In this document: positions 1 through 64,000 of the stretch, one piece after another | Layout of the letters: every line of letters begins with the position of its first letter | How positions within the stretch are numbered: position 1 is the stretch's first letter | Origin: Solihabitans fulvus | Lineage (GTDB): Bacteria > Actinomycetota > Actinomycetes > Mycobacteriales > Pseudonocardiaceae | DNA length: 64,000 nt | Direction of reading: 5' to 3' | Assembly: GCF_008386585.1 (NCBI RefSeq) | Contig: NZ_VUOB01000005.1 | Span: 40,232-104,231, forward strand | The notes under the pieces: model-generated | The model's database searches: none | What the model was told of the DNA's origin: nothing | Seen by the model: only the letters and a program-made list of their open reading frames with translations | Made by a program: the position numbers and the translations under genes

Positions 1-966
1 TCCGGCCCGCTGTCCGCCGAGCTGATCCCCGGCGGCCGGTCCAACCTCACCTACCGGCTCACCGACGGGCACCACGACTGGGTGCTGCGCCGCCCGCCGC
101 TCGGGCACGTGCTGGCCACCGCGCACGACATGGGCCGCGAACACCGGATCATCTCCGCGCTGGCCGACACCGCCGTGCCGGTGCCGCACGCCGAGCTGCT
201 CTGCACCGACACCGAGGTGCTCGGCGCGCCGTTCTACCTGATGGAGCACGTGGCCGGCAGCCCGCTGCGCACCCCGGCCGACTGCGCGTGGCTGACCGAG
301 GCGCAGGCCGGCGAGCTGTCCGGCAGGCTCGTCGACGTGCTCGCCGACCTGCACGCCGTGCCGCCGGAGCAGGTCGGGCTCGGCGACTTCGGCCGCCCCG
401 ACGGGTTCCTGCACCGCCAGGTCGCCAGATGGCGCAAGCAGCTGGACGCCTCGCGCAGCCGGCAGCTCGCCGGCATCGACGAGCTGCACGAGTGGCTGTC
501 CGCCACCGTGCCTCAGTCGCCTGCCGCGACGATCGTGCACGGCGACTACCGACTGGACAACGTCCTGGTGACCGAGCGGCCGCTGGCGATCAGCGCGGTG
601 CTCGACTGGGAGATGGCCACCCTCGGCGACCCGCTGGCCGACCTCGGGCTGCTCTGTGTCTACTGGCGCGGCCTCGGCGCGGCCAACGATCCGATCACCG
701 GCGGCGTCTCGGCCCTGCCCGGTTTCTGGTCGGCCGACCAGCTGGTGGCGCGCTACGCCGAACGCAGCGGCCTCGACGTCAGCGGGCTCGGCTGGTACGT
801 GGCGTTCGGGTACTTCAAGCTCGCCGTGATCGTCGAGGGCATCCACTACCGGTTCACCACCGGCGGCACCGTGGGCGCCGGGTTCGAACGCCTCGGCGCG
901 ATGACCGAGCCGCTGGTGCGCCAGGGCCTGGCCGCGTCCCGCCACACCACAACGGGAGATGTCTGA
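1..966 (+). CDS. Phosphotransferase family protein (APH/choline-kinase-like), 5'-truncated by the window edge
   Basis: Frame is open from nt 1. Motifs [11 protein letters not shown] (Brenner catalytic motif) and DWE are present. Stop TGA overlaps the ATG of the next gene (TGATG). Confidence 0.75.
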
Positions 967-2177
967 TGGACTTCGCTTTCGACGCGCGGACCGAGGAACT
1001 GCGGGCCGAGCTGCTCGCCTTCATGGACGAGTTCGTGTACCCGGCAGAGCCGGTCTTCGCCGAGCAGTTGGCCACCTCGACACCGCAGTGGGCGCGGCCC
1101 GCGGTCGTCGAGGAGCTCAAGTCGCAGGCGAGGGCGCGCGGGCTGTGGAACCTGTTCCTGCCCGACGCCGAGCACGGCGCGGGCCTGACCAACCTCCAGT
1201 ACGCGCCGTTGGCCGAGATCACCGGCCGCAGCCCGGCGATCGCGCCCGAGGCGCTCAACTGCGCCGCGCCCGACACCGGCAACATGGAGCTGCTGGCCGA
1301 GTTCGGCAGCCCCGAGCAGCAGCAGCGGTGGCTGACCCCGTTGCTGGACGGGCGGATCCGGTCCGCGTTCTGCATGACCGAGCCCGAGGTCGCCTCCTCC
1401 GACGCCACCAACGTGGCGACCAGGATCGACCGCGACGGCGACCACTACGTCATCAACGGCCACAAGTGGTGGTCCTCGGGCGCGATGAGCCCGCAGTGCG
1501 AGATCCTCATCGTGATGGGCAAGACCGACTCGTCCGCCGAGCGCCACCAGCAGCAGAGCATGGTGCTGGTGCCCACCGACACCCCGGGAGTGACGATCCG
1601 GCGCGGCGTGCACGTGTTCGGATACACCGACTCCGCGCACGGCGGCCACGGCGAGGTCGAGTTCCGCGACGTCCGGGTGCCGGTGTCGAACCTGATCGGC
1701 GGCGAGGGCACGGGTTTCGCGATCGCCCAGGCCAGGCTCGGCCCCGGCCGCATCCACCACTGCATGCGGCTGATCGGCATGGCCGAGCGCGCGCTGGAAC
1801 TGATGTGCCGCAGGGTTTCCGCGCGTGTCGCCTTCGGGAAACCGTTGGCGCAGCAGGGTGTCATCCAGGAGTGGATCGCGGAGGCGCGGGTGCGCATCGA
1901 GGGCGCCAGGCTGCTGGTGCTCAAGACCGCGTGGCTGATGGACACCGTGGGCAACAAGGGCGCGCACACCGAGATCCAGGCCATCAAGATCGGCACGCCG
2001 CTGATGGCGGAGTGGGTCATCGACAAGGCGATCCAGGCGCACGGCGGCGGCGGCGTGAGCCAGGACTTCCCGCTGGCGCAGCTGTGGGCGCAGGCGCGGC
2101 TGCTGCGCCTGGCCGACGGGCCGGACGAGGTGCACAGGATGTCGCTGGCCAAGCGGGAACTCAAGCGATACCAGTAG
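966..2177 (+). CDS. Acyl-CoA dehydrogenase
   Basis: 403-aa product with ACAD N, middle and C-terminal signatures ([40 protein letters not shown]). The track ORF 288..2177 is an in-frame upstream extension; ATG 966 is coupled to the upstream stop. Confidence 0.9.
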
Positions 2178-2184
2178 GTTCCGC

Positions 2185-2226
2185 CGGGTTCCTGGGATGC
2201 GCCCGCGAGCACATCCCAGGGACCCG
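2185..2226. terminator. GC-rich hairpin between convergent genes (CCGGGTtCCTGGGATG ... CATCCCAGGgACCCGG)
   Basis: Inverted repeat read directly from the sequence; sits between the convergent 3' ends of the ACAD gene and the ABC permease gene. Confidence 0.4.
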
Positions 2227-2232
2227 GTCGTC

Positions 2233-4749
2233 CTACCGCTCCGCCATCCCGGCCACGAGCGAACCCCGCGCGGCGCGGCGGGCCGGGATCAGGGCGGCGA
2301 GCGGCGCGGCCAGCACCGCAGCCCCCAGCAGCACGCCGAGCCGGCCCAACGGCAGCGTGAACAGCACGGGTTGGGCACCGGTCGAGGCCACCCGCGCGAG
2401 CAGCCAGGCCGAGCCGACGCCGAGCAGCAACCCGCAGGCCGCGCCGAACAGCGCCACGAACACCGACTCCACCGCGATGGCGCCGCCGAGCCCGCCCCTG
2501 GTCAGCCCGAGCGCGCGCAGCAGGGCCGACTCGCGGGTCCGCTCAAGCACCGACAGCGACAGCGTGTTGGCGATGCCGGCGAACGCGATCAGCACGGCAA
2601 GCGCGGCCAGCGCCCACATCAGGTTCAGCGTGCCGCGCAGCGGCGCCGACATCCGGTCCTTGAGGTCGGCGACGCTGTTGAGCGTGGCGAGCGGCGCGGC
2701 GGCCAGCGCCCGTTCCAGCGCGGGCCGGACCTGGTTCGGGTCGGCGCCCTCGGCGAGCCGAACCAGGATGCTGCCGTCGTAGCTGAATCCGGTGGGGTCC
2801 AGCGCCGGCAGCTGGCCGAGGTCGACCACGGCGAGCCGGAGGTCGACGCCGGGGGCCTGGACGCTGTCGTAGACCGCGACGGCCCGCAGCGGGACCGGGT
2901 TGCCCCGGGGGCCCGCCTGCACGGTGTCGCCGACGGCGACCCCCGTCTGCCTGGCGAGTTCCTGGCTCACGGCCAGTTCCCCTGGACCGAGCCGGTCGAG
3001 GTGGCCGGACAACACCACGGGCCGCAGCAGGCCGCCGAACGCGTCGCCGCGCACGGCGGTCATGCCCCAGCCCCCGAGCGCGCCGAGGTCCCCCGAGAAC
3101 GACACCCTCGGCGCGGCGGCCGCGACGCCGGGGACGGCGGCGAGGGTGGCCGGGAGGGTCGGCGGCAGCGGCTGGCTGTCGAGCAGCGAGGTGACGGTGA
3201 ACTGGGCCGCCAGCTGCTGGTCGAGACTGCGGCTCTGGCCTGCCTCGACGCCGGCCGCCATCGTGGTCACCAGCGACACGACGGCCAGCCCGATGGTGAG
3301 CGCGGCGGCGCTGGCCGCGGTGCGCTTCGGGTTCCGGCCGGCGTTGAGCGCGGCCAGCCTCGCGGACCGGCCGAGCATCGGGGCGCAGATCGCGCCGAGC
3401 GCCCGCATGACCGAGCCCACCAGCAGCGGCCCCGTGGCAAGCACCGCGCCGAGCAGCGCGACCATCGCCGCGACGGAGAGCGCGGCCCCCGCCTGCGCCT
3501 CGACGCGCAGCGCGAACACGGCCGCGCCGACACCCACCGCGAGCAGCGCGAGCCCGGCGATCGTCCTCGGCCGCCCGGCGCGGGCCGACCTGCCCTCCAG
3601 CGGCGTCCGCAGCGCGTCGACCGGGGCGACCCTGGTCGCCGCCCTGGCCGGCAGCGCCGCGGCCAGGGCCGTCACCAGCACCCCGATCGCCAAGGAAGCG
3701 ACGACCGTCCGCGCGGTGACGGGGAGGTACACCGTCGCGTGATGCCCGCCGAGCGCGCCGACGATCGACTGGAGGGCGGCGGCGACGCCGCGCCCGCCGC
3801 ACAGCCCGACCACGGACGCGACCGCGCCGACCGCGGCGGCTTCGGCGAGCACGGACGCGAACACCTGGCGTTTCCCCGCCCCGACGCAGCGCAGCAGCGC
3901 CAGCTCCCTGGCCCGCTGCGCGACGAGGATCGTGAACGAGTTGATGATCACCATCGCGGCCACGATCATCGCGAGCACGGCGAACGCGGTGAAGAAGCCG
4001 GTCAGGCCGCTGGAGTCGGGAGCCGTGTTGTCGAGGAGCCGCGCGGCGGCCTCCTGCCCGGTCACCACCTCGACGCCCCGGCCGCCGACGGCCCCGGTGA
4101 GGTCGGCGACGAGCCTCGGTCGGCCGACACCCGGTGTCGCGCGCACCACGATCTCGTCGAACCCCTGCCCCCTGGCCAGTTGGCGCAGGGCCTCGGGCAG
4201 CAGCACCAGCGCGGCCGCGCCGATGCCGGCGTCGGTCGGCCGGGTGACGGTGCCGACCAGCGTGAAGGTGTGCTGCCGGCCGTCCTGGTCGAGGACGGTC
4301 ACGAGTTGGCCAAGCGCGTGGCCCTCGGCGGTGTCCCGCTCGATCGCGATCTCGCCGGCAGTGCCGGGAAGTCGACCGTCGGCGAGGTCGAAGGGGCGCA
4401 GCCCCTGATCGGCCGGCAACGTGGTCGCGCTGGTTTCCCTCGGGCGGCCCGAGGCGTCACGCAGCAGCGCGCCGACGGTGCTGCGGCCCTCGGCCGCGGC
4501 GACGCCGTGCACCCCGCGGACCGTGGCCAGCAGTTCGTCGTCGAGCGCGGCCCCGCCCCGGCGGGTCTGGCTGATCGACGCATCCACCCCTCGGGTCTGG
4601 ACGGCGACGGCGTCGCGGAGTCCGGCGTGGACGGCGTCGGACAGCACGAGCGACCCGGCGACGAAGGCGACGCCGAGCGCGACGGCGACGGCCGAGAGCA
4701 GCAGGCGCAGGGGGCGGGCCCGCAGCCCGGCCAGGACGGTTCGCAGCAT
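2233..4749 (-). CDS. ABC transporter permease, FtsX/MacB-like with duplicated permease domains (838 aa)
   Basis: Real start is MLRTVLAGLRARPLRLLL at ATG 4749, overlapping the ATPase stop (GTGATG). The track ORF 2233..5112 is an upstream extension. Two FtsX-type 4-TM blocks with a large extracytoplasmic region. Confidence 0.85.
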   Translation of the reverse strand: MLRTVLAGLRARPLRLLLSAVAVALGVAFVAGSLVLSDAVHAGLRDAVAVQTRGVDASISQTRRGGAALDDELLATVRGVHGVAAAEGRSTVGALLRDASGRPRETSATTLPADQGLRPFDLADGRLPGTAGEIAIERDTAEGHALGQLVTVLDQDGRQHTFTLVGTVTRPTDAGIGAAALVLLPEALRQLARGQGFDEIVVRATPGVGRPRLVADLTGAVGGRGVEVVTGQEAAARLLDNTAPDSSGLTGFFTAFAVLAMIVAAMVIINSFTILVAQRARELALLRCVGAGKRQVFASVLAEAAAVGAVASVVGLCGGRGVAAALQSIVGALGGHHATVYLPVTARTVVASLAIGVLVTALAAALPARAATRVAPVDALRTPLEGRSARAGRPRTIAGLALLAVGVGAAVFALRVEAQAGAALSVAAMVALLGAVLATGPLLVGSVMRALGAICAPMLGRSARLAALNAGRNPKRTAASAAALTIGLAVVSLVTTMAAGVEAGQSRSLDQQLAAQFTVTSLLDSQPLPPTLPATLAAVPGVAAAAPRVSFSGDLGALGGWGMTAVRGDAFGGLLRPVVLSGHLDRLGPGELAVSQELARQTGVAVGDTVQAGPRGNPVPLRAVAVYDSVQAPGVDLRLAVVDLGQLPALDPTGFSYDGSILVRLAEGADPNQVRPALERALAAAPLATLNSVADLKDRMSAPLRGTLNLMWALAALAVLIAFAGIANTLSLSVLERTRESALLRALGLTRGGLGGAIAVESVFVALFGAACGLLLGVGSAWLLARVASTGAQPVLFTLPLGRLGVLLGAAVLAAPLAALIPARRAARGSLVAGMAER

Positions 4750-5495
4750 CACACCCCCAGGTTCGTCAGCGCCGCGAGCACGGTGTCGGCGGTGGGGCGG
4801 GTGAGGTGGGCGGCGACGCGGCCGTCGGCCAGCAACACGCCGTGGTCGGTGTAGGACGCGGCGACGGGGTCGTGGGTCACCATCACAACGGTCTGGTCGA
4901 GTTCGCGGACCGAGGTGCGCAGGAAGTCGAGCACCTCGGCGCCGGCGCGCGAGTCGAGGTTGCCGGTCGGCTCGTCGGCGAACACGACCTGCGGCCGGCC
5001 GACGAGTGCCCTGGCGCACGCCACCCGCTGCTGCTGGCCGCCCGAGAGCTCGCCCGGCGTGTGCCGCAGCCGGGTGCGCAGGCCGAGCGCGTCGACGACC
5101 GTGTCGAACCACGCCAGGTCGGGTCGGCGGCCGGCGAGCCGCAGGCCGAGCAGGATGTTGTCCTGCGCGGTCATGGTCGGCAACAGGTTGAACGACTGGA
5201 ACACGAACCCGACCCGGTCCCGCCGCAGCCTGGTCAGCGCCGCGTCGGACAGGCCGGTGAGGTCGGTCTGTCCGATCAGGACTTTCCCATCGTCCACAGT
5301 GTCCAGACCGGCCAGACAGTGCATGAGCGTGGACTTGCCAGAGCCGGACGGGCCCATGATCGCGGTGAAGCGGCGGGCGGCGAAGTCGACGGACACGTGG
5401 TCGAGCGCCCGCACCGCCGTGTCACCGTTTCCGTAGGTCTTCACGACGTCCGCCACGCCGGCCGCCGCCGGACCGTCCACTGTGTTCCCGAGCAT
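4749..5495 (-). CDS. ABC transporter ATP-binding protein (MacB/LolD-type ATPase)
   Basis: Walker A GPSGSGKST, signature LSGGQQQRVACARAL, Walker B VVFADEPTGNLD, H-loop VTHD. Confidence 0.9.
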   Translation of the reverse strand: MLGNTVDGPAAAGVADVVKTYGNGDTAVRALDHVSVDFAARRFTAIMGPSGSGKSTLMHCLAGLDTVDDGKVLIGQTDLTGLSDAALTRLRRDRVGFVFQSFNLLPTMTAQDNILLGLRLAGRRPDLAWFDTVVDALGLRTRLRHTPGELSGGQQQRVACARALVGRPQVVFADEPTGNLDSRAGAEVLDFLRTSVRELDQTVVMVTHDPVAASYTDHGVLLADGRVAAHLTRPTADTVLAALTNLGV

Positions 5496-5575
5496 GTGCT
5501 CCCCTGAACGAGCCTGGAAGACAGCCGCCCGTCGCGACCGCCACGGCGATCATCGCCGGGCGCGACTGAACGGCT

Positions 5576-5603
5576 CCTGAAGCGACCTGAACAACGCTTC
5601 AGG
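5576..5603. promoter_or_regulatory. 9-bp inverted repeat CCTGAAGCG-N10-CGCTTCAGG in a divergent promoter region
   Basis: Lies between the divergently transcribed ABC ATPase (-) and OmpR-family regulator (+). A GGGAGG RBS precedes ATG 5636. Confidence 0.35.
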
Positions 5604-5635
5604 AACGGCCGCGCGGATCTGGGAGGATCGACTCC

Positions 5636-6310
5636 ATGCGGGTGCTGGTGGTCGAGGACGAGAGGCGGTTGGCCGAGACGCTCCAATGGGGGCTGGAGGC
5701 CGACGGCTACGCCGTGGACCTCGCGCACGACGGCGTGGACGGGCTTGAACTCGCGCAGTCGCATCCCTACCAGGTGATCGTGCTGGACATCATGCTGCCA
5801 AGGCTCAACGGCTACCGCGTCTGCGCGGCGCTGCGGGAACGCGGGGTGACGACGCCGATCCTCATGCTCACCGCCAAGAACGGCGAGTACGACGAGGCCG
5901 AGGCGCTGGACACCGGCGCGGACGACTTCCTGAGCAAACCGTTCTCCTACGTGGTGCTCACGGCGCGGCTGCGCGCCCTCGTCCGCCGGGGCCGGACCGG
6001 CTCGGCCGCGCCGCTCGCCTTCGGCGACCTGGTGCTCGACCCGGCGCGGCGAACGTGCCGGCGCGCCGGTCAGCCGGTCACGCTGACCAGCAAGGAGTTC
6101 GCGGTGCTCGAGTGCCTGCTGCGGCAGCAGGGGCAGGTCGTCGCCAAGCGCGAGATCCTCGAGCAGGTGTGGGACCTGGCCTATCGGGGCGACCCGAACA
6201 TCGTCGAGGTCTACGTGAGCGCGTTGCGGCGGAAGCTGGACGCGCCGTTCGGCCGCCGCACCATCGCGACCGTGCGGGGCGTCGGCTACCGGCTGGTCGC
6301 GGATGAGTAG
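5636..6310 (+). CDS. OmpR/PhoB-family response regulator
   Basis: Receiver domain (VLVVEDE, D in VIVLDIMLP, LMLTAK) plus winged-helix output (LTSKEFAVLECLL, VRGVGYRL). Confidence 0.9.
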   Translation: MRVLVVEDERRLAETLQWGLEADGYAVDLAHDGVDGLELAQSHPYQVIVLDIMLPRLNGYRVCAALRERGVTTPILMLTAKNGEYDEAEALDTGADDFLSKPFSYVVLTARLRALVRRGRTGSAAPLAFGDLVLDPARRTCRRAGQPVTLTSKEFAVLECLLRQQGQVVAKREILEQVWDLAYRGDPNIVEVYVSALRRKLDAPFGRRTIATVRGVGYRLVADE

Positions 6311-7790
6311 CTGGTGGCCGGTGTCGGTCCGGCGGAGCACCGCGCTGTCGGCCGCGCTGCTCTGCGCGGTGGTGTTCACGCTGGGGTGGCTGGGGACGCG
6401 CCTGTTCGTGAGCGGGCAGCTGACCGACAACGCCGTGAACGCGACACGCACCGAGCTGGACCAGTTGACCGCGGCCTACCGCGCGGCGTCGCTCGGCGGT
6501 GGGCGGGCCGCGCTGGCCGCGGCGGTCCCGAGCGGCGACGCGATGTTCGCGGTCGTCGCGGACTCCGGGCAGGCGGTGTTGAGCAGCGCCAACCTGCGCC
6601 GCCTCGATCCGGCGTGGACTCCGCCACCGCCCGCCCCTGCCGGGGCGCGGCCCGACTGGACCGCCACCACGAGCGTCACGCTGCGGCCCGGCCAGCATCC
6701 GCAGTGGCGCGAGTACCGCGCCTACACCGTGGTGGGCCGCGTGCTCGACGACGTGCCCGCCGCCCTGGTGGAGCCGCTCGGCCGCGAGGGCCCGACCCTG
6801 GACCACGGGCTGGGCGGCGCGACCACGGCGACGCGCTACCGGCTCACGCTGTACCTGTTCGCGCAGCCGTGGAACACGGTGTCCGCGCTGCGCCTGTTCG
6901 ACGCCGCGTTGGCGTTCTTCGTGCCGTTGGCGGTACTGGTCACGGCCCTGGTCGCGTGGTTCGCGGCGGGGCGGGCGCTGCGGCCGGTCGAGGCGATCCG
7001 CCGGGAGCTGGCCGAGGTCAGCGGCAGCCAGCTCGACCGGCGCGTGCCGGTGCCCGACTCCCGCGACGAGATCGCCCGCCTGGCCCGCACCACGAACACG
7101 ACCCTCGACCGGCTGCAACACGCGCACGACCAGCAGGAGCGCTTCGTCGCCGACGCCAGCCACGAGCTGCGCAGCCCGCTCGCGAACCTGCGGGCCGGTC
7201 TCGAGGTCGCGCTCGCGCACCAGGACCGGGCGGACTGGCCCGCCGTCGCCCACCGGTCGCTGCTGGACGTCCAGCGCCTCCAGCGGATCACGGCGGATCT
7301 GCTCCAGCTCGCCGCCGACCCGACCGAGGTTCCCTCGGCGTCGGAGGTCGTCGACCTCGCGGACGTCGTCGAGGAACAGGTGGCCGAACGCTCGCTCGCG
7401 CCGAGCGGCCCGACCGTCAAGTCCATTGTGGACGGACCGGCGCCGGTGGTCGGCGAAGCAGTTCAGCTCGAACGCCTCCTGCGCAACCTGGTGGACAACG
7501 CGGTGCGGCACGGGCACTCCGTGGTCACCGTGCGCCTGACCGCAGCGCAGGACGAGGTCGTCCTCGAGGTGCTCGACGACGGTCCCGGCATCCCCGCCGC
7601 CGACCGCGACCGCGTCTTCGACCGCTTCGCCCGCCTCGACGACGCGCGCGCGAGGGACGCGGGCGGGTCCGGCCTCGGCCTCACCCTCGCCCGCGACATC
7701 GCCACCCGACACGGCGGATCCCTCCGGGTGGCGGACAGCGACTCGGGCGCCAGGCTCGTCGCGCGCCTGCCCCGCGCGCAGTCACGCTGA
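6303..7790 (+). CDS. Sensor histidine kinase (HAMP-HisKA-HATPase_c), partner of the OmpR-family regulator
   Basis: Overlaps the regulator stop by 8 nt. H-box ADASHELRSPL, N-box LLRNLVDNAVRHG, G-boxes DDGPGI and GGSGLGL; two TM segments flank a periplasmic loop. Confidence 0.85.
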   Translation: MSSWWPVSVRRSTALSAALLCAVVFTLGWLGTRLFVSGQLTDNAVNATRTELDQLTAAYRAASLGGGRAALAAAVPSGDAMFAVVADSGQAVLSSANLRRLDPAWTPPPPAPAGARPDWTATTSVTLRPGQHPQWREYRAYTVVGRVLDDVPAALVEPLGREGPTLDHGLGGATTATRYRLTLYLFAQPWNTVSALRLFDAALAFFVPLAVLVTALVAWFAAGRALRPVEAIRRELAEVSGSQLDRRVPVPDSRDEIARLARTTNTTLDRLQHAHDQQERFVADASHELRSPLANLRAGLEVALAHQDRADWPAVAHRSLLDVQRLQRITADLLQLAADPTEVPSASEVVDLADVVEEQVAERSLAPSGPTVKSIVDGPAPVVGEAVQLERLLRNLVDNAVRHGHSVVTVRLTAAQDEVVLEVLDDGPGIPAADRDRVFDRFARLDDARARDAGGSGLGLTLARDIATRHGGSLRVADSDSGARLVARLPRAQSR

Positions 7791-7842
7791 CGAGTTCCGG
7801 CGCGGGACCTCGGCCGCTGACCGCGCCTGTGTCGACGGCCGG

Positions 7843-8517
7843 TCAGTCGGCGGCGGGGACGACCACGCCGGCGTCGTAGGCCGCGATCACCAGTTGCGCG
7901 CGGTCGCGGGCGTGCAGCTTGGCCAGCAGGTGGCTCACGTGACTCTTGACCGTGCCGGCGCCGAGGTGCAGGTGCGCGGCGATCTCGCCGTTGGACAGCC
8001 CGCGCGCGATCAGGCCGAGCACCTCCAGCTCCCGCTCGGTGACCCCGGCCAGCCGCGCGGCCCTCGGCCGCGCCGCCTCCGGCTGCCGCGTGTACTCCGC
8101 GACCAGGCGCCGCGTCACGGTCGGCGCGAACAGGCCCTCGCCCGCGGCCACCACGTGGATGGCGGCCAACAGGTTGGCCGGCCGGGTGTCCTTGAGCAGG
8201 AACCCGCTGGCTCCGGCGCGCAGCGCCGCGTACACGTAACGGTCCAGGTCGAACATGGTGAGGATCAGGACGCGGGTACCGCTCGTCTCGGGGTCCGCAC
8301 AGATCCGGGCCGTGGCCTCGATGCCGTCCAGCTCCGGCATCCGCACATCCATCAGCACGACGTCGGGGCGTTCCGCGCGCGTCAGCTCGACGGCCTCCGC
8401 GCCGGTCGCCGCCTCGCCGACCACGGTCAGGCCCGGCGCGGTGTCCACCAGGACCCGAAAGCTGCCGCGCAACAGCGCCTGGTCGTCGGCCACGAGCACC
8501 CGGACCGGCTCGGTCAC
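7843..8517 (-). CDS. NarL/LuxR-family response regulator
   Basis: GTG start overlaps the upstream kinase stop (GTGA). Receiver domain (VLVADDQ, VVLMDVRMP) and LuxR HTH (LTERELEVLGLIARGLSNGEIA). Confidence 0.85.
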   Translation of the reverse strand: MTEPVRVLVADDQALLRGSFRVLVDTAPGLTVVGEAATGAEAVELTRAERPDVVLMDVRMPELDGIEATARICADPETSGTRVLILTMFDLDRYVYAALRAGASGFLLKDTRPANLLAAIHVVAAGEGLFAPTVTRRLVAEYTRQPEAARPRAARLAGVTERELEVLGLIARGLSNGEIAAHLHLGAGTVKSHVSHLLAKLHARDRAQLVIAAYDAGVVVPAAD

Positions 8518-9722
8518 CGGTCGTCCCGTTCCTGGTAGGGCAGGCGGGCCGACACGGCGAAGCCGCCCTCCCGCCGCGTGCCGGCGCCGAACTCCCCGCC
8601 GTAGGCCATCGTCCGCTCCCACATGCCGACCAGCCCGTGCCCGGACCGGCCCTGCCCGGCACGCAGGCCGGGACCGTCGTCCGCGACCACCACGCGCACC
8701 TCCCGGCCGTCCGCCTCGACCGTCACGGCGGCCCGCGCGGGCGCGGCGTGCTTCACCACGTTCGTCAGCGCCTCCTGCACGATCCGGTACACCGACACCC
8801 CGACCCCCTCCGGCAGCTCGGTCGTCCCACGCACGTCCAGGTCGACCCGCACCCCGGCCATCGCGGCGCGCTCGGCCAGCGCCGGCAGGCCGGCGAGCCC
8901 CGGCACCGGGTCGAACTCGCCCTCCGGCGGGTCGGCGTCGGCCGGCTCGTCCGGCCGCAGCACGCCGAGGAGGTGGCGCAGCTCGGTGAGCGCGCCCCGG
9001 CTGGTGTCCTCGATGACGCGCAGCGCGTCGTGCGCCTCCTCGGGACGGGACCGCGCCACGTGGTTGGCGACGCCGGCCTTGACCGCGATCAACCCGATGC
9101 TGTGCGTCACCACGTCGTGCAGCTCCCGCGCGATGCGCAGGCGTTCCCCGAGCACGGCCCGGTCGGCGAGCTGGGCGGCGAACCTCGCGACGTAGGCGCG
9201 CCGGTCCCGCACGGCCCGGCCGATCGTCCAGGCTCCGCCGAGCAGGACCGCGCCGCGCAGCGCGAGCGCGAGGCCGTCCGCGTGCCAGGTCGGCGTGCCC
9301 GAGATCAGCGCCAGGGCAGCGAGCGCGCCGATCACCGGTGTCGGCACCCACCAGCGGCGCGGTTCGGCCAACGCGACCGGATACAGCGCGAAGGCCGCCA
9401 TGGCGAACGGATCCCGCAGCACGCCGACCGCCAACGACAGCAGCGACATCGCCGCGACCACCCCGAACACCGGCACCGGCCACATCCGCCGCGCGGCACA
9501 GGGGAGCCCGACCCCGGCCACCAGCAGGCACTGCGCCCACACCGGCATGGCCGCGCCGCGCGCGGCGACGGTGACCGCGACGAGCACCGCCGTGTAGCCC
9601 GCCGCGATCACCGCGTCGACGGCGACCAGCCGGTCCCGACTCATCGGCCGGGCCACCCGGCGGCCGGCGGCCGCGTCGCTGTCACGCACCCACCGACGGT
9701 ATCCGTTGCGATCATCGCGCAC
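8514..9722 (-). CDS. Sensor histidine kinase, HisKA_3 (NarX/DesK/LiaS-like)
   Basis: H-box ARELHDVVTHSIGLIAVKA, HATPase (DDGPGL, GHGLVGMWER), N-terminal TM helices. An alternative ATG at 9644 gives the start MSRDRLVAVDAVIAAGY. Confidence 0.8.
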   Translation of the reverse strand: MRDDRNGYRRWVRDSDAAAGRRVARPMSRDRLVAVDAVIAAGYTAVLVAVTVAARGAAMPVWAQCLLVAGVGLPCAARRMWPVPVFGVVAAMSLLSLAVGVLRDPFAMAAFALYPVALAEPRRWWVPTPVIGALAALALISGTPTWHADGLALALRGAVLLGGAWTIGRAVRDRRAYVARFAAQLADRAVLGERLRIARELHDVVTHSIGLIAVKAGVANHVARSRPEEAHDALRVIEDTSRGALTELRHLLGVLRPDEPADADPPEGEFDPVPGLAGLPALAERAAMAGVRVDLDVRGTTELPEGVGVSVYRIVQEALTNVVKHAAPARAAVTVEADGREVRVVVADDGPGLRAGQGRSGHGLVGMWERTMAYGGEFGAGTRREGGFAVSARLPYQERDDR

Positions 9723-9785
9723 CTCTGCCCGTGGGCTGTCGGCCTCAGGTCCTGGTTGCCCACGCGGAACTCCGCCGCGGCTCCG

Positions 9786-10559
9786 ATGCGCGCGAACCCG
9801 TTGCGCGGCAACGTTGTCAGGGTGATCGAAGTACTAGGACTCACCAAACGCTATGGGCGGGTCACCGCCGTCGACGACCTGACCTTCACGGTGCGGCCGG
9901 GGCAGGTGACCGGTTTCCTCGGCCCGAACGGCTCCGGCAAGTCCACCACCATGCGGGTGCTGCTCGGCCTCGCCACCCCGACCGGCGGCGACGCGCTGAT
10001 CAACGGCCGCGACTACCGCACCGTCCGGCGTCCCCTGCACGAGGTCGGCGCGCTGCTCGACGCGAACCACGTGCACGGTGGGCGGCGGGCCGCCACGCAC
10101 CTGGCCTGCCTCGCGCGCGGCAACGGCATCGGGCAGGCGCGGGTGACGGCCGTGCTCGACCAGGTGGGGCTCGCCGATGTCGCCCGCGACCGCGTCGCCG
10201 GTTTCTCCCTTGGCATGCGGCAGCGCCTCGGCATCGCGGCGGCGCTGCTCGGCGATCCCGGGGTGCTGGTGTTCGACGAGCCGGTCAACGGGCTGGATCC
10301 CGAGGGCGTGCGCTGGATCCGCGAGCTGATGCGGTCGCTGGCGGCCGAGGGACGCACGGTGTTGCTGTCCAGTCACCTGATGAGCGAGGTGGCGCTGACC
10401 GCCGACCGGCTCGTGGTCGTCGGCCGGGGCAGGCTGATCGCGGACACCACCGTCACCGAGCTGACCCGGCGCGGCTCCCTGGAGGAGGCGTACCTGTCGC
10501 TTACGGCCGAAAGCGTGGCGCACCGCGCCGTCGCGCCAGCCGAGCGGGGCCGGCGATGA
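9786..10559 (+). CDS. ABC transporter ATP-binding protein (ABC-2/BcrA-like)
   Basis: Walker A GPNGSGKST, signature FSLGMRQRLGIAAAL, Walker B LVFDEPVNGLD. The track merges it with an upstream spurious extension (8637..). Alternative GTG start at about 9822. Confidence 0.8.
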   Translation: MRANPLRGNVVRVIEVLGLTKRYGRVTAVDDLTFTVRPGQVTGFLGPNGSGKSTTMRVLLGLATPTGGDALINGRDYRTVRRPLHEVGALLDANHVHGGRRAATHLACLARGNGIGQARVTAVLDQVGLADVARDRVAGFSLGMRQRLGIAAALLGDPGVLVFDEPVNGLDPEGVRWIRELMRSLAAEGRTVLLSSHLMSEVALTADRLVVVGRGRLIADTTVTELTRRGSLEEAYLSLTAESVAHRAVAPAERGRR

Positions 10560-11386
10560 GCGCGCCGACGGCGGCGGAACGCCCCGGCATCGGGCGGTTG
10601 TCGGCCATGACCGCGATCCTGGCGGGGGAGTGGCTCAAGCTCCGGTCGCTGCGGGCGACCCGCGTGATCCTCGGCGTGGTCGCCGCGGCCGTGCTCGCCG
10701 TCGCGGCGCTGGCCTGGCACGTGGCGAACCTGTGGGACGGCCTGCCGCCCGACCAGCGCGGGCACCTGCGGGTGGCCGAGCTGGATCTGGTGGTGTCGCT
10801 GCCCGTCCAGCTCTGCATGGCCGTGCTCGGCGTCCTCGCGGTCACCTCCGAGTACGGCACCGGCATGATCCGCGCCAGCCTCGTGGCGGTGCCGCAGCGG
10901 CGCGCCCTGCTTGCCGCGAAGGCGGCGGTCGTCGCGGCCGTCGCGCTCGTCGTCGGCCTGGCGGCGCTGTTCGGGACCTTCTTCGCCGGCAAGCTGATCC
11001 TGGGCGACCGTCCCGTCGCCGGCTACGGGGCGCCGCTGTCGGACCGGCTGCCGATGCTGTTCGCCTCGGCGTTGTCGGTGTTGGTGTTCGCCGTGGTTGG
11101 CCTCGGTGTCGCGGCGGTGGCGCGGTCGGCGCTCGGCGTCAGCTCGGTCGTGGTCGCGCTGGTGTACGTGCTGCCGATGATCGCGATCAACCTGCCGAAA
11201 CCGTGGAGCGACAGGGTTTACTCCCTGCTGCTGCCGGCGCTGCCCGGCCAGCTGGCCGAGTCGGGCTACGCCGGCATCCCGTACACGGGGATCCTGCCGC
11301 CGCCGGGGGCGCTCGCCGTGCTGGTGGCCTATCTGGCCCTGCCGTTGGGCGCGGCCATCGTGCTGATCCATCGTCGCGACGTGTGA
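10556..11386 (+). CDS. ABC-2 family transporter permease
   Basis: ATG overlaps the ATPase stop (ATGA). Six predicted TM helices; protein MSAPTAAERPGIGRLSAMTAILAGEWLKLRSLRAT... Confidence 0.8.
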   Translation: MSAPTAAERPGIGRLSAMTAILAGEWLKLRSLRATRVILGVVAAAVLAVAALAWHVANLWDGLPPDQRGHLRVAELDLVVSLPVQLCMAVLGVLAVTSEYGTGMIRASLVAVPQRRALLAAKAAVVAAVALVVGLAALFGTFFAGKLILGDRPVAGYGAPLSDRLPMLFASALSVLVFAVVGLGVAAVARSALGVSSVVVALVYVLPMIAINLPKPWSDRVYSLLLPALPGQLAESGYAGIPYTGILPPPGALAVLVAYLALPLGAAIVLIHRRDV

Positions 11387-11390
11387 GTGT

Positions 11391-11422
11391 GGCCGGGTGG
11401 ATTCGGCGCGGCCCACCCGGCC
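11391..11422. terminator. Hairpin GGCCGGGTGG-N12-CCACCCGGCC between convergent genes
   Basis: Perfect 10-bp GC stem read from the sequence. Confidence 0.4.
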
Positions 11423-11429
11423 ACGCGGT

Positions 11430-12248
11430 CTACCGGAACGCGGCGGCGTGCTCCTCGGCCCAGTCGGCGAAGGCGCGCGGCGGCACGCCGGTGATGTCCT
11501 CCACGGCGGGGGACACCTCGTCCGGATGGTCGACGGCCCGGCCGAAGTAGTGCAGCAGCCCGTCGGCGATGGCGGGCGGGTAGTGCTCGGCGAGCATCGC
11601 GGCGCGGGCCTCGTCCACGGACAGCTCCTCGAACCGCAGCGGCCGACCGATCGCCTCGCCGATCAGCCGCACCTGGTCGACCGGGGTCAGCAGCTCGGGC
11701 CCGGAGAGCGTCGGGCTCGCGCCGACCAGCCCATCGGACAGCAGCGCGTGCGCGGCGACGGCGGCGATGTCGCGCTCGTCGATCGTCGCGCTCCTGGCCC
11801 GGCCGTGCGCGGCGCGCACGACTCCCTCCGCGCGGAGCTGCCCGGCCCACTGGAGGGTGTTGGTGTTGAACGCGCCCGGCCGCAGCAGCGTCCACTCCAG
11901 CCCGGAGTCCCGCACGGCCCGCTCGAGGTGCTGGTGCAGCGCGCCGATGACGTTGGCGGGGTCCTCGTGCAGGACCGAGTTCGAGGACAGCAGCACGACG
12001 CGCCGGACGCCGTGCGCCCTGGCCCGGCCGAACAGGTCCTCGGGGCCGTCCGGGACGGCGCTGTGGTTGAGGAACAGCGCCGTGACGCCGTCGAGGGGTT
12101 CCGCGCCGGTGCGCACCACGTCGACGCCGGCCGGGAACCGGGCCGTGGCGGGGTCGCGGGTGCCGGCGCGGACGGCGGCGCCCGCGTCGAGCAGGCTGTC
12201 CACGAGGTGTCGTCCGACGTTGCCGGTCGCCCCGGTGACCAGGTACAT
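11430..12248 (-). CDS. NmrA-family / atypical SDR NAD(P)-binding protein
   Basis: Start MYLVTGATGNVGRHL (Rossmann GxxGxxG) at ATG 12248 with RBS GAAGGAGA 7 nt upstream. The track ORF has a 19-aa upstream extension. Confidence 0.8.
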   Translation of the reverse strand: MYLVTGATGNVGRHLVDSLLDAGAAVRAGTRDPATARFPAGVDVVRTGAEPLDGVTALFLNHSAVPDGPEDLFGRARAHGVRRVVLLSSNSVLHEDPANVIGALHQHLERAVRDSGLEWTLLRPGAFNTNTLQWAGQLRAEGVVRAAHGRARSATIDERDIAAVAAHALLSDGLVGASPTLSGPELLTPVDQVRLIGEAIGRPLRFEELSVDEARAAMLAEHYPPAIADGLLHYFGRAVDHPDEVSPAVEDITGVPPRAFADWAEEHAAAFR

Positions 12249-12278
12249 GGAGAGTCTCCTTCGGTCCGCCCGCACCAT

Positions 12279-12345
12279 CGCAACTCCGAGTTGCGTTATG
12301 GTCATCGTGTCAGTGAGCGACGAGATAACGCAACTGGGAGTTGCA
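12279..12345. promoter_or_regulatory. Two 17-bp palindromic operators, CGCAACTCcGAGTTGCG (12279-12295) and CGCAACTGgGAGTTGCA (12329-12345)
   Basis: Near-perfect inverted repeats, twice, in the intergenic region between the divergent NmrA-like gene and the TetR gene. This is the classic arrangement for a TetR operator pair. Confidence 0.55.
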
Positions 12346-12975
12346 TTGGAGCGGGATTCAGGGCGTGCGGGGCCGGTCGGCCGAGGCGAGAAGGTGCGCG
12401 TCGCCGTGCTCGCCGCGACGCTCGCCGAGCTGATCGACCGCGGTTACGCCGCACTCACCGTGGACCAGGTCGCGCAGCGCGCCGGGGTGCACAAGACCAC
12501 CGTCTACCGGCGCTGGACGGACCGGCAGGCGGTCGTCGTTGACGCGCTCACGGACCTGGTCGGCGGGTCGATCCAGATACCCGACTCCGGCACCGTGGAG
12601 GACGACCTGCGGGAGCTCGCCCGCTCGCTGGTGCGCTGGCTGACCAGCCCGGCCGGGCGGGCGGTGCACGCGGTCATCCAGTCCGACGCCGTCCGCGTGC
12701 CGGAGATCGCCGAGGTCCAGCGGCGCTTCATCCAGGACCGCTACCGCCGCGCCGAACCCGTGGTGCGGCGGGCGATCGAGCGCGGCGAACTGCCGGCCGA
12801 GACCGACCCGACCGACCTGCTCCGCATGCTGATCGCGCCGATCCACTTCCGGCTGCACGTCGCCGCCGAGCCGGTGGATGAGGCCACCGCCGACCGGGCC
12901 GCGCGCGCGACGCTGGCCGCGGCGCGCGCCGGTGCGCTCAACCGACAGGCCGCGACCGTTTCCGATCGGCCTTGA
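12346..12975 (+). CDS. TetR/AcrR-family transcriptional regulator
   Basis: HTH region LTVDQVAQRAGVHKTTVYRRW. Start taken as TTG 12346 (after GGGAG, downstream of the operators). Alternatives are ATG 12298 (inside the operator region) or GTG 12394. Confidence 0.75.
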   Translation: MERDSGRAGPVGRGEKVRVAVLAATLAELIDRGYAALTVDQVAQRAGVHKTTVYRRWTDRQAVVVDALTDLVGGSIQIPDSGTVEDDLRELARSLVRWLTSPAGRAVHAVIQSDAVRVPEIAEVQRRFIQDRYRRAEPVVRRAIERGELPAETDPTDLLRMLIAPIHFRLHVAAEPVDEATADRAARATLAAARAGALNRQAATVSDRP

Positions 12976-12983
12976 CGACGCAC

Positions 12984-12995
12984 TAGTTAGCCGCC
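12984..12995. repeat. 12-mer TAGTTAGCCGCC, copy 1 (second copy at 13569-13580)
   Basis: Exact 12-nt repeat embedded in locally AT-rich sequence, both upstream of the marR-like gene and upstream of the next operon. Confidence 0.4.
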
Positions 12996-13006
12996 ATACT
13001 ATCTAC

Positions 13007-13519
13007 GTGGCCGACGACATCGACAAGGGCGCCCCGACCCTCAATCAGGTGGCACAGCAGATCCGGCACTACGGCCTGGACGCCGACCCGCAGTCCGTGC
13101 TCGTGGCGGTGCGCCTGGTCGCGGCAGGGGTCATGCTCGGCCAGGCGGCCGAAGTGCACTTCGCCAGGTTCGGGCTGTCCACCGGGCGCTACCGCCTGCT
13201 GGCCGACCTGGAGGACAGCGCAGGGGAGAAGTCGCCGTCCCGGCTCGCCGCCAGCCTCGGCGTCTCCCGCGCCACGGTGACGGGCCTGGTCGACGGGCTG
13301 GAGCGGGACGGCCTGGTCATCCGGCGACCTTCGGCGGAGGACGGCAGGTCCGCCGCGGTCGTGCTGACCGCCCGAGGCGCGACGACGCTGCGCGAGCTGG
13401 CGCCGGAACACTTCGGCCGGCTGGAGGCGATGGTCGGCGAGCTGAGCGCCGACGAGCGCGCGACCTTCCTTGACCTGCTCGGCCGCATCGTCCGAGGCAC
13501 CTCAGCCCTGGCCGAGTAG
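13007..13519 (+). CDS. MarR-family transcriptional regulator
   Basis: Winged-HTH (SPSRLAASLGVSRATVTGLVDGLERDGLV). A GTG start at 13007 is assumed because the TetR gene ends at 12975; the track ORF begins at 12878. Confidence 0.75.
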   Translation: MADDIDKGAPTLNQVAQQIRHYGLDADPQSVLVAVRLVAAGVMLGQAAEVHFARFGLSTGRYRLLADLEDSAGEKSPSRLAASLGVSRATVTGLVDGLERDGLVIRRPSAEDGRSAAVVLTARGATTLRELAPEHFGRLEAMVGELSADERATFLDLLGRIVRGTSALAE

Positions 13520-13568
13520 GCGTCGAACCGCTTTTCTGTCAACCGGAGAAGCGGATTCGTCTGCCCAT

Positions 13569-13580
13569 GTAGTTAGCCGC
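13569..13580. repeat. 12-mer TAGTTAGCCGCC, copy 2
   Basis: See copy 1. Located in the promoter region of the membrane-protein / NmrA-like operon. Confidence 0.4.
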
Positions 13581-13619
13581 CTAATTATGTATTTCCGCAA
13601 TCGACACGCAGAAGGTGCC

Positions 13620-14117
13620 ATGCGAAGAACACGAGACAGACAGCGCGCCGCCCCGGCGCGATTCGTCCTCTGGCGAGAAGTGGCGGCCGCCTATGTCGCG
13701 CCAGCGCTGATGGCCGGCCTCGGCGGCCTGGCCGCCCGGCAGCCGGAGCTCCAGCTGGCGGCGATCACCTCCATCGGCGGCACCTCCGCCGTCGTGGCCG
13801 CCCTGCTCGGCGCCTGGCTGACCCGGCGCGGCCGCCGACGCGCGTTGCTCCGATCGATGCCGCGAGTCCTCGCGGTCGTCCTCGTCAGCGCCGGAACGGC
13901 GCTGCTCGGCGGGCTCGCCGGCTGGCTCGTCGTCACCGGCGCGGCGGAATGGACCGGAGTGCGGCAGTGGCCGGTGCCCGAGCGCCTCCGGCTGGACCTG
14001 CCGCTGTCGGCGGCCATCGCCGGCGCGATCGTCACCTGGCGCTGGCGCGGCGTACAGCGCGCGACCGCCACGCCACACACCTCAGGCACCTCAGACACCA
14101 GAAAGGCCAACGCATGA
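13620..14117 (+). CDS. Hypothetical membrane protein (3-4 TM helices)
   Basis: ATG 13620 with RBS GAAGGTG. Hydrophobic segments are present. Stop overlaps the next gene's ATG (ATGA). Confidence 0.5.
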   Translation: MRRTRDRQRAAPARFVLWREVAAAYVAPALMAGLGGLAARQPELQLAAITSIGGTSAVVAALLGAWLTRRGRRRALLRSMPRVLAVVLVSAGTALLGGLAGWLVVTGAAEWTGVRQWPVPERLRLDLPLSAAIAGAIVTWRWRGVQRATATPHTSGTSDTRKANA

Positions 14118-14974
14118 TCGTCATCATGGGAGCGACCGGACCGACCGGCGGCGCGCTGCTGGACCGACTCGTGGCGCTGGGCGTGCCGAGCCGGGCGCTG
14201 AGCCGCGACCCGGACCGGATCCGCGCCCGCTTCGGCGACCAGACCGAGGCTCGACGTGCCGACGCGACCGAGCCGGACTCGCTGCGCGCGGCCTTCACCG
14301 GCGCGAGCCAACTGTTCCTGACCATGGTCAACAGCCCGGCGCAGGTGGACATCGAGACCCGCGCGATCAGGATCGCCGTCGAGGCCGGCGTCGAACACAT
14401 CGTCAAGCTCTCCGCCCCCAACCCGGCACCCGACTCGCCGGTCGCCATCGCCCGCTGGCACCACGCCATCGAGGAGGTGCTGCGCGGGTCCGGCGTCACA
14501 CACACCGAGCTGCGGCCGTACGCGTTCATGCAGAAGCTGGTGCACCTCGCGCCCGCGGTCGCGGCGCGGGGCGTCATCCACGGCGCCATGCGGGACGCCG
14601 CCTGCAACTACATCGACTGCCGCGACATCGGCGACGTCGCCGCCGCCGCGTTGACCCGGCCGGAGGTCGCCGGGGGCGCCTACACCCTGACCGGGAGCCG
14701 CGCCGTCAGCTATCCCGAACTCGCCGACCTGCTCAGCACCCTCCTCGACCGGCGCATCCGCTACGTCGACCTCCCGCCCGACCAGCTGCGCCGCGACCTG
14801 GTCGAGCACGCGGGCATGCCCGGCTGGCTCGCCGCCCACCTGGTCGAGATCCAGCAGCTGGCGGTGGACCACCTCGAGGAGCCGACGGACACCGTCGCGC
14901 GCCTGCTCGGCAGGCCGCCGCGCACGCTGGAGGACTTCCTCCGCGAGAACCTCGGGCACTTCCGCCTGCCGTGA
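14114..14974 (+). CDS. NmrA-like family NAD(P)-binding protein
   Basis: Start MIVIMGATGPTGGALLDRL (GxxGxxG). Start-stop coupled to the upstream membrane protein gene. Confidence 0.8.
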   Translation: MIVIMGATGPTGGALLDRLVALGVPSRALSRDPDRIRARFGDQTEARRADATEPDSLRAAFTGASQLFLTMVNSPAQVDIETRAIRIAVEAGVEHIVKLSAPNPAPDSPVAIARWHHAIEEVLRGSGVTHTELRPYAFMQKLVHLAPAVAARGVIHGAMRDAACNYIDCRDIGDVAAAALTRPEVAGGAYTLTGSRAVSYPELADLLSTLLDRRIRYVDLPPDQLRRDLVEHAGMPGWLAAHLVEIQQLAVDHLEEPTDTVARLLGRPPRTLEDFLRENLGHFRLP

Positions 14975-15033
14975 CCCCGGCCGCACCAGCCGGGGAAAAC
15001 CGCGTTGCGTCCCCACCATGGCGGCCCCACCAT

Positions 15034-15567
15034 GTGCCGGTGCTGATCATTCGACGCGAGACCCCGGCCGACATCGACGCCGTGCACGCCGTGACCGAGG
15101 CGGCGTTCCGGCCGAGGGCGGAGCCGGGCCGGGACGAGACGATCGAGGTCGGGCTGCTCAGGGCGCTGCGCGGCGACGACGGGTGGATTCCGGCGCTGTC
15201 GTTGGTGGCCGTCGACGACGAAGGCGAGATCGTCGGGCACGTGCTGTGCACCAGGGCCACGGTGGGGGACACGCCGGTGCTCGGCCTCGGCCCGCTCAGC
15301 GTGCGCCCGGACCGGCAGCGCGGCGGCGTCGGCAAGGCCCTGGTGCACACCGTGCTCGGCGCCGCCGACGCCATGGGCGAGCCGCTGGTCGCCCTGCTCG
15401 GCGACCCGAACTACTACGGGCGGTTCGGCTTCCAGCTCAGCGACACCCACGGCGTCACCCCGCCCGTGCCCGAGTGGCAGCCGCACTTCCAGGTCCGCAC
15501 CCTGCACGCCCACGACCCGTCCGTGCGCGGGCTGTTCGCCTACGCGGGCCCGTTCAACGAACTCTGA
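15034..15567 (+). CDS. GNAT-family N-acetyltransferase
   Basis: Acetyl-CoA-binding motif RQRGGVGKALV. A GTG at 15034 gives MPVLIIRRETPADIDAV; the track ORF starts at GTG 14971. Confidence 0.7.
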   Translation: MPVLIIRRETPADIDAVHAVTEAAFRPRAEPGRDETIEVGLLRALRGDDGWIPALSLVAVDDEGEIVGHVLCTRATVGDTPVLGLGPLSVRPDRQRGGVGKALVHTVLGAADAMGEPLVALLGDPNYYGRFGFQLSDTHGVTPPVPEWQPHFQVRTLHAHDPSVRGLFAYAGPFNEL

Positions 15568-15589
15568 CGCGACGCGCGGGGCCGGCTGG

Positions 15590-16279
15590 TCAGGCGAGGG
15601 CGGCGCGCACGGCGGCCTCGGCGTGCAGGGCCGTGGTCGGGAACACCGGCACCGGGCTGTTGGCCTCGGTGACCAACAGCTCGATCTCCGTGCACCCCAA
15701 CACGATTCCCTCGCAGCCCTGGGCCACCAGCCGCGCGATGACCTCCGCGTAGCGACGCCTGCTCTCGTCGCGGATCACGCCGAGACACAGCTCCTCGTAG
15801 ATCACCCTGTGCACCTCGGCGCGATCCGCGGGCCCCGGCACCACGGCCGTCACCCCCTGCGCGGCCAGCCGCTCCACCAGGAACGGCCGCTCCATCGTGA
15901 AGGCTGTGCCCAGCAGCCCCACTCGGCTCAGGCCGGCCCGCCGCACCGCCTCGGCGGTGACGTCGCCGATGTGCAGCACGGGCACCTCGACCGCCGCCTT
16001 CACGTCGTCGGCCACCAGGTGCATGGTGTTGGTGCAGATCAACACCAGGTCCGCGCCAGCGGCCACCAACCGGCGCGCCGCCTCGGCGAGGAGCTTCGCG
16101 GCGTCCGCCCACCGGCCCTCCGCCTGCTGCCGTTCGACCTCGGCGAAGTCCACCGACCACAGCACGCACCGCGCCGAGTGCAGGCCGCCGAGGCGATCCC
16201 GCACGCCCTCGTTGACCAGCCGGTAGTACAGCGCGGACGACTCCCAGCTCATCCCGCCGATCAGACCGATGGTGCGCAC
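15590..16279 (-). CDS. Asp/Glu/hydantoin racemase family protein
   Basis: 229-aa product with paired Cys motifs (LICTNTMH, VLGCTEIELL) typical of aspartate/glutamate racemase-type enzymes. Confidence 0.85.
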   Translation of the reverse strand: MRTIGLIGGMSWESSALYYRLVNEGVRDRLGGLHSARCVLWSVDFAEVERQQAEGRWADAAKLLAEAARRLVAAGADLVLICTNTMHLVADDVKAAVEVPVLHIGDVTAEAVRRAGLSRVGLLGTAFTMERPFLVERLAAQGVTAVVPGPADRAEVHRVIYEELCLGVIRDESRRRYAEVIARLVAQGCEGIVLGCTEIELLVTEANSPVPVFPTTALHAEAAVRAALA

Positions 16280-16345
16280 GGCTGCCCCCTTTCTCAGGCG
16301 AACTGCTCGCTGCCGACCACGCGCAGCAGCTCAAGGTAGTCGACG

Positions 16346-16657
16346 TTGGGCGTGCCGGGCTGCGGCGTGTCCGGCGCGGGTCAGGTGCTGGTCCGGGTCA
16401 AGGCCGCCGGCGTCAACCCGCTGGAGTCCGCGATCCGCGCAGGCGTCATGACCGAGGCGTACCCGGTGATCTTCCCCTCGGGGCAGGGCCGCGACCTCGC
16501 CGGGATTGTCGAGGTGCTGGCCGAACTCGCCGACCTGATCGACGCGGGACGCCTGGAGATCCCGATCGCGGCGACCTACCCGCTGGCCGAGGTGCAGGCC
16601 GCCTACAAGGAGCTCGAACAGCGCCACACCCGCGGCAAAATCGTCCTGCTGCCGTGA
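16346..16657 (+). pseudogene. Internally deleted remnant of an MDR-family NADPH:quinone oxidoreductase
   Basis: The 103-aa product joins an N-terminal fragment (GQVLVRVKAAGVNPLESAIRAG ... DLAGIVEV) directly to the C-terminal end (GRLEIPIAATYPLAEVQAAYKELEQRHTRGKIVLLP). About 230 aa of the normal roughly 320-aa enzyme is missing. Confidence 0.5.
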
Positions 16658-16670
16658 TCTCCACCGCCGG

Positions 16671-16706
16671 TCCTGTTGGGGCGGATGGTCAACCACCCCA
16701 ACAGGA
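16671..16706. terminator. Strong bidirectional hairpin TCCTGTTGGGG-N14-CCCCAACAGGA
   Basis: 11-bp perfect stem between the convergent QOR remnant (+) and the lanthipeptide precursor (-). Confidence 0.5.
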
Positions 16707-16717
16707 TTCGGCTCGGG

Positions 16718-16858
16718 TCAGCACTCCACGCGACCGCCGAGGCAGCCGACGTCGGTCGGCTGGAAGCTGTCGTGCCCGGTGTCGCAGCACATCGTCGGCT
16801 CCAGCACGCGCTCGTCGCGCTCGGGCAGTTCCTGAAGTTCGAGCACCTGGTCCTCCAT
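16718..16858 (-). CDS. Lanthipeptide precursor peptide (LanA), 46 aa: MEDQVLELQELPERDERVLEPTMCCDTGHDSFQPTDVGCLGGRVEC
   Basis: Not in the ORF track because it is under 60 aa. ATG 16858 with RBS GGGAGGTG 7 nt upstream; starts 14 nt after the stop of the synthetase on the same strand. GC3 is about 91%. Leader carries an LxLQ (VLELQEL) motif; C-terminal region has 4 Cys and 4 Ser/Thr. Confidence 0.65.
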   Translation of the reverse strand: MEDQVLELQELPERDERVLEPTMCCDTGHDSFQPTDVGCLGGRVEC

Positions 16859-16872
16859 AGCGTTTCACCTCC

Positions 16873-19509
16873 CTACGCAGCGAGTGGGAAACGGCGGTCG
16901 ACCAGCCACGCGCGGTCGCCGCCGTGCCGCAGGCGCAGCAGGAAGTCCAACACCCCGGCGAACCCCACCTGGTAGCTCGGGCAGACCTCCCGCAGCGTGT
17001 CGTCGGGCACCAGCAACCGGCCGCGCACCCGCACCGCGCGGGTGAACAGGCAGGTCGCCAGCTCGGCGGCCTGCCGCCGATAACCGTCCTCGCCGGTCGC
17101 CTGCGCCAGGTCGAGCAGCAACTCGGCGTTGCCGGCCACGCCGTGGCAGATCCCCGGGCCGAGCCGCCACCGGTCCAGGTACGCCGCGCGGGCGGCCCGC
17201 CGCGCGTGGTCGAGGAACGTCGCGTCGCCGGTCTCCCGCCACAGCCGCACCAGGAACGTGCCGACCCCCGACGCGCCGTTGCACCAGAAGTCCAGCCCGG
17301 GACGCTCGGCCCGCCCCGGACCCTTGGGCCACCACGCGGCGTCGCCGCGCGTCCGCGCCACCGCGCACAGCGCGTGCCCGCCGCCGACCGCGACCTCGAC
17401 GAGGTCCGGCCGGCCGAGATCACGGCCCGCGGCCAGCAGGAACGCGCCGACCCCCGCGACGCCGTGCGCGAACCCGTAGCTGCCCAGCCCGGCGAGGTCG
17501 TCGCGGAATCCGCCGTCCGCCAACCAGTCCACCCCGGACCGGGCAAGGCGCACCTGCCGCAGCACCGTGTCCGCCGCGGCCGCCGCGCGCGCCGCGAACC
17601 GCTCGTCGCCGGTCGCGTGCCAGAACCGCAGCTGCGTCAGGCCGGCGCCCGCAACCCCGTGGCAGACGTCGAGATTGGGCCACGCCACGGGAATCTCCAG
17701 CGCCGACGCCGCCGCCCAGTCGGCCGTCGCGGAGTCGCCGAGCGCCACCGCCGCGTCGTGCAGCGCCCACACGGCGCCCGACCGCCCGAAGTGCAGGCCC
17801 GGCAACACCCTGCGCTCCTGCGGCAGCCGCCACCGCATCCACCGCACGGCCGACCGCAGCGCGGGCCGCGCTGACTCCAGGCCGTGCCCGACCGCGCGCC
17901 GCAGCAGCGCCACGACGCCGGCCGCGCCGGTCTGCACATTGCACGGGTCGCCGTGCGGCAGCGAGCTCGGCTGGGGCCACAGGTACTCGCCGGACGGGTC
18001 CATGGTGTCGGCCAGGTGCGCCAACCCGTCCCGCACCAACAGGTCGACGTCGACGTCCGGCAGCTCAGGCCCAGCCGACACCGGCGCCACCCGTGGCCCG
18101 CCAGTCCGCAGGAAACGCCTGGTGTGCGCCAGGGTCCACCGGTCCGGCTCGTCGGCGGTCAGGCCGAGCACAAGCGGCAACAGCGCGGCCAGCGCCGCGC
18201 TGCCCGGCGCGGCGGCGTGCGCCAGCGCCGCGAGGCGCTCGCCGATCCACCGGCCCGGCACCGTGTCCGGCACCAGCACGGGGTGAATGCCGGTGGTGGC
18301 GTGCAGGAGGGTCGCGCCGAGGCTGAAGCAGTCGGCCGACGGCTCCGGCGCGTGATCCGCGCCGGAGCGCAGGTACTCCGGGGCCACGAACCCGGCCGTG
18401 CCGACCACGGCGGTCCGCGTGCCGGGGCGCGTGGCGGCCTCGAGGTCGATCAGCAGGGGAGTGCCGTCGGACCGCATGATCACGTTGCTCGGCTTGAGGT
18501 CTCGCAGCACCAGCCCCACCGCGTGCACCCGGTCCAGCACCGAGCTCAGCGCCCCGGCGAGTTGCCAGGCGCTCTCCGGCGACGGCTGCCCGTCATGTTC
18601 GCGGTGCCAGTCCTGGAGGTTCGTGCCGTCGACGAACTCCTCGACCAGGAACAGGTGGCCGCCAGCCGAGAACAGGTCGAGCCGTTGCGGCGTGATCACG
18701 TGCGGCGCCAACAGGTCCAGCATGTCGGCCTCGTGCCGCAGCCAGTCCCGCGCGTCGCGCCCGTCGAGGTCGGCGCCGACGTGCGGGCGGGCCTCCTTGA
18801 TCAGCACGTCGTGGCCGGTGCGTTCGTCCCTGGCGCGGTACACGCCGCCCCGGTTGCTGTGCCGGATCGCCTCGCTCACCACGTAGCGGTCGGCCAGCCG
18901 CACCGGGTCGCCGCGCCGCCGTGTCGGCGTGTCCGTGGCGGGGAACGGGTCGACGGCCCAGGGCGGGGGAGCGAACCAGGGGAGCCGGTCGTCGCGGACC
19001 GAGGCGCCGTCGGGGTCGCGCAGCCGCATCTCGTAGCTGCCCTCGTCGGTCAGCTCCAGCGGCGCGTGGAAGCAGCCGTAGCGGTAGTGCACGAGACTGC
19101 CCCGGTGGTAGCGGCGGTCGGACAGGATCGCCGGCCCCGGCAGCCCGAGAGTGGCCTCGTGCAGGTCCTTGGCGAGCGCGCGCAGCCGGTCGTCGTCGGC
19201 GGGGTAGGCGGTGAGGAACTTCCCCGACCGCGCGCGATCCATCCGCGCCGACACCAGCCTGGCGGTCACCGCCGGCGTGCTGGCGAACTTGAACGCGCAG
19301 TCGTGCCGCAGCAGCACCCTGGCCGCGCGCTCCAGCACGGACGGCGCGGATCCGGGTGTCGCGGACAGGTGCAGCTTCCAGCCCTGCCGGCGCGGCTCGT
19401 GGTCGGGCGGGGTCACCAGGTACCAGGGTTCGCGCAGGTCGACCCGCCAGCCCGCGGCGGCATCCGGCTCGTCCAGGACGCGCTCGACGATGGGCAGGTA
19501 GTTCGGCAT
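16873..19509 (-). CDS. Trifunctional lanthipeptide synthetase (N-terminal lyase, Ser/Thr kinase, C-terminal LanC-like cyclase); LanL (class IV)-like
   Basis: Kinase motifs (GGVYRARD, VLIKEAR, VLRDLKPSNV, IDLEAA, GTAGFVAPE). LanC-like motifs with the Zn ligands conserved (VCHGVAGAG, FWCNGASGVG, ICHGVAGNAELLL). N-terminal lyase-like region (GWKLHLS, GKFLTAYP). Confidence 0.85.
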   Translation of the reverse strand: MPNYLPIVERVLDEPDAAAGWRVDLREPWYLVTPPDHEPRRQGWKLHLSATPGSAPSVLERAARVLLRHDCAFKFASTPAVTARLVSARMDRARSGKFLTAYPADDDRLRALAKDLHEATLGLPGPAILSDRRYHRGSLVHYRYGCFHAPLELTDEGSYEMRLRDPDGASVRDDRLPWFAPPPWAVDPFPATDTPTRRRGDPVRLADRYVVSEAIRHSNRGGVYRARDERTGHDVLIKEARPHVGADLDGRDARDWLRHEADMLDLLAPHVITPQRLDLFSAGGHLFLVEEFVDGTNLQDWHREHDGQPSPESAWQLAGALSSVLDRVHAVGLVLRDLKPSNVIMRSDGTPLLIDLEAATRPGTRTAVVGTAGFVAPEYLRSGADHAPEPSADCFSLGATLLHATTGIHPVLVPDTVPGRWIGERLAALAHAAAPGSAALAALLPLVLGLTADEPDRWTLAHTRRFLRTGGPRVAPVSAGPELPDVDVDLLVRDGLAHLADTMDPSGEYLWPQPSSLPHGDPCNVQTGAAGVVALLRRAVGHGLESARPALRSAVRWMRWRLPQERRVLPGLHFGRSGAVWALHDAAVALGDSATADWAAASALEIPVAWPNLDVCHGVAGAGLTQLRFWHATGDERFAARAAAAADTVLRQVRLARSGVDWLADGGFRDDLAGLGSYGFAHGVAGVGAFLLAAGRDLGRPDLVEVAVGGGHALCAVARTRGDAAWWPKGPGRAERPGLDFWCNGASGVGTFLVRLWRETGDATFLDHARRAARAAYLDRWRLGPGICHGVAGNAELLLDLAQATGEDGYRRQAAELATCLFTRAVRVRGRLLVPDDTLREVCPSYQVGFAGVLDFLLRLRHGGDRAWLVDRRFPLAA

Positions 19510-19648
19510 ACCGCCAGGGTCCGTCGTGCCGGTCAGAGGCGCGTCAGCGTTCGATCAGTCGCGCTGCCAGCGAGACGTCTCGCCAGTCCCCGGCGGTAGG
19601 CCCGGTCGGGGTGATCTTCCCGTACTCAGCTAGGGCAGACTCTCCGCC

Positions 19649-20719
19649 ATGGGGGTCGTGTGGTTGGTGGTGCCAGGTGCCGTGCTCGGCGCCGCGGCCG
19701 TGGGGCTCGGGTCGGTCGGCGTCGTGCGGCACCGGTGGCTGCTGCTGCCGGCGAGCCTGGCCGGCTCCAGCGCGGCGCTGCTGCTGGTGACCAGCTGGCT
19801 GCTGGCCGATCCCGGTGTCGCCAAGGCCGACGCGCTCAAGACCGGCGGCCTTGCCGGCGGCGCGATCCTCGCGCTGTACGCGCTGTGGATCAACGACCGG
19901 CGCAGGAAGACCGAGGAGGCCCGCCAGGAGATCGAGCAGCAGCGGGCGCAACTCGACCGGGACCGGGTCTCCGACGAACGGTTCGCCAAGGCGATCGAGC
20001 TGCTCGGCCACGCCGCCGACCAGGTGCGGGTCGGCGCGTTGCACGCGCTCGCCGGGCTCGCCCGCAGCCGGCCGACCTACACCCAGACCGTGCTCGACGT
20101 GCTGTGCTCCTACCTGCGCAGGCCCTTCCACCACCCCAGCTACAAGACCAGGGCCGACAATCCCCACCGGGCCGCACGCGCGTCGGGCACCCCGCAGGAA
20201 GCGGAGGCGCTCGCCGCGGCCGACCTTGAGCAGGAGGTCCGGCAGACCGCGCAGCGGCTGATCGCCGGGCTGCTGCCCAGCCGCGACGACACCTCGCCGA
20301 CGCTCTACGACCTGGACCTGTCGGCGGCGACCCTGGAGTACCTCGACCTCACCGGACGGCAGCTGGGCGCGCTCACCGCCCGACGGGCGCGGCTGTACGG
20401 CATCACCCGCCTGTCCGGCGTCCGGGTGACGGGGCCGGCGCTGTTCACCGATGCCACCTTCCACGGCCGCACCGAGCTGCGCAACGCCGTCCTCGACGGC
20501 GGCCTGTCGTTGCTCGGCGCGGAGTTCGGCGGGGAGTGGGAGCTTCGCGGCGCGCTGGTGCGGACGTTCGCCGACCTCCGCACCGCCCCGCCCAGCCAGC
20601 AGCTCGGCGCGTTCCTCGTGGAGACCGACACCGACAGGCTCCGGCTCGGCGACCACCAGGGCTGGGCGACCGTGCGGCAGCCCGACCCCGACGAGGACGA
20701 GCCGGAGACACCGAGCTAA
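19649..20719 (+). CDS. Membrane-anchored pentapeptide-repeat protein
   Basis: Two N-terminal TM helices, a charged coiled region (RRKTEEARQEIEQQRAQLDRDR), and C-terminal tandem pentapeptide repeats (LDLSAATLEYLDLTGRQLGALTARRARLYGITRLSGVRVTG...). Confidence 0.7.
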   Translation: MGVVWLVVPGAVLGAAAVGLGSVGVVRHRWLLLPASLAGSSAALLLVTSWLLADPGVAKADALKTGGLAGGAILALYALWINDRRRKTEEARQEIEQQRAQLDRDRVSDERFAKAIELLGHAADQVRVGALHALAGLARSRPTYTQTVLDVLCSYLRRPFHHPSYKTRADNPHRAARASGTPQEAEALAAADLEQEVRQTAQRLIAGLLPSRDDTSPTLYDLDLSAATLEYLDLTGRQLGALTARRARLYGITRLSGVRVTGPALFTDATFHGRTELRNAVLDGGLSLLGAEFGGEWELRGALVRTFADLRTAPPSQQLGAFLVETDTDRLRLGDHQGWATVRQPDPDEDEPETPS

Positions 20720-20737
20720 CCGCGCCGTCTAGGGCGG

Positions 20738-21670
20738 TCAGCGCAGCGCGGACTCCAGGACGGTCAGCGTGCCCGCGTCCGCGTCCAGCTCCGCCGGCAC
20801 CCCCAACGGCACGGTCAGCTGCCCAGCGCAGTGCCCGAATCCCAGGTCCCACACCATCGGCACATCCAACCCGGCCAACAGGTCCAGCAACACCGCGACC
20901 ACCTCCTCGGGCCGTCCGCACGAGGTGAACGACCCGAACGCGATGCCGGCCACCCCGTCGAACCACCCCGCGCGCAGCAGCTGCGTCACGATCCGGTCCA
21001 GCCGGTAGGGATCCTCGGTCACGTCCTCCAACAACACGATCGCGCCGTCCGGCGGCGCCGGCGCGTCCGGCGCACCCAGCGCGGACACCACCAGACTCGC
21101 GTTGCCGCCGACCGTGACACCGCGCGCGAGCCCGGGAACCAGCGTCCTCGCCCCGGCCGCGCCGAGCACCCGCACCGACTCCGGCTCGAACAGCGCGCGC
21201 CGAAAGTGCTGCTGCGCAGGCACATCGTCCACGAACCCCGGCGTGGCGACCATCGGCGCGAACACCGTCGCCACGCCGACCTGCGCGCCGAACCAGTCGT
21301 GCAACGCCGTCACATCGCTCGACCCGGCGAACACCGTGGGCCGCGCCCGCGCCAACGCCGGCCAGTCCACCAGATCAAGGATCCGCAGGCAGCCGTAGCC
21401 ACCCCGCGCGCACAGCACCGCGGCCACCTCGGGATCGCAGTACGCCCGCACCAGATCCCCGGCCCGGTCCGCATCGGCGCCCGCCAAGTACGGCAGCGTC
21501 GGATGCGCGTCGAGCACGTGCGGGGCGACCTCCACCAGCAGCCCCCACGACCGCAGCACCGCCACCCCGGCGGCCAACTGCGCCTCCGGCACCGGCCCGG
21601 CAGGCGCGACCACCACCACGCGGTCGCCCCGCCGCAACCTGGCGGGGCGACGCCGCGACGGCGAACTCAC
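20738..21670 (-). CDS. LD-carboxypeptidase (peptidase S66, LdcA/MccF family)
   Basis: S66 signatures (DRVVVVAPAG, CARGGYGCLRIL, AGSSDVTALH). GTG start overlaps the upstream S9 peptidase stop (GTGA). Confidence 0.8.
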   Translation of the reverse strand: MSSPSRRRPARLRRGDRVVVVAPAGPVPEAQLAAGVAVLRSWGLLVEVAPHVLDAHPTLPYLAGADADRAGDLVRAYCDPEVAAVLCARGGYGCLRILDLVDWPALARARPTVFAGSSDVTALHDWFGAQVGVATVFAPMVATPGFVDDVPAQQHFRRALFEPESVRVLGAAGARTLVPGLARGVTVGGNASLVVSALGAPDAPAPPDGAIVLLEDVTEDPYRLDRIVTQLLRAGWFDGVAGIAFGSFTSCGRPEEVVAVLLDLLAGLDVPMVWDLGFGHCAGQLTVPLGVPAELDADAGTLTVLESALR

Positions 21671-23640
21671 TCGCGCAGCTCCAGCACGGGAACCCCCGGC
21701 GCCTCGAAGCCCAACACCTGACCGTAGAAGGACAACTCGGCTTCCAGCGCGGCCTTGATCGTCTCCGCCCTGCGGAACCCGTGCTGCTCACCCTCGAACG
21801 TCAGGTACGCGTGCTTGACCCCAGAACCGTCCAGGGCCGCCACGAACCGGTCGGCCTGGTCGGGCGGGCAGATCTCGTCCTCGAGGCCCTGCAACAACAA
21901 CACCGGCCCGACCAACTTGTCGACCTTGCTGCTCGGCGACCGCTCCTTGTACCGGTCGGCCGCCGCAGGCCACGGCCCGACGAGGCCCTCCACGTACCGC
22001 GACTCGAAGTCGTGCGTCTCGCCGCCGTCACCGGTCCAGCCGGCCAGGTCCAGGATTGGGTACATCACGTTGCCGCACCGGTAGGTCGACACCGACGTCA
22101 TCGACGCCGCGGCGGTCCAACCGCCCGCGCTGCCGCCCCGGATCGCCAGCCGCTGGCCGTCCGCGACGCCCTCGGCCGCGAGCGCCTCGGCCACCGCGGC
22201 GCAGTCCCGGACGTCGACGACGCCCCACTGCTCGCGAAGCCGCTCCCGGAACTCCCTGCCGTAGCCGGTGGAGCCGCCGTAGTTCACCGACACCACACCG
22301 ATGCCCCTGCTGGTGAAGAACGCCAGCTCCACATCGAGCACCGGCACCGACCGACCGGTCGGGCCGCCGTGCACGTGCACCACGTACGGCGGCAGTTCGC
22401 CATCGGGCCCAGCGAAGTCGGGACTGGTCGGGGGGTAGACATAGGCGGGCACCGTCTGCCCGTCGGGGCCGGTGAACACCCGCTCCGTGGGCACCGGCAG
22501 GTAGCTGGCGTCGGGCAGCTCGTCCGGCTGCCCCGTGACGGCCGTCAGCTCGCCGTTGGACAGGTCCAGCCGCACCACTGCGGCCTCCGAGGTCGCCCCG
22601 GCCGCGCCGTTGACGACCACGCCGTCGGCCGCGACCAGATTGCCGAACCACACCGGCAGGTCGGTGTCCACGTCGGTCACCGTGCCGCTGCGCTCGTCCA
22701 GCACGGCCAGCCTCGTGTCGGCGACCACTGCGAACCGGCCGTCGCCAAGCGCGGCGAACCACCGGTTACCCAGCCGCCACATCGGGCCGCCGATCTCCCG
22801 CTCGCACGGCGCGAGGTTGCGCACCGAACCGTCCAGGCCGACGCGGTGCAGGTTCCACCAGCCGTCCGGGTCGGTCAACGCCAACAGGGTCTCGGCGGTC
22901 TCCCACTCGAACTGGCAGACCGCCTCGGTCGGACCGCCAGCCAGCACCCGGTGCTCGCCGAGCGACCCGTCCTCGGCCACGGCCGCGACACACAGCTCGG
23001 TGCCGTCCCACGGCATCGCCGGGTGGTCCCAGCCCAGCCAGGCGACGTGCCGGCCGTCGGGGCTGGCCTTCGGTCCGGTCATGAAGTGGTGGCTCGCGCC
23101 GAGCACCCGCACCTCGGCCTCGTCGGTGGCCGCCGCACCCGACACCGGCAGCGCGACCAGGTCGCGGCGGATGTCCGTGCGGGCCTCGCCCGTCGCGGCC
23201 TCGCGCACGCACCACACCTCGGTGCCGTCCGGGCTCGCGGTCAGGTCCGCGTAGCGGAATCCCTGCCGGCGCAGCGGGTCCGGACTGATCGGCTGCGGTG
23301 TCGCCGCCGCGTCGTCCGCGTCGACCAGGTACACGCGCTGGTCGTCCCAGTTGGTGAACGCCAACCGGTCACCGTCGGGAGTGCCGATCACCACCCACGG
23401 CCGGCCGCCGTACTCGTGCACGCGGTTGCGGACGTTCCACGGCGCGGACAGCACCTGCTCGGGCTGCCCGTCGGGCCCCTCCCGCAGCAGGGCGGTGCGG
23501 CCGCCCTCGGCGGGACGGCTCTCCGCCCACCACACCCGTCCGTCGTGCAGGTCGACCCACTGGAGGCCGCCGCCGGCGGCAGCCGCCTCGGCCGAGCCGA
23601 TGGGGGAGGTCCAGGTTCCATAAGGCGCGATCTTCACCAC
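21667..23640 (-). CDS. S9-family serine peptidase (prolyl oligopeptidase / acylaminoacyl-peptidase type)
   Basis: 657-aa product: N-terminal beta-propeller-like region plus C-terminal alpha/beta-hydrolase with nucleophile motif IRGGSAGGW and a downstream Asp/His pair. Confidence 0.85.
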   Translation of the reverse strand: MVKIAPYGTWTSPIGSAEAAAAGGGLQWVDLHDGRVWWAESRPAEGGRTALLREGPDGQPEQVLSAPWNVRNRVHEYGGRPWVVIGTPDGDRLAFTNWDDQRVYLVDADDAAATPQPISPDPLRRQGFRYADLTASPDGTEVWCVREAATGEARTDIRRDLVALPVSGAAATDEAEVRVLGASHHFMTGPKASPDGRHVAWLGWDHPAMPWDGTELCVAAVAEDGSLGEHRVLAGGPTEAVCQFEWETAETLLALTDPDGWWNLHRVGLDGSVRNLAPCEREIGGPMWRLGNRWFAALGDGRFAVVADTRLAVLDERSGTVTDVDTDLPVWFGNLVAADGVVVNGAAGATSEAAVVRLDLSNGELTAVTGQPDELPDASYLPVPTERVFTGPDGQTVPAYVYPPTSPDFAGPDGELPPYVVHVHGGPTGRSVPVLDVELAFFTSRGIGVVSVNYGGSTGYGREFRERLREQWGVVDVRDCAAVAEALAAEGVADGQRLAIRGGSAGGWTAAASMTSVSTYRCGNVMYPILDLAGWTGDGGETHDFESRYVEGLVGPWPAAADRYKERSPSSKVDKLVGPVLLLQGLEDEICPPDQADRFVAALDGSGVKHAYLTFEGEQHGFRRAETIKAALEAELSFYGQVLGFEAPGVPVLELRE

Positions 23641-23775
23641 GGGGCGACCCTATACGCGTACGGTCGACCCGACGATCGCCTGCCCAGCCGATTCGGCTCC
23701 GCCCCCACTCCGCCCCCACGAAAGTCGGGGGAGGGCCTGCCGCCATTCGGGCGGTGGCTTAGGGTCTTTGTTGTC

Positions 23776-24342
23776 ATGCCTCGTGTCATTCATGTATTCC
23801 GCCAACCCGACCGGTTCGTTGCCGGGACCGTCGGGCAGCCTGGCGAGCGCGCGTTCTACCTCCAGGCGTCCGAGGACGTCAGGATGGTCAGTGTCGCGCT
23901 GGAGAAGCAGCAGGTCGCCGTCCTCGCCGAGCGCATCGGCTCGCTCCTCGAGGAGGTGCATCGCAGGTTCGGCGCGGAGGTCCCCGACGCGGCCCCGGAC
24001 GACCTGCTCGACATGGAGCCGCTCCAGGCCCCCGTCGAGGAGGAGTTCCGGGTCGGCACCATGGGCCTTGGCTGGGACGCGGAGACGCGCGCGGTGGTGA
24101 TCGAACTCCTCGCGGCCACCGAGGAGGAGCTCGACGAGGCCGTCGTGCTCGACGACACTGAGGAGGGCCCCGACGCGGTCAGGGTGTTCCTCAGCCCGGC
24201 CGAGGCGCGCGCGTTCGCCGAGCGGGCCGACCGGGTCGTCAACGCGGGCCGCAAGCCGTGCCCGCTGTGCGGCGAGCCGCTGGACCCCGAGGGCCACATC
24301 TGCCCGAGGCAGAACGGCTACCGCCGCTCCGAGGGAAGCTGA
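23776..24342 (+). CDS. DUF3090-family protein
   Basis: Start MPRVIHVFRQPDRFVAGTVGQPGERAFYLQA; C-terminal CPLCGEPLDPEGHICPRQNG. The track ORF 21781.. is a long spurious upstream extension in the same frame. Confidence 0.7.
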   Translation: MPRVIHVFRQPDRFVAGTVGQPGERAFYLQASEDVRMVSVALEKQQVAVLAERIGSLLEEVHRRFGAEVPDAAPDDLLDMEPLQAPVEEEFRVGTMGLGWDAETRAVVIELLAATEEELDEAVVLDDTEEGPDAVRVFLSPAEARAFAERADRVVNAGRKPCPLCGEPLDPEGHICPRQNGYRRSEGS

Positions 24343-24349
24343 GTCAGGC

Positions 24350-25144
24350 GTGCTGCCCACCGAGCCCGGCGCGGCCGACTTACTGACCAGGGGCCGCATC
24401 GAGGTGCAGGGCAGGATGGTCGACGCGTCCAACGCGACACTGTTCTGCGGCATCAGCCTCGACGGCGTCGAGGCGCAGTGCGTGTACAAGCCGGTGCGCG
24501 GCGAGCGCCCGCTGTGGGACTTCCCCGACGGCACGCTGGCCGGCCGTGAGGTGGCCAGCTACCTGATCTCTGAGGCGTCCGGGCTGCACGTGGTGCCGCC
24601 GACGATCCTGCGGCCCGGCCCGTTCGGGCCTGGCATGGTCCAGCTGTGGGTGGAGACCCACGAGGGCGAGGACCTGGTGGACGTCGTGCCGGAGGCCGAG
24701 CTGCGCGAGGGTTGGCGGGCCGTGCTGCATGCGCACGACCGGTTCGGCTCGCCCGCCGTGCTCGCGCACGCCAACCATCCCGGACTCGCGCTGATGGCCG
24801 CGTTCGACGTGGTGGTCAACAACGCCGACCGCAAGGGCGGGCACGTGCTGCACACGCCCGACGGCGCGGTCTACGGCGTGGACCACGGCATCTGCCTGCA
24901 CACGGAGAACAAGCTGCGGACCGTGCTGTGGGGCTGGCTCGGCGAACCGCTGCCCGAGCCCGCCGTCGAGGCGCTGCACCGGATCAGGGCCGGGCTGGAC
25001 GGCGCGCTCGGCGAGGCGCTGTCGGAGCACCTGACCAGGGCCGAGGTGCGCGCGCTGACCGAGCGCGTCGAGAAGCTGTCGGCCGAAGGGGTGTTTCCCG
25101 AGCCGTCCGACGAGTGGCCGGCGATCCCGTGGCCCGCGTTCTGA
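24350..25144 (+). CDS. SCO1664-family protein (PI3/4-kinase-like fold), the usual partner of DUF3090
   Basis: Conserved actinobacterial gene pair; motifs VVVNNADRKGGHVL and DHGICL. Confidence 0.7.
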   Translation: MLPTEPGAADLLTRGRIEVQGRMVDASNATLFCGISLDGVEAQCVYKPVRGERPLWDFPDGTLAGREVASYLISEASGLHVVPPTILRPGPFGPGMVQLWVETHEGEDLVDVVPEAELREGWRAVLHAHDRFGSPAVLAHANHPGLALMAAFDVVVNNADRKGGHVLHTPDGAVYGVDHGICLHTENKLRTVLWGWLGEPLPEPAVEALHRIRAGLDGALGEALSEHLTRAEVRALTERVEKLSAEGVFPEPSDEWPAIPWPAF

Positions 25145-25265
25145 TGCACAGTGCAGGACTTCCTGAAGCCTCGCTGAAATAGACGCAAAATCCTCGAATT
25201 CCTCCCTGTCGGCGCCGAAACGGGTGTCCACTAATGGGCGTTGCGGACGCTCTGGGAGGCATGGG

Positions 25266-25526
25266 ATGTTTCGAGGCCGGCTCTCGCTCTGGACCATCGC
25301 GGGCGTGACCGCGCTGGCCGGGTCGGTGGCGACGGGCATCGCCACGGTGGTCGTGCTGGCAGGCCTGAGCTGCGGGCCGAGCGCAGGACACCCGTTGGCC
25401 GTCAGGCAGCAGTGGTGCGCGACGCACCCCGGTCACTGCCAGCACTACCCGCCGACCGCCGAGCAGGCGCGCAACGACGCCCCCGCCCAGCCCGCGATCG
25501 CCAAGCCGCAGCGCCGCGTCTCCTGA
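25266..25526 (+). CDS. Small hypothetical membrane protein (86 aa, one TM helix, CxxxxxC C-terminal motif)
   Basis: RBS GGGAGG 9 nt upstream of ATG 25266; high GC3; follows a locally AT-rich promoter-like region at 25141-25230. Confidence 0.4.
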   Translation: MFRGRLSLWTIAGVTALAGSVATGIATVVVLAGLSCGPSAGHPLAVRQQWCATHPGHCQHYPPTAEQARNDAPAQPAIAKPQRRVS

Positions 25527-25596
25527 CCCCGCGCCGCTCCCCGCGTGAAGTCCCTTTCCCCGCGCGACATCGGCGTTCGGCCGATGAGGGCGTGAG

Positions 25597-26544
<948 letters not shown>

Positions 26545-26579
26545 ACCCGCCGCGATCACCGACCGGACGGTCGGGAACA

Positions 26580-27503
26580 ATGGGCCGAATGGCCCAGCAC
26601 GATCCGATCATGGACGCCGCCGCCCGCCGCCGCCTCGTCAAGCGCTTCGGGCCCGCGGTCGAGCCGTGGTGCGACGACCTGCCCGCGACCGTGGCCGCGC
26701 TGGCCGACCGGTGGGGCCTGCGGGTGCGGTCGGGGCTGGTCGGCAACACCTCCCGCGCACTGCTGTGCGACCGCGCGGACGGCACCTCGGCGGTGCTGAA
26801 GCTGACGCCGGACCCGGCCATCGCGGCCGAGGAACACGCCGCGCTGTCGGCGTGGTCCGCGTCCCCGCAGCTGGTGTCGGTGCTCGACGCGGACCTTCCG
26901 CTCGGCGCGCTGCTGCTGGAGGCGATCGAGCCGGGCGGGCCGCTGGCGCGCCGGCCCGGCGGCGTGCCGCTGCGGTGGATGGGTGTGCTGCTGCGCGAGC
27001 TGCACGCCGTGCCCGTGCCGGCCGAGCCGGAGTTCCCGCCGCTGACCGCGAAGGTCGACGCGATCTTCTCCTCGATCAACTGGCAGCGGCTGGCCGGCGA
27101 GGAGGTCGCCAGGCACCTCCCGGTCGACCTCGTCGAACGGTCCCGCAACGCCGCCCTCGACCTGGCCGAGTACCCGGCCCGCGCGCTGCTGCACGGCGAC
27201 CTGCACGCCGACAACGTCCTGGACGGCGGGCCGGACCGGGGGCTGGTCGCGATCGACCCGCGCCCCTGCGTCGGCGACCCGGCGTTCGACGCGGTCGACT
27301 TCGCGTTCCTGCGGGTCACCCGGTCCGGTGACTTCGATCGGCGGGTGGCGTCGATGGTCAGGTACACCGACGGCCTCGACGGCGACCGGCTGGTCGCGTG
27401 GTGCCGCACGATCGCGGTGTTCTTCGCGATCAGGGAGCTGCGCCGCAGTGGCCCGAGCGAGCGCTCCGACACGTTGCTGGCGCTGGCCAAAGAGGCCGGC
27501 TGA
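26580..27503 (+). CDS. Aminoglycoside/streptomycin-type phosphotransferase (APH family)
   Basis: Brenner motif LHGDLHADNVL and IDP. Confidence 0.8.
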   Translation: MGRMAQHDPIMDAAARRRLVKRFGPAVEPWCDDLPATVAALADRWGLRVRSGLVGNTSRALLCDRADGTSAVLKLTPDPAIAAEEHAALSAWSASPQLVSVLDADLPLGALLLEAIEPGGPLARRPGGVPLRWMGVLLRELHAVPVPAEPEFPPLTAKVDAIFSSINWQRLAGEEVARHLPVDLVERSRNAALDLAEYPARALLHGDLHADNVLDGGPDRGLVAIDPRPCVGDPAFDAVDFAFLRVTRSGDFDRRVASMVRYTDGLDGDRLVAWCRTIAVFFAIRELRRSGPSERSDTLLALAKEAG

Positions 27504-27593
27504 CCGCACCGGAGCCGCGCCGCGCGACATCTCCAGGCGCGGTCCGGTCCCCGGCTCGGCTCGCTCGCCGAGGCGAGCCCGGCCCGCGTCGGC

Positions 27594-28445
27594 GTGGCAC
27601 CGCGTCACCCGGCCGAGTGGCCGCTAGCGTCGCCAGTCGTGCGTTCCCACGATTACGGCCGCGACGTCCTGGCGGCCGGCAAGCGCCGCCGCGAGATCCC
27701 CGAGGTGCCCGCCGAGCCCGGCACCGTGGTGGAGGATCCGGCCACCGGGTTCTGCGGGGCCGTGGTGCGGATCGAGTCCGGCAGCGTCGTGCTGGAGGAC
27801 CGGCATGGCCGGCACCGGCTGTTCCCGCTGCGCCCCGCCGCGTTCCTGGTCGACGGGCAGCCCGTCACGCTGGTCCGCCCCGCTCCCTCGGCCACGGCGC
27901 CGGCCGCGGCGCGCTCGGCGTCCGGTTCGGTCCGCGTCGAGGGCCTGCGCGCCCGCACCGCGCGGGACAGCCGCATCTGGGTGGAGGGCGTCCACGACGC
28001 GATGCTGGTGGAACGCGTCTGGGGCCACGACCTGCGCGTCGAGGGCGTCGTGGTCGAGTCGCTGGACGGCGTGGACGAGCTGGCCGCGCGCGTCGAGGAC
28101 TTCGGCACCGGGCCGGGCCGCCGGCTTGGCGTGCTGGTCGACCACCTGGTCACCGGCAGCAAGGAGTCCCGCATCGTCGCGGCGGTGCACGACGAGAACG
28201 TGCTGGTCACCGGCCATCCCTACGTCGACATCTGGCAGGCGGTGAAGCCGTCCTCGGTCGGTATCGCCGCGTGGCCGACCGTGCCGAGGAACGTGCCGTG
28301 GAAGGAAGGCATCTGCGCCGCGCTCGGCTGGGGCGAACCCGCCGAGGGCTGGCGGCGCGTGCTGGCCGGCGTGCGCGGCTTCCGCGACCTGGAGACGCCG
28401 CTGATCGGCGCGGTCGAGCGACTCATCGACTTCGTGACCGGGTAG
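27594..28445 (+). CDS. DUF3097-family protein
   Basis: Conserved actinobacterial protein pattern (RSHDYGRDVLAAGKRRRE ... GHPYVDIWQAVKP). Confidence 0.65.
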   Translation: MAPRHPAEWPLASPVVRSHDYGRDVLAAGKRRREIPEVPAEPGTVVEDPATGFCGAVVRIESGSVVLEDRHGRHRLFPLRPAAFLVDGQPVTLVRPAPSATAPAAARSASGSVRVEGLRARTARDSRIWVEGVHDAMLVERVWGHDLRVEGVVVESLDGVDELAARVEDFGTGPGRRLGVLVDHLVTGSKESRIVAAVHDENVLVTGHPYVDIWQAVKPSSVGIAAWPTVPRNVPWKEGICAALGWGEPAEGWRRVLAGVRGFRDLETPLIGAVERLIDFVTG

Positions 28446-28495
28446 GAACCGAGCAGGAGCCGCGTAGTCAGGCGCGGATCTGCGACCATGGGGGC

Positions 28496-28918
28496 ATGGC
28501 CGCTGTGGTGTGGCTGGTGCTGGGTGTGGTGCTCGTCGCCGCCGAGGTGCTGTCGGGCAGCTTCGTGTTGCTGATGCTCGGCGCGGCGGCGCTGGCCGCC
28601 GCCGTCGGCGCGCTGGTCAGCCTGCCGCTGAGCGCGGTGGTGTTCGCGCTCGGCGCGCTCGGGCTGATCACCTTCGCCCGGCCCCCGCTGTTGCGCAGGC
28701 TGCACGCTGTCGAGCCGATGAAGTCCAACATCGAGGCCCTGGTCGGCGGCCGGGCCGTGGTGGTGTCCACTGTGGACGTGCACGGCGGCCAGGTGCGCAT
28801 CGCCGGCGACCTGTGGTCCGCCCGCGCCTTCGACGAGACGCAGGTGCTCGAGCCGGGCAGCTCGGTGATGGTGATGACCATCTCCGGCGCGACGGCCGTG
28901 GTGTGGAGCGACCGGTAG
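28496..28918 (+). CDS. NfeD-family membrane protein (short form with C-terminal OB-fold)
   Basis: Two N-terminal TM helices followed by a beta-rich C-terminus (GGRAVVVSTVDVHGGQVRIAGDLWSAR). Confidence 0.7.
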   Translation: MAAVVWLVLGVVLVAAEVLSGSFVLLMLGAAALAAAVGALVSLPLSAVVFALGALGLITFARPPLLRRLHAVEPMKSNIEALVGGRAVVVSTVDVHGGQVRIAGDLWSARAFDETQVLEPGSSVMVMTISGATAVVWSDR

Positions 28919-29017
28919 GACCGGACGTCTGGTCGGCGGGACACGCCGCGTTCTACCCTTCCTGCGGCCAGCACTCCGCGTCGCGGAACGCGGCGGGGGT
29001 ATCTGGGGAGGCAGTTC

Positions 29018-29689
29018 GTGTTGTGCCGTCGTGTACTGGTGGCGGCGGGGATAGTCGCGGCCGTGTCGGGCTGTTCGACGACGTATCAGGACGCGGCGAG
29101 CTCGCCCTCCAGTACGCCCTCGCCATCCGCCCTCGCGGCCCCGGGTGAGATCGCCACCTCGGACATCGGCCTTCGGCTCACGCGGGCGACCATGACCGAC
29201 GAGGACCTGGCCGGGCAGGGTGGCCACGCACAAGGCCCGCCTGTTCCCGTGATGCCTGCGGAGAACGTCAAGTACTCGCTGGTCAGGGCGTGCGGGATCA
29301 CGCCGCCATCGAACGCGAAGATCCACGCCGCGCGCCAAGCGCAGTGGTTCACAGACAGAAAGCCCGACCCCAGCCTGTCGGTGAGCCAGCTCACGGTGGC
29401 CTACCAGGGCACCACGGGGGCCGCAGCCATCGCGGAGATCCGCGAGCTGCTCACCTGCCAGGATTACCAGGACGGCAGCATCACCCGCACCGTGACCGGG
29501 GACGAGACGATCCCGGCGGTCGCCGGCGCAGACGCCCAGTACGTGTACTGCGAGAACGAGAACGCCTCATGCGTGATGTTGCTCGCGCGGGGCGACCTGG
29601 CCACGGCGGTGACCGTCCGGGGAGGCGACTCGTTGGCGGACGCCAGCAAGCTGGCACCGCTGGTGATGACGGCGCTGGCCAGGGCATGA
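29018..29689 (+). CDS. Hypothetical lipoprotein
   Basis: GTG start after RBS GGGGAGG; signal peptide ending in the lipobox AVSGC. Confidence 0.6.
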   Translation: MLCRRVLVAAGIVAAVSGCSTTYQDAASSPSSTPSPSALAAPGEIATSDIGLRLTRATMTDEDLAGQGGHAQGPPVPVMPAENVKYSLVRACGITPPSNAKIHAARQAQWFTDRKPDPSLSVSQLTVAYQGTTGAAAIAEIRELLTCQDYQDGSITRTVTGDETIPAVAGADAQYVYCENENASCVMLLARGDLATAVTVRGGDSLADASKLAPLVMTALARA

Positions 29690-29768
29690 TCACCGGGCTC
29701 GCGGCACCCGGACGGCCGACGGCCCGATCCTGCTGGTCGCGTCCATTCGGGTGATCTACGGTCACTCC

Positions 29769-30479
29769 ATGAGCACCACACCACCACCCGTCACGCTGAT
29801 CACCGGCGGGGCCACCGGCATCGGCGCCGCCGCCGCGCGCCGGCTGCTGGCCGAGGGGCACCGCGTCGCCGTCACCGGCCGCAGCGGCGACCGCCTCGCC
29901 GCGCTCGCCGCCGACCTGGACGCGGGTGACGCCCTGCTGACGCTCGTGGGCGACGCCGCCGACTACGACACCGTGCTCGCCGCGGTCGAGCGCACGGTCG
30001 ACACCTTCGGTCGGCTCGACCACGTCGTGGCCAACGCGGGTTTCTCCTCGCACGACGACCTCGCCGACGGCGACCCCGAGCAGTGGCGCGAGATGCTGCT
30101 GACCAACGTCCTCGGCCCCGCCGTGCTGGTGAAGGCGGCGCTGCCCGCGCTGCGCGAGACCGGCGGCCGGATCGTGTTGGTCGGCAGCACGGCCGGCGTG
30201 AAGAACACCCCGGGCAACATGTACTCGGTGACGAAGTGGGCGGTCAGCGCCCTCGCCGAGAACACCCGCGTGCTGGTCACCGGCGACGGCGTCGGCGTCA
30301 CCCTGGTCGCGCCCGGCCGCGTGGACACCCCGTTCTGGGACAGCCGCGAGGGCGGCACACCAGGCGGCCCGATGATGACCGCCGACCACATCGCCGACGC
30401 CATCGCGTTCGCGATCCGCCAGCCCGCCGGCATCGACGTCAACACCGTCGTGGTCCGGCCGGTCGGGCAGGTCGTGTGA
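29769..30479 (+). CDS. SDR-family oxidoreductase
   Basis: TGGATGIG cofactor motif, NAG, and the catalytic YxxxK. Confidence 0.85.
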   Translation: MSTTPPPVTLITGGATGIGAAAARRLLAEGHRVAVTGRSGDRLAALAADLDAGDALLTLVGDAADYDTVLAAVERTVDTFGRLDHVVANAGFSSHDDLADGDPEQWREMLLTNVLGPAVLVKAALPALRETGGRIVLVGSTAGVKNTPGNMYSVTKWAVSALAENTRVLVTGDGVGVTLVAPGRVDTPFWDSREGGTPGGPMMTADHIADAIAFAIRQPAGIDVNTVVVRPVGQVV

Positions 30480-31228
30480 CCGCCCTGGACACCCGCTCGC
30501 TGCGCCTCGGCGACGGAGCGGGGGCCGACGCCTACCTCGCCGCGCCGACCGGGACGGCGCCGGCCGGCGCGGTCATCGTCGTGCCCGACCTGTACGGGTT
30601 CACCGACCACGCCAGGGGACTGTGCGACCGGCTGGCCGGCGAGGGCCACCTCGCGCTGACCCTGGACCTGTACTGGCGGCAGGGCCGGCCGGGCGGGCTG
30701 CCCTTCGACGCGGCCGGCCGCGACCGCGGCCTCGGGCTGCTGCGCGGGATGCGCCGCGACGAGGTGCTGGCCGACCTCGCCGACGCCCGCGCCTCGGCCG
30801 ACGCGCTCGCCGGCCACACCGGCATCGCGATCATCGGCCTGAGCCTGGGCGGCACCATCACGATGGTGGCCGCGACCCGGTGGCACTTCGACCTCGCGGT
30901 GACCTTCTACGGCGGGTGGACCCTGCGCGGCGGCATCCCGGTCACCGATCCGACCCCGCCGATGGAGGAGGCCGCCGCCATCGCCGCGAACGGCACCCCG
31001 GTGCTCGGCTTCGTCGGCGACCTCGACCCGCACGTGCCGCCGCAGGACTGGCGGGAGATCGGCGCGCGGTTCGCGGCGGCCGGCGTCGACCACGACCTGG
31101 TCAGCTACCCGGGCGTGGACCACGCGTTCTTCTGCGCCGACCAGCCCGCCGCCTTCGACGCGGCCGCCAGCGCCGACGCCTGGGAGCGACTGCGGACGGC
31201 GCTCGCGCGCAGCCTGCGCGCCCAGTAG
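30476..31228 (+). CDS. Dienelactone hydrolase family protein
   Basis: GTG overlaps the SDR stop (GTGA); alpha/beta-hydrolase motifs (IIGLSLGG, VDHAF). Confidence 0.8.
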   Translation: MTALDTRSLRLGDGAGADAYLAAPTGTAPAGAVIVVPDLYGFTDHARGLCDRLAGEGHLALTLDLYWRQGRPGGLPFDAAGRDRGLGLLRGMRRDEVLADLADARASADALAGHTGIAIIGLSLGGTITMVAATRWHFDLAVTFYGGWTLRGGIPVTDPTPPMEEAAAIAANGTPVLGFVGDLDPHVPPQDWREIGARFAAAGVDHDLVSYPGVDHAFFCADQPAAFDAAASADAWERLRTALARSLRAQ

Positions 31229-31373
31229 CCGGGCCCGCGACGGTGGCGGGTGAGCACCACCCGGTTGGGACGCGCGTTACCGAGGGTCCACCCGCTACCG
31301 TGGGTCAACAACTGAATGGGCCGCCCGCGCTGACCCGGTTGGCCTACATCCGCTCAAGTCGCGGGAGCTGAGA

Positions 31374-32627
31374 TTGACCGCATTCATCGTGCTTGCTGTC
31401 ATCGTCCTGCTGGTCCTGATTATCGCGGTGAAGTCCGTTCTGGTGATTCCGCAGGCCACGGCCGCAGTGGTCGAGCGGCTCGGCAGGTTCAAGGGAGTCG
31501 CGGCCCCCGGGCTGAACTTCCTGGTGCCCTTCTTCGACCGCGTGCGCGCCAGGATCGACCTGCGCGAACAGGTGGTGTCCTTCCCGCCGCAGCCGGTGAT
31601 CACCCAGGACAACCTGACGGTGTCCATCGACACCGTCGTCTACTTCCAGGTCACCGATCCCCGCGCGGCCGTCTACGAGATCTCCAACTACATCGTCGGC
31701 GTCGAGCAGCTGACCACCACGACGCTGCGCAACCTGGTCGGCGGGATGAGCCTCGAGGAGACGCTGACCTCCCGCGACCAGATCAACAACCAGCTGCGCG
31801 GCGTGCTGGACGAGGCGACCGGCCGGTGGGGCATCCGGGTGGCGCGCGTGGAGCTCAAGGCCATCGACCCGCCGCCGTCCATCCAGGACTCGATGGAGAA
31901 GCAGATGCGCGCGGACCGCGAGAAGCGCGCCATGATCCTCACCGCCGAGGGCCAGCGGGAGTCCTCGATCAAGACGGCCGAGGGCCAGAAGCAGAGCCAG
32001 ATCCTCGCCGCCGAGGGCCAGAAGCAGGCCACCATCATGGCCGCCGAGGCGGAGCGGCAGTCCAGGATCCTGCGCGCCCAGGGTGAGCGCGCCGCCCGCT
32101 ACCTCCAGGCGCAGGGCCAGGCCAAGGCGATCGAGAAGGTGTTCGCCGCGATCAAGGCCGGCAAGCCGACGCCGGAGGTGCTGGCCTACCAGTACCTCCA
32201 GACGCTGCCGCAGATGGCGCAGGGCGACGCGAACAAGGTGTGGCTGGTGCCGAGCGACTACGGCAAGGCGCTGGAGGGCTTCGCCAGGATGCTCGGCGCG
32301 CCCGGCGAGGACGGCGTGTTCCGGTACGAGCCGCCGGTCGAGCCGCCGCCCGTGTCGCGTCCAGAGGAGGACGACGAGTCGATCGCCGACTGGTTCGACA
32401 CCTCCACGGATCCCAAGGTCGCCGAGGCCGTGCGCGCGGCGGAGGAGGTGGCGCGCAAGGAGGTGCCCGGCCCGTTGCCGACGGCCAGGCCGCACGTGCC
32501 GCCGCTGCCCGCGCCCCAGGATGTCGCAGTGCCCGAGGTCGCCGCCGCGCCGCCGCACCCGGCCGTCGGCCCCGGTGTGTTGACGGAGCAGCAGCAGTCG
32601 GGGTCCACGGAGCTGTCCGACGGCTGA
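31374..32627 (+). CDS. SPFH/band-7 (stomatin-like) protein
   Basis: N-terminal TM helix, SPFH domain, then an E/Q/A-rich coiled coil (repeated AEGQRESSIKTAEGQKQSQILAAEGQKQA) and a Pro-rich tail. TTG start. Confidence 0.85.
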   Translation: MTAFIVLAVIVLLVLIIAVKSVLVIPQATAAVVERLGRFKGVAAPGLNFLVPFFDRVRARIDLREQVVSFPPQPVITQDNLTVSIDTVVYFQVTDPRAAVYEISNYIVGVEQLTTTTLRNLVGGMSLEETLTSRDQINNQLRGVLDEATGRWGIRVARVELKAIDPPPSIQDSMEKQMRADREKRAMILTAEGQRESSIKTAEGQKQSQILAAEGQKQATIMAAEAERQSRILRAQGERAARYLQAQGQAKAIEKVFAAIKAGKPTPEVLAYQYLQTLPQMAQGDANKVWLVPSDYGKALEGFARMLGAPGEDGVFRYEPPVEPPPVSRPEEDDESIADWFDTSTDPKVAEAVRAAEEVARKEVPGPLPTARPHVPPLPAPQDVAVPEVAAAPPHPAVGPGVLTEQQQSGSTELSDG

Positions 32628-32702
32628 TCGCGTCGCGGTGGGGTAGCACCGCACCATGCCAGTGGGCCCCGATCCATCCCGGATCGGGGCCCACTGGTGT
32701 GT

Positions 32703-33035
32703 TCAGCGGTGCTTGCGGTTCACCTTGATGTCGGCGACGTCGAGGGCGTCCACGCGCAAGTCTCGGTAGCCGTGCCCGGCGGCGGCGAGCACCTCGGCGG
32801 CGCGGAGTTCGGCCTGCACCTCGGCCGCGTCGGCGGCGTCCTCGCCGGTCGCGGAGATCAGGAACCGGAAGGTGAAGGCGACTAGGTCGGGGCGGTAGCA
32901 GAACGTGCCTTCCTGCGAGAAGCCCGCGTTGAGCACGTCGTGCTCGGCGGCCTCGGCCAGCAGCGTGGCCCTGCTCTGCTCGGTGAGCTGGTCGAACCGT
33001 CCTCGGACCTTGACCCGGAAGTCGCGCTGCGTCAT
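32703..33035 (-). CDS. Hypothetical protein (110 aa), co-transcribed with the upstream TetR gene
   Basis: ATG overlaps the TetR stop (ATGA); GC3 bias. Confidence 0.5.
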   Translation of the reverse strand: MTQRDFRVKVRGRFDQLTEQSRATLLAEAAEHDVLNAGFSQEGTFCYRPDLVAFTFRFLISATGEDAADAAEVQAELRAAEVLAAAGHGYRDLRVDALDVADIKVNRKHR

Positions 33036-33703
33036 GGCGTCGTGTCCTTCGTGGCTGGTTGGGGTGGCCGCGTCCAGGAACGCAGCAGGATCTCGACGGC
33101 GTCGACGACGACCTCGTCGCCGACGTCCTCCGGGGTGAGCAGGCGCTGGATGAGCAGGCCGTCCTCAAGGGCGTGCAGGATCAGCGCGAGGAACGCGAGG
33201 TCCGCTGGCGGTTCGGCGTCGTTCGCGCGGAACTCGCGTTCGAGGCCGGCGGCCATGGCCGCGCGGGCGAAGCGTTCCCGTTCGGCCAGCACGGGCCGGA
33301 TCTCCTTGTGCCGCAGCGCGTACAGCAGCAGTTCGGTGCGCAGCGCGAGCCACTGGGTGAGGTGCTTGGCTCGGTCGCGGTGCCACTGGCGCAGCGGCGC
33401 CAGCGCGTCCTGGAAGGAGCCCGCGGCCTCGCCGAGCGCCCGCACCTCCTCGAACTCGTGCTCGGTTCGCTGCCGGAGCAGGGCGAGGACCAGCTCGTGC
33501 TTGTCGTCGAAGTTGCCGTAGAACGCGCCACGGCTGTAGCCGGCCCGCTCGGCGATCTGCTCGACCGACGCACCGCTGACGCCCTGCTCGGCGAACAGCT
33601 CGGCGGCGGCGGTGAGCAGCCGTTCCCTGGTCTGTTCCCGGCTTTCCGCGCGGCTCAGGCGGCGTGGCGGCACGATGCCCCTCCCGGTGATACGTGGCTG
33701 CAT
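33032..33703 (-). CDS. TetR/AcrR-family transcriptional regulator
   Basis: HTH region SVEQIAERAGYSRGAFYGNF. Confidence 0.85.
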   Translation of the reverse strand: MQPRITGRGIVPPRRLSRAESREQTRERLLTAAAELFAEQGVSGASVEQIAERAGYSRGAFYGNFDDKHELVLALLRQRTEHEFEEVRALGEAAGSFQDALAPLRQWHRDRAKHLTQWLALRTELLLYALRHKEIRPVLAERERFARAAMAAGLEREFRANDAEPPADLAFLALILHALEDGLLIQRLLTPEDVGDEVVVDAVEILLRSWTRPPQPATKDTTP

Positions 33704-33707
33704 CTAC

Positions 33708-33721
33708 ATACAAGATTGTAT
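33708..33721. promoter_or_regulatory. AT-rich palindrome ATACAAGATTGTAT immediately upstream of the TetR start
   Basis: 6+2+6 perfect inverted repeat inside a locally AT-rich patch of a GC-rich genome. Confidence 0.45.
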
Positions 33722-33878
33722 CTCAAGGTCGGGCGGCGTCGGCCGCTGCTCCGTTCGAGCGCCCCCGCCCCCATCGGACCTCAGGCTGCGGTTGGATGTC
33801 GAGGTGCCCGGTGACGAACAGCAACGCGGTAAGGACGTCGCGTTACCGCACGACGCCGTCGCCAAGGCACTGTCCACT

Positions 33879-35066
33879 GTGGACGCCGAGTGGCCGGTTC
33901 GGTTGGCGGAGCTGACCTCTGCTGCTGCCGCGCTCGAACAGCTGGCCCGCACCGAGCCGACCGGCGACGTCGCAGCGCTCGCCGAGCAGGTGATCGAGGC
34001 GATCTCGGCGGCCGCGCGGACCGCCACCCAGCGGGCGCACGAGCTGACCGACCTCGCCCAGCGCACCCTGCGGGCGCACGCCGAGGTCTGCCGCCGCGCC
34101 TCGGGCGACCCGCACCGCCTCGCCGACTGGCTGCTGAACCTGCAACTGGCCTACCCCGAAGGCCCCGAGGTGCAGCTGGCCGACTACGCCGACGCGCTCG
34201 GCGAGGACGGTCTGGACCGCTACCGGAACCTGGCACGGGAGTGGTTCGCCGAGCTGCCCACGGTCGAGTTCGGCGAGACCGGCCGCTACGACCGGCACCG
34301 CTGGGCGCTGCTGCGCATCATGGAGGAGGTCGCCGAGTACAGCAGGGACGTGGACCTCCAGATCCTGGTGCTGTCCAAGGATCTGTCCTCGGGTTGGCAC
34401 TATCTCCAGGTGGCCACCGTGCTCCAGGAGGCCGGCCGCTCCGGGGAAGCGCTGGACTGGGTGCAGCGCGGCCTGGCCGCCACCGGCGGGCGCGGGGCTG
34501 CGCCGAGGCTGATCGACCTCGCGGTGGACGAGTGCCTGCGGATGGGCTGGTTCGACCGGGCCATCGAGCTGCGCACGAGGGCGTTCCGCGACCAGCCGAG
34601 GCTGGACACCTACCTGCGGCTGCGCGCGCTGGCCGAGCACGCCGACGACTGGCCCGACCGCCGCGCCGAGGTGCTGCGGTGGCTCGGCGACTGCCCGCCG
34701 GAGCGGCAGATGGTCAGGAACTCGGTGCTGGTGCGGATCCTGCTGTGGGAGGGCGAGCAGGAGGCCGCGTGGCGAGCCGCGACCGAGCGGGGCTGCACCG
34801 ACGAGGTGTGGTCGGCGCTGGCGCAGGCCAGGGCCGAGGAGCATCCCGGCGACGCGATCACCGTGTACCGGGGGATCCTCGACCAGCAGCTGTCCGTGCA
34901 CACCGAGCTGGACCACGAGGACGTCGCCGCCATGCTGGAGCAGCTGCGCGCGCTGTTCCACCGCACCGGCAAGCCCGACGACTTCGCCCGCTACCTCGAC
35001 GGCGTGAAGTCCCGGCACGCGGCGGACCGCAGGCTGCTCGACGAGCTCACCAGGCGAGGACTGTAA
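33879..35066 (+). CDS. Hypothetical protein (about 390 aa, helical, no recognised domain)
   Basis: Long ORF with high GC3. Start uncertain: GTG 33879, TTG 33903, or further downstream. Confidence 0.5.
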   Translation: MDAEWPVRLAELTSAAAALEQLARTEPTGDVAALAEQVIEAISAAARTATQRAHELTDLAQRTLRAHAEVCRRASGDPHRLADWLLNLQLAYPEGPEVQLADYADALGEDGLDRYRNLAREWFAELPTVEFGETGRYDRHRWALLRIMEEVAEYSRDVDLQILVLSKDLSSGWHYLQVATVLQEAGRSGEALDWVQRGLAATGGRGAAPRLIDLAVDECLRMGWFDRAIELRTRAFRDQPRLDTYLRLRALAEHADDWPDRRAEVLRWLGDCPPERQMVRNSVLVRILLWEGEQEAAWRAATERGCTDEVWSALAQARAEEHPGDAITVYRGILDQQLSVHTELDHEDVAAMLEQLRALFHRTGKPDDFARYLDGVKSRHAADRRLLDELTRRGL

Positions 35067-35082
35067 AAGGGCGCGCGCCCCG

Positions 35083-35469
35083 CTACGCGTCGTGCGATCC
35101 GATCAGGGATGCCACCAGGTCGTCGGACCACTGCACGTACTCGATCTCCGCGCCGTCGGCGTGCCTGGCGTAGAGGTAGCTGCCGGTCTCGCCGGTGGCG
35201 ACCTCGCCGACCACGGTCGCGCCGTGCGCGGCCAGCTGCCGCTGGAGCTCGTCGATGTCGGAGACGACGACGGTGGCCGAGGCGTGCCGGTACTGCCGCT
35301 GGGCCTCCAGGGTCCCGGCGATGACGAGGAAGTCGCCGACGGCCGCGAGCTCGACGTCGCCGAGGGGGAACCGCAGATGTGGTTGCGCGCCAACGAGTTC
35401 AGTCAGCAACGGGAGCGCGTCGTCCATGCTGTCGACCCACAGCCGCGCGTAGGTCCTGAGGATGGCCAT
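35083..35469 (-). CDS. VOC-family (glyoxalase/bleomycin-resistance fold) protein
   Basis: 128 aa with VOC-like beta-alpha-beta-beta-beta sequence features. Confidence 0.65.
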   Translation of the reverse strand: MAILRTYARLWVDSMDDALPLLTELVGAQPHLRFPLGDVELAAVGDFLVIAGTLEAQRQYRHASATVVVSDIDELQRQLAAHGATVVGEVATGETGSYLYARHADGAEIEYVQWSDDLVASLIGSHDA

Positions 35470-35611
35470 GCGGCGACCGTAGTGATCATTTCGTCATGCG
35501 TCAAAGTGTCGAAATTGATGACGGCAGCGACGGAACCCCAACGCAGGACAGCTCGGCGTCCGACAGACCGCGGCTCCGGACGCGGGCCGAAATGTGCCTA
35601 GACTTGAGCGT

Positions 35612-35947
35612 ATGCGTGCCCTGCACCATCCCGACGCGAACTCCGTCGACCTGGCGACCGTCCTCAATGCCCTGGCTGATCCGGTTCGGCTCGAAGTCGT
35701 GCGGCAGCTCGCCGAGTCCGACGGCGTGGTGTGCGGTGGACTGTCCGTCCCGGTCAGCATGTCCACGCTGTCGCACCACCTCAAGGTGCTGCGCGAGGCC
35801 GGGCTGCTGAGGGTGATCCCGCAGGGCAGCTTTCGCCGCCACGAACTGCGCATGACCGAGCTGGAGCAACGCTTCCCCGGCGTGATCTCCTCCATCATCC
35901 GGTCCTGCCCGGCGCCGTCGGTCCGACCGGAACAGCAGCCCCGATGA
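35612..35947 (+). CDS. ArsR/SmtB-family transcriptional regulator
   Basis: HTH region LADPVRLEVVRQL ... MSTLSHHLKVLREAGLL. Confidence 0.8.
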   Translation: MRALHHPDANSVDLATVLNALADPVRLEVVRQLAESDGVVCGGLSVPVSMSTLSHHLKVLREAGLLRVIPQGSFRRHELRMTELEQRFPGVISSIIRSCPAPSVRPEQQPR

Positions 35948-37107
35948 CCGCCCTGCCGGCGATCGACCCCGAGCAGCGACGGGCCCGCCTCGGTTCGCGG
36001 CACCTGCTGGCCGCCTCGGCCAGGGTCGACACGGCCGAGGCCGTCGCCGACGCGCTGGTCGCCCTGCACGCCACCGACCCCGCCACGGTGTTCCTGTCCG
36101 CCGGCGCCCGCCTGACCGGCCCGGGGCCGCTGCCGGTGGAGCGGGCCCTGTACGAGCGGGCCACGCTGACCCGCATGCACGGCATGCGCAACACCGTGTT
36201 CGTGGTGCCGACCGAGCTGGTGCCCGTCGTGCACTGCTCGACCACCCACGCCGTGGCGGCGCGCGAACGCAAGGGCCTGCTGGGTTTCCTCCGCGACGGC
36301 GGCTTCGACCAGGCCTGGCTCGCCGAGGTGGAGGCGGCCGCGCTCGCCGCGCTCGCCGACCGAGGCTCGGCCACCGCAGGCGAACTGGCCGCCGACGTGC
36401 CAGGCCTGGCCGAGCAGATCGTCGTCGCGGCGGGGAAACCCTACGAGGCCAAGGCGAGCGTGGTCACCAAGCTGCTGCGGGTCCTCGGCGTGGAGGGGCG
36501 GATCGTGCGGGGCCGCCCGCGCGGCTCGTGGATCAGCGGCCAGCACGAGTGGACGCTGGCCGGCGCGATGCCGGAGATCCCGGTGGCCGAAGCCCAGGCC
36601 GACCTGGTGGCGCGCTGGCTGGCCGCCTACGGTCCCGGCACCGAGGCGGACCTGAAGTGGTGGACCGGCTGGACCCTCACGGCCGTCCGCAAGGCGCTGG
36701 CCACGGTCGGCGCGGTCACCGTCGACCTCGCCGAGGGCACGGGCCACGCGCTGGCCGAGGACGTCGAGCCCGTCGCCGCCCCCGAGCCGTGGGCGGCGCT
36801 GCTGCCCGCCCTCGACCCGACGCCGATGGGCTGGCAGCACCGCGACTGGTACCTGCCCCAGGAACACCGCGCCGCGCTGTTCGACCGCTCGGGCAACATC
36901 GGCCCGACGGTGTGGTGGAACGGCCAGGTCGTCGGCGGCTGGGCGCAGCGACCCGACGGCGAGATCGCCCTGCGGCTGCTGACCGGCCTCGGCCGGGACG
37001 CGCGGGCCGCCGTCCAGGCCGAGGCCGCGCGACTGGCGGCGTGGCTGGACGGCGTCCGCGTCACGCCGCGCTTCCGCACCCCGCTGGAACGGGAACTCGC
37101 CGCCTGA
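35944..37107 (+). CDS. Winged-helix DNA-binding domain protein (DUF1006/YcaQ-like)
   Basis: ATG overlaps the ArsR stop (ATGA); the track ORF 35731.. is an in-frame upstream extension. Confidence 0.7.
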   Translation: MTALPAIDPEQRRARLGSRHLLAASARVDTAEAVADALVALHATDPATVFLSAGARLTGPGPLPVERALYERATLTRMHGMRNTVFVVPTELVPVVHCSTTHAVAARERKGLLGFLRDGGFDQAWLAEVEAAALAALADRGSATAGELAADVPGLAEQIVVAAGKPYEAKASVVTKLLRVLGVEGRIVRGRPRGSWISGQHEWTLAGAMPEIPVAEAQADLVARWLAAYGPGTEADLKWWTGWTLTAVRKALATVGAVTVDLAEGTGHALAEDVEPVAAPEPWAALLPALDPTPMGWQHRDWYLPQEHRAALFDRSGNIGPTVWWNGQVVGGWAQRPDGEIALRLLTGLGRDARAAVQAEAARLAAWLDGVRVTPRFRTPLERELAA

Positions 37108-37150
37108 CCGGACCGTGGCGAGGCCTCTTCAGTCCTCTGCTGTCGTCCGC

Positions 37151-38566
37151 TCAGTCGAAGCCCGGCGGCCTGCGGTCGGCCCACGGGCGGACGCGTTCCA
37201 GCTGCGCGGCCAGAGACAGCACCGTGCACTCGTCGTGCTGCCGGCCGACCAGCTGCACGGCCAGGGGGAGGCCCGAGGCGGTGTGGCCGGCGGGCACGGA
37301 CGCCGCCGGGTTGCCCGCGACGTTCCACAGGTGCAGGAACGCGGTGTAGCGGGACGCGGCCAGCAGCGTCGGCACGGTCGCCCTGCCCTCCCACTGGGCG
37401 CTGCGCATCGGCGGCTGAGTCAGCACCGGCGTGAGCAGCAGGTCGAACCGCCCGAAGATCCGGTTGGCGTGCTGGGCGAAACCGGCGCCCGCCCGCAGCA
37501 CCGCGCCCGCCAACGACCTCGGCAGCAGCCGGCCCATCGCCACGGTCTGCCTGGTGCGGCGGGACAGTCGGTCTGGCCGGTCCAGCTCGGCGGCGCTCAC
37601 CGCGGCGGCGTGCAGGTAGCGGGCGCTGAAGTTGAGCTGGCCGGCCGCCTCCCGCATGCCGGGGTCGGCGCGGACGACCTCGTGGCCGAGGTCGGTGAGC
37701 AGGCTCGCGGTGTCCAGCACCGCGTCGCGGACCTCGGGGTGCACCGGGACGCCGACGCCCCACGGCCGCAGCGACACCACCACGCGCAGCCTGCCGGGTT
37801 CGGTGGCGGCCGCCTCGGCGAAGCTGGTGCGGGGCGCCTGCGCGGTCACCGGGTCGCCGGGCAGGCCGCCCCACAGCTGGTCGGCGACCAGCGCCCAGTC
37901 CTGCACATGCCGGGTGATGGGGCCCGCCGCGACCAGCCCGTCCCACACCTCGCCCTTGGGGTGCAGGGAGATCCGGCCGCGCTGCGGCTTGAGCCCGAAC
38001 ACGCCGGTCGAGGCGGACGGGATGCGGATGGACCCGGCGCCGTCGGTGCCGATGGCCGCGCCGACCAGCCCGGCCGACACGGCCGCCGCCGACCCGCCGC
38101 TCGACCCGCCCGCCGAGTGCTCCGAGGACCACGGGTTGCGGGTGGTGCCGGCGAACGGACTCTGGGTGAAGGGCCACAGGCCGAGCTCGGGCATCCTGGT
38201 GCGGCCCACGATGACCGCGCCCGCGGCGCGCAGCCTGCGGACGACCTCGCCGTCGACGGGTTCCACGCGGGTGACGCCCTCAGTGCCGGTGGTCGTCGGC
38301 AGGCCGCCGATGGCCAGGTCCTCCTTCACCGCGACCGGCACGCCGAGCAGCGGCGCGTCCTCGCCGCGTGCCCTGCGCTCGTCGGCCTCGTGGGCGGCCT
38401 GGCGGGCCTGGTCGGCGAACACCAGCCGGAAGGAGTTCAGGTCCTGGTCGTAGCGCTCGATGCGGCGCAGGCACTCCGCGACCAGTTCCCGCGACGACAA
38501 CTCACCGGAGCGCAGCAACGCGGCCTGGGCGGCGGCCCCGGCGAAGCACACGTCGGTCAGGTTCAT
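37151..38566 (-). CDS. Amidase (amidase-signature family)
   Basis: Amidase signature GGSSGGSAAAVSAGLVGAAIGTDGAGSIRIPSA, with the Ser-cisSer-Lys catalytic triad context. Confidence 0.9.
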   Translation of the reverse strand: MNLTDVCFAGAAAQAALLRSGELSSRELVAECLRRIERYDQDLNSFRLVFADQARQAAHEADERRARGEDAPLLGVPVAVKEDLAIGGLPTTTGTEGVTRVEPVDGEVVRRLRAAGAVIVGRTRMPELGLWPFTQSPFAGTTRNPWSSEHSAGGSSGGSAAAVSAGLVGAAIGTDGAGSIRIPSASTGVFGLKPQRGRISLHPKGEVWDGLVAAGPITRHVQDWALVADQLWGGLPGDPVTAQAPRTSFAEAAATEPGRLRVVVSLRPWGVGVPVHPEVRDAVLDTASLLTDLGHEVVRADPGMREAAGQLNFSARYLHAAAVSAAELDRPDRLSRRTRQTVAMGRLLPRSLAGAVLRAGAGFAQHANRIFGRFDLLLTPVLTQPPMRSAQWEGRATVPTLLAASRYTAFLHLWNVAGNPAASVPAGHTASGLPLAVQLVGRQHDECTVLSLAAQLERVRPWADRRPPGFD

Positions 38567-38608
38567 GACGCGACATTAGGGGAGCGCGCGCCGGGGTGGG
38601 GGCGATAT

Positions 38609-39004
38609 TCACCGTGTGGCGCCGGCATTCGGGCGATGGTGGTGGCGGTGGCCGAACACGCGCAGGGCCAGGAAGGTCAGCGGGATGATCGGCCAGAAGA
38701 AGTGGTGCACCGGCGAGACCAGCGACAGCGTGACGAACACGGCGGCGAGCACGGCCAGCGGCACCAGCAGCCTCGGCGGCGCGAACGGGCGAGGGTCACG
38801 CGGCGGCGGGACCGGGGCCGGCAGGTCGGCGGTGAGGGGAGTCAGGTCGCCCCGGTAGCGGGCGGCGTAGGCGGCGGTGATGCGCTCGTCGGCCTCGTCG
38901 AGGGTCAGGAAGCCCTCGCCGACGGCGGCGCGCAGCCGCGTGACGATCCGTTCGCGGTCGCTGTCGGAGGCGCGGATCTGGGTGTCGCCCTGGTCGGCGG
39001 ACAT
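38609..39004 (-). CDS. DUF1707 (SHOCT-like) domain membrane protein
   Basis: Start MSADQGDTQIRASDSDRERIVTRLRAAVGEGFLTLDEADERI with RBS GAGGAG; C-terminal TM segment. Confidence 0.7.
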   Translation of the reverse strand: MSADQGDTQIRASDSDRERIVTRLRAAVGEGFLTLDEADERITAAYAARYRGDLTPLTADLPAPVPPPRDPRPFAPPRLLVPLAVLAAVFVTLSLVSPVHHFFWPIIPLTFLALRVFGHRHHHRPNAGATR

Positions 39005-39129
39005 GGCGGGCTCCTCGTGGTGTGCCTCGGTGCGGTGGCTGCCGAGTAGACGTCGATGTGGTCCATGCTGCCCCGGCTCCGGGCCCGCGTCGTCGGTCCG
39101 AGGGCGGGTCCTGCGCTGCGTATCCAGGA

Positions 39130-39789
39130 CTACGCGGTCGGCCCGGCTACGTCGCCAGGCGTAGTCCCTATGGTGTGCCGGCTGCGGTGGTCGGCGACGT
39201 GCACGCGGTTGGCGCAGCGGGTGGAGCAGAACCGGCGGCGGCCGTTGCGGGAGGTGTCGACGTAGACGATGGCGCAGTCGTGCCGGTCGCAGCGGCCGAG
39301 CCGGCCGCCGTCCTGACAGACGGCGTGGGCGAGGCCGGCGGCGGTGTAGGCGCGCAGTCGCCTGTCCACGGGGTCGTGCTCGTTGGCGAAGTGCAGGTGC
39401 GGTGGCCGGCCGTCGTGCCGGGAGATGTAGGGCTGCGCCGCCGCGTCGGCCAGCAGCGCGTTGACGAGGTCGGTCTGCCGGTCGATGTCGGGTTCGCCGA
39501 ACACCTCGTCGAGCCGCCGGGCCCAGCCGGTGAGCGTGGCGGCCTGCTCGGCGGAGACCGCGCCCAGCGGCTTGTAGTCGAACTCGCGCAACAGGTCGAG
39601 CAGGCGCGACGGGGACAGGTCCCGGCCCGCGTTCACCAGCTCGGCGGCGAGTTCGGCGGCCAGACCGCCGTAAGGGTTGAAATGCACTGAACCATGACAG
39701 CACGCTGGGCGGGTGATTGCCAACGCCGCCACCCGAACCCAGCCCCACTGCCCCTCCTGCGGATGGCCGGCGGCCGCGCCGAACGCCAC
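39130..39789 (-). CDS. CGNR zinc-finger (ABATE-domain) protein
   Basis: C-terminal motif GRCDRHDCAIVYVDTSRNGRRRFCSTRCANRVHV. An alternative GTG start at 39687 gives a 186-aa product. Confidence 0.7.
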   Translation of the reverse strand: MAFGAAAGHPQEGQWGWVRVAALAITRPACCHGSVHFNPYGGLAAELAAELVNAGRDLSPSRLLDLLREFDYKPLGAVSAEQAATLTGWARRLDEVFGEPDIDRQTDLVNALLADAAAQPYISRHDGRPPHLHFANEHDPVDRRLRAYTAAGLAHAVCQDGGRLGRCDRHDCAIVYVDTSRNGRRRFCSTRCANRVHVADHRSRHTIGTTPGDVAGPTA

Positions 39790-40010
39790 CCACCGCAGCT
39801 CCCAGGGGTCCGTCGGCTACCAGCGGTGCGTGTGCGGGCGCTGGCTCGTGCTCGTCGACGGCCGCGTCGTCGGCGGGGCCGGCCGCTCGGAGTTCTGCGC
39901 CTGACGCGGCCCGGGGCGAGCGGGTGCGAGCCCCCGGCACCGGCCGTCGATCATCCACAGTGGACCCCAGATCACCACAGGCGTGGTGGTACCGCTAGGG
40001 TCCTGGACCC

Positions 40011-40706
40011 ATGACGATCTCTCGGGAAGATCGACAGCGCGGGGCGAGGCGCCCGCGCGGATCCCGCCGCGACCTGCTCGCCGACGCGGCCATCACCGTG
40101 CTGGCCAGAGACGGCGGGCGTGGCCTGACCCACCGCGCCGTCGACCGCGAGGCCGAGGTTCCCGAGGGCACCACCAAGAACTACTTTCCCACCAGGGAGA
40201 GCCTGCTCAACGCCGCGGCGCGCCGGATGGCCGAGCAGCACCGCACCGCCGTGCACCAGCTGCGCGACAGCACCCCGCCCTCGGTGACCGCCACCGAGAT
40301 CAGCGAGCTCTACCCCGCACTGCTGCGCCGCGCGGTGGACGGCGACCCCACCCAGATCCTGGCCATGTTCGAGCTCTACCTGGAGGCGGTGCGCAGGCCC
40401 GGCGTCCGGGAGGCGCTGGGGGAGATGGCGGTGGCCAACGCCAACGCTGGTGTCGACCTGCACCACGCCGCCGGGCTGCCGACCTCCGCCAAGGACGCCG
40501 GGCTGCTCGACGCCTACTTCCTCGGCGTCGCCGTCTCGCTGCTCGCGCTGCCCGTCGAGGCGCTGCGCGCGGTCGGCCTCGACGACACCTACGCGCTGGG
40601 CCTTGGCCTGTTCGCCGCCACCGTGCCGCGCGCCGCGCCGGCCGAGCAGCTGCCGCTGTTCGACGAGCCGCTCAACGAGCCCGGCGACGAGCGCAGGACC
40701 GGCTGA
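40011..40706 (+). CDS. TetR-family transcriptional regulator
   Basis: HTH region LTHRAVDREAEVPEGTTKNYF. Confidence 0.85.
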   Translation: MTISREDRQRGARRPRGSRRDLLADAAITVLARDGGRGLTHRAVDREAEVPEGTTKNYFPTRESLLNAAARRMAEQHRTAVHQLRDSTPPSVTATEISELYPALLRRAVDGDPTQILAMFELYLEAVRRPGVREALGEMAVANANAGVDLHHAAGLPTSAKDAGLLDAYFLGVAVSLLALPVEALRAVGLDDTYALGLGLFAATVPRAAPAEQLPLFDEPLNEPGDERRTG

Positions 40707-40804
40707 CCGAGGGTTCGCCCAGAAAAGGTCGCCAGAAAAAGGTCGCCCAAAAAAAGTCCGGCGGAGCCCGTCGGAATCCGCCCGCCCCGAACGACGATGG
40801 GGAT

Positions 40805-41329
40805 GTGAACCAACCGCGGCGGGTGGCACCCGATCCGGGGTTCGCGCTGCTGGAGCTCTACGACGCGGCGCTGCCCCAGGTGTACGGGTACCTGCTGGCC
40901 CGCTGCGGCCGGCGAGAACTGGCCGAGGACCTGACCGCCGAGACGTTCCTGGCCGCCGTGGACGCCACCCGCCGGGTGCCGACCCCTGCGGTCAGCGTGG
41001 CCTGGCTGGTCGGGGTGGCCAGGCACAAGCTGGTGGACCACTGGCGGCGGCAGGAACGCGAGCAGCGCGGCCTGCGCCTGGCCAGCCAGGACTGCCCCGA
41101 GCACGACGACCCCTGGGGCGCCGCCCTGGACGCCCTGCGGGTCGAGGCGGTCCTCGCCGCGCTCGGCCCGCACCACCGCGCCGCGCTGACCCTGCGCTAC
41201 CTCGACGGGCTGCCGGTGCCGCAGGTCGCCAAACACCTGCGCCGCACCGTGCACGCCACCGAGGCGCTGCTGACCAGGGCCCGCGCCGCGTTCCGACACG
41301 CATACGACACGGAGGAGGGACCGCGATGA
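40805..41329 (+). CDS. ECF-type RNA polymerase sigma-70 factor
   Basis: Region 2 (YGYLLARCG...AEDLTAETF) and region 4 (LTLRYLDGLPVPQVAKHL). GTG start; the track merges it with an upstream spurious ORF. Confidence 0.8.
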   Translation: MNQPRRVAPDPGFALLELYDAALPQVYGYLLARCGRRELAEDLTAETFLAAVDATRRVPTPAVSVAWLVGVARHKLVDHWRRQEREQRGLRLASQDCPEHDDPWGAALDALRVEAVLAALGPHHRAALTLRYLDGLPVPQVAKHLRRTVHATEALLTRARAAFRHAYDTEEGPR

Positions 41330-42231
41330 CCGACCCGTTCGACGCCCTCCGCCTGCCCGTGACACCCGTGACCCCAGACCCCCGTTTCGCCGAGCGGCTG
41401 CGCGCCCGACTGGAGCGCGCGCTGCTGGAACCAAGGAGCACACCCATGACCACCACCACCGACCAGGCCGCCCTCGACGTGCCGCTCGCGACCCTGACCC
41501 CCTACCTGGCCGTCGACGACGCGCGCGGCGCCCTGGACTTCTACGTCGAGGCGTTCGGGGCGCGGCGGCGCGGCGAGCCGATCGTGATGGAGGACGGCCG
41601 GATCGGGCACGCCGAGCTGGCCGTCGGCGGGTCGGTGCTGATGCTGGCCGACGAGTTCCCCGAGCTCGGTCTGCTCGGCCCGAGGGCGCGGGGCGGGGTG
41701 AGCCAGTCGCTGCGGCTCCAGGTCGCCGACGTGGACGAGGCGGTGCGCCGCGCGATGCAGCGGGGCGCGGCGCTGGTCCGGGCCGTCGCGGACTACCCGC
41801 ACGGCCGGCAGGGCGCGGTGGACGATCCGTTCGGCCACCGGTGGATCCTCGCGTCCGCGCCCACCGCCGCGCGGCCGGCGGAGCCCGAGCCGGTGCCCGG
41901 CCACGGTGACGTCGCCTACATCACCCATGTCGTGCCCGACACGGCCGCCGCGCGGCGGTTCTACGGCGAGGTGCTCGGCTGGCGATACGCGGCGGGCAGC
42001 GCCGAGGACGGCTGGCACATCGAGGGGACCGCGCCGATGGCCGGCCTCGGCGGCGGCGCGACCAGGCCCGAGGTGCAGCTGTGCTACCAGGTCGACGACC
42101 TGGCCGAGGCGCTGCGTCGGGTCCGCGAGCAGGGCGGCGAGGCCGGCGAGCCCGCGCCGCGCCCCTACGGTTTGATGGCGGACTGCGTGGACAACCAGGG
42201 GGCCAGGTTCTACCTGCTCCAGTCCAGCTGA
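41326..42231 (+). CDS. Tandem VOC/glyoxalase-like domain protein, translationally coupled to the ECF sigma factor gene
   Basis: ATG overlaps the sigma-factor stop (ATGA). Two VOC-like halves (HAELAVGGSVLMLADEF ... ; HVVPDTAAARRFYGEVLGW). Confidence 0.65.
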   Translation: MTDPFDALRLPVTPVTPDPRFAERLRARLERALLEPRSTPMTTTTDQAALDVPLATLTPYLAVDDARGALDFYVEAFGARRRGEPIVMEDGRIGHAELAVGGSVLMLADEFPELGLLGPRARGGVSQSLRLQVADVDEAVRRAMQRGAALVRAVADYPHGRQGAVDDPFGHRWILASAPTAARPAEPEPVPGHGDVAYITHVVPDTAAARRFYGEVLGWRYAAGSAEDGWHIEGTAPMAGLGGGATRPEVQLCYQVDDLAEALRRVREQGGEAGEPAPRPYGLMADCVDNQGARFYLLQSS

Positions 42232-42413
42232 CCAGCGGCGGAGCGAGCTTCGTAGTCCAACTCGCTCGGATCAGCCACCCAAGATCAGTCCCGCCGAGAC
42301 CGTCACGCACACTCTCGCTGCGGTCGAGGCCGGCCACGAGGAGGTCCACGCGGACCGACTCACCCGAGGCGCCACGACCGCGCTCTCGCAACCGGCTAGA
42401 AGGGACACCCGAA

Positions 42414-43328
42414 GTGAAGGCTGTCAGGATCCATAGCAAGGGTGGCCACGAAGGTCTCGTCCACGAGGACGCGCCGACCCCGACCCCCGCGACCGGCGAC
42501 GTGCTCGTCGAGGTGCGCGCGGCCAGCTTCGTGCCCGACGAGCTGGACTGGGGCAGCACCTGGACCGACCGGGCCGGGCGGGACCGCACCCCGTCGGTGC
42601 CGGCCCACGAGGTGGCTGGTGTCGTGTCCGAGGTTCCGGTCGGCACCAGCGGTTTCGCCGTCAACGACCGGGTCTTCGGCCTGACCGACTGGCACCGCGA
42701 CGGCGCGGCAGCCGAGTTCGTCGCGGTGGAGGCACGCAGCCTCGCGCGCATGCCGGAGTCCCTGGACTTCACGCAGGCCGCCGCGCTGCCGCTGATCGGC
42801 CTCACCGCCTGGCAGGGCCTGTTCGACCACGGCGGCCTCACGGCCGGGCAGACCGTGGTCGTGCACGGCGCGGGCGGCGGCACCGGTTCGATCGTGGTCC
42901 AGCTCGCCGCGCACGCCGGGGCCCGGGTCATCGCCACCGGCCGGGGCAAGGCCGCCGACCTGGCCAGGCAGCTGGGCGCCGACACGTTCGTCGACCTGGA
43001 GAAGGAGCGGATCGAGGACGCGGTGGGGCAGGTGGACCTGGTGTTCGACACCATCGGCGGCGACCTGCTGGCCAGGTCGGCCGGGATCGTCCGGCCCGGC
43101 GGGGTGCTCGTCTCCATCTACGAGCCGCCGCCGGTCGTGCCCGAGGGCGGCCGGGCCGCGTTCTTCGTCGTGGAGCCCAACCGCGAGCAGCTGGTGCAGC
43201 TCGCCGAGCTGGCCGACACCGCGGGGCTGCGCCCGCACGTGGGGGCCGTCTACCCGCTGGCCGACACCGCGGAGGCGTTCGCCGCTAAGCAGCGCGGCAT
43301 TCCCGGCAAGGTCGTGCTCCAGGCCTGA
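42414..43328 (+). CDS. MDR-family NADPH-dependent oxidoreductase (quinone oxidoreductase-like), intact paralog
   Basis: GTG start after RBS GAAGGGA; cofactor-binding motif VVVHGAGGGTGS. Confidence 0.85.
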   Translation: MKAVRIHSKGGHEGLVHEDAPTPTPATGDVLVEVRAASFVPDELDWGSTWTDRAGRDRTPSVPAHEVAGVVSEVPVGTSGFAVNDRVFGLTDWHRDGAAAEFVAVEARSLARMPESLDFTQAAALPLIGLTAWQGLFDHGGLTAGQTVVVHGAGGGTGSIVVQLAAHAGARVIATGRGKAADLARQLGADTFVDLEKERIEDAVGQVDLVFDTIGGDLLARSAGIVRPGGVLVSIYEPPPVVPEGGRAAFFVVEPNREQLVQLAELADTAGLRPHVGAVYPLADTAEAFAAKQRGIPGKVVLQA

Positions 43329-43336
43329 CCCGGCGG

Positions 43337-44251
43337 CTACCGGCCGAGCACCGGGGCGAGGCCGACCGCGACGGGCGCGGTGGGGACGGCGGGCTCCTTG
43401 CCGCAGCTGGCCGGCCGGGCGGGCGGCAACGCCCGCTCGGCGACCCGCACCAGCCACGCCCGGCCGTCGCGGTGCTCGACCCGCACGGACCAGCTGTCGT
43501 CGGACTCGCGGTCCTCGGCGCGCACGACCAGCACGTCGGCGTCCTCGCCGAGGTGCTCGCGCACCGCGAGTTCGGCGGCCTGGCCCGGCCGCGACCAGCA
43601 GGACCGGCCACGGCAGCGGTCCGCGACGACGCGGCCCGCCGCCGTGGCGCTCAGCAGCTCCTCGCCGGCGGCGAGGTCGAGCCGCCCGTAGAGGTAGCCG
43701 GTGGGCAGCAGCAGCCCGGTCGGCGCGAACCGGTGGCCGCCGGTGTGGGTGCACTCCCACACCGCGTCCGGGTGGCGCTGCGCCATGGCCAGCGCGATCG
43801 GGCGTCCCAGCGCCGCGCAGCACAGATCGCGACGTCCGTTGGTGCACACCAGCAGCAGCGGGTCCGCGCGCGGCGCGCCGAAGCCCGGAGCCGTGCCCGA
43901 GCCGACGGCGGCGAGGTCCAGATCGAGCAGCTGCTTGGGGTCGGTGATGTCGGCCTGTTCCAGCCACCGCGACTCGGGATCCACGCCGGCCAGGTAGACG
44001 CGGCGGCGGGTGGGGCGGCCGGTGTCGGCGTGCCGGCCGGGCCTGCGGATCAGCAGCATCCGCACCCCGGTGCCCCGCACCCGCCTGGCCAGCTCGGCGG
44101 CGAGCCCGGGGTCGAGGTGGCTATCGGTCAGCGCGTCGGGCCCCCATGGCCCTGGTTGTTCCAGGCACAGCCATGCCGTGGCGAGGGCGGCGGTGCCGGC
44201 CAGCGGCTCGGCCAGCTCGGCGGACACCGCGGCGCACCGGATCTCGGGCAT
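43337..44251 (-). CDS. Sucrase/ferredoxin-like family protein
   Basis: Motif LLLVCTNGRRDLCCAALGRP. Start MPEIRCAAV at 44251; the track ORF extends 11 aa upstream. Confidence 0.7.
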   Translation of the reverse strand: MPEIRCAAVSAELAEPLAGTAALATAWLCLEQPGPWGPDALTDSHLDPGLAAELARRVRGTGVRMLLIRRPGRHADTGRPTRRRVYLAGVDPESRWLEQADITDPKQLLDLDLAAVGSGTAPGFGAPRADPLLLVCTNGRRDLCCAALGRPIALAMAQRHPDAVWECTHTGGHRFAPTGLLLPTGYLYGRLDLAAGEELLSATAAGRVVADRCRGRSCWSRPGQAAELAVREHLGEDADVLVVRAEDRESDDSWSVRVEHRDGRAWLVRVAERALPPARPASCGKEPAVPTAPVAVGLAPVLGR

Positions 44252-44408
44252 GGGCTCCCCCTGACACTCGCCCTGGCCACCCAACCTACCCGGCGCGGAT
44301 CTCGGATCCGGCCGCCGCGTGCGCGGGGCGAGGCTTCCGTTCCAGGGCCGGACGGGCTAACGTCCAGTCAGTCGATAGGGAAATCAAACTGACTTCGGAT
44401 CGGGCGGC

Positions 44409-45431
44409 ATGCCACCAACACCAGAGATCACCGAGCACGTCCTGACCACCCCGACCCACACCACGCGCTACCTCGCCGCCGGACCCCAGGACGGCCCGCC
44501 GCTGGTGTTCGTGCACGGCTGGCCCGCGCAGGCCTCGACCTGGCGGCACCAGCTCACCCACTTCGCCGCGCTCGGCCACCGCGCCATCGCCCCGGACCTG
44601 CGCGGCTACGGCGGCTCCACCGTGCACACCGTGCCGGAGGCCTACGCCCAGGAACACGTCGTCGGCGACATGCTCGCCCTGCTCGACCACCTCGGACACC
44701 GCGCCGCCGTGTGGGTCGGCCACGACTGGGGCAGCGCCACGGTGTGGAACATCGCCAGCCACCACCCCGACCGCTGCGTCGCGGTCGCCAACCTCTGCGT
44801 GCCCTACCGCACCCTCGAACACGGCCTCCCGACGCTGGTGTCGCTGGTCGACCGCCACCGCTATCCCGCCGCCGAGTACCCGACGGGCCAGTTCGACTAC
44901 TTCACCCAGCACGTCGATCACCCCGACACGGTCGCCGCGGTGTTCGACGCCGAGCCGGCCAACACCGTCAGGGCCCTCTACCGGCGCGGCAACCCCGCCG
45001 GCCGCGACGCGGTGTTCCGCACCGCCACCGTCACCCGCGACGGCGGCTGGTTCGGCGGCGCGCCCAGCGCGCCCGACGTCCCGCTCGACCCCGCCGTGCT
45101 GACCGAGGACGACCTCGCCGAGCTGACGGAGTCGTTGGCCCGCAACGGTTTCACCGGTCCGGACAGCTACTACCGCAACGACGCGGCGAACGCGGCCTAC
45201 GCGGCGCTTGCCGGCAACGGGGGATACCTGGACCTGCCGGTCCTGTTCGTGGAGGCCACCTACGACTACGTCTGCGACACGGCGACCTCCGACCTCGCCC
45301 TGCCCATGCGGCAGTACTGCCGCGATCTGACCGAGCGCTCGGTGGACGCGGGCCACTGGGTGGCCCAGGAACGCCCCGAGGAGGTCAACGCCGCGCTCGC
45401 CCAGTGGTTGACCGAGCGGGTTCCCGGGTGA
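44409..45431 (+). CDS. Alpha/beta hydrolase, epoxide-hydrolase-like
   Basis: Motifs HGWP (oxyanion hole), GHDWGS (nucleophile elbow) and a C-terminal His. Confidence 0.85.
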   Translation: MPPTPEITEHVLTTPTHTTRYLAAGPQDGPPLVFVHGWPAQASTWRHQLTHFAALGHRAIAPDLRGYGGSTVHTVPEAYAQEHVVGDMLALLDHLGHRAAVWVGHDWGSATVWNIASHHPDRCVAVANLCVPYRTLEHGLPTLVSLVDRHRYPAAEYPTGQFDYFTQHVDHPDTVAAVFDAEPANTVRALYRRGNPAGRDAVFRTATVTRDGGWFGGAPSAPDVPLDPAVLTEDDLAELTESLARNGFTGPDSYYRNDAANAAYAALAGNGGYLDLPVLFVEATYDYVCDTATSDLALPMRQYCRDLTERSVDAGHWVAQERPEEVNAALAQWLTERVPG

Positions 45432-45483
45432 TCTTCGTCCCCGGACGCGGCGACCGTTGGACCGGTTGGGTTAGTTTCGGCCG

Positions 45484-46323
45484 GTGGAGATCCTGCGCTA
45501 CACCGCGTTCAGCGCCGACCCCGCCGGGGGCAACCCGGCCGGGGTCGTGCTCGACGCGACCGGAGCCGACGACGGCGCGATGCTGGCGGTGGCCGCCGAC
45601 CTCGGCTACTCAGAGACGGCGTTCCTGGTGCCGCGCGAGCCCGGCTGCGTCGACGTCCGCTACTTCAGCCCGCTGGCCGAGGTGCCCTTCTGCGGGCACG
45701 CGACGATCGCGGCGGCCGTGGCGCACTCCCGGCGGCACGGCCCGGGCCACCTGGCGTTCGACACCGCGGCCGGGCGCGTCGAGGTGTCGACCTCGGTCGG
45801 CGCGGACGGCACGCACACGGCAGCGCTGGTCAGCGTCCCGCCCCGCACGGCGCCCCTGACCGACGGCGACCTCGACGCGCTGCTCGCGGCGCTGCGCTGG
45901 CGGCGCGCGGACCTCGACCCCGCCCTGCCGCCCCGCGTCGGCTACGCGGGCGCCTGGCACCCGATCCTGGCGGCCGGCACGCGGGCCCGCCTCGCCGACC
46001 TGGACTACGACTTCGCCGCGCTGGCCGGGCTGATGGCGGCGCGCGACTGGACCACGGTGAACCTGCTGTTGCGCGAGTCGGCGACGGTGTTCCACTCCCG
46101 CAACCCGTTCCCGCCGGGCGGCGTCGTCGAGGACCCCGCCACCGGGGCCGCCGCCGCCGCGCTCGGCGGCTACCTGCGCGAACTCGGCCTGGTCGGGCCG
46201 CCCGTGACGCTGACCGTGCGGCAGGGCGAGGACCTCGGCAGGCCGGGCGTGCTGACGGTGACCGTGCCAGCCGAGGCCGGCGGCGGCATCACCGTGGCCG
46301 GCACCGCCGTGCCGATCGACTGA
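45484..46323 (+). CDS. PhzF-family phenazine-biosynthesis-like isomerase
   Basis: PhzF/DAP-epimerase-fold motifs (ETAF, FCGHATIAA). Confidence 0.85.
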   Translation: MEILRYTAFSADPAGGNPAGVVLDATGADDGAMLAVAADLGYSETAFLVPREPGCVDVRYFSPLAEVPFCGHATIAAAVAHSRRHGPGHLAFDTAAGRVEVSTSVGADGTHTAALVSVPPRTAPLTDGDLDALLAALRWRRADLDPALPPRVGYAGAWHPILAAGTRARLADLDYDFAALAGLMAARDWTTVNLLLRESATVFHSRNPFPPGGVVEDPATGAAAAALGGYLRELGLVGPPVTLTVRQGEDLGRPGVLTVTVPAEAGGGITVAGTAVPID

Positions 46324-46375
46324 CCGTCGCCGACCGGCACGGCGGCCGATGCCGCGCAGGCCCGCGCGCCGGTGG

Positions 46376-46945
46376 TCAGGCCGCAGGCGGGCGGGGGAAG
46401 TCCTTGCGCTTGATCTTGGCCCGGCGCCCGTCCGGGTGGTGGAAGACGATCCCCTCGGCGAGATGTCCCGGCGAGAACGAGCTGTCCAGCGTGGCCAGGA
46501 AGTCCTGTAGCTCCCGGTAGCTGCGGGGCACGTCGGGGACGGTCGGCGCCTGGAGGTTGAACGGCAGGCACCGGTGCTCGTCCAGGGCCAGGGGGTTGCC
46601 CTGGATGCGGGGGCCCAGCGCCTCGCACGCGTGCTCGCCGTCCGGCCAGCCGGCCACGTCGGTGTTCCCTGCCGCCGCGAGGATCCACTTGTCCTCGGCG
46701 GAGCCCTGGTCGGTCTCGACGTACCAGCCGTCGACGATGCCCTGCTGTTTCTGCGCCTTGGTGGGATTGCGCCGCTTCTCGACCCGAACCACCTGACCCG
46801 ACCGCACGGTCAGGCGGACGTTGGTGCCGTCGAGCTTCTCCGTCCCCACCCCGGCGCCGTCGAAGACCCACGCGCACTCGGCGCGCGGCCGGTCGACCAC
46901 GTGGAAGCGCTCGTCGCGCTCGAAGAGCGTGGGGATCTTCTCCAT
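46376..46945 (-). CDS. RNA ligase family protein (small nucleotidyltransferase with a KxDG motif)
   Basis: 189 aa starting MEKIPTLFERDERF, with TEKLDGTNVRL (ligase motif I lysine). The track ORF is a long spurious upstream extension. Confidence 0.6.
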   Translation of the reverse strand: MEKIPTLFERDERFHVVDRPRAECAWVFDGAGVGTEKLDGTNVRLTVRSGQVVRVEKRRNPTKAQKQQGIVDGWYVETDQGSAEDKWILAAAGNTDVAGWPDGEHACEALGPRIQGNPLALDEHRCLPFNLQAPTVPDVPRSYRELQDFLATLDSSFSPGHLAEGIVFHHPDGRRAKIKRKDFPRPPAA

Positions 46946-47122
46946 GACCAGTAGGCCTTTCGCGATGTGTCCGATGAGTTGCTCGTGGGTGACGCCGCCG
47001 CCGGCCACAGAAATTACCGGGACCTCGTGCCGCGTCGCGGCTGCGCCCGAGTGCCGGATCCGTCCGGTGCCGGGCGTGTGCCGCCCTGCCGGCCACGCCA
47101 GGCGACGCCTAGGTTTTCCCTC

Positions 47123-48094
47123 GTGGGCAACCAGGTGCGGGCAACGGGACGGGTCGTCGTGCTGGTGCTGCCCGAGGTGAACCTGCTCGACCTCAGCGGC
47201 CCGGTGCAGGTGTTCGACGCGGCCGCGCACCTCGGTGCGGACTACCGGCTGGAGTACGTCGCCGACGCCGCGCAGGTCACCTCGGCGCAGGGCCTGCGGC
47301 TGGCCGGCCTGGGACCGCTGCCTGAGGTCGGACCCGGCGACCTCGTCCTGGTGCCCGGCCCGCGCCTTCGGGCGCCGACCGGGGACCGGCCGCTCGTCAC
47401 CGAGGCGGCGGTCGCGTGGCTGCGCGCGGCGCACCGGTCCGGCGCGCGCGTCGCGGCGGTCTGCACCGGGGCGGCGGCGCTCGGCGAGGCCGGGCTGCTC
47501 GACGGCCGCCGCTGCACCACGCACTGGACGCTGATCGAGCACCTGCGCCGCCGCTACCCGACCGCGCGGGTGGCCGACGCGGTGCTCTACGTCCACGACG
47601 GGCCGGTCAGCACCAGCGCCGGCATCTCCGCCGGCATCGACCTCGCGCTGTCGCTGGTGGAGGCCGACCACGGCCCCGCGCTGACGGCGGCGGTGGCCAG
47701 GGAGCTGGTGGTCTACCTGCGGCGCGACGGCGCGCACAGCCAGCTCAGCCCGTTCCTGCAACACCGCGCGCACCTGCACCCCGCCGTGCACCGGGTGCAG
47801 GACCACCTCGCCCAGCACCTGGACACCCCGCACACCCTCACCGAACTCGCCGCGCTGGCTCACCTGTCGACCAGGGGCCTGACCAGGGCGTTCACCGCGG
47901 CCACCGGCATCACGCCGCTGGCCTACCAGCAGCGGCTGCGGCTGGAACGCGCCGCCGCGCTGCTCACCGAGACCGACCTGCCCGTCGAGGCCGTCGCCGC
48001 GCGCTGCGGCTTCCGCGACGAGCGGCACTTCCGCCGGCTGTTCAAGGCCACCCACGGCGCGCCGCCCTCGGCCGCGCGCCGCGGCACCCGCTGA
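47123..48094 (+). CDS. AraC-family regulator with an N-terminal DJ-1/PfpI-like domain (GlxA-type)
   Basis: N-terminal DJ-1-like domain (AVCTGAAALGEAGLL) plus C-terminal AraC HTH (LTELAALAHLSTRGLTRAF ... GFRDERHFRRLFK). GTG start at about 47123. Confidence 0.8.
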   Translation: MGNQVRATGRVVVLVLPEVNLLDLSGPVQVFDAAAHLGADYRLEYVADAAQVTSAQGLRLAGLGPLPEVGPGDLVLVPGPRLRAPTGDRPLVTEAAVAWLRAAHRSGARVAAVCTGAAALGEAGLLDGRRCTTHWTLIEHLRRRYPTARVADAVLYVHDGPVSTSAGISAGIDLALSLVEADHGPALTAAVARELVVYLRRDGAHSQLSPFLQHRAHLHPAVHRVQDHLAQHLDTPHTLTELAALAHLSTRGLTRAFTAATGITPLAYQQRLRLERAAALLTETDLPVEAVAARCGFRDERHFRRLFKATHGAPPSAARRGTR

Positions 48095-48125
48095 CCGTCG
48101 AGTCACCCCACCCTGGAGCATCCTC

Positions 48126-49487
48126 ATGCCTGTCGCCGTGCGCCGTCTTCTGCATGCCCTGCTGGGCGTCGTCCTGGCCTTGGCCACCCTCGCCGGGATC
48201 GGCTCGGCCGGGGTCGCGGTGTCGATGGCCGAGAGCTATCCGACCGCGCCGCAGGCCGCGCCGGGCGACTGGCCCGCCCCGCCGCCGGTCCTGCCGGGGC
48301 GGCTGCGGGTGGCCGTGCTGATCGGCGGCGACGGCACCGTGGTGAGCGACGCGCTCGCGCCCTACGAGGTGTTCGCGCGCTCGTCCGCGTTCTCGGTCTA
48401 CACCGTGGCGGCCCGCCGCGCGCCGGCGACGCTGTCGGGCGGGCTGCGGCTGCTGCCCGACCACACGCTCGACGACGCGCCCCCGCCGGATCTTGTGGTG
48501 GTGCCGGCGGTGGTCGACCCGACCGGCGCGGGTTCGGCGCCACTGCGCGCCTGGCTGACCAGGCAGGCCGCGCGGGGCGCGCGCGTTCTTGGCGTGTGCG
48601 CCGGCGCCGAGCTGGTGGCCGCGACGGGGTTGCTCGACGGCCGCCGCGCCACGTCGTTCTGGGCGAACCTGGACGGCCTCGCGCAGGACTACCCGAAGGT
48701 TGGCTGGCTGCGCGGCGAGCGCTATGTCGAGGACGGACCGGTCACCACCACAGCTGGGGTGACCTCCGGGGTGGTCGGCGCGCTGCGGCTGGTGGAGCGG
48801 CTGGCCGGGGCCGCCGACGCGCAGCGCATCGGCGGGGAGCTGGCCTATCCGGGCTGGTCGCTGGACGGCCCCACCGCGATCCCGACCCGCGCGGTCGCCG
48901 CGGCCGACCTGCCCTACGGCCTCAACGCGGCGTTCCCCTGGTTCCGACCGACGCTGGGCGTCGGGCTGACCGACGGTGTCGGCGAGCTGGACGTGGCCGC
49001 CGCGTTCGAGCTGTACGCCGGGGTGTCCTTCGCGGCGCGGGCAGTGCCGCTTGGCGCGGGGCGGACCGTGACGACCCGACACGGGATGGTGCTGCTGACC
49101 GAGCCTGTGGACGGCGCGCCGGACGTGGCGCGGCTGGTGGCGCCGGGGGCGCGCGGCCTCGGCGAGGTCGACCCCGCGTTGACCGGGTGGGCCGCGCGGC
49201 GGGGTGTCGCCGTCGAGCTGCCGCACGCCGACCGGCGCGCGGGCGAGTCCGCGTTCGACCCGGTGCTGCGGGACCTGGCCACCCACGCCGACGGCGCCAC
49301 GGCGCGGGCCACCGCGAAGTACACCGAGTACCCGGCCGGGCGGTCGGAGCTGGCCGGCCCCGCATGGCCGTGGCGGCCAACGGCGCTGGCGGCGGTGGCG
49401 CTGCTGGTGTCGGCCGGGGTCGGGTTCGCGCCGACGCTGCTGCGTCGGCTGGCGCGTCGGCGTCGGCGCGAACCCTCTGGGAGCTAG
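48126..49487 (+). CDS. Secreted or membrane-anchored DJ-1/PfpI-family protein
   Basis: Signal peptide, then a DJ-1 fold with nucleophile elbow LGVCAGAELVA, and a C-terminal TM helix. Confidence 0.75.
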   Translation: MPVAVRRLLHALLGVVLALATLAGIGSAGVAVSMAESYPTAPQAAPGDWPAPPPVLPGRLRVAVLIGGDGTVVSDALAPYEVFARSSAFSVYTVAARRAPATLSGGLRLLPDHTLDDAPPPDLVVVPAVVDPTGAGSAPLRAWLTRQAARGARVLGVCAGAELVAATGLLDGRRATSFWANLDGLAQDYPKVGWLRGERYVEDGPVTTTAGVTSGVVGALRLVERLAGAADAQRIGGELAYPGWSLDGPTAIPTRAVAAADLPYGLNAAFPWFRPTLGVGLTDGVGELDVAAAFELYAGVSFAARAVPLGAGRTVTTRHGMVLLTEPVDGAPDVARLVAPGARGLGEVDPALTGWAARRGVAVELPHADRRAGESAFDPVLRDLATHADGATARATAKYTEYPAGRSELAGPAWPWRPTALAAVALLVSAGVGFAPTLLRRLARRRRREPSGS

Positions 49488-50242
49488 GCGGCGGCGCCGC
49501 CGTCGATGACGAGGTCGTGGCCGACGGCGAAGCCGGACTCCGGGGAGGCCAGCCACAGCACGGTGGCGGCGACCTCGGCGAGTGCGCCGACCCGGCCGAG
49601 CGGGATGGAGCCGCCCAGCCGGTCGTCCCGCTCCTGGTCGGTCTCGCCGGGCCGCCGCGACATGTCGGTGTCCGACGCGCCGGGGCTGACCGAGTTGATC
49701 CGGATGCCCGCGCCGATGTACTCCAGCGCGGCGGTCTTGGTGAGCGCGGAGACGGCGGCCTTGGACGCCGCGTACGCGCCGAGGCCGGGCTTGCGGATGT
49801 GCGCGCCGATGTTGGACGCGGTGTTGACGATGACGCCGCCGCCGTGCGCGCGCATGTGCGCGATCTCGTGCTTCATCGAGAGGAACACGCCGGTCACGTT
49901 GATCGCCATGACGTGGTTGAACGCGGCCTCGTCGAGGTCGGCGACCTCGCCGACGGCGAGCACGCCCGCGTTGTTGAACGCGATGTGCAGGCCGCCGTGG
50001 CGGGCCACGACGGTGTCGACCATGGCGGCGGCGTCGGCGGCGCTGGCCACGTCGGCGGTGACGGCGCTTGCGGTCCCGCCCGCGGCCTCGACCAGGCGCA
50101 CGGTCTCGGCGAGCGCGTCGTGGCCCCGGCCGGCGACCGCGACGGTCGCGCCCTCGGCGGCGAAGGCCAGGGCGGTGGCCCGGCCGATGCCCGAGCCGCC
50201 GCCGGTCACCAGGGCGACCTTGCCGGTGAATCGTGCGGTCAT
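49484..50242 (-). CDS. SDR-family oxidoreductase
   Basis: Motifs TGGGSGIGRA, NNAG, and YAASKAA (YxxxK). Confidence 0.9.
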   Translation of the reverse strand: MTARFTGKVALVTGGGSGIGRATALAFAAEGATVAVAGRGHDALAETVRLVEAAGGTASAVTADVASAADAAAMVDTVVARHGGLHIAFNNAGVLAVGEVADLDEAAFNHVMAINVTGVFLSMKHEIAHMRAHGGGVIVNTASNIGAHIRKPGLGAYAASKAAVSALTKTAALEYIGAGIRINSVSPGASDTDMSRRPGETDQERDDRLGGSIPLGRVGALAEVAATVLWLASPESGFAVGHDLVIDGGAAA

Positions 50243-50347
50243 CGTGTTGCTCCTGTTCGTTGTTCTGCGACAGAGTTCTGGGATGGATTCCAGACCGTTC
50301 GTTCTAGTTTGAACGCCTGGTGAGCCGAGGAGCCGTGGGTGGCGGTG

Positions 50348-50929
50348 CTACCGCAGCAGGCGCAGCGCCTGGTCGACGGCGTCGCGCAGCCGGTCGGGGT
50401 CGGGGCGGGCCCGCCCGAGCACGCGCACGCCCTGCAACAGCACCAGCAGGAACCTGGCCAGCGCGCGCGGGTCGGCCTCGGCGGCGAGCTCGCCCTGGGC
50501 GCGGGCCCGCAGCAGCGCGCCGGTGAGCGCGACCTCGAGGTTGGCCCAGCTCGCGTCGACGAGCCTGGCCGCCTCGGCGTCGGTCGAGGCGAGCTCGACG
50601 GCCGCGTTGACCACCATGCAGCCCAGCCGCAGCTCGTCGGTGGCGGACTGGTCAGCGAACCGCTCCACCAGCGCGCGCACCGAGGGCAGCACGGGGCCAG
50701 GCCGGGACAGCTCGTCGAGGATCTGGGGGTCGGTGGTCGCCAGGTAGCGGCGCAGCGCGGCGAGGTAGAGGTCGCGCTTGCCGCCGAAGGTGCCGTAGAT
50801 GCTGGCCCTGGCGATGCCGAGGTGTTCGACGAGGTCGGCCATGGAGGTGGCCTCGTAGCCGCGCCGCCAGAACAGCTCCAGCGCGGACTGGAGCACCGCG
50901 TCCGGGTCGAACTCCTTGGCTCTTGGCAC
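50348..50929 (-). CDS. TetR-family transcriptional regulator
   Basis: HTH region TSMADLVEHLGIARASIYGTF. Confidence 0.85.
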   Translation of the reverse strand: MPRAKEFDPDAVLQSALELFWRRGYEATSMADLVEHLGIARASIYGTFGGKRDLYLAALRRYLATTDPQILDELSRPGPVLPSVRALVERFADQSATDELRLGCMVVNAAVELASTDAEAARLVDASWANLEVALTGALLRARAQGELAAEADPRALARFLLVLLQGVRVLGRARPDPDRLRDAVDQALRLLR

Positions 50930-50957
50930 CCCGTGAACCTACGTCAAATAAGAACGA

Positions 50958-51275
50958 TCAGTCAAGAACGAGTGCCGGTTCCTCGGCGAGCACGAGGTCG
51001 AGCAGGCCAGGGAAGCGCGCGTCGAGGTCGTCGCGGCGCAGCGTCAGGTAGAGCTTGCGGCCGGAGCGGCGCTGGTGCAGGACGCCGGCCTCGCGCAGGA
51101 CCCGCCAGTGGTGGGTCATCGTGGACTTCGGCGCGCCGGTCTCGATCGCGCCGCAGAAGGTCTCCTCGCCCGAGGCGAGCGCGTGCACGATCGACATCCG
51201 GATCGGGTGCCCGAGCGCGGCCATGACCCCTTCGAGCCGCAGCTGCTCGCGTGTCGGGTGGGGGAGTTCGACCAT
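50958..51275 (-). CDS. ArsR-family transcriptional regulator
   Basis: Start MVELPHPTREQLRL at ATG 51275; HTH region PIRMSIVHALASGEETFCGAIE ... MTHHWRVLREAGVL. Confidence 0.8.
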   Translation of the reverse strand: MVELPHPTREQLRLEGVMAALGHPIRMSIVHALASGEETFCGAIETGAPKSTMTHHWRVLREAGVLHQRRSGRKLYLTLRRDDLDARFPGLLDLVLAEEPALVLD

Positions 51276-51289
51276 CGCACCACCGTACC

Positions 51290-51395
51290 GAAAAGTCGTA
51301 CTAACGCGTCTCACCTGCTTGACATCGCTCGCTCGACTGTACGAAAGTTCCGTACGTTCGGACTGTTCGGCTTTTCCGGACAGTCGTACGACTTG
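51290..51395. promoter_or_regulatory. Cluster of GTACG-core palindromes in the arsR/MFS divergent promoter: GTCGTAC (51295), GTACGAAAGTTCCGTAC (51339-51355), AGTCGTACGACT (51382-51393); TTGACA at 51319
   Basis: Several perfect or near-perfect inverted repeats sharing a GTACGAC core, consistent with an ArsR-type operator array. Read directly from the sequence. Confidence 0.5.
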
Positions 51396-51412
51396 TCGTT
51401 GAGAAGGAACCG

Positions 51413-52888
51413 ATGCCCTCCACTCCGCCATCGCCGGGCCCCCACCGCCGCCGCCTCGGTTTCGCCCTGGCGCTGCTGGCGTTCGCCCAGCTCGTCATCG
51501 CGTTGGACTTCAACATCGTGTACGTCGCGCTGCCCGAGATCGGCCGCGCGCTAGGCTTCTCCGCCCAGTCGTTGCAGTGGGTGGTCAGCGCCTACGCCGT
51601 GGCCTTCGGCGGGTTCCTGCTGCTGGGCGGGCGGGCCGCGGACCTGCTCGGCAGGCGCCGCGTGTTCGCCGCGGCCCTCGCCCTCTACGCCGTGTCCTCG
51701 CTGGTCGGCGGCCTCGCGTCCGGCCCTGGCCTGCTGGTCGCGGCGCGCGCGGTGCAGGGCGTCGGCGGCGCGCTGCTGTTCCCGGCGACCCTGTCGCTGG
51801 TCAACACCATGTTCGCGGAGGGAGCCGAACGCAACCGCGCCCTCGCGGTGTGGGGCGGGGCCGGCGCCAGCGGCCTGTGCCTCGGGTCGCTGCTGGGCGG
51901 CGTGCTCACCGACGCCTTCGGCTGGACCTCGGTGTTCTGCGTCAACGTGCCGCTGGCCGGCGTCGCCGCGCTGCTGGCGTTCGCGCTCATCCCGCGCGAC
52001 CCGGCTCGCGAGCGCGGCCGCGGCGTCGACCTGCCCGGTGCGGTGACCGCGACCGCCGGGGTCACGCTGCTGGTGTTCGCTCTCGTGCGGGGACCCGACG
52101 CGGGCTGGGGTTCGCCGACCGTCGTCGGTTGCCTGGTGGCCGCCGCCGCCCTGCTGGCCGCGTTCGCCGTCATCGAGTCCCGCGCCTGGGACCCGCTGAT
52201 GCCGTTGCGGCTGTTCGCCAACCGCAGCCTGCGCGCCGGCATGGCCATCACGTTCATCTTCATGGGCACCTTCAGCGCCCTGCCCTACTTCCTCACGCTG
52301 TACTTCCAGAACGTGCACGGCTACAGCCCGTTGCAGACCGGCCTCGGGTTCCTGGTGCCGTCGCTGGTGATCGCCGTCGGCACACAGGTCGGCGAGCGGA
52401 TGGTCGGCAGGCTCGACGTGCGCGCCACCCTGCTGACCGGCCTGGTCCTCGGCGCGGTCGGCACGGCCGGGCTCGCGCTGGGCATGTCCACCGACGGCAG
52501 CTACCTCGCGCTGCTGCCCGGCATCGTCGTGTTCTGCCTCGGCCAGGGCGTGACCTGGACCGGCATGTGGATCGCGGCGGCCTCCGGGGTGGACCACCGC
52601 GAACAGGGCGTCGCCTCGGGCATGGCCTCCACCACCCAGCAGGTCGGCGGCGCGATCGGGCTTGCGGTGCTCGTCGCGCTGGCCAACTCGCGCCTGCACG
52701 GCCTGACCGGCGAGGCCCTGCGCCGCGAGCTGACCGGCGGGGTCCGCACCGCCGTGCTCGTCGCGGCCGCCGGCATGGTCCTCGGCGCGCTGGTCGCCCT
52801 GACCTTCCGGACCCGCGCGCACGGCACGGTCGAGCCCGCCGTGGCCGCCGACGCGTTCGAACCCGCCATCGCCCGCCACGAGGACTGA
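51413..52888 (+). CDS. MFS transporter, 14-TM DHA2 drug:H+ antiporter type
   Basis: RBS GAAGGA upstream of the ATG; MFS motif A-like GRAADLLGRRR; 14 hydrophobic segments. Confidence 0.9.
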   Translation: MPSTPPSPGPHRRRLGFALALLAFAQLVIALDFNIVYVALPEIGRALGFSAQSLQWVVSAYAVAFGGFLLLGGRAADLLGRRRVFAAALALYAVSSLVGGLASGPGLLVAARAVQGVGGALLFPATLSLVNTMFAEGAERNRALAVWGGAGASGLCLGSLLGGVLTDAFGWTSVFCVNVPLAGVAALLAFALIPRDPARERGRGVDLPGAVTATAGVTLLVFALVRGPDAGWGSPTVVGCLVAAAALLAAFAVIESRAWDPLMPLRLFANRSLRAGMAITFIFMGTFSALPYFLTLYFQNVHGYSPLQTGLGFLVPSLVIAVGTQVGERMVGRLDVRATLLTGLVLGAVGTAGLALGMSTDGSYLALLPGIVVFCLGQGVTWTGMWIAAASGVDHREQGVASGMASTTQQVGGAIGLAVLVALANSRLHGLTGEALRRELTGGVRTAVLVAAAGMVLGALVALTFRTRAHGTVEPAVAADAFEPAIARHED

Positions 52889-52952
52889 CCTCCGGGTGTC
52901 CGTGGCGTGGATCCGCCCCGCCGCGGACACCCCCTTTTTCCTGGAGAGACCG

Positions 52953-54437
52953 ATGCACACCGATTTTGACGTGGCCATCGTCGGCGGCGGGCCCGTCGGC
53001 ACGCTGCTGGCGGCCGAACTGGGCCTGCACCGCGTCCGCGCGGTCGTCCTGGAACGGCTGCCGGAGCCCTCAGGGCAGTCCAAGGCCGGCACCCTGCACG
53101 CCCGCACCGCCCAGACCCTGGACCGGCGCGGCCTGCTCGAGGAGGTCGCCGCCCTGGACCGGCCCCGCCCAGCAGGCGCGCCCGTCCCGTTCCACTTCGC
53201 CGGGATCTTCGGCCTCGACCTCGGCCACCTGTCGCCGGGCCCCGCGCTGGTCGGCGCGCCGCAGGCGTGGGCAGAGCAGGTCTTCGCCGACCGCGCGGCC
53301 CGGCGCGGCGTGCCCATTCGCCGAGGACACGCCGTGGTCGGGCTCGCCGACCACGGCGACCACGTCGCACTCGAGGTCACCGGCCCCGACGGCCCCTACC
53401 GGCTCACCGCAGGGTTCGTCGTCGGCGCGGACGGCGCGCGCAGCGCCGTGCGGTCGCTGGCCGGCATCCCGTTCGTCGGGCACGGCGCGACGGTGGCCGC
53501 GCTGATGGGCGACGTGCGGCTGCTGGCGCCCCACGACGCCCCGCAGGGCTGGCAGCGCACCCCACGCGGCTGGATCATGACCTTCGTCAACCCCGCCGGC
53601 GTCAGCAGGGTGTTCACCTACGACTTCACCGCCCCGCATCCCGACCGCCGCGCGCCGGTGACGCTCGAGGAGTTCCGGCGCACCGCCGAGCGCATCGCCG
53701 GCCGGCCCGTGCCGATGGCCGAACCCCGATGGCTGACCCGCTTCGGCGACGCCGCGCTCCAGGCCAAGACCTACCGCGCCGGCCGGGTGCTGCTGGCCGG
53801 GGACGCGGCGCACGTACACTTCCCGACCGGCGGCCAAGGCGTGAACACCGGCCTCCAGGACGCGGTGAACCTGGGCTGGAAGCTCGCCGCGCAGGTCGCC
53901 GGCTGGGCCCCCGACGGCCTGCTGGACAGCTACCACGGCGAGCGGCACCCGGTGGCGGCGCGGGTGCTGTGGAACGTGCGCGCCCAGGTCGCCCTGATGC
54001 GGCCCGGCCCCGAGGTCGACCCGCTGCGGGAGCTGTTCGCGGAGCTGCTGGACCTGCCGCAGGTCAACGACCGGCTCGGCCGGATGATCAGCGGCCTGGA
54101 CATCGCCTACGACGTGGGCCTGCCCGGGGTCGCGGCGGCCGGGCGGCTGGCCGAGGACCGCGACCTCAAGACCGCCGACGGGCCGGTGCGCCTGGCGCGG
54201 CTGCTGCACGCGGGCCGCCCGGTGCTGCTGGACCTCACCGACCGGGCGGACCTGCGGCGGGTCGCCGAGCCGGTGGCCGACCGGGTCGACGTGGTGACCG
54301 CGCTGCCGGTCGTCGACGACGGCGCCGGGGCGCTGCTGATCCGCCCGGACGGGTACGTCGCCTGGGCCGAGCACGACCACCGGAGGGATCCCGCGACGCT
54401 GCGGGCCGCGCTGACGCGCTGGTTCGGCGGCCCTTGA
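52953..54437 (+). CDS. FAD-dependent aromatic-ring monooxygenase (Rox/TetX/PheA-like class A flavoprotein monooxygenase)
   Basis: FAD-binding motifs DVAIVGGGPVGTLLA, DG (GADGARSAVR), and GD...H...G (LAGDAAHVHFPTGGQGVNTG). ATG 52953 after RBS GGAGAG. Confidence 0.85.
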   Translation: MHTDFDVAIVGGGPVGTLLAAELGLHRVRAVVLERLPEPSGQSKAGTLHARTAQTLDRRGLLEEVAALDRPRPAGAPVPFHFAGIFGLDLGHLSPGPALVGAPQAWAEQVFADRAARRGVPIRRGHAVVGLADHGDHVALEVTGPDGPYRLTAGFVVGADGARSAVRSLAGIPFVGHGATVAALMGDVRLLAPHDAPQGWQRTPRGWIMTFVNPAGVSRVFTYDFTAPHPDRRAPVTLEEFRRTAERIAGRPVPMAEPRWLTRFGDAALQAKTYRAGRVLLAGDAAHVHFPTGGQGVNTGLQDAVNLGWKLAAQVAGWAPDGLLDSYHGERHPVAARVLWNVRAQVALMRPGPEVDPLRELFAELLDLPQVNDRLGRMISGLDIAYDVGLPGVAAAGRLAEDRDLKTADGPVRLARLLHAGRPVLLDLTDRADLRRVAEPVADRVDVVTALPVVDDGAGALLIRPDGYVAWAEHDHRRDPATLRAALTRWFGGP

Positions 54438-54531
54438 CCGGTGCGGCTGCCCGTGGCAGGGCCTGCCGGCGGTAGCGGACCCCTCGCCGGGCTGCCACGG
54501 TGGGGGAGCCGCTACCGCGAGGGGGTCCCCC

Positions 54532-55890
54532 ATGCGTCGACGTCTGCTGATCGGCATCGCCTTCGTGCTCGCCGCCCTGGTGGGGGCGCCCTCGGCCGGG
54601 TGGGCCGCGCCGGGCGACACCGTGGTCGACGGGACGCTGCCCGACGGCGCGGCCTACCGGTTCGAGGTGCCCGCCGGCTGGAACGGCACGCTGCTGCTGT
54701 TCAGCCACGGCTACCGCGGCCCCGGCAGCCCCAACCCCGCCGCCGACGGGCCCGACGCGCAGACAGACCGGTGGCTGCTGGCGCACGGCTACGCGCTGGC
54801 CGGATCGTCCTACGCCACCACCGGCTGGGCGGTGGCCCAGGCCGTGCCCGACCAGGCCGCCACCGCCGAGCTGTTCGCTGCGCGATTCGGCCACCCGCGC
54901 CGCACCATCGCGTGGGGCTCCTCGCTCGGCGGGCTGGTCACCGGGAGCCTGCTGGACGCGCGTCCCGACCTGGTCACCGGCGCACTGCCGATGTGCGGGG
55001 TCCTCGACCCGGTCGGCGCGTGGAACCAGGCCCTTGACGCGGAGTTCGTGTTCGCGACGCTCGCCGCGCCGACGGCGAACCTGCGGCTGGTCGGCATCAC
55101 CGACCCGGTCGGCAACCTCGCCGGCGCGCAGGCCGCCCTGGACGCCGCCCAGGCCACGCCGCAGGGCCGGGCCCGCATCGCGTTGACCGCGGCGGTCGCC
55201 GACGTGCCGGCGTGGTCGGACCCGAGCGCGCCGGAACCGGCCGCGGGCGACCTGGCCGCGCAGGAGCACAACCAGTACGTCGACCTGCGCGCCGCGGCGT
55301 TCCCGTTCGCGTTCGCGCTGCGGGCCGAGCTGGAGGCGCGGGCCGGCGGGGTCGTGTCGTGGAACACCGGTGTCGACTACCGCCGCCAGCTGGCGCGGTC
55401 GGCGGACCGGTCGCTCGCGCTGGGTCTGTACCGCGCGGCCGGGCTGCCGGTGGAGGCCGACCTGGCGGCGCTGGCGGCGGCGCCGAGGGTGGCCGCCGAC
55501 CGGCGCGCGGTGGCGTACCTGGCGGCCAACCACGAGCCGTCCGGGCGGCTGGCGGTGCCGGTGCTGACGCTGCACACCACGGGCGACGGCCTGGTCGCGC
55601 CCGAGCAGGAACGCGCGTATCGGAACGCGGTGGCCCAAGCCGGGGACGGGCGGCTGCTGCGGCAGGTGTTCGTGCACCGCGCGGGGCACTGCGCGTTCAC
55701 GATGGGGGAGGCGGTGGCGGCGTTGCGGGCGTTGGAGCACCGCCTGGACACCGGGCGCTGGGACGGGGCGACCGAGCCCTCGGCGCTGAACGCGGCGGCC
55801 TCGGCGGTGGGCGGTCCGGTCGCGCCGGCCTTCCTGCGCTACCGACCGGGCCCGCCGGAGCGCACCGAAACGGGTTTGCGCGACGGCTGA
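54532..55890 (+). CDS. Secreted alpha/beta-hydrolase-fold protein
   Basis: Signal peptide (LIGIAFVLAALVGAPSAGWA) and nucleophile elbow GSSLGG. Confidence 0.65.
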   Translation: MRRRLLIGIAFVLAALVGAPSAGWAAPGDTVVDGTLPDGAAYRFEVPAGWNGTLLLFSHGYRGPGSPNPAADGPDAQTDRWLLAHGYALAGSSYATTGWAVAQAVPDQAATAELFAARFGHPRRTIAWGSSLGGLVTGSLLDARPDLVTGALPMCGVLDPVGAWNQALDAEFVFATLAAPTANLRLVGITDPVGNLAGAQAALDAAQATPQGRARIALTAAVADVPAWSDPSAPEPAAGDLAAQEHNQYVDLRAAAFPFAFALRAELEARAGGVVSWNTGVDYRRQLARSADRSLALGLYRAAGLPVEADLAALAAAPRVAADRRAVAYLAANHEPSGRLAVPVLTLHTTGDGLVAPEQERAYRNAVAQAGDGRLLRQVFVHRAGHCAFTMGEAVAALRALEHRLDTGRWDGATEPSALNAAASAVGGPVAPAFLRYRPGPPERTETGLRDG

Positions 55891-55936
55891 GCCCATGACA
55901 CGCTCCTAACGCAACTAAAGTAGCACTAGGAGCGAT

Positions 55937-56709
55937 GTGGCGCAGCGGCACACCCATCCGACGATCACCGAACGACCGGTCTCCGACGCGGCCGCCGGGC
56001 CCTACGGCATCGCCACGGGCCCCGACGGCGCGCTGTGGCTCACGCTCGTGCACGCGGGCGGTGTCGCGCGCCTGGACACCGACGGCACGGTCACCAGCCA
56101 CCGGCTCGACTCGGCGACCTGCCGCCCCATGGTCATCACCGCCGGGCCGGACGGCGCGCTGTGGTTCACCGGGATGAACACCGACACCGTCGGCCGCGTC
56201 ACCGCCGACGGCGAGGTCACCGAGTTCGCGCTGCCCAACCAAGGGCGCCATGGCCTCCTTCATCACCATCGGCCCCGACGGGGGCACTGTGGTGCACCCT
56301 CAACCAGGCCAACGCCGTCGCCAGGGTCGACACCGGCGGCGAGGTGACGATCCACCCGGTGCCCACCGAGGGCGCGGCGCCCGTCGGCATCACCGCGAGC
56401 GGCGACGCCCTGTGGTTGGTGGAGATCGGCGCCGGCCAACTGGGCCGCATCGACACCGACGGCCGCGTCGAAGAGTTCCCGCTGCCCGACCGCGCCGCGC
56501 GGCCGCACGCCATCGTCGCCGGCGCGGACGGGTCGTGCTGGTTCACCGAATGGGGCACCGGCCGCGTCGGCCACGTCACCGCCGACGGCGACATCGACGT
56601 GTACCCGCTGCCCGACCCGCGCAGCGAGCCACACGGCCTGACCGTAGGCCCCGACGGCGCGGTGTACGTGGCGCTGGAAACCGGGTTGGCGGCCCGCCTG
56701 GAACCGTAG
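55937..56709 (+). pseudogene. vgb: Streptogramin B (virginiamycin B) lyase Vgb homolog, disrupted by two +1 frameshifts
   Basis: Vgb beta-propeller repeats (GPYGIATGPDGALWLT; AGPDGALWFTGMNT; EFALPN-; ALWCTLNQAN; DALWLVEIG; ARPHAIVAGADGSCWFTEWG; EPHGLTVGPDG). The reading frame shifts at about 56238 (an extra C in aacc) and at about 56280-56284 (a G5 run). Removing one base at each site restores ...LPNKGAMASFITIGPDGALWCTL... Confidence 0.7.
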
Positions 56710-56820
56710 CGCCATTTCCGACCGACACCCGAACAATCACGGGACGCACGGTGGTGCCCCGACCGGATTCCGGTCGGGGCACCACACGCGATCAGCGAGA
56801 TCGGTGTGTCGGAGGAAACG

Positions 56821-57681
56821 TTACGGCGTGGCGGCCGAAACGGTGATCGTCCGGGTCAGCACATTGTTGGCGGGATTCTTGTCCTTGTAGATCCCACTGG
56901 CCGTGTTCGTGATTGCGGCATCGGTCAGCGGCTTGTCAGCCACTACCTGGACCGTGAATCCCACACCCTGGTGCGGGTGCACCCGGACGCAGGTGCTCAC
57001 AAAAGCCCGATGGTCGCTGACCAGCTCGTCGCAGCCGGCGGTGGCGGAAACGATGCGCAGACCATCCGGCACCTGCACAGTGGTGAAGAGCTGGTCGTAG
57101 ATGTTGCCCAGGCTCTTCGACGCCGCCTCGACGTCGAACACCTGCCCGACCTTGATGTCGGGATCGCCGTGGTTCACGACGAGCTTCGACGCGGCCTGGT
57201 CGCCGTGCGCGTCGACGTAGCCGGCGTCGAAGCCCTTGACCTGCGTGACCGACCCGTCCTCACCCTGGGTGAGGGTGACCGTGGCCTGCCCCGTCGCGGG
57301 ATCGAACCTCGAGTCCCGGTGGTGGTCGCCGTCGGCCGACCACTTCAAGGTGAACCCCAGGTCCGAGAACACCAGATCGTTGGCCTGCACCTGGTAGGTC
57401 CCGCTGGCGAGACCGGTGAAACAGTAGTTGCCGTTGTCGTCGCTGTTGACATAGGTGTAGCCGGGTCCATTGTTGATGCTCAGCAAATCGGCCATGCCGG
57501 GTTCACCGGCGTCACGGCGGCCATTCCCGTTGAGGTCCTTCCACACCGTGCCGCAGATGGAACCGTTCGCCGGCGTGTCGGCGAATGCGGCGCCGGCGGT
57601 CACGATCGGCGCGCCGAACGCGATAGCGGTCGCGACGACTAACGCCGAAGTGCGGACAGCCTTGTGCCCCAACAATCTCAT
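56821..57681 (-). CDS. Secreted SdrD B-like (Cna-B type) domain protein
   Basis: Signal peptide MRLLGHKAVRTSALVVATAIAFGAPIVTAGAAFA, then the motif GTVWKDLNGNGRRDAGEPGMADLLSIN...NGNYCFTGLASGTYQV. Confidence 0.65.
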   Translation of the reverse strand: MRLLGHKAVRTSALVVATAIAFGAPIVTAGAAFADTPANGSICGTVWKDLNGNGRRDAGEPGMADLLSINNGPGYTYVNSDDNGNYCFTGLASGTYQVQANDLVFSDLGFTLKWSADGDHHRDSRFDPATGQATVTLTQGEDGSVTQVKGFDAGYVDAHGDQAASKLVVNHGDPDIKVGQVFDVEAASKSLGNIYDQLFTTVQVPDGLRIVSATAGCDELVSDHRAFVSTCVRVHPHQGVGFTVQVVADKPLTDAAITNTASGIYKDKNPANNVLTRTITVSAATP

Positions 57682-57853
57682 GTTTCCCCCTCTAGAAACG
57701 GTGTCGATCAGGTCGACATCTAGAGGTCGTTCCAGACGCATCGAGGTTGTCGCACGTTATTCAACCGAGATGTTCACGGCATCGCGCGAAGTTCCGACAC
57801 GGCGCAGGCCGTGGCGGCGTGACCGGTCGTCCCGGCCGCGCCGCCACGACCGG

Positions 57854-59140
57854 TCACGCGGCGCGGGGCGTGAAGGTCACCGGGAGCCGCTGGAGGATCC
57901 GCATGCTGGGGCTGGGCCGGTAGCGCAGCTCCGAGGGGTCCACGCCCAGCGCGAGGTTCTCGCACCTGGCCAGGAGCGTGCCGAACCCGATCTCGCCCTC
58001 GGCGTGCGCGAGGGGCATGCCGAAACAGAAGTGCGGGCCGTGGCTGAAGCCGAGGTTGGCGCTGGCGTCGGCGCGGTGGATGTCGAAGATGTCGGGATCG
58101 GGGAACCGGTCGGGGTCGCGGTTGGCGGCGGCGAGGTTGACCGCCACGACCGAGCCGGCCGGGATGACGGTGCCGCCGATGGGCACGTCCTCCACGCTGA
58201 ACCGCATCCACGGGTTCTTCACCGGCGCGTCGTAGCGGATCATCTCGTCGATCGCGCCGGGCAGCAGCGACGGGTCGGCGATCAGCTCCGCCATCTTCTC
58301 GGGGTGGTTCAGCAGCGCGAGGCCGCCGTTGCCGTACATGTTGGCCGTGGTCTCGAAACCGGCCACCAGCACCTGGAACACCATCGCGAGCAGCTCGTTG
58401 AGGTCGAGCTGGTCGCCCTCGTCGTGCAGGTGGATCAGCGCGGTGAGCAGGTCGGTGTCGTGCTCGTCCTCGACGAGCAGCCCCTCCCGCTGCTTGGCCT
58501 GGATGAACTCGGCGAAGTAGTCCCGCGTGACGGCGAAGGCCCGGATGATCTCCTCCGGCGCCACCGCGCCGACCGAGGAGAACGCGGCGGCCCAGTCCCG
58601 CAGATGGGACTGCTCGTCCTGAGGGACGCCGAGCAGCTCGCTGATCACCGCGAGCGGCAGCGGATAGGCCAGCTCCTCCATCAGGTCGGCCTCGCCGCGC
58701 GGCAGGAACTTCCCGATCAGGCCGTCGGTGATCTCCTGGATCCTGGGCCGCAGCTCCCGCACGCGGCGCGGGGTGAAGACCTTGCTGACCATCTTGCGCA
58801 GCCGAGTGTGGTCGGGCGCGTCGGTGGCCAGCATGTAGCGGTCGAAGCCCAGCTGCTCGGTGGCGAACAGCCACGGCCCCTTGGCGCGCACCTCGGCGGT
58901 GGCGTGCCGGCGGTCGTGTTTGATGCGCGGGTCGGCCAGCGCCTGCTTGGCCTCCTCGTACCGGGTGATCAGCCACATCGGCAGCCCGAACAGGACCACC
59001 TCGCGGACGGGGCCGGTCTCGCGCATCTCCTTGTAGAACGGGTAGGGGTCCTGGTTGAACGCCGGTCCCAGCGTGGCGAGGTCCAGCGGCGCGTCGGTCA
59101 GCTGTAGTAGCGACGGTTGTTGTACGTCCACAACACTCAT
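57854..59140 (-). CDS. Cytochrome P450
   Basis: Haem-binding loop FSHGPHFCFGMPLA, ExxR (EMIRYD), and I-helix AGFETT. Confidence 0.9.
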   Translation of the reverse strand: MSVVDVQQPSLLQLTDAPLDLATLGPAFNQDPYPFYKEMRETGPVREVVLFGLPMWLITRYEEAKQALADPRIKHDRRHATAEVRAKGPWLFATEQLGFDRYMLATDAPDHTRLRKMVSKVFTPRRVRELRPRIQEITDGLIGKFLPRGEADLMEELAYPLPLAVISELLGVPQDEQSHLRDWAAAFSSVGAVAPEEIIRAFAVTRDYFAEFIQAKQREGLLVEDEHDTDLLTALIHLHDEGDQLDLNELLAMVFQVLVAGFETTANMYGNGGLALLNHPEKMAELIADPSLLPGAIDEMIRYDAPVKNPWMRFSVEDVPIGGTVIPAGSVVAVNLAAANRDPDRFPDPDIFDIHRADASANLGFSHGPHFCFGMPLAHAEGEIGFGTLLARCENLALGVDPSELRYRPSPSMRILQRLPVTFTPRAA

Positions 59141-59236
59141 CTCCCCCTAGCGTCTGCCCGCGCGAAGGCTGCCCGGCAGTGTGTCGTCGTTGACACCGCG
59201 CGGATACGTCGTTTACGCGCGCACCGCGGGTTTCCC

Positions 59237-60145
59237 TCAACTTCCGTGGCGGCCCGAGATGTCGGCGGCGGCGTCGGTGGCCGCGCGGACGAACGCGGCC
59301 ACCGAGGGCGAGCGGCTGGTCTGCGCCCACGCCACCACGACCGTGCTGGGGCTGATGTCGACCACCGGCACGCACACCAGGTCCGCGCGCGGGTGCAGCG
59401 CGGCGGAGGCCAGCGGCACGAACGCCACGCCCTGGCCCAGCGCCACGACCTCCAACAGCTGTTGGAAGTCGCCGACCTCGGGGCCCTCGGGGGCAGCCGC
59501 GCCGGGCAGGTGGTCCAGGGCCGCGCGGAACAGCGCGTGGCGGGGGCCGGCGGGCGGCCACACCGGCACCGGTTCCCCTGCCAGGTCCGCCCGGCGCAGC
59601 GTGCCCCGGCCGGCCAGCCGGTGGCCGCGCGGCAGCAGGACGCCGCGCGGCTGGGTAGCCAAAACCTCGTGGTCCAGGCCAGCGTGGTCGGGCAGGTCGC
59701 GCAGCAGGGCCACGTCGGCGGCGCCCTCGCGGAGTTCGGCGGCCTGCTCGCCCCAGCCGCCGACAGTCACCCGCGCGGGCGGATGGCCCGGTTCGCGGTG
59801 GTAGCGGGCGAGGACGTCGGCGAGCAGGCCCGCGTCGCCGCCGGGCTTGACCGCGACCACCAGCCGGGGCTGGGGGAGTCCGGCGCGCCGGGTGCGCGCG
59901 GAGGCCGCGGCGGCCGCGTCGAGCACGTGGCGGGCCTGGTCGAGCAGGACCCGGCCGGCGTCGGTGAGTTCGACCCTGCGGGTGGAGCGGCGCAGCAGGA
60001 TCACGCCGAGCTTGCGTTCCATGCCCTGCACGGCCTTGGACAGCGGCGGTTGGGCCATGCCGAGCCGCCCTGCGGCGCGGCTGAAGCTCAGTTCCTCGGC
60101 CAACGCGACGAAGTACCGCAGCTCCCGGATCTCCAGGTCCGCCAT
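59237..60145 (-). CDS. LysR-family transcriptional regulator
   Basis: N-terminal HTH region LRYFVALAEELSFSRAAGRLGMAQPPLSKAVQ, followed by a LysR substrate-binding domain. Confidence 0.9.
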   Translation of the reverse strand: MADLEIRELRYFVALAEELSFSRAAGRLGMAQPPLSKAVQGMERKLGVILLRRSTRRVELTDAGRVLLDQARHVLDAAAAASARTRRAGLPQPRLVVAVKPGGDAGLLADVLARYHREPGHPPARVTVGGWGEQAAELREGAADVALLRDLPDHAGLDHEVLATQPRGVLLPRGHRLAGRGTLRRADLAGEPVPVWPPAGPRHALFRAALDHLPGAAAPEGPEVGDFQQLLEVVALGQGVAFVPLASAALHPRADLVCVPVVDISPSTVVVAWAQTSRSPSVAAFVRAATDAAADISGRHGS

Positions 60146-60256
60146 GCGCCGCAGCCTAGGCCAGTGATATCCACCGGGTATTTATATCGGCGGGGTATTA
60201 GTGCGTGGCCGGTCGGTCTTTCCCTCGCACCGGGCCGCGCTGGTGGACTCGTACCC

Positions 60257-60979
60257 ATGACACTCCCCTCGGACCGTCCCGTCGCGTTGGTCACCGGCGC
60301 CAACCGCGGTATCGGCAAGGAGATCGCGCGCGGCCTGGCCCGCGCGGGCATGACCGTCCTCCTGGGTTCGCGCGACCCCGAGCGCGGGGTCCTCGCGGCG
60401 CGGGAGCTGGCCGCCGACGGCGTCGTGTTCGTCCAGCTGGTGGACGTCACCGACCCCGCCTCGGTCACGTCGACGGCGCAGGCGATCACGCGGCGGTTCG
60501 GACGGCTGGACGTGCTGGTCAACAACGCCGGGATCGCGCAGCGCGGGATCGGCGCGCCGAGCGCGTTCACCGCCGAGCACCTGCGCGTGGTGTACGAGAC
60601 CAACGTGTTCGGCGTGGTCACGATGATGCACACGCTGCTGCCGCTGCTGCGGCTCGCGCCGGCCGCCCGCGTGGTCAACGTGTCCAGCACCAGGGGGTCG
60701 CTGACCGAGCCATCGGCCTTCGGCGGGCAGCCGAACCTGGCGTACTCCACGTCCAAGACCGCCCTCAACGCGTTGACCGTGCACTACGCCAGGGAACTCG
60801 CCGACACCCCGATCAAGGTCAACGCCGCGTCGCCGGGTCACGTCGCGACCGACTTCAACGACCACACCGGCACGCGGACGCCGGAGCAGGGCGCCGCGGT
60901 GGTCGTGCGGCTGGCGACGCTGCCCGCCGACGGCCCGACCGGCGGGTTCTTCAACGACGACCGCGCCGAGTCGTGGTGA
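60257..60979 (+). CDS. SDR-family oxidoreductase (carbonyl-reductase-like), divergent from the LysR gene
   Basis: Motifs TGANRGIGKEIA, NNAG, and YSTSK (YxxxK). Confidence 0.85.
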   Translation: MTLPSDRPVALVTGANRGIGKEIARGLARAGMTVLLGSRDPERGVLAARELAADGVVFVQLVDVTDPASVTSTAQAITRRFGRLDVLVNNAGIAQRGIGAPSAFTAEHLRVVYETNVFGVVTMMHTLLPLLRLAPAARVVNVSSTRGSLTEPSAFGGQPNLAYSTSKTALNALTVHYARELADTPIKVNAASPGHVATDFNDHTGTRTPEQGAAVVVRLATLPADGPTGGFFNDDRAESW

Positions 60980-61091
60980 CGACGCGAGCCCCTTGCCGCT
61001 GCGGCTGTTCGGCTGCTCCACGCCCGCCCGGTCCTGGCTGGGTGCCGTGCGCCACCGCTTACGGCAGCGCACGGCACCCGGACCCCGCGGG

Positions 61092-64000
61092 TCAGGCGAT
61101 CGTGTACTCGTAGGGCAGGCCGGCGAGCTCGCCGCCGGTCATCGTGTTCATCACCGCCCCGCCCAGCGTGGAGCCGTAGTTGAAGTCGTCGACGAACAGG
61201 GTGCCGCGCACCTGCTCACCCGACTTGCCCTGCGGGGTGATCGTCACCGTGATCGTGGTCGAGGCGCCCGGCGCGAGCAGCACCGGCGTCGCCGGGTGGT
61301 CGGCCGCGACCGCCGACCGCCACACGTCGCCGGTGCTGGAGGTGAAGGCCGGGTCGAACAGGCGGGTGTGGGCGGTGCCGGTGAAGGTCACCGTCGCGGG
61401 CGGCGCGGTCCCGGTGAACGGGCCGGGCAGCTCGGCGGTGGCCCACCATGGGCCCGCCGACACCTCGGCCGCCCCGGTCCGCGCCGTGGCGACGGTGCCG
61501 ACCGGGGCGGCGTACAGCTCAGGCTGCCCGGTGGCGTAGTAGGCGTCGATGGTGACCGGCGCGGTGCCGGCCGCCGCGAAGGACACGGCGTCGGTGTGGG
61601 TGGGCACCAGCCACCGTGGCTGCGCGGTCGCCGGCTGCGGCACCGGTATCCCCGTCGTGTCGGTGCCCAGCAGGGTCACGTCGCCGGTCTGGGTGAGGCG
61701 GGCATCGGCGAACACCGCCTCGGGCGCGACACCGGTGTTGGTGACCCGCACCGGCACCGCCACCGGCACGCCGGCCGCGAGGCGCGTGCCGGCGGGCAGG
61801 GCGGGCGCGGACACCTGGACGCTGTTGAACGCGACGCGCGCGGTCAACGGCTGGCTGATCTCCTTGCCGCTGACGGGGTTGGCCAGTTCGACGGTGAGCA
61901 GCCACCGGCCCTGCCGGGGCGCGGCGTGCCACAGCTGCACCGCGCCGGCGAAGGACTCGTGGCCCGCGGCGTCGACGACGTCGGAGCTGGCGTTGCCGGC
62001 GACCTGGCCCTGCGGGTCGAGCAGGTAGGCGCTGAGCACGGTGGTGCGGTCGGGGAAGGTGAGGCTGACGCCGACGTCGCGCAGCCCGGCCGGCAGGTCC
62101 AGCGCGTAGGTCCGCACCTGCGCCGGGGTGCCGTTGCCCCAGCGGCCGTTGCCGCCGGTGAGCGTGTCGGTGAACGTGCCGCCGTGACCGTCCAGGGGCA
62201 CCGGGGCGCGCTGGATCACCGCGACGGACGCGACGTGCCCGAACAGGTCGGTCAGCTGCACCGACAGCGGCCGGTCGCCCGGCACGGTCGGCGCGGCCAG
62301 CCGCACCCCGATCGCGCGCGTCTCGCCCGGCGCCAACACCACCACACCCGTGGTGAGATGGCCGGCGTCGACGGTGTGGGACACCTGGGCGGCGAACTGC
62401 ACGGTGCCCTTGTAGGTGCCGGCGGTCTGCAACACCACCACCCGCCACGTGCCCGCCGCCGGGGAACGCACGTCGACGTGCCCGTAGTCGCCCAGCCCCT
62501 GGGGCAGCGAGTACGCCTGGTACACGCCGTTGGGGTCGATCAACCCGAACCGGGGCTGCGAACCGCGGTAGCCGGCGAAGTACCCGTCCGGCGTGGCGAT
62601 CTCGGCGTCCAGGCGGTCCGCGCCCGCCGGCACCGTGAACGTGCGCTCGGCGTAGACGCGGGTGAAGCCGTAGCCGTCGGCGTAGCGCGGCGCGGCCGGG
62701 TCGGTGGTGTCCAACGGCATCGACAGCGCCGCGACCTGCCTGGCCGGCCCGAACCCGCGCACCGACCCGGTGACCACGCGCGGCAGCGGCGAGGCGTTGG
62801 TGACGGTCACCGACGCCTCCGTGGCGTGCCCGACTGCGCCGGTCACGTCGAGCTGGCCCGGCAGCAGCAGCCCACCGCCGAGCAGACCGCCGCCGGTGCC
62901 GCCGGCCACCGACGCCGCCAGCCGCACCGCGCGGTCGCTGTCGAGCAGCCCGGCGCCCTGCTCCGACGCCGGGTGCCCGAGGTCCTGGGCGGTGCTGGTG
63001 AGGACCTGCTTGACCACCGACGGGCTGGGCCGCGCGCCGCCGTGATGCGCCTGGTAGGCCTGGATCACCAGGGCCGCCGCGCCGGCAACGAACGGCGCGG
63101 ACTGGCTGGTCCCACCGAAGTTCTGGAGCCGCGCGCCCTTCTTGTCGCCGCCGACGCACCCGGTGTAGCGGGTCGTGTCGGGCCCGCACAGCGCCCACCC
63201 CAGGTCACCCGGCGCGACCAGGTCCACGGTCCGGCCGTTCTGGGTGACCCCGGCCGCCGACAGCGCGGAGATGTTGTCGCTGGCCCACGTCCCGTTGCCC
63301 AGGTGGATGCCGCCGTAGCCCAGCTGCGCGTAGGACCGGAACTGGGTGGTCGCGCCAACGGAGATGATGTTCGGGTCCGACGCGGGGGAGCCGATGGTGC
63401 CGTTGGGGCCGCCGTCGCCGCTGCACGCGATGACGGTGACCCCGGCCCGCACGGCCGCGTCGTCCGCGAGCTGCATCGGGTCGGTGCCGTTGTCGGGGTA
63501 GGGGTCGCCGTAGAACGACTCGTTGATCACGTCGACGTAGTCCACGGTCACCGCGTAGTCCACCGCCGCCAGGAACCGGGAACTCGGCGCGAAACCCGAC
63601 CCGCCGAACACCTTCAGCGCGTACAGCGTCGCGTCGGGCGCCATGCCGCGCACCTGGATCGGGCACGGCCGCCCCACGGTGCCCGGCGCGGCCCAGTCGG
63701 TGCCCACGTCGTAGGTGAGTCTGCCCTGCGCGGCGATCGCGCTGGCGTCGCCGAACGCCTCGTCCGCCGACGTCGCCCCGTCGGTGCCCTCGCCGCTGAA
63801 GTCCCGGTAGTCCGCGATCACCGGCGACCCGTCGGCGCGCACCAGGTCCGGGGTGGCCACGTCGATGCCGTCGGCGATGAACGCGACCCGCACGCCCTTG
63901 CCGGTGGCCACCGACCGCGCCTGCGACCGGTTCTGGTCGGCGTAGGCGGTGTGGGTCAGTTGCAGCGCCTCGGGTTCCAGCGACGGAGCCCCGGTCGCGC
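61092..64000 (-). CDS. S8-family subtilisin-like serine peptidase with a large C-terminal extension; N-terminus lies beyond the window
   Basis: Asp-box VAFIADGIDV, Ser-box GGTSQSAPFVAGAAAL. The frame stays open from the track start (GTG 63911) up to nt 64000 with a subtilase-like upstream sequence (...TAYADQNRSQARS). Confidence 0.85.
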   Translation of the reverse strand, partial: ATGAPSLEPEALQLTHTAYADQNRSQARSVATGKGVRVAFIADGIDVATPDLVRADGSPVIADYRDFSGEGTDGATSADEAFGDASAIAAQGRLTYDVGTDWAAPGTVGRPCPIQVRGMAPDATLYALKVFGGSGFAPSSRFLAAVDYAVTVDYVDVINESFYGDPYPDNGTDPMQLADDAAVRAGVTVIACSGDGGPNGTIGSPASDPNIISVGATTQFRSYAQLGYGGIHLGNGTWASDNISALSAAGVTQNGRTVDLVAPGDLGWALCGPDTTRYTGCVGGDKKGARLQNFGGTSQSAPFVAGAAALVIQAYQAHHGGARPSPSVVKQVLTSTAQDLGHPASEQGAGLLDSDRAVRLAASVAGGTGGGLLGGGLLLPGQLDVTGAVGHATEASVTVTNASPLPRVVTGSVRGFGPARQVAALSMPLDTTDPAAPRYADGYGFTRVYAERTFTVPAGADRLDAEIATPDGYFAGYRGSQPRFGLIDPNGVYQAYSLPQGLGDYGHVDVRSPAAGTWRVVVLQTAGTYKGTVQFAAQVSHTVDAGHLTTGVVVLAPGETRAIGVRLAAPTVPGDRPLSVQLTDLFGHVASVAVIQRAPVPLDGHGGTFTDTLTGGNGRWGNGTPAQVRTYALDLPAGLRDVGVSLTFPDRTTVLSAYLLDPQGQVAGNASSDVVDAAGHESFAGAVQLWHAAPRQGRWLLTVELANPVSGKEISQPLTARVAFNSVQVSAPALPAGTRLAAGVPVAVPVRVTNTGVAPEAVFADARLTQTGDVTLLGTDTTGIPVPQPATAQPRWLVPTHTDAVSFAAAGTAPVTIDAYYATGQPELYAAPVGTVATARTGAAEVSAGPWWATAELPGPFTGTAPPATVTFTGTAHTRLFDPAFTSSTGDVWRSAVAADHPATPVLLAPGASTTITVTITPQGKSGEQVRGTLFVDDFNYGSTLGGAVMNTMTGGELAGLPYEYTIA

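Follow-up and report, generated by a model that had tools for sequence, protein, structure and literature searches.

The locus described here raised the question of whether a large three-domain protein gene and a 46-aa ORF lying directly behind it make up a lanthipeptide operon in Solihabitans fulvus, to which class such an operon would belong, and what it would add to the systems already known. The sequence analysis was applied to a 64-kb window, i.e., the whole stretch of DNA analysed, and the answer reached, at a probability of about 85%, was a two-gene class IV lanthipeptide operon lanL–lanA.

Structure and recognition of the lanL–lanA locus

Both ORFs were recovered where the initial annotation had placed them (Table 1), with exactly 14 nt (16859–16872) from the lanL stop codon TAG to the lanA ATG, and the three motifs quoted there for the larger protein (VLRDLKPSNV, IDLEAA, and GTAGFVAPE) were all found in its 878-aa translation. 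Sequence and modelling established both genes, the set of domains with its complete complement of catalytic residues, the fold, and a precursor co-conserved with its enzyme (see below); the locus was a genuine yet ordinary two-gene lanthipeptide cluster.

The LanL enzyme itself was already recognised by standard tools and by the NCBI pipeline, which had named it LanL. The precursor had been called unlisted: its exact sequence was in fact present in RefSeq, where it was labelled only 'hypothetical protein' with no GenBank accession recorded. The description of the locus as minimal and easy to miss was true of it but marked no peculiarity: the catalogue of class IV clusters stood at 815 by 2020, annotation was missing for 86% of the class IV precursors and 83% had no other precursor beside them in the cluster (PMC7268733), and class III/IV clusters were usually without a protease (PMC8341899), so both the two-gene layout and the overlooked precursor were the class norm. 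The modest new point of the locus was its precursor family; the enzyme and the two-gene layout were already known.

Table 1. Features of the lanL–lanA locus and its immediate flank (positions within the 64-kb window)
Feature	Position	Strand	Basis or description
lanL, class IV lanthipeptide synthetase, 878 aa, WP_149847985.1	16873..19509	-	ORF, NF038150, AF2
Lyase domain, N-terminal, residues 15-198	18916..19467	-	Pfam RamC_N, 202.8 bits
Ser/Thr kinase domain, central, residues 219-411	18277..18855	-	Pfam Pkinase, 72 bits
LanC cyclase domain, zinc-type (predicted), C-terminal, residues 523-868	16906..17943	-	Pfam LANC_like, 106.5 bits
Shine-Dalgarno GGGAGG for lanA	16868..16873	-	Read off the sequence
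lanA, 46-aa precursor peptide, WP_188316370.1	16718..16858	-	ORF, GC3, conservation
Leader region, residues 1-21	16796..16858	-	Alignment; boundary after Pro21 inferred
Predicted core, residues 22-46, TMCCDTGHDSFQPTDVGCLGGRVEC	16721..16795	-	4 Cys + 4 Ser/Thr
Stem-loop, 14-bp	16671..16706	-	3' of lanA stop; RNA fold
Gene remnant	16346-16657	+	103-aa in-frame quinone oxidoreductase stump; only N- and C-terminal ends kept

Genetic surroundings and integrity of lanL–lanA

The initial annotation had described a locus with no dedicated transporter, protease, or immunity gene, and none was found contiguous with lanL–lanA; the closest ABC-2 exporter and an S9 peptidase lay ~5.3 kb and ~2.2 kb away, respectively, so LanA secretion and maturation must rely on genes not attached to the locus. 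Two neighbours were tried as cluster members and rejected: (i) the S9 peptidase (21667-23640), for which the invariant Pro of the precursor (see below) had prompted a role as dedicated leader protease, was not an orthologue of LanL-linked S9 peptidases (29% identity, catalytic domain only), was not kept in linkage with lanL in relatives, and overlapped an LD-carboxypeptidase gene; and (ii) the divergent pentapeptide-repeat membrane protein (19649-20719), considered as an immunity protein, had no homologue at any related locus.

The gene remnant reported beside the locus was confirmed as a truncated quinone oxidoreductase gene convergent with lanA, and a hairpin lay between the two. The RNA fold of 16650-16725 reached -42.3 kcal/mol (z = -4.2 vs shuffles), and the hairpin was probably a factor-independent terminator common to lanA and the remnant. 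The scan for consensus promoters and terminators gave no match at the locus, the hairpin being missed because it had no U-tract.

The comparison was extended to 14 related loci from five other genera (Embleya, Streptomyces, Kitasatospora, Nocardia, and Kutzneria). Eight of the 13 with enough flanking DNA were bare lanL–lanA pairs, while in five (~40% of those examined; L006 of S. olivoreticuli is an example) lanA was followed directly by an extra LanC gene, stand-alone and zinc-type. S. fulvus displayed the hairpin and the truncated 103-aa gene at this lanA-proximal site, and no stand-alone LanC gene was found across the whole window. With the extra LanC absent and a truncated gene in its place, the S. 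fulvus locus could be a reduced version of a LanC-bearing cluster.

A further step along this line, namely that lanL–lanA is an intact but silent or decaying relic, an ancestral lanL–lanA–lanC' having lost its cyclase in the deletion that truncated the oxidoreductase, with no mature product made, was judged unlikely. The LanC gene of the five relatives, the hairpin and gene stump at the corresponding position, and the unattached exporter and protease would all suit a relic, as would the silence in culture of the ven cluster in its host Streptomyces venezuelae, which encodes VenL/VenA and hence venezuelin, the founding class IV lanthipeptide. Against this, lanL and lanA were full length with native codon usage and with all catalytic and invariant residues retained, LanL contained a complete cyclase domain of its own, and the eight bare two-gene loci lay in unrelated neighbourhoods, so the extra cyclase was not needed for persistence of the family. 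The reading as a two-gene class IV operon was preferred over that of a relic.

Domain composition and class assignment of LanL

The Pfam profile search bore out the three-domain claim, the domains standing in LanL order (Table 1). The NCBIfam LanL equivalog model NF038150 gave 991 bits (cut-off 650 bits) with model positions 1-851 of 851 matched, while the class III LanKC model NF038151 gave 471 bits, under its cut-off of 575 bits; the latter score was still this high owing to lyase and kinase domains shared by both classes.

The residue sets of the three domains were examined as follows: (i) the lyase residues W44, K45, H47, K74, K97, Y102, D131, and R143 were invariant among 25 LanLs and were each numbered 6 lower than the VenL lyase residues named in the literature (W50, K51, H53, K80, K103, Y108, D137, and R149); (ii) the kinase catalytic set was complete, with invariant K238 (VLIKEAR; ATP-binding Lys), D337 and N342 (LRDLKPSN; catalytic-loop Asp and Asn), and D355 (IDLE; metal-binding Asp); and (iii) the cyclase residues D614, H682 (FAHG), C743 (WCNG), and C788-H789 (CHG) were invariant in the same number of LanLs, with spacings of 68, 61, and 45 vs 68, 59, and 45 for D642, H710, C769, C814, and H815 of SgbL. 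The equivalence with VenL and SgbL residues was assigned by constant spacing and invariance, without direct alignment. The cyclase thus carried predicted Cys-Cys-His zinc ligands plus an Asp/His acid pair, the discriminator of class IV from class III. The kinase domain's N-lobe was expected, by analogy with the leader recognition domain whose role is described in PMC9828337, to be the leader-binding region.

The AF2 model of LanL (pLDDT 88.9) found its best fold match in CuvL (PDB 8CAV; TM 0.81-0.83), while its TM with class III enzymes was lower (0.58-0.72).

The initial annotation had left the architecture at class III/IV, and it was resolved to class IV by the LanL model, the zinc ligands, and the CuvL fold match. 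A class III (LanKC) system making labionin, or lanthionine without zinc, was very improbable: the VLELQ of the LanA leader closely resembled the class III recognition motif ILELQ of labyrinthopeptin and the LanKC score was far from negligible, but the hydrophobic leader motif is common to class III and class IV leaders, that score stayed below its cut-off with the LanL score far above its own, the top fold match was a class IV enzyme, the labionin motif S-x-x-S-x-x-x-C was absent from the LanA core, and C743, C788, and H789 stood at positions that Ser, Phe, and Asp occupy in class III ThurKC. All tests run agreed, and they supported assignment of the 878-aa protein, from its sequence and modelled fold, as a class IV (LanL) synthetase rather than a class III one.

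The lanA gene and its precursor family

The 46-aa ORF was a real precursor gene. Its product, LanA (MEDQVLELQELPERDERVLEPTMCCDTGHDSFQPTDVGCLGGRVEC), contained 4 Cys, 3 Thr, and 1 Ser, every one inside the final 25 residues, which gave substance to its earlier description as rich in these residues; its GC3 of 0.91 resembled that of real genes of the window, the strong hairpin behind it also counted in its favour, and the first base of its GGGAGG, 9 nt ahead of the ATG, was the final base of the lanL stop codon. That the ORF arose by chance in GC-rich DNA, with the LanL substrate encoded elsewhere, was scarcely credible: spurious ORFs abound in GC-rich genomes and the 46-aa peptide, used as a protein query, matched only itself, but a homologous ORF stood directly 3' of lanL in 14/14 related loci of the five other genera with 44-64% peptide identity, substitutions in the leader across pairwise comparisons were biased toward the third codon position (358 changes there vs 169 at the first and 151 at the second), and a purine-rich Shine-Dalgarno sequence comparable to GGGAGG preceded the precursor ORF in 9/9 loci compared. 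The comparative check that the initial annotation had proposed was borne out in this way: the downstream ORF was conserved with the enzyme, so the relatives lacking a small ORF, which it had named as counting against its reading, were not encountered among the 14. The near-empty protein search was attributable to gene callers, which usually overlook such short genes, and the family was therefore gathered from the DNA flanking LanL homologues.

The alignment of the family displayed ten invariant residues (V5, L6, L8, Q9, L11, P12, P21, C24, C25, and D36) and a signature made up of VLELQxLPE in the leader, an invariant Pro, and a conserved core start C-C-x-T/S-x-x-x-S, while T22 varied. The LanA leader harbored the helix motif V5/L8/L11 (VxxLxxL), an E-L-Q site, and the invariant Pro12 and Pro21. 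The roles of such leader motifs have been described (PMC8341899, PMC9828337, PMC11330476, and PMC10885120), and the helix motif hydrophobic-x-x-hydrophobic-x-x-hydrophobic is bound by class III/IV synthetases (PMC9828337 and PMC11330476). The leader was conserved across the related loci and the C-terminal core was variable; past the invariant Pro, Cys and Ser/Thr were equally numerous in 11 of the 14 cores of the family, S. fulvus included. A conserved leader combined with a variable core is usual for precursors of ribosomal peptides. The full-text literature search, which misses sequences printed only in figures, retrieved no relevant paper on the LanA family motifs, and the precursor family was apparently unstudied.

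Comparison with known systems

Few class IV types have been characterised, namely the venezuelin/streptocollin/globisporin group, SflA, and curvocidin. The S. fulvus system was compared with each of these, together with class III and S9-linked systems.

Like VenL, S. fulvus LanL was a lyase–kinase–zinc-cyclase enzyme by prediction, with the lyase residues in register (see above), and in both loci lanA followed lanL directly and neither protease nor regulator was present; the ven cluster also has ABC transporter genes, venT and venH, which had no counterpart attached to the S. fulvus locus. Both cores contained four Cys and four Ser/Thr, with an N-terminal Cys cluster ahead of the predicted dehydro partners, and the leader pattern ME..LE...LPE(T/R)D was shared with weak scores (BLASTP E = 0.045; hhalign E = 0.002, probability 14%). 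In contrast, the cores could not be aligned: T-C-E-C...T...T.C...SC in VenA and T-M-C-C-D-T...S...T...C......C in S. fulvus. The VenA sequence used here was checked against the residue numbers of PMC2843593. A venezuelin-type LanA core (T-C-x-C...T...T-x-C...S-C, four overlapping rings) was considered and rejected, as the leader alone aligned.

CuvL, which with CuvA makes curvocidin in Thermomonospora curvata, is alone among class IV synthetases in having a solved structure (PDB 8CAR and 8CAV): its three domains close into a ring, and the leader is bound in helical form through a hydrophobic motif. It was the best PDB sequence match to S. fulvus LanL (233 bits, residues 12-869) besides the best fold match; the two enzymes shared just 28% identity, and CuvL had Cys-Cys at C788-H789 of S. 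fulvus LanL (phmmer alignment).

SflL/SflA of Streptomyces sp. NRRL S-1022, whose class IV peptide bears two non-overlapping methyllanthionine rings, displayed the same two-gene logic, and the SflA leader is removed by unclustered AplP-type M1 proteases. As described, SflA has the cut site PDLLK and two rings from two Thr, whereas in the S. fulvus family the site was ELQ, PDLLK was absent, and a Thr-plus-Ser pair was conserved beside the Cys-Cys doublet. The LanA family core was unlike both venezuelin-type and SflA-type cores, the latter being set apart by this description.

The class III system LabKC/LabA2 (labyrinthopeptin) shared homologous lyase and kinase domains and the leader motif noted above, but LabKC is without zinc ligands and forms labionin, while S. 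fulvus LanL possessed the predicted ligands. The S9-linked LanL clusters (L010 of S. griseochromogenes and the second LanL of L009), for which FlaP of class III flavipeptin offers an analogy, encoded class IV LanLs with 45% identity to the S. fulvus enzyme and precursor leaders with an L-Q hydrophobic motif; they differed in that lanL was joined there by an S9 peptidase gene, by three precursors, and by an ABC transporter.

About 57 protein clusters had 56-63% identity to S. fulvus LanL, and no LanL outside the enzyme's own clade exceeded 50%. Tentatively, and with somewhat less than an even chance of being right, we propose that LanL and these ~57 clusters constitute an uncharacterised class IV family whose products would carry an N-terminal bicyclic thioether built from C-C-x-T/S-x-x-x-S and followed by the invariant Asp, each Cys lying N-terminal to its dehydro partner, in a topology unlike those of venezuelin, SflA, and curvocidin, and in which the ~40% of loci with a stand-alone zinc LanC would represent an unreported LanL-plus-LanC arrangement.

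The understanding of class IV lanthipeptides was not altered by the S. fulvus locus. It provided a minimal system of two genes, simple to clone, from a genus that has received little study, with a LanA family kept in six or more genera of actinomycetes; it could serve to test how LanL handles Cys residues N-terminal to their partners, and, with the extra LanC of the relatives, it could show whether the product changes.

Proposed biosynthesis and ring pattern

For lanL–lanA, we infer product chemistry, ring pattern, leader cleavage site, expression, and biological role, and biosynthesis would run as follows: (i) LanA would be translated off its own Shine-Dalgarno sequence right after lanL; (ii) its amphipathic N-terminal helix (V5-x-x-L8-x-x-L11) would dock on the leader-recognition region in the LanL kinase N-lobe; (iii) the kinase domain would phosphorylate core T27, S31, and T35, and possibly T22; (iv) the OspF-like lyase domain would eliminate phosphate, giving dehydrobutyrine and dehydroalanine; (v) the zinc-dependent LanC domain would add the thiols of C24, C25, C39, and C46 to these residues, so that as many as four (methyl)lanthionine rings form; and (vi) leader removal would probably fall to proteases with genes elsewhere, among which an AplP-type M1 enzyme is a likely candidate and would cut LanA after E-L-Q and then trim.

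The conserved unit C-C-x-T/S-x-x-x-S led to the prediction of a compact N-terminal bicyclic system, with each Cys N-terminal to its own dehydro partner (C24/C25 with T27/S31), and a T35-C39 ring was predicted after it. The fourth ring would need T22, which was unconserved in the family, and this was a point against the four-ring proposal. The calculated monoisotopic mass of LanA was 5178.28 Da unmodified and 5106.24 Da after four dehydrations; a core released behind Pro21 would weigh 2557.99 Da with four dehydrations and 2576.00 Da with three. In venezuelin, the rings Cys34-Dhb39 and Cys45-Dha49 have the Cys ahead of the dehydro residue, and this polarity was already known from both venezuelin and cinnamycin.

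Organization of the lanL–lanA locus

An 878-aa synthetase ORF (lanL) and, 14 nt downstream, a 46-aa ORF (lanA) had been proposed in the initial annotation; both were found exactly there on the minus strand, 14 nt separated the lanL TAG from the lanA ATG, the quoted kinase motifs were present in the 878-aa translation, and the observation was confirmed. The third codon positions of lanA were 91% G+C, matching the real genes of the window (window G+C, 74%). Exact-sequence look-up placed the window in Solihabitans fulvus and gave WP_149847985.1/KAA2265700.1 ('class IV lanthionine synthetase LanL') for LanL, the identity of which is already recognized in public annotation, and WP_188316370.1 for LanA; the precursor gene had been called unlisted, but the peptide was in RefSeq, although under a RefSeq accession only and as a 'hypothetical protein'. 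The stem-loop 3′ of lanA was common to lanA and a convergent oxidoreductase stump (folding of the 76-nt hairpin region: −42.3 kcal/mol, z = −4.2).

The neighbors on both sides were ordinary, as claimed, and unrelated: (i) downstream of lanA, the stump, followed by Asp/Glu racemase, GNAT acetyltransferase, NmrA-type reductases, and MarR regulator; and (ii) upstream of lanL, a putative membrane protein with pentapeptide repeats (divergent), LD-carboxypeptidase, and S9 peptidase. None had a homologue in the related loci, except for a weak match (28% identity) between the S9 peptidase catalytic domains of the window and Kitasatospora sp. GP30 (L009). The stump, which accounted for the reported gene remnant, was composed of ~50 N-terminal residues (ADH_N) joined to ~50 C-terminal residues (ADH_zinc_N_2), and it is the mark of a past deletion, where relatives carry an extra LanC gene (see below). 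The pentapeptide-repeat protein matched Pfam pentapeptide repeat in its C-terminal part and no NCBIfam model, and its N-terminal segments appeared by eye to be hydrophobic and possibly membrane-spanning. The claim of no attached transporter or protease held: an ABC-2 exporter and a MacB-type ABC system plus two-component pair lay ~5.3 kb and ~11.6 kb away, respectively, neither being contiguous with the locus, and the S9 peptidase gene lay ~2.2 kb off. Modules of transporter plus sensor commonly serve to detect or export peptide antibiotics; no link was seen between either of these two (5–12 kb from lanA) and lanL–lanA.

Features of the lanL–lanA locus, its surroundings, and related loci
Feature	Position	Strand	Remarks
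MacB/FtsX permease	2233–5112	−	with ABC ATPase
ABC ATPase of MacB/FtsX module	4749–5495	−	beside OmpR-type pair
OmpR-type regulator and kinase pair	5636–7790	+	beside MacB/FtsX module
HisKA_3 histidine kinase	8514–9722	−	beside ABC-2 exporter
ABC-2 exporter ATPase	about 9800–10559	+	next to HisKA_3 kinase gene
ABC-2 exporter permease	about 10619–11386	+	next to HisKA_3 kinase gene
Zinc-type quinone oxidoreductase stump	16346–16657	+	103 aa, in-frame; convergent with lanA, downstream side
Stem-loop	16671–16706		14 bp; 3′ of lanA stop; RNA folding
lanA	16718–16858	−	46-aa ORF
lanA Shine-Dalgarno GGGAGG		−	first base is last base of lanL stop codon; 9 nt upstream of ATG
lanL	16873–19509	−	878-aa ORF
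RamC_N (lyase domain)	LanL residues 15–198		Pfam
Pkinase	LanL residues 219–411		Pfam
LANC_like	LanL residues 523–868		Pfam
Pentapeptide-repeat protein	19649–20719	+	356 aa; divergent from lanL, 139-nt gap
S9-family peptidase (657 aa) and LD-carboxypeptidase genes	20738–23640	−	4-nt overlap; upstream of lanL
Stand-alone LanC	L006 (S. olivoreticuli) 8903–10123
Stand-alone LanC	L008 8811–9797

Assignment of LanL to class IV

The lyase, kinase, and LanC-like domains ascribed to LanL were all recovered by HMM search. LanL matched the NCBI LanL equivalog model over its entire length with 991 bits (cut-off 650), while the class III LanKC model gave 471 bits, below its cut-off of 575. In an alignment with 24 homologues (44–63% identity), the invariant residues included (i) W44, K45, H47, K74, K97, D131, and R143 of the lyase, equivalent at a constant offset of 6 to VenL W50, K51, H53, K80, K103, D137, and R149 identified by mutagenesis (PMC8341899); (ii) K238, D337, N342, and D355 of the kinase; and (iii) D614, H682, C743, C788, and H789 of the cyclase, spaced as SgbL D642, H710, C769, C814, and H815, likewise identified by mutagenesis (PMC9292228). 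Every VenL/SgbL residue with mutagenesis-proven importance was invariant across the 25 sequences. The Cys-Cys-His triad is the discriminator between class IV and class III, and class III ThurKC has Ser, Phe, and Asp at these positions (PMC10604976).

The AlphaFold2 model of LanL, built on the alignment (mean pLDDT 88.9), most closely resembled CuvL (8CAV/8CAR; TM 0.81–0.83, 28% identity), also the top PDB sequence match, followed by class III ThurKC, SalKC, and PneKC (TM 0.58–0.72). The lanL–lanA locus is a class IV member on all features tested, and the synthetase-plus-precursor reading was supported by equivalog score, catalytic residues, CuvL-like fold, and the conserved downstream ORF (see below). 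In the phmmer alignment, Cys-Cys (QCCG) of CuvL (8CAR chain A) stood opposite LanL residues 788–789, where LanL and its 24 homologues had Cys-His (CHG); a later paper ascribes the Cys-Cys-His motif to CuvL, at odds with QCCG, and the mismatch may be a one-residue alignment shift.

The LanA precursor family

A protein search with LanA returned only itself, as expected for such short genes, and the family was therefore sought in DNA flanking LanL homologues. The near LanL clade contained ~57 full-length clusters at 56–63% identity (Streptomyces, Embleya, Kitasatospora, Nocardia, and Kutzneria), separated by a gap from homologues at 50% or less. Relative loci came from a genome scan (five) and exact look-ups (eight), and a 42–46-aa ORF lay directly 3′ of lanL in 14/14 loci of this clade, the window included, bearing out the conserved small ORF on which the initial annotation depended. 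The family shared the pattern M-E-x-x-V-L-E-L-Q-x-L-P-E-x-D/E-...-P-x-M-C-C-D/R-T/S-x-x-x-S-...-D, with V5, L6, L8, Q9, L11, P12, P21, C24, C25, and D36 invariant, and a purine-rich ribosome-binding site preceded the ORF in 9/9 loci compared. Pairwise codon differences in the leader fell mainly at the third position (358, vs 169 at the first and 151 at the second), while the C-terminal part changed freely at all three; ribosomal-peptide precursors typically combine a conserved leader and a variable core, and the 46-aa ORF is, on these sequence features, almost certainly a precursor gene.

After the invariant Pro, Cys and Ser/Thr counts were equal in 11 of the 14 cores (four and four in LanA), which would fit all thiols ending in thioethers. 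The cores of L007, L011, and L013 (two Nocardia and one Kitasatospora) had two adjacent Cys and no others; any ring there must therefore have Cys N-terminal to the dehydro residue, and C-C-x-T/S-x-x-x-S is thus the minimal conserved unit. No paper with the family motifs was found by searching the running text of the literature covered; this C-C-D-T family, apparently uncharacterized, is what stays of interest, alongside a second cyclase optional in relatives.

Proposed modification and leader removal

Phosphorylation, elimination, cyclization, ring pattern, and leader cleavage were all inferred, with the homologous enzymes VenL, SgbL, and CuvL as the basis for the mechanism. The kinase domain would phosphorylate Ser/Thr of the LanA core, the lyase domain would then remove the phosphate, and the zinc cyclase domain would add Cys thiols. 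An N-terminal bicyclic system (C24/C25 with T27/S31) and a further ring (T35–C39) are predicted, and T22 might be the partner of C46. The Cys-first polarity has precedent in the Cys34–Dhb39 and Cys45–Dha49 rings of venezuelin (PMC2843593). Leader residues E7-L8-Q9 fit the E-(I/L)-(L/Q) cleavage site of AplP-type M1 proteases, whose cut in class III/IV leaders is followed by trimming by aminopeptidases (PMC10885120); no AplP-type M1 protease gene was found within the window. The S9 peptidase was considered as a Pro-specific leader protease because the precursor family has an invariant Pro three positions N-terminal of its Cys-Cys pair, and it was rejected: it was not orthologous to LanL-linked S9 peptidases (only 29% identity to those of L009 and S. 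griseochromogenes L010, catalytic domain only), and the linkage was not conserved.

Comparison with known systems and related loci

Unlike the ven cluster, the locus had no venTH transporter; the VenA and LanA leaders resembled each other only weakly [ME..LE..LPE(T/R)D], and the cores did not align. SflA differed in being cleaved at PDLLK and in forming two rings from Thr, and the S. griseochromogenes type cluster in its three precursors, S9 peptidase, and ABC transporter. The minimal, 'easy to miss' character held to be special is routine for class IV: 815 clusters were known by 2020, with 86% of precursors unannotated and 83% single (PMC7268733), and proteases are usually missing from class III/IV clusters (PMC8341899).

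Of the 13 relatives with enough downstream DNA, eight had the bare lanL–lanA pair in quite different neighborhoods, while five (L002, L003, L005, L006, and L008) carried a stand-alone, apparently zinc-type LanC gene directly 3′ of lanA (328–406 aa as called); it was absent from the window, L004, L007, L009, and L011–L014. AHG, WCxG, and CHG motifs were kept in the three copies examined (L003, L005, and L008), and a P450 or FAD monooxygenase gene adjoined the extra LanC in L006 and L008. No description of LanL plus separate LanC was found in the class IV literature covered.

Another class IV subtype was observed in L010 (4001–10742) and L009 (12621–14790): an S9 peptidase gene overlapped the lanL stop by one base, followed by three small ORFs with LDxNALQxL leaders and then an ABC transporter. 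In L009, this locus lay ~4 kb from the C-C-D-T-type locus, and thus two class IV systems were present in one genome region.

Follow-up and report, generated by a model that had tools for sequence, protein, structure and literature searches.

The lanL-lanA locus of Solihabitans fulvus occupies the minus strand of the window (the whole 64-kb stretch of DNA that was analyzed, 73.8% G+C) and consists of a gene for a lanthionine synthetase and, directly behind it, a very short gene (Table 1). Translation of the short gene, lanA, from the ATG at position 16858 to the TGA at 16720-16718 (window 16858..16718, minus strand) gives MEDQVLELQELPERDERVLEPTMCCDTGHDSFQPTDVGCLGGRVEC, exactly the 46 residues reported by the initial annotation, whose coordinates for the gene therefore include the stop codon. 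No other start is possible, given an in-frame TGA three codons 5' of this ATG. Seven nucleotides separate the ATG from the Shine-Dalgarno sequence GGGAGGTG, as had been described, and the first G of this sequence is at the same time the final base of the lanL stop codon (TAG, 16875-16873), such that only 14 nucleotides (nt) lie between the end of one gene and the start of the next.

Table 1. Features of the lanL-lanA locus in window coordinates
Feature	Position	Strand	Basis
lanL, 878-aa class IV lanthionine synthetase (lyase, kinase, and Zn-cyclase)	16873..19509	-	Pfam, NCBIfam, motifs
Shine-Dalgarno GGGAGGTG of lanA	16866..16873	-	Direct sequence reading
lanA, gene of the probable 46-aa precursor peptide	16718..16858 (stop codon included)	-	Translation, composition, homologues, family profile matches
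Putative leader, aa 1-21	16796..16858	-	Acidic; VLELQELP recognition motif; ends at invariant L19-x-P21
Putative core, aa 22-46, TMCCDTGHDSFQPTDVGCLGGRVEC	16721..16795	-	22-member alignment; boundary conjectural
GC-rich hairpin, 14 bp, 11 nt past the lanA stop	16671..16706	-	Folding

The composition of lanA is that of a coding sequence. G or C occupies the third position in 42 of its 46 sense codons, a recount that agrees with the annotated value of about 91%, and G+C fractions at the first and second positions are 0.74 and 0.40. Among the 60 open reading frames (ORFs) of 40 to 60 aa in the window, it alone combines a third-position G+C of at least 0.89 with a second-position G+C of at most 0.45. 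The gene had been called hidden, but an identical 46-aa protein is already present in NCBI as "hypothetical protein [Solihabitans fulvus]." The leader half is acidic, as noted previously, with 8 Asp or Glu residues against 2 Arg, and its LxLQ motif, within VLELQELP, matches the recognition motifs of class III/IV precursors. The residues open to modification (T22, T27, S31, T35, C24, C25, C39, and C46) all stand where they had been placed: the core presents C24-C25-D26 (invariant among relatives) and T27 (nearly so), followed by S31, T35, C39, and C46. Neither ORF composition nor homology searching revealed a second precursor ORF in the 64-kb window.

The neighboring enzyme is a bona fide LanL with an intact catalytic apparatus. 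It has the class IV architecture of an N-terminal pSer/pThr lyase, a central Ser/Thr kinase, and a C-terminal LanC-like cyclase (RamC_N, Pkinase, and LANC_like in Pfam), and it matches the NCBIfam equivalog for LanL (NF038150; cutoff, 650 bits) with 991 bits over profile positions 1 to 851 of 851, as opposed to 471 bits for the class III LanKC model, which is below the cutoff of 575. The GWKLH motif of the lyase and the RDLKPSN and DLE motifs of the kinase are kept across ten related enzymes, and in the same comparison the cyclase residues D614, H682, C743, and C788-H789 fall within motifs conserved across the clade. These residues, which supply the zinc ligands (Cys-Cys-His) and the acid pair (Asp/His) of class IV, match the Asp/His/Cys/Cys-His set whose catalytic role in SgbL was established by mutagenesis (PMC9292228), and in alignments the WCxG and CHG motifs coincide with their counterparts in LanCL1/2 and GCR2. 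What divides LanL from LanKC is the zinc ligands (PMC9828337). Listed in NCBI as [quoted passage not shown] the enzyme belongs to a clade of roughly 55 to 60 clusters with 56 to 63% identity to it, other LanLs reaching 50% at most. The short adjoining gene, with its leader motif and a core containing Cys and Ser/Thr, supplies the remaining element of a class IV system.

The hairpin past the lanA stop has a predicted folding energy of -39.1 kcal/mol (z = -5.4). A scan for consensus terminators and promoters found nothing, the hairpin being missed because it has no T-run, and it may represent a terminator or attenuator that lacks a T-tract. A comparable GC-rich hairpin lies between the peptide gene and a downstream lanC in all eight loci checked (L006 to L010, L012, L013, and L015, all of which contain lanC), where it may act as an attenuator that sets the ratio of lanA to lanC expression. 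Just past the hairpin in the window, a 105-aa ORF with coding composition (16340-16657, plus strand) converges on lanA. Its matches are confined to the first ~51 positions of ADH_N and the last ~76 of ADH_zinc_N_2, and it is what an internal deletion has left of a zinc-type dehydrogenase or quinone oxidoreductase, consistent with rearrangement at this site.

The association of the peptide gene with LanL is strict, and the conservation 3' of lanL homologues that the initial annotation had proposed to examine is borne out. A scan of reference genomes with LanL recovered five loci, with enzymes about 60% identical, each with a homologous small ORF beginning 34 to 60 nt past the LanL stop. In total, 14 of 14 related loci, from Embleya, Streptomyces, Kitasatospora, Nonomuraea, Kibdelosporangium, Kutzneria, and Nocardia, have a homologous ORF of 42 to 56 aa directly 3' of the LanL homologue, each preceded at the equivalent position by a purine-rich Shine-Dalgarno sequence, and this holds in the Nocardia brasiliensis and Kutzneria loci, which were picked through the enzyme alone. 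Genes flanking the pair vary among the 14 loci. Across L001 to L015, which span three actinomycete orders, none of the peptide ORFs is disrupted.

The peptides constitute a family that is recovered only by profile. A protein search with the single window sequence returned only the sequence itself, and the family emerged once a profile was derived from the peptides of the loci. This profile matched 23 protein clusters, all of 33 to 51 aa and all named "hypothetical protein," from Streptomyces, Kitasatospora, Embleya, Nonomuraea, Kibdelosporangium, and Solihabitans. When 1.84 billion representatives were searched exhaustively with the profile, 16 matches were returned, all short proteins, which added 11 family members and provided no bridge to VenA, SflA, class III, or unrelated families. 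In an alignment of 22 members (consensus ME..VLELQELPETDEQ.LEPMMCCDTGH.S...TD.C), L6, L8, Q9, L11, P12, L19, P21, C24, C25, and D26 are invariant, and V5, E7, E10, E13, T14, E20, M23, and T27 are nearly so. Defined by its invariant residues and its place directly 3' of a LanL from the clade of 56 to 63% identity, the family includes the lanA of the window. Over the 25 best-aligned codons, the window gene differs from those of eight loci by pS values of 0.24 to 0.68 and pN values of 0.12 to 0.26, and pS exceeds pN in 36 of 36 pairwise comparisons of these conserved codons, indicative of purifying selection.

The modifiable residues conserved in the family are C24, C25, T27, S/T31, mostly T/S35, and a distal Cys. 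The initial annotation had allowed for up to four rings in the window peptide; the four Cys and four Ser/Thr on which this count was based are present, but T22 is not conserved, which reduces the family set to three Cys and three Ser/Thr and makes four rings an upper bound. Some members depart from the common form. P0024 (100 aa), P0031, and P0034 have long Arg/Pro-rich tails beyond the CCDT block and are probably frameshifted or decaying copies, and Embleya sp. AB8 has two paralogous lanL-lanA pairs, P0002 (on a 340-kb contig) and P0004 (L004, 6728-6856), of which the L004 copy is without LanC and has a divergent core, CCDTCGRSSWVVDVEDVD.

Curated precursor models, another check that had been proposed for lanA, stay below threshold for the family. 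Pfam and NCBIfam scans of the window peptide and its 22 relatives yielded nothing above cutoff and only weak leader-type matches: sub-threshold matches to class III lanthipeptide leader HMMs occur in 14 of the 22 family members, and the window peptide scores 10.1 bits with the class III precursor models (NF038154/159/160), below their cutoff of 27. The VenA-family model (NF038147) does not match the window peptide, and its best E value, 0.15, comes from the 2 of 22 relatives in which it registers at all.

The leader motif VLELQELPE unites the ILELQ-type motif, which is essential for the recognition of LabA2 by LabKC (PMC8341899), with the (M/L)xx(L/V)xxL pattern to which the leader-recognition subdomain of LanKC and LanL kinase domains binds (PMC9828337). 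It also fits the LQxLPE(T) motif of published class IV precursors, which lanA has in common with SgbA, LanIV-5 (as DLAALQNLPETES), LanIV-3, and S. venezuelae CUM36598.1; the stretch of this type in the S. venezuelae precursor reads DIDALQVLPEE.

A full-text literature search for MCCDT, LELQELP, and CCDTGH found no relevant paper, and the family motif is absent from the available portion of the Walker et al. 2020 supplement. Two family members are, however, listed as precursors in the Supplementary Data of Ayikpoe et al. 2022 (PMC9576775), as FAST-RiPPs entries 56 (Kibdelosporangium aridum SMD17762.1, identical to the L006 peptide, P0020) and 57 (Kutzneria albida AHH99304.1). Both bear the label "Class III lanthipeptide, LanIII" and no group number, each with four genes (precursor, "LanKC," "LanKC," and FAD-binding protein), and neither is in the set reported as giving a modified peptide (PMC9576775). 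Their synthetases (L006, 5397-7979; L015, 4001-6625) score ~985 bits with the LanL model against about 450 to 470 with the LanKC model and carry the zinc ligands, and so are LanLs and not LanKCs. The family is thus without a characterized product in the literature and is already in a genome-mining data set, where it was arguably noticed in silico under the wrong class. The two entries share with lanA the peptide family (VLELQ.LPET...P.MCCDT) and a synthetase from the same LanL clade (57 to 59% identity to that of the window). They differ in having four genes (precursor, synthetase, standalone LanC-like protein, and FAD monooxygenase), compared to lanL and lanA only in the window, and in their cores of the CCDTDWTSG.CTD..PRC type. 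In these two Pseudonocardiaceae loci, the gene directly after LanC encodes an FAD-dependent aromatic-type monooxygenase (PRK06184-like; L006, 9176-10615; L015, 7857-9278), which may tailor the Trp-containing cores (CCDTDWTSG).

These features make it very probable that, as initially proposed, lanA encodes a class IV lanthipeptide precursor, which would share a transcript with the upstream lanL and use its own ribosome-binding site for translation. If VenL (PMC2843593) and SgbL are a guide, maturation would begin with docking of the amphipathic leader motif V5-L6-x-L8-Q9-x-L11-P12 onto the subdomain of the LanL kinase domain that recognizes leaders. The kinase would then phosphorylate T27, S31, and T35 in the C-terminal half, and possibly the unconserved T22, and the N-terminal lyase would eliminate phosphate to leave Dhb and Dha. 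Addition of the thiols of C24, C25, C39, and C46 by the zinc-dependent cyclase could give up to four (methyl)lanthionine rings. Proteases encoded outside the locus would remove the leader, the usual arrangement in classes III and IV, and the cut may fall near the invariant Pro21; a boundary between leader and core directly after this residue is a guess based on its conservation.

The invariant C24-C25 pair of the family sits N-terminal to the conserved Thr/Ser. Rings in which Cys is N-terminal to Thr or Ser have the less common direction among lanthipeptides, which counts against the assignment, as do the sub-threshold precursor models and the absence of a standalone LanC and of an adjacent exporter. 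That thioether chemistry takes place is suggested by the strict linkage to LanL, the leader motif, and a distal Cys that co-varies with a second cyclase.

The closest known counterparts are likewise class IV. In the prototype, venezuelin of Streptomyces venezuelae (PMC2843593), the cluster consists of venL, venA, venT, and venH; VenL, like the enzyme of the window, is a three-domain LanL with a zinc cyclase, the VenA core similarly has four Cys and four Ser/Thr, and neither cluster includes a protease or a regulator. The position of lanA 3' of lanL was considered as an unusual order and rejected, given that the ven cluster runs in the same order. Unlike VenA, to which its core is unrelated, lanA has the invariant N-terminal Cys-Cys, and its LanL belongs to a separate clade. 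The venTH ABC exporter of the ven cluster has no equivalent adjoining lanL-lanA, and any export or bioactivity of the product is presumptive. SgbL, the synthetase of globisporin, shares all its D/H/C/C-H catalytic residues with the LanL of the window, but SgbA and the other published class IV precursors differ from lanA in core sequence and in Cys/Thr order, and most relatives of the window family add a second cyclase to what is found in SgbL/SgbA-type systems. The resemblance to LabA2, the class III precursor of labyrinthopeptin, lies in the ILELQ-type hydrophobic leader motif, which is also read by a kinase-domain leader-recognition subdomain; the enzyme of the window differs in its zinc ligands and its sub-cutoff LanKC score, and the core lacks SxxSxxxC.

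The second cyclase is a standalone LanC-like protein encoded after the peptide gene and hairpin in 11 of the 15 loci made up by the window and its 14 relatives (L002, L003, L005 to L010, L012, L013, and L015). These loci contain a lanL-lanA-lanC cassette with two cyclases (e.g., LanC at 8286-9485 in L007 and at 6215-7432 in L013), and the standalone proteins, of 321 to 405 aa, have AHG, WCxG, and CHG motifs of their own. A LanC directly after the peptide gene is therefore typical of the family but not universal: it is missing from L004, L011, L014, and the window, throughout which tblastn with three LanCs matched only the cyclase domain of LanL. Peptides from L004, L011, and L014 lack the distal Cys, whereas the window peptide retains C39 and has the extra C46. 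In a neighbor-joining tree of the enzymes, L003 and L009 are the sisters of L004 and L011, respectively (100% bootstrap support for each), a topology that shows at least two independent losses of LanC. Because the LanL of the window branches deepest in the clade, LanC may here have been either ancestrally absent or lost.

The distribution of LanC bears on how the pair in the window should be read. It is conceivable, if unlikely, that lanA is a genuine family member in a reduced or decaying locus, its LanC lost or located elsewhere and the peptide only partly cyclized or the pair silent. The lack of LanC from the 64 kb, the missing distal Cys in three of the four loci without LanC, the repeated losses of LanC, and the dehydrogenase remnant past the hairpin, a hint of local rearrangement, all point in this direction, and without the standalone LanC of most relatives, maturation in S. 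fulvus may be incomplete. Yet LanL and the peptide are both intact (all catalytic residues, Shine-Dalgarno sequence, and coding composition), LanL has a complete zinc-cyclase domain of its own, the peptide has kept C39 and has the extra C46, and with LanL as the deepest branch, the absence could be ancestral and not a sign of decay. A rather doubtful extension of the class IV assignment is that the family forms a distinct two-cyclase branch, in which LanL would crosslink the Met-Cys-Cys-Asp-Thr segment in the unusual Cys-first direction or into a noncanonical structure involving both adjacent cysteines, and LanC would build the distal ring or rings; if so, the deepest-branching Solihabitans pair, which lacks LanC, would be a natural minimal system showing LanL acting alone.

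The remaining alternatives are far less probable. Were lanA to encode a small protein rich in Cys that binds metal, regulates the kinase, or has some other function, and not a modified natural product, this would fit with an MCCD(T) block conserved more strictly than is usual for lanthipeptide cores and with the lack of any known product; such a role is very unlikely given how strictly the gene is tied to LanL, its leader of lanthipeptide type, and a C-terminal Cys that co-varies with the second cyclase. It is also highly improbable that lanA is a class III precursor of the labionin type, modified by a LanKC, despite the class III label given to the Kibdelosporangium and Kutzneria homologues (PMC9576775), the similarity of VLELQ to ILELQ, and the weak HMM matches to class III leaders. 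The enzymes score 984 to 991 bits as LanLs and 449 to 471 as LanKCs (cutoff, 575), they have the Cys-Cys-His zinc ligands that are absent from LanKCs, no SxxSxxxC labionin motif can be read in the core, and LQxLPE occurs in class IV leaders as well. A gene this short might be suspected of being a random ORF in GC-rich intergenic DNA, spurious ORFs being abundant in high-GC genomes, but conservation of the amino acids across orders with synonymous sites saturated, the excess of pS over pN, a Shine-Dalgarno sequence in every locus, and a coding composition unique in the window effectively exclude this origin.

As a class IV system, the lanL-lanA pair is of a known kind and not a new one. Chemically characterized class IV lanthipeptides number about four (PMC9576775), and lanA belongs to a conserved family of probable class IV precursors distinguished by an unusually rigid Cys-Cys-Asp-Thr start to the core and, in most loci, by a second cyclase. 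The window contains a compact two-gene version, lanL and lanA in about 2.8 kb, which lends itself readily to heterologous or in vitro reconstitution and offers a natural control for the role of the accessory LanC; to a lanthipeptide specialist, it would be a reasonable target and no surprise.

Several other genes lie within reach of the pair. An LD-carboxypeptidase (S66) and an S9-family serine peptidase are encoded at 20738-23640 on the minus strand, the strand of lanL, past a divergent gene. The S9 peptidase, two genes upstream, was considered as a dedicated leader peptidase and rejected; neither gene is conserved in any related locus, and they are therefore probably unrelated to leader removal. 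At 8514-11386, 5 to 8 kb from lanA and separated from it by unrelated genes, a HisKA_3 sensor kinase (minus strand) lies beside an ORF with ABC-2 permease domains (plus strand), a pair that does not recur as conserved neighbors elsewhere. The gene divergent from lanL (19649-20719, plus strand), across an intergenic region of 139 bp, encodes a protein of 356 aa that contains pentapeptide repeats and, toward its N terminus, hydrophobic segments.

Follow-up and report, generated by a model that had tools for sequence, protein, structure and literature searches.

The 64-kb window analysed here, a stretch of 64,000 nucleotides of Solihabitans fulvus DNA, encodes a lanthipeptide synthetase whose class seemed open to question. 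A sequence-only reading of the locus had paired a cyclase domain bearing class IV-like zinc ligands with a precursor leader carrying an (I/V)LELQ motif taken as typical of class III, and had left the choice between a class IV system with a class III-like leader and a transitional enzyme. Do the two genes belong to different classes? The analysis indicates that the locus is very probably a class IV lanthipeptide operon of two genes, lanL and lanA. Neither the 'class ambiguity' nor the 'transitional enzyme' is upheld, as every domain of the synthetase prefers the class IV model and the leader motif does not discriminate between the classes. For annotation, the locus can be treated as settled, a plain operon of class IV.

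Class assignment of the synthetase

The open reading frame proposed for the synthetase is real exactly as it had been given: lanL occupies 16873..19509 (stop codon included) on the minus strand, which also carries lanA and the lanL and lanA features described below, begins with ATG and encodes 878 amino acids. In the homologue search a Solihabitans fulvus protein matches its product at 100% identity, and homologues with 44-63% identity bear the NCBI name LanL. The protein comprises an N-terminal pSer/pThr lyase domain (residues 15-198, 18916..19467; Pfam RamC_N, 4.7e-60), a Ser/Thr kinase domain that includes the N-lobe leader-recognition region (residues 219-411, 18277..18855; Pfam Pkinase, 5.8e-20) and a LanC-like cyclase domain (residues 523-868, 16906..17943; Pfam LANC_like, 1.4e-30), the same lyase-kinase-LanC architecture as in VenL (venezuelin), SgbL (globisporin) and CuvL (curvocidin; PDB 8CAR/8CAV). 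The lyase contains a GWKLH motif in which K45 and H47 are invariant in the homologue alignment. In the kinase, the Lys K238, the helix C Glu E260, the catalytic-loop residues D337 and N342 and the D-x-E metal-site residues D355 and E357 show no variation across 16 LanLs; the catalytic residue set is intact, the equivalence of the D-F-E metal site following PMC9828337.

The earlier preference for LanL over a class III LanKC is borne out. The product scores 991 bits on the NCBIfam LanL model NF038150 (cutoff 650), matching profile positions 1-851 of 851, whereas it stays below the cutoff of 575 on the LanKC model NF038151 (471 bits), and the zinc ligands are present. The class IV model is also favored domain by domain, with 257 against 188 bits for the lyase, 299 against 169 for the kinase and 411 against 96 for the cyclase. 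An AlphaFold model, built on a full-length alignment (pLDDT 89.2), has as its nearest PDB fold the class IV enzyme CuvL, matched by Foldseek over the full length with a TM of 0.81-0.83 at 28-30% identity, while the class III folds of ThurKC, SalKC and PneKC are farther away (TM 0.59-0.72, 14-19% identity). Ten other LanLs give whole-protein class IV and class III scores that match those of the window enzyme, with 393-526 bits on NF038151. Together with the names of the homologues, these whole-protein, per-domain and structural comparisons identify the lanL product, as judged from its sequence, as an ordinary class IV LanL of the zinc type.

The figure of 471 bits could also be cited for a transitional or hybrid enzyme, in which leader recognition of class III type (perhaps with the lyase and kinase) would be combined with a zinc cyclase and whose products might include both labionin and lanthionine. 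Such an enzyme would be in line with the strict LxLQ found in every member of the precursor family and with the weak matches (8-14 bits) of the family leaders, mostly to class III precursor models. However, any LanL normally reaches 418-526 bits on the class III model, each of the three domains favors class IV, and CuvL is the nearest structure. On the precursor side the class III matches (NF038154, NF038159, NF038160) all fall far under cutoffs of 22-30 bits, the leader also holds the class IV motif LxxLPE, and the labionin motif SxxSx2-5C is absent from 9/9 family cores. A hybrid is therefore extremely unlikely, and the enzyme is treated as class IV in what follows.

Active site of the cyclase domain

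Three strings in the cyclase domain had been read as canonical zinc-ligand motifs, and all three occur in the protein: VCHGVAGAG at residues 615-623, FWCNGASGVG at 741-750 and ICHGVAGNAELL at 787-798. Alignment to LanCL1 confirms the reading for the latter two, as FWCNG and ICHG supply all three ligands, but not for VCHGVAGAG, which lies in the preceding GxxG repeat and aligns off the ligand positions; VCHG is thus no zinc-ligand motif. The first ligand, C743 (codon 17281..17283), aligns with C276 of LanCL1, with LanCL2 and with the WCHG of LicM2, and its column is Cys in 79/79 aligned homologues. The second and third, C788 and H789 (codons 17143..17148), align with LanCL1 C322/H323, in columns that are Cys in 76/76 and His in 75/76 homologues. 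All three residues also fall on the ligand positions of LanCL2, GCR2 and LicM2, and their columns do not vary among the complete LanL homologues compared. An alignment of the C-terminal domain, of the kind that had been suggested as a check, thus places C743, C788 and H789 at positions equivalent to LanC-type Cys/Cys/His, and the enzyme is predicted from this to have a zinc site of that composition. LanKC enzymes have no such ligands (ThurKC has Ser, Phe and Asp there), in contrast to the window cyclase, and CuvL shows Cys-Cys in alignments where the window enzyme and LanCL1 have Cys-His. A profile search with the cyclase domain matches CuvL, GCR2, LanCL1/2, LicM2 and NisC, the last at an E-value of 3e-8.

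The putative catalytic acid is H682 (codon 17464..17466), which aligns with H219 of LanCL1; its motif, FAHGVAGVG, was absent from the earlier list of cyclase motifs. The segment LDVCHGVAGAG (17641..17670) aligns with the Asp-bearing GxxG repeat (PDFIAGDSG in LicM2) and provides D614, which falls on the conserved Asp of LicM2 (PDF), as the candidate catalytic Asp partner; D614 and H617 are each found in 82/84 homologues. The Asp/His pair and the zinc-ligand positions of LanLs are kept in the window enzyme with the spacing of SgbL, which is 68 residues between D614 and H682 and 45 between the two cysteines. By the 68-residue spacing to H682, D614 is the counterpart of D642 in SgbL, whose residues D642, H710, C769, C814 and H815 have been validated by mutation. 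The catalytic residues of NisC are H212 and D141, and we infer that D614 corresponds to the latter. The NisC ligands are C284, C330 and H331 (PMC10604976).

The precursor gene and its family

The precursor with a VLELQ leader that had been ascribed to this locus does exist, at 46 amino acids, but it lies outside the interval 16873-19509 under which it was described. The gene, lanA (MEDQVLELQELPERDE...), occupies 16718..16858 including the stop codon, starts 14 nt downstream of lanL and encodes MEDQVLELQELPERDERVLEPTMCCDTGHDSFQPTDVGCLGGRVEC. Read from the sequence, a ribosome-binding site GGAGGTG (16866..16872) follows immediately on the lanL stop codon and precedes the lanA ATG by 7 nt. Directly 3' of the lanA stop, a stem-loop (CCTGTTGGGG...CCCCAACAGG; 16672..16705) was located by reading the sequence and then by folding; its minimum free energy is -35.9 kcal/mol (z -5.9), a stability equalled by 0/200 shuffles, and it is probably a terminator or stabiliser. 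A scan of the locus for consensus promoters and terminators found nothing, in a region of 74% GC.

A Solihabitans 'hypothetical protein' (P0128) has exactly the sequence of the lanA product, which has no match above threshold in Pfam or NCBIfam. Its only NCBIfam match, to the class III model NF038160, reaches 10.1 bits (E 0.74) where the cutoff is 27, and the class IV precursor models VenA (NF038147) and ALQxL (NF038157) gave no match at E-values up to 10; control peptides did match, VenA with 96.5 bits and ALQxL peptides from metagenomes with 21-26 bits. With 46 codons and no match above threshold, lanA might be taken for a chance open reading frame, leaving the LanL an orphan or its substrate encoded elsewhere. 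Against this stand the strong ribosome-binding site and terminal hairpin, the recurrence of this open reading frame at the equivalent place behind LanL in seven genera, with ten residues unchanged, and a profile search that gave matches at E-values down to 2e-20. Conservation thus effectively refutes the chance reading, whose probability is close to nil, and lanA is regarded as the precursor gene of lanL.

A lanA-type gene directly follows LanL in nine other loci from six other genera. At least five of the related loci come from genome contigs, found with a single-protein query, and more from metagenome contigs and exact-protein look-ups. The profile search recovered 31 protein clusters, all annotated as 'hypothetical', from Streptomyces, Kitasatospora, Embleya, Nocardia, Kutzneria, Kibdelosporangium, Nonomuraea and Solihabitans. 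Family members follow the pattern VLELQELPETDE...LEP-x-MCC(D)T, with V5, L6, L8, Q9, L11, P12, P21, C24, C25 and S31 invariant in the alignment. A full-text literature search with the peptide strings returned nothing relevant. The lanA products thus form a conserved but unnamed and uncharacterised family of class IV precursors whose N-terminal Cys-Cys never varies, a finding of modest novelty.

The leader motif and the class III/IV boundary

The leader recognition motif, V5-LELQELPE-13 (16820..16846), was delimited from the family alignment and published motif definitions. Three motifs overlap in it, θxxθxxθ (V5, L8, L11), LxLQ and LxxLPE (L8-Q-E-L11-P12-E13). The last of these corresponds to Lx2LPE, given as a class IV leader motif in the Walker 2020 supplement; this class IV hallmark was overlooked by the sequence-only reading of the same leader. 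According to the literature, class III and class IV leaders alike keep one hydrophobic helix, (M/L)xx(L/V)xxL or θxxθxxθ, and the kinases of both classes bind it through a common leader-recognition subdomain (PMC9828337, PMC11330476, PMC8341899). The same θxxθxxθ leader helix is seen in published structures of both classes.

The treatment of (I/V)LELQ as a mark of class III does not hold against this background. A curated NCBIfam model, NF038157, is itself named 'ALQxL family class IV lanthipeptide', and among 35 other class IV precursors, all adjoining LanLs with zinc ligands, h-x-x-L-Q occurs in 23, LxxLP in 19 and strict LxLQ in three, frequencies conditional on a screen that required hydrophobic residues at i/i+3/i+6 and a tail rich in Cys and Ser/Thr but demanded neither Gln nor Pro. 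The ALQxL family has an h-x-A-L-Q-x-L leader, often followed by Pro and acidic residues, and stands beside a zinc-type LanL as does lanA; the window leader differs in having E for A (LELQ) and a different core and falls short of the model, on which one lanA relative scores 12.6 bits against a cutoff of 19. The VenA leader, LHALPETD, likewise combines a hydrophobic helix with LxxLPE. With the LanKC systems (LabA2, AmfS, RamS, CurA; ILELQ or LxLQ) the lanL-lanA locus shares the literal LxLQ, the predicted recognition of the leader by the kinase N-lobe and homologous lyase and kinase domains. LELQ is accordingly not a marker of class III but one form of a recognition helix that both classes use, which leaves no class conflict at the locus.

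It could still be argued that the leader was acquired by exchange: beside a plain LanL, the precursor family would have gained its leader from class III or retained an ancestral one with dual motifs, such that both LanKC and LanL enzymes would recognise it. Strict LxLQ is universal in the lanA family (9/9 loci) and occurs in only 3/35 of the other class IV precursors, and sub-threshold NCBIfam matches fall on class III models a, b and c and on the noursin model NorA more than on the ALQxL class IV model, which just 1/8 family leaders match. The two classes' lyase and kinase domains also bind one another in vitro (PMC9828337). Yet the phylogenetic signal of short leaders is small and every one of these model matches is sub-threshold, while class IV leaders often carry LQxLP(E), LHALPETD occupies the same place in VenA, and a single change from A to E turns the common class IV ALQ into ELQ. 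Exchange is thus very unlikely, and the leader is better described as a class IV leader in which the common helix takes the form LELQ. LxLQ-type leaders do not separate class III from class IV. The lanA family offers a natural substrate with which to probe the leader recognition shared by the two classes.

Proposed biosynthesis and the predicted core

From its sequence the lanL product is predicted to bind zinc and to carry out ATP-dependent dehydration and cyclisation of its cognate LanA. The mechanism proposed here is modelled on SgbL, VenL and CuvL. The leader helix, which is amphipathic (V5-x-x-L8-x-x-L11) and precedes P12-E13, would dock on the leader-recognition subdomain of the kinase N-lobe, and the kinase would phosphorylate T22, T27, S31 and T35 of the core. 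The N-terminal lyase would then remove the phosphate to give Dha and Dhb, to which the LanC-type cyclase would add C24, C25, C39 and C46 to form (methyl)lanthionine rings, with zinc held by C743, C788 and H789 and with H682/D614 acting as the acid. The leader would be cut off last, by a protease encoded outside the operon. In this scheme the mode of leader docking, the residues dehydrated, the ring topology and the site of leader cleavage are all putative.

A precursor gene adjacent to the synthetase gene is a feature of known LanL systems that recurs in the window. Genes for transport, immunity or a dedicated protease do not adjoin lanL-lanA, and the venT/venH-type transporter genes of the venezuelin locus have no equivalent beside it; the cluster may consequently be silent or may use genes located elsewhere. 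An S9 peptidase encoded at 21667-23640 might be the dedicated leader peptidase, a role which is speculative, as relatives do not share the neighbourhood. A second LanC-like gene was sought in the 64-kb window and not found, while several relatives have an additional stand-alone LanC that comes after the precursor gene, so cyclisation may differ across the family.

The leader probably ends after P21, which would give a core of T22-C46 (16721..16795) with four Ser/Thr and four Cys, in which C24, C25 and S31 are, like P21 before it, invariant. This core is unrelated to those of venezuelin and globisporin. The invariant pair of vicinal cysteines stands on the N-terminal side of the conserved Thr/Ser, and the conserved rings would therefore need to close with 'reverse' polarity. 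It is conceivable, if unlikely, that the family represents an uncharacterised class IV scaffold with reverse rings, possibly a metal-binding peptide with Cys, His and Asp, the leader being dual-competent or ancestral and accepted by both LanKC and LanL enzymes. Unnamed, widespread in actinomycetes and distinguished by its MCC core start, the family is a reasonable target for heterologous expression.

The locus and its synthetase

The synthetase gene lanL (16873-19509, minus strand) is present as proposed in a sequence-only reading, and encodes an 878-aa protein, 100% identical to a Solihabitans fulvus protein, with RamC_N (residues 15-198), Pkinase (219-411) and LANC_like (523-868) domains in Pfam. 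The VLELQ-bearing precursor noticed in that reading also exists, but not within lanL: it is encoded by lanA at 16718-16858 (minus strand; MEDQVLELQELPERDERVLEPTMCCDTGHDSFQPTDVGCLGGRVEC), the sole such small ORF in a six-frame search. Because GGAGGTG precedes the lanA ATG, which lies 14 nt past the lanL stop, and because a stem-loop (-35.9 kcal/mol, z -5.9) follows the lanA stop, the two genes look like one operon. The hairpin (16672-16705, minus strand) is a perfect 10-bp GC-rich inverted repeat with 14 pairs in the fold, in a window of 72-77% GC; it lacks a T-run and is missed by a consensus terminator scan.

LanL scores 991 bits against the NCBIfam LanL (class IV) model NF038150 (cutoff 650; profile positions 1-851 of 851) and 471 bits against the LanKC (class III) model NF038151, under its cutoff of 575. 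The AlphaFold model (pLDDT 89.2, pTM 0.88) is closest to class IV CuvL (8CAV/8CAR; TM 0.78-0.83, 28-30% identity), with class III ThurKC, SalKC and PneKC next (TM 0.59-0.72, 14-19% identity). The class IV call of the earlier reading is thereby borne out. The combination of leader and cyclase had also been taken there as a class ambiguity, possibly a transitional enzyme. Scored separately as a test for a chimera, the lyase (257 bits class IV versus 188 class III), kinase (299 versus 169) and cyclase (411 versus 96) parts all prefer the class IV model. Ten other LanLs, from close relatives down to metagenomic ones of 35% identity, score 753-1069 bits for class IV and 393-526 for class III, and the score pair of the window LanL is typical for the family. 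These results speak against a transitional enzyme; the locus holds a genuine lanL-lanA pair of the ordinary class IV kind.

Zinc site and proposed mechanism

The cyclase domain, aligned by phmmer and a 19-sequence profile, aligns to LanCL1, LanCL2, GCR2 and LicM2, and the profile also reaches NisC (E 3e-8). FWC(743)NG falls on WC(276)HG of LanCL1, IC(788)H(789)G on C322-H323 (counted as 3E6U chain numbering minus a 12-residue tag) and FAH(682)G on the catalytic H219. In NisC the ligands are C284, C330 and H331 and the acid pair D141 and H212; in class III ThurKC, Ser, Phe and Asp take the places of the ligands (PMC10604976). D614, H682, C743, C788 and H789 are spaced as the validated D642, H710, C769, C814 and H815 of SgbL (PMC9292228), and none of the ligand and catalytic columns varies across 16 database LanLs or the complete loci of an 85-locus set. 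The three strings quoted as zinc motifs occur at residues 615-623, 741-750 and 787-798. Those with FWCNG and ICHG are equivalent to the LanC ligands, and the alignment of C743, C788 and H789 thus leaves the objection of non-equivalent positions without ground; VCHGVAGAG, however, is not a ligand motif, but sits in the preceding GxxG repeat, the source of D614. Its His, H617 (17659-17661), is neither a canonical LanC ligand nor acid, and is kept in 82 of 84 LanL homologues (DVCHG). In HMMER alignments CuvL (8CAR/8CAV) has FCQG and QCCG opposite FWCNG and ICHG, the last two ligand positions being Cys-Cys in CuvL and Cys-His in the window LanL. One metagenomic LanL (L078) carries C at the His ligand column.

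By homology with SgbL, VenL and CuvL, the leader helix would dock on the kinase N-lobe, the kinase would phosphorylate core Ser/Thr, the lyase would eliminate the phosphate and the zinc cyclase would add Cys thiols to Dha/Dhb. K45 and H47 of the lyase and K238, E260, D337, N342, D355 and E357 of the kinase are invariant in the 16 database LanLs.

A leader motif shared between classes

The ambiguity arose because a motif common to classes III and IV was taken as class III-specific. Class III and IV leaders share a conserved hydrophobic helix, (M/L)xx(L/V)xxL or θxxθxxθ, which binds a kinase leader-recognition subdomain common to both classes and is seen in the CuvL-CuvA and ThurKC-ThurA structures alike (PMC8341899, PMC9828337, PMC11330476). 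A passage in Walker et al. gives LxLQ for class III leaders and Lx2LPE for class IV; LELQELPE in the window leader holds both, overlapping. The curated NCBIfam model NF038157 is named 'ALQxL family class IV lanthipeptide' and is matched above cutoff by metagenomic precursors adjoining zinc-type LanLs. Among 35 class IV precursors outside the lanA family (VenA and 34 metagenomic peptides, the latter prefiltered for the hydrophobic pattern and tail composition, with Gln and Pro not required), h-x-x-L-Q occurs in 23 and LxxLP in 19. The VenA sequence used scores 96.5 bits against the VenA model and is consistent with how residues are numbered in PMC2843593. LELQ is therefore not class III-specific. 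A narrower observation survives: strict LxLQ is universal in the lanA family and rare in other class IV precursors (3/35).

An unnamed precursor family

The novelty is confined to the precursor family, which no curated model covers; its sole NCBIfam precursor matches are weak (8-14 bits, cutoffs 22-30), and most of them are to models of class III. The same small gene lies 3' of LanL in Embleya (four loci), Streptomyces klenkii, S. olivoreticuli, Kutzneria, Nocardia and Kitasatospora. A profile search gives 31 clusters (P0121-P0151) from eight actinomycete genera, the Solihabitans peptide included, every one annotated 'hypothetical protein'; one UniRef entry of the family is mislabelled 'FxLD family'. 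In an eight-sequence alignment V5, L6, L8, Q9, L11, P12, P21, C24, C25 and S31 are invariant. Cores start with an invariant Met-Cys-Cys and fall into the sub-types …DTGHHSF…C, …DTDHTSGQCTDPPRC and, in Nocardia, …RSHYRSF with only two Cys. The LanA core contains four Ser/Thr as well as four Cys; the labionin motif SxxSx2-5C is absent from it. The invariant Cys-Cys precedes the conserved T27 and S31, an order that suggests rings closed towards the C-terminus.

Genomic neighbourhood

The genes next to lanL-lanA in the window include no transporter, no immunity gene and no second LanC. In four relatives a stand-alone LanC-like gene lies directly 3' of lanA (L002, 6919-8019; L005, 6852-8126; L086, 8811-9797; L089, 8903-10123), and the order lanL-lanA-lanC implies a second cyclase within a class IV system; neither the window nor L004, L088 or L090 has this gene. 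An invariant leader Pro stands two residues ahead of Cys-Cys, and an S9 prolyl oligopeptidase (21667-23640, minus strand) and an S66 LD-carboxypeptidase (20738-21670, minus strand) lie 1.2-4 kb upstream of lanL. In L086 (Kutzneria) an S15 X-Pro dipeptidyl peptidase (3998-5830) is divergent from lanL. A Pro-specific leader peptidase is possible, although the neighbourhood is not conserved among relatives. Directly past the lanA hairpin, a 103-aa ORF (16346-16657, plus strand) with ADH_N and ADH_zinc_N_2 fragments appears to be what an internal deletion left of a quinone-oxidoreductase-type dehydrogenase. A MacB/FtsX-type ABC permease and an adjoining response-regulator/histidine-kinase pair occupy 2233-5112 (minus strand) and 5636-7790 (plus strand), about 12 kb from lanL. 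Such modules often export or sense peptide antibiotics; any tie to lanL-lanA would be putative. Many metagenomic class IV loci (L006, L010, L034, L040, L047, L065, L068, L072) encode precursors in tandem, two or three to a locus, that share a leader and differ in the core.

Follow-up and report, generated by a model that had tools for sequence, protein, structure and literature searches.

A likely recent pseudogene of the Vgb streptogramin B lyase family with three lesions in Solihabitans fulvus

Is a Vgb-like gene that has to be read in three frames a decaying resistance gene, a product of sequencing or assembly error, or a gene that is still read through in some unusual way? Streptogramin B lyases linearise streptogramin B in an Mg2+-dependent reaction that opens the ester bond by elimination. 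A first-pass annotation of the window analysed here (the whole stretch of S. fulvus DNA, 64,000 nt) had described such a gene, with two +1 frameshifts about 45 nt apart, and had left real inactivating mutations and errors side by side as explanations. Translation of the window places a Vgb-family beta-propeller at positions 55937-56709 (+), coded over 773 nt in three consecutive frames. A Shine-Dalgarno-like AGGAG (55928-55932, +) lies 4 nt ahead of a GTG start codon (55937-55939, +) in the blade-1 frame, and the N-termini of homologs align from this GTG onward in a MAFFT alignment.

The three frames divide the gene into segments that each carry recognizable parts of the propeller. Segment A (phase 2, +), from GTG 55937 to about 56239 and ending in ...TADGEVTEFALPN, comprises the N-terminus, blade 1, and a hybrid blade made of a blade-2 head and a blade-3 tail; it matches HMM positions 2-96 in a frame-wise HMM search and has a GC3 of 0.96. 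Segment B (phase 0, +, about 56240-56284, GC3 1.00) spans about 45 nt and reads KGAMASFITIGPDG, the head of blade 4, with 11 of 14 residues identical to the aligned sequence P0011 (SGAMASMITAGPDG). Segment C (phase 1, +, about 56285-56709, GC3 0.94), reading ALWCTLNQANAVARV...LEP, completes blade 4, supplies blades 5-7 and ends in the stop codon (56707-56709); it matches HMM positions 146-289 in the same kind of search. No in-frame stop occurs within any of the three segments when each is read in its own frame.

With one C taken out at 56239/40 and one G out of the G5 run (56280-84), an open reading frame of 771 nt and 256 codons results. The repaired protein scores 389.3 bits against Pfam Vgb_lyase PF24684 (cut-off 50) and is matched by phmmer to the solved lyases 2qc5 (E = 1e-74) and 2z2n (E = 3e-73), unbroken over both sites, while single frame pieces each match a family HMM unaided, at 105 and 216 bits. 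The Vgb-specific motifs TLNQAN, RPHAI and SEPHG are all kept in the alignment. The family scores and phmmer matches thus bear out the earlier identification of a vgb-like gene, and the alignment confirms that one base cut per site yields a continuous ...EFALPNKGAMASFITIGPDGALWCTLNQ... homologous to Vgb; the repaired protein as a whole aligns homologously and continuously over both sites, and the non-homology that the first-pass annotation had allowed for was not seen. PF24684 describes genes read in a single uninterrupted frame; this one occupies three, with the frame A stop at 56347.

Because the blades are repeats and one of them is missing, the whole-protein HMM score is unreliable for placing the shifts (the summed multi-domain score was erratic, 366-394 bits); it was rejected, and a local HMM covering the blade-3 tail to the blade-4 head, built from 55 homologs, was used instead. 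A grid search scored all pairs of single-base deletions as well as all single-event repairs. The best pair of 1-nt deletions reached 109.7 bits, while no single event, whether the deletion of a dinucleotide or the insertion of 1 nt, exceeded 83.3 bits, so that the two-insertion model is better than any single-event model by about 26 bits. Independent agreement with two extra bases comes from the spacing of blade starts in the DNA, which needs no translation: the intervals are 253 (= 2 x 126 + 1), 127, 123 and 126 nt, of which the first two each hold one base too many. Both the grid search and the repeat spacing therefore uphold the claim of two +1 frameshifts about 45 nt apart.

The first extra base, at the passage from frame A to frame B, was placed by the grid search in 56233-56246 (+), inside cCCCAACCAAGGGc. 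Cutting any base in this zone gives 107.7-109.7 bits, save for one lower-ranked class, and the resulting repairs LPTKGAM, LPNKGAM and LPNQGAM differ by no more than 2 bits, so the position is resolved to about 7 nt; the choices that preserve GC-ending codons are A 56237/38, C 56239/40 and A 56241/42. The second, at the passage from frame B to frame C, falls in 56279-56287 (+), where the G5 run at 56280-56284 scores best: cutting one G restores DGALW at 109.7 bits, and cutting C56285 or A56286 gives DGGLW at 107.5 bits. The earlier placement of the second shift at about 56280-56284 accordingly stands, whereas that of the first at about 56238 lies within the zone but is good only to its resolution of about 7 nt. 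Likewise, the description of both sites as homopolymer-like holds for the G5 run of the second but not for the first, which consists of runs of 2-3 bases.

Besides the frameshifts, the gene has lost a blade, and the earlier statement that all diagnostic Vgb repeats are present has to be withdrawn, since only six of seven blades are found and a 42-aa unit is gone. The repaired protein has 256 aa, compared with about 290 aa in Vgb and nearly all relatives, and MAFFT alignment opens a single 42-column gap relative to every seven-bladed homolog and S. aureus Vgb. PF24684 is described as seven-bladed and about 290-300 aa long; this copy has six blades and 256 aa. The blade-2 head (DSATCRPMVITAGPDGALWF) is fused straight to the blade-3 tail (TGMNTDTVGRVTADGEVTEF), and HMM positions 96-146 are partly covered, with just 14 residues between the 2-96 and 146-289 matches. 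At the deletion junction (56144-56170, +), a lone GPDGALWFT is followed by the blade-3 tail GMNTDTVGRV, with 42 aa (126 nt) gone. A 15-nt stretch, GACGGCGCGCTGTGG, is common to blades 1 and 2 at the GPDGALWFT motif and is the type of repeat that permits unequal recombination; loss of an exact 126-nt unit by this route would be the simplest reading. The MAFFT alignment and blade-specific motifs place the loss between blades 2 and 3. We rejected hmmalign for this purpose, as the repeat register slides and the loss is reported as N-terminal.

What remains of the gene retains the residues expected of a lyase. We take Tyr18, His228, Glu268, His270 and Glu284 in S. aureus numbering to be active-site or Mg2+-site residues, and PDB 2z2p is the inactive H270A variant. 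The Tyr at 56003-56005 (Y23 of the repaired protein) aligns with Vgb Tyr18, and alignment to 2z2n equates four residues of segment C, namely His 56506-08, Glu 56626-28, His 56632-34 and Glu 56677-79, with H228, E268, H270 and E284, respectively. The repaired protein has the same residues as S. aureus Vgb at all five positions (Y23, H190, E230, H232 and E247), and the last four occupy invariant alignment columns. The Mg2+ and substrate site of Vgb lies in blades 6-7 (PMC8916777), which are present in the S. fulvus copy. The locus combines three lesions with a clear family assignment, an intact codon bias and intact catalytic codons.

None of these residues beyond the N-terminal part is reached if the sequence is translated as it stands. 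Frame A ends at TGA 56345-56347 (ORF 55937..56347), giving a 136-aa product of 101 Vgb-like residues and a 35-residue out-of-frame tail; in a codon log-odds scan, the coding signal stops 105 nt ahead of this TGA. The product amounts to about 2.3 blades, without blades 4-7 and without the metal-binding and catalytic residues of blades 6-7, so that no lyase would be made and the gene has presumably lost its function. Lyase activity of VgbC has been assayed by following the decrease in absorbance at 305 nm (PMC5155152).

We consider it likely that the locus is a real and recently inactivated Vgb-family pseudogene of S. fulvus with three independent lesions. One would be the in-frame loss of 126 nt (one blade) by unequal recombination, with the nearly identical stretches that code for GPDGALWFT in blades 2 and 3 as partners; another, a 1-nt insertion somewhere in 56233-56246; and a further one, a 1-nt insertion in 56279-56287, most simply by G4 to G5 slippage. 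Translation from GTG 55937 would then halt at TGA 56345-56347 and leave the 136-aa fragment and no lyase. We infer both that the indels belong to the genome itself and did not arise in the assembly, and the order of these events. Inactivation looks recent, as the catalytic residues, the GC3 of 0.94-1.00 and the AGGAG-GTG start are all intact. Real decay is favoured by the third independent lesion, by the finding of no other frameshift signature in 64 kb and by the frequent decay of the Vgb family elsewhere. Weighing on the other side, the gene looks pristine apart from the three lesions, and a pair of indels separated by only about 45 nt could be the sign of a spot where the assembly is poor.

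The main rival to a recent pseudogene is a sequencing or assembly error, such that the organism has an intact, 256-codon, six-bladed Vgb-like gene and the extra bases are local draft artefacts. We regard this as a distinctly less probable but serious explanation. The two indels are close together, one of them within the G5 run, and the source is a draft genome with a 241-kb contig. The remaining gene is undecayed, with a high GC3 throughout, no stops, and catalytic residues and ribosome-binding site intact; six-blade relatives exist as intact ORFs (P0020); and the AlphaFold2 model of the repaired protein is confident (pLDDT 93.9, pTM 0.91). However, when the codon log-odds scan was applied to the roughly 60 genes in the 64-kb window, a coding signal ending >100 nt before the stop was seen only in the Vgb-like ORF. 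The lack of any further frameshift signature excludes a general indel-error problem, so that two errors in a single 773-nt gene would require a special local cause; nor does the first site sit in a homopolymer. At 33083, the only other abutting junction, what had looked like another frameshift is an ordinary ATGA overlap of two genes.

The fold of the repaired protein also bears on whether a six-bladed enzyme exists here. In the AlphaFold2 model, confidence is lowest (81-89) at residues 51-90, around the hybrid blade. Foldseek places the model, which is a weak and alignment-biased guide, nearest to seven-bladed Vgb (query-normalised TM 0.92 to 2z2o) and further from designed six-bladed Pizza proteins (0.76-0.79), which hints weakly against an error having hidden a sound six-bladed gene. 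The model suggests that the protein would hold a seven-fold geometry with a blade missing and not a closed six-fold ring, a prediction biased by the seven-blade alignment. The ORF of P0020, 256 aa long and uninterrupted, lies on a contig of 118 kb near FtsK/SpoIIIE and RepSA genes, which indicates that six-blade ORFs persist in nature, and the uninterrupted one-blade-short relatives P0020 and P0005 imply that blade loss by itself may not inactivate. At the P0020 locus (L080, 8320-10771), about 2.5 kb separate the gene from FtsK/SpoIIIE and RepSA; integrative conjugative elements of actinomycetes typically carry such genes, so the P0020 copy may be mobile. That the extra bases are assembly errors and that S. 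fulvus truly makes a six-bladed Vgb-like enzyme is, taken together, improbable. If true, it would mean, with P0020 and P0005, that an enzymatic seven-bladed propeller sheds a whole blade repeatedly by repeat recombination and still folds and acts.

Far less credible is recoding, in which two programmed +1 ribosomal frameshifts or transcriptional slippage would yield the full-length protein. Its only support is that the two shifts have one and the same direction and that the G5 run would let tRNA-Gly re-pair in the +1 frame. Genes with prfB-type +1 frameshifts have a slippery site, an in-frame stop or slow codon, and an upstream SD-like stimulator, and these features are conserved among homologs; this combination was found at neither site. 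Neither has a stop codon, a rare "hungry" codon or an SD-like stimulator positioned as in prfB, intact homologs are single-frame at both positions, and the frameshifted loci L058 and L059 shift elsewhere, at about HMM positions 250 and 76. The runs here, of 2-5 bases, are shorter than known transcriptional slippage requires. An equally negligible chance attaches to a generic beta-propeller (of the NHL, SMP-30 or gluconolactonase type) or chance resemblance, which weak secondary matches to SGL, NHL and DUF7133 might suggest but which is already refuted by scores and structure matches, with Vgb_lyase at 389 bits against <=37 for other families, solved Vgb structures ranking top by sequence (E = 1e-74) and by fold (E = 1e-28), and the TLNQAN, RPHAI and SEPHG motifs in place.

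The surroundings of the probable pseudogene offer some further context. Four genes run in the same direction here, with the Vgb-like gene at their end, and a resistome-like gene string (50348-55890) lies upstream of this gene, comprising a TetR regulator (50348-50929, -), a DHA2 MFS efflux pump (51413-52888, +; best match Lmr(A), below cut-off), a Rox-like, rifampin-monooxygenase-like FAD monooxygenase (52896-54437, +; rif_monoox 402 bits, cut-off 800), and an S9/DUF6351-type alpha/beta-hydrolase (54532-55890, +). The hydrolase is 100% identical to KAA2265737.1/WP_149848022.1 of Solihabitans fulvus, and its next best match is 64% identical, indicating that no close relative of S. fulvus has been sequenced. 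A collection of 5.8 billion proteins contained no S. fulvus Vgb protein fragment, though the product of this neighbour was present at 100%, a pattern that would fit a pseudogene flag in the public record. None of 10 neighbouring proteins was shared with the 79 Vgb loci compared below, and we counted this absence of synteny in favour of a pseudogene, as a sign of a dispensable context. A search for a second copy of the locus, by one genome scan and two metagenome DNA scans, turned up no sequence closer than about 60-68% amino acid identity: matches in the genome scan stayed at or below about 62%, and the metagenome scans, one with an exact 27-mer and the other with the degenerate AMASFITIGPDG pattern, gave 0 matches.

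Several structures around the gene deserve mention in their own right. A perfect 17-bp inverted repeat (56751-56785) lies between the convergent Vgb-like and SdrD-B-domain genes; its RNA fold has an energy of -42.7 kcal/mol (z = -6.6, with 0/200 shuffles equally stable), and it is likely a bidirectional terminator. A scan for consensus promoters and terminators found nothing, a negative that carries no information at the 74% GC of this actinomycete, and the hairpin, being without a T-tract, was missed by it. Within the 46-nt spacer before the Vgb start, an imperfect hairpin (55901-55934, +) brings CTCCTA into pairing with TAGGAG, the ribosome-binding site; the fold, computed over 63 nt, has an energy of -22.5 kcal/mol (z = -2.1, with 6/200 shuffles as stable), and the hairpin may mask the ribosome-binding site or be due to chance. 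Elsewhere in the window, a class IV lanthipeptide synthetase of 878 aa (16873-19509, -; LanL 991 bits, cut-off 650) is encoded; it combines a RamC_N, a protein kinase and a LanC-like domain and probably signals the presence of a lanthipeptide gene cluster. An AlkZ-like DNA glycosylase (35938-37107, +; PF06224, 227 bits) is also encoded, from a family that includes self-resistance enzymes against DNA-crosslinking natural products.

Among known systems, the closest relatives are chromosomal "Vgb family protein" genes of actinomycetes (e.g. Streptomyces, Micromonospora, Actinophytocola and Allonocardiopsis), at 58-68% identity, which share with the S. fulvus copy the high-GC codon usage, the N-terminus and the blade order. 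The comparison covered 79 Vgb loci, taken as species representatives from other species (L001-L079). Uninterrupted, single-frame genes of about 290 aa with all or nearly all seven blades make up 73 of the 79, whereas in the S. fulvus copy the frame is shifted and material from blades 2/3 is missing. The closest full-length relative (L001, 8001-8891, 68% identity) comes from a contig that binning assigned to a Kofleriaceae (Myxococcota) MAG, which could reflect mis-binning or horizontal transfer.

Decay recurs among these relatives. Of the 79 loci, two (L058 and L059) carry frameshifts, and a further four (L069, L072, L076 and L078) survive as truncated remnants; in addition, the tail of P0028 is frameshifted, and one blade is missing from each of P0005 and P0020, at junctions other than that in S. 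fulvus. Some decayed Vgb-family copies in other actinomycetes are truncated to 2-5 blades. The lesions in L058, L059, L069, L072, L076, L078, P0005 and P0020 are of the same kinds as in S. fulvus, namely frameshift or loss of whole blades at repeat boundaries, and their different junctions and positions imply independent events, which points to recurrent unequal recombination between blade repeats in the Vgb family. Near-identical blade repeats invite such recombination, so that actinomycete Vgb genes are often frameshifted, truncated or one blade short, and with decay this frequent, homology-based counts of "vgb" exceed the number of functional lyases. The S. fulvus gene is probably an ordinary decaying accessory gene of a well-known family, fit for annotation as a three-lesion Vgb-family pseudogene and not as a streptogramin resistance determinant in resistome surveys; what is mildly interesting is only that whole blades have been lost repeatedly in an enzyme family built from repeats.

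The S. fulvus copy belongs with the staphylococcal lyases Vgb(A) and Vgb(B) (2z2n/2z2o/2z2p and 2qc5) in PF24684, shares 35-40% identity and the blade motifs, and keeps the equivalents of Tyr18, His228, Glu268, His270 and Glu284. It scores 201 and 230 bits against the clinical allele models NCBIfam NF000022 and NF000096, below their cut-off of 600. Unlike Vgb(A) and Vgb(B), it has six blades instead of seven and a frame broken twice, and whereas the staphylococcal genes are plasmid-borne in a pathogen, it is chromosomal in a soil actinomycete.
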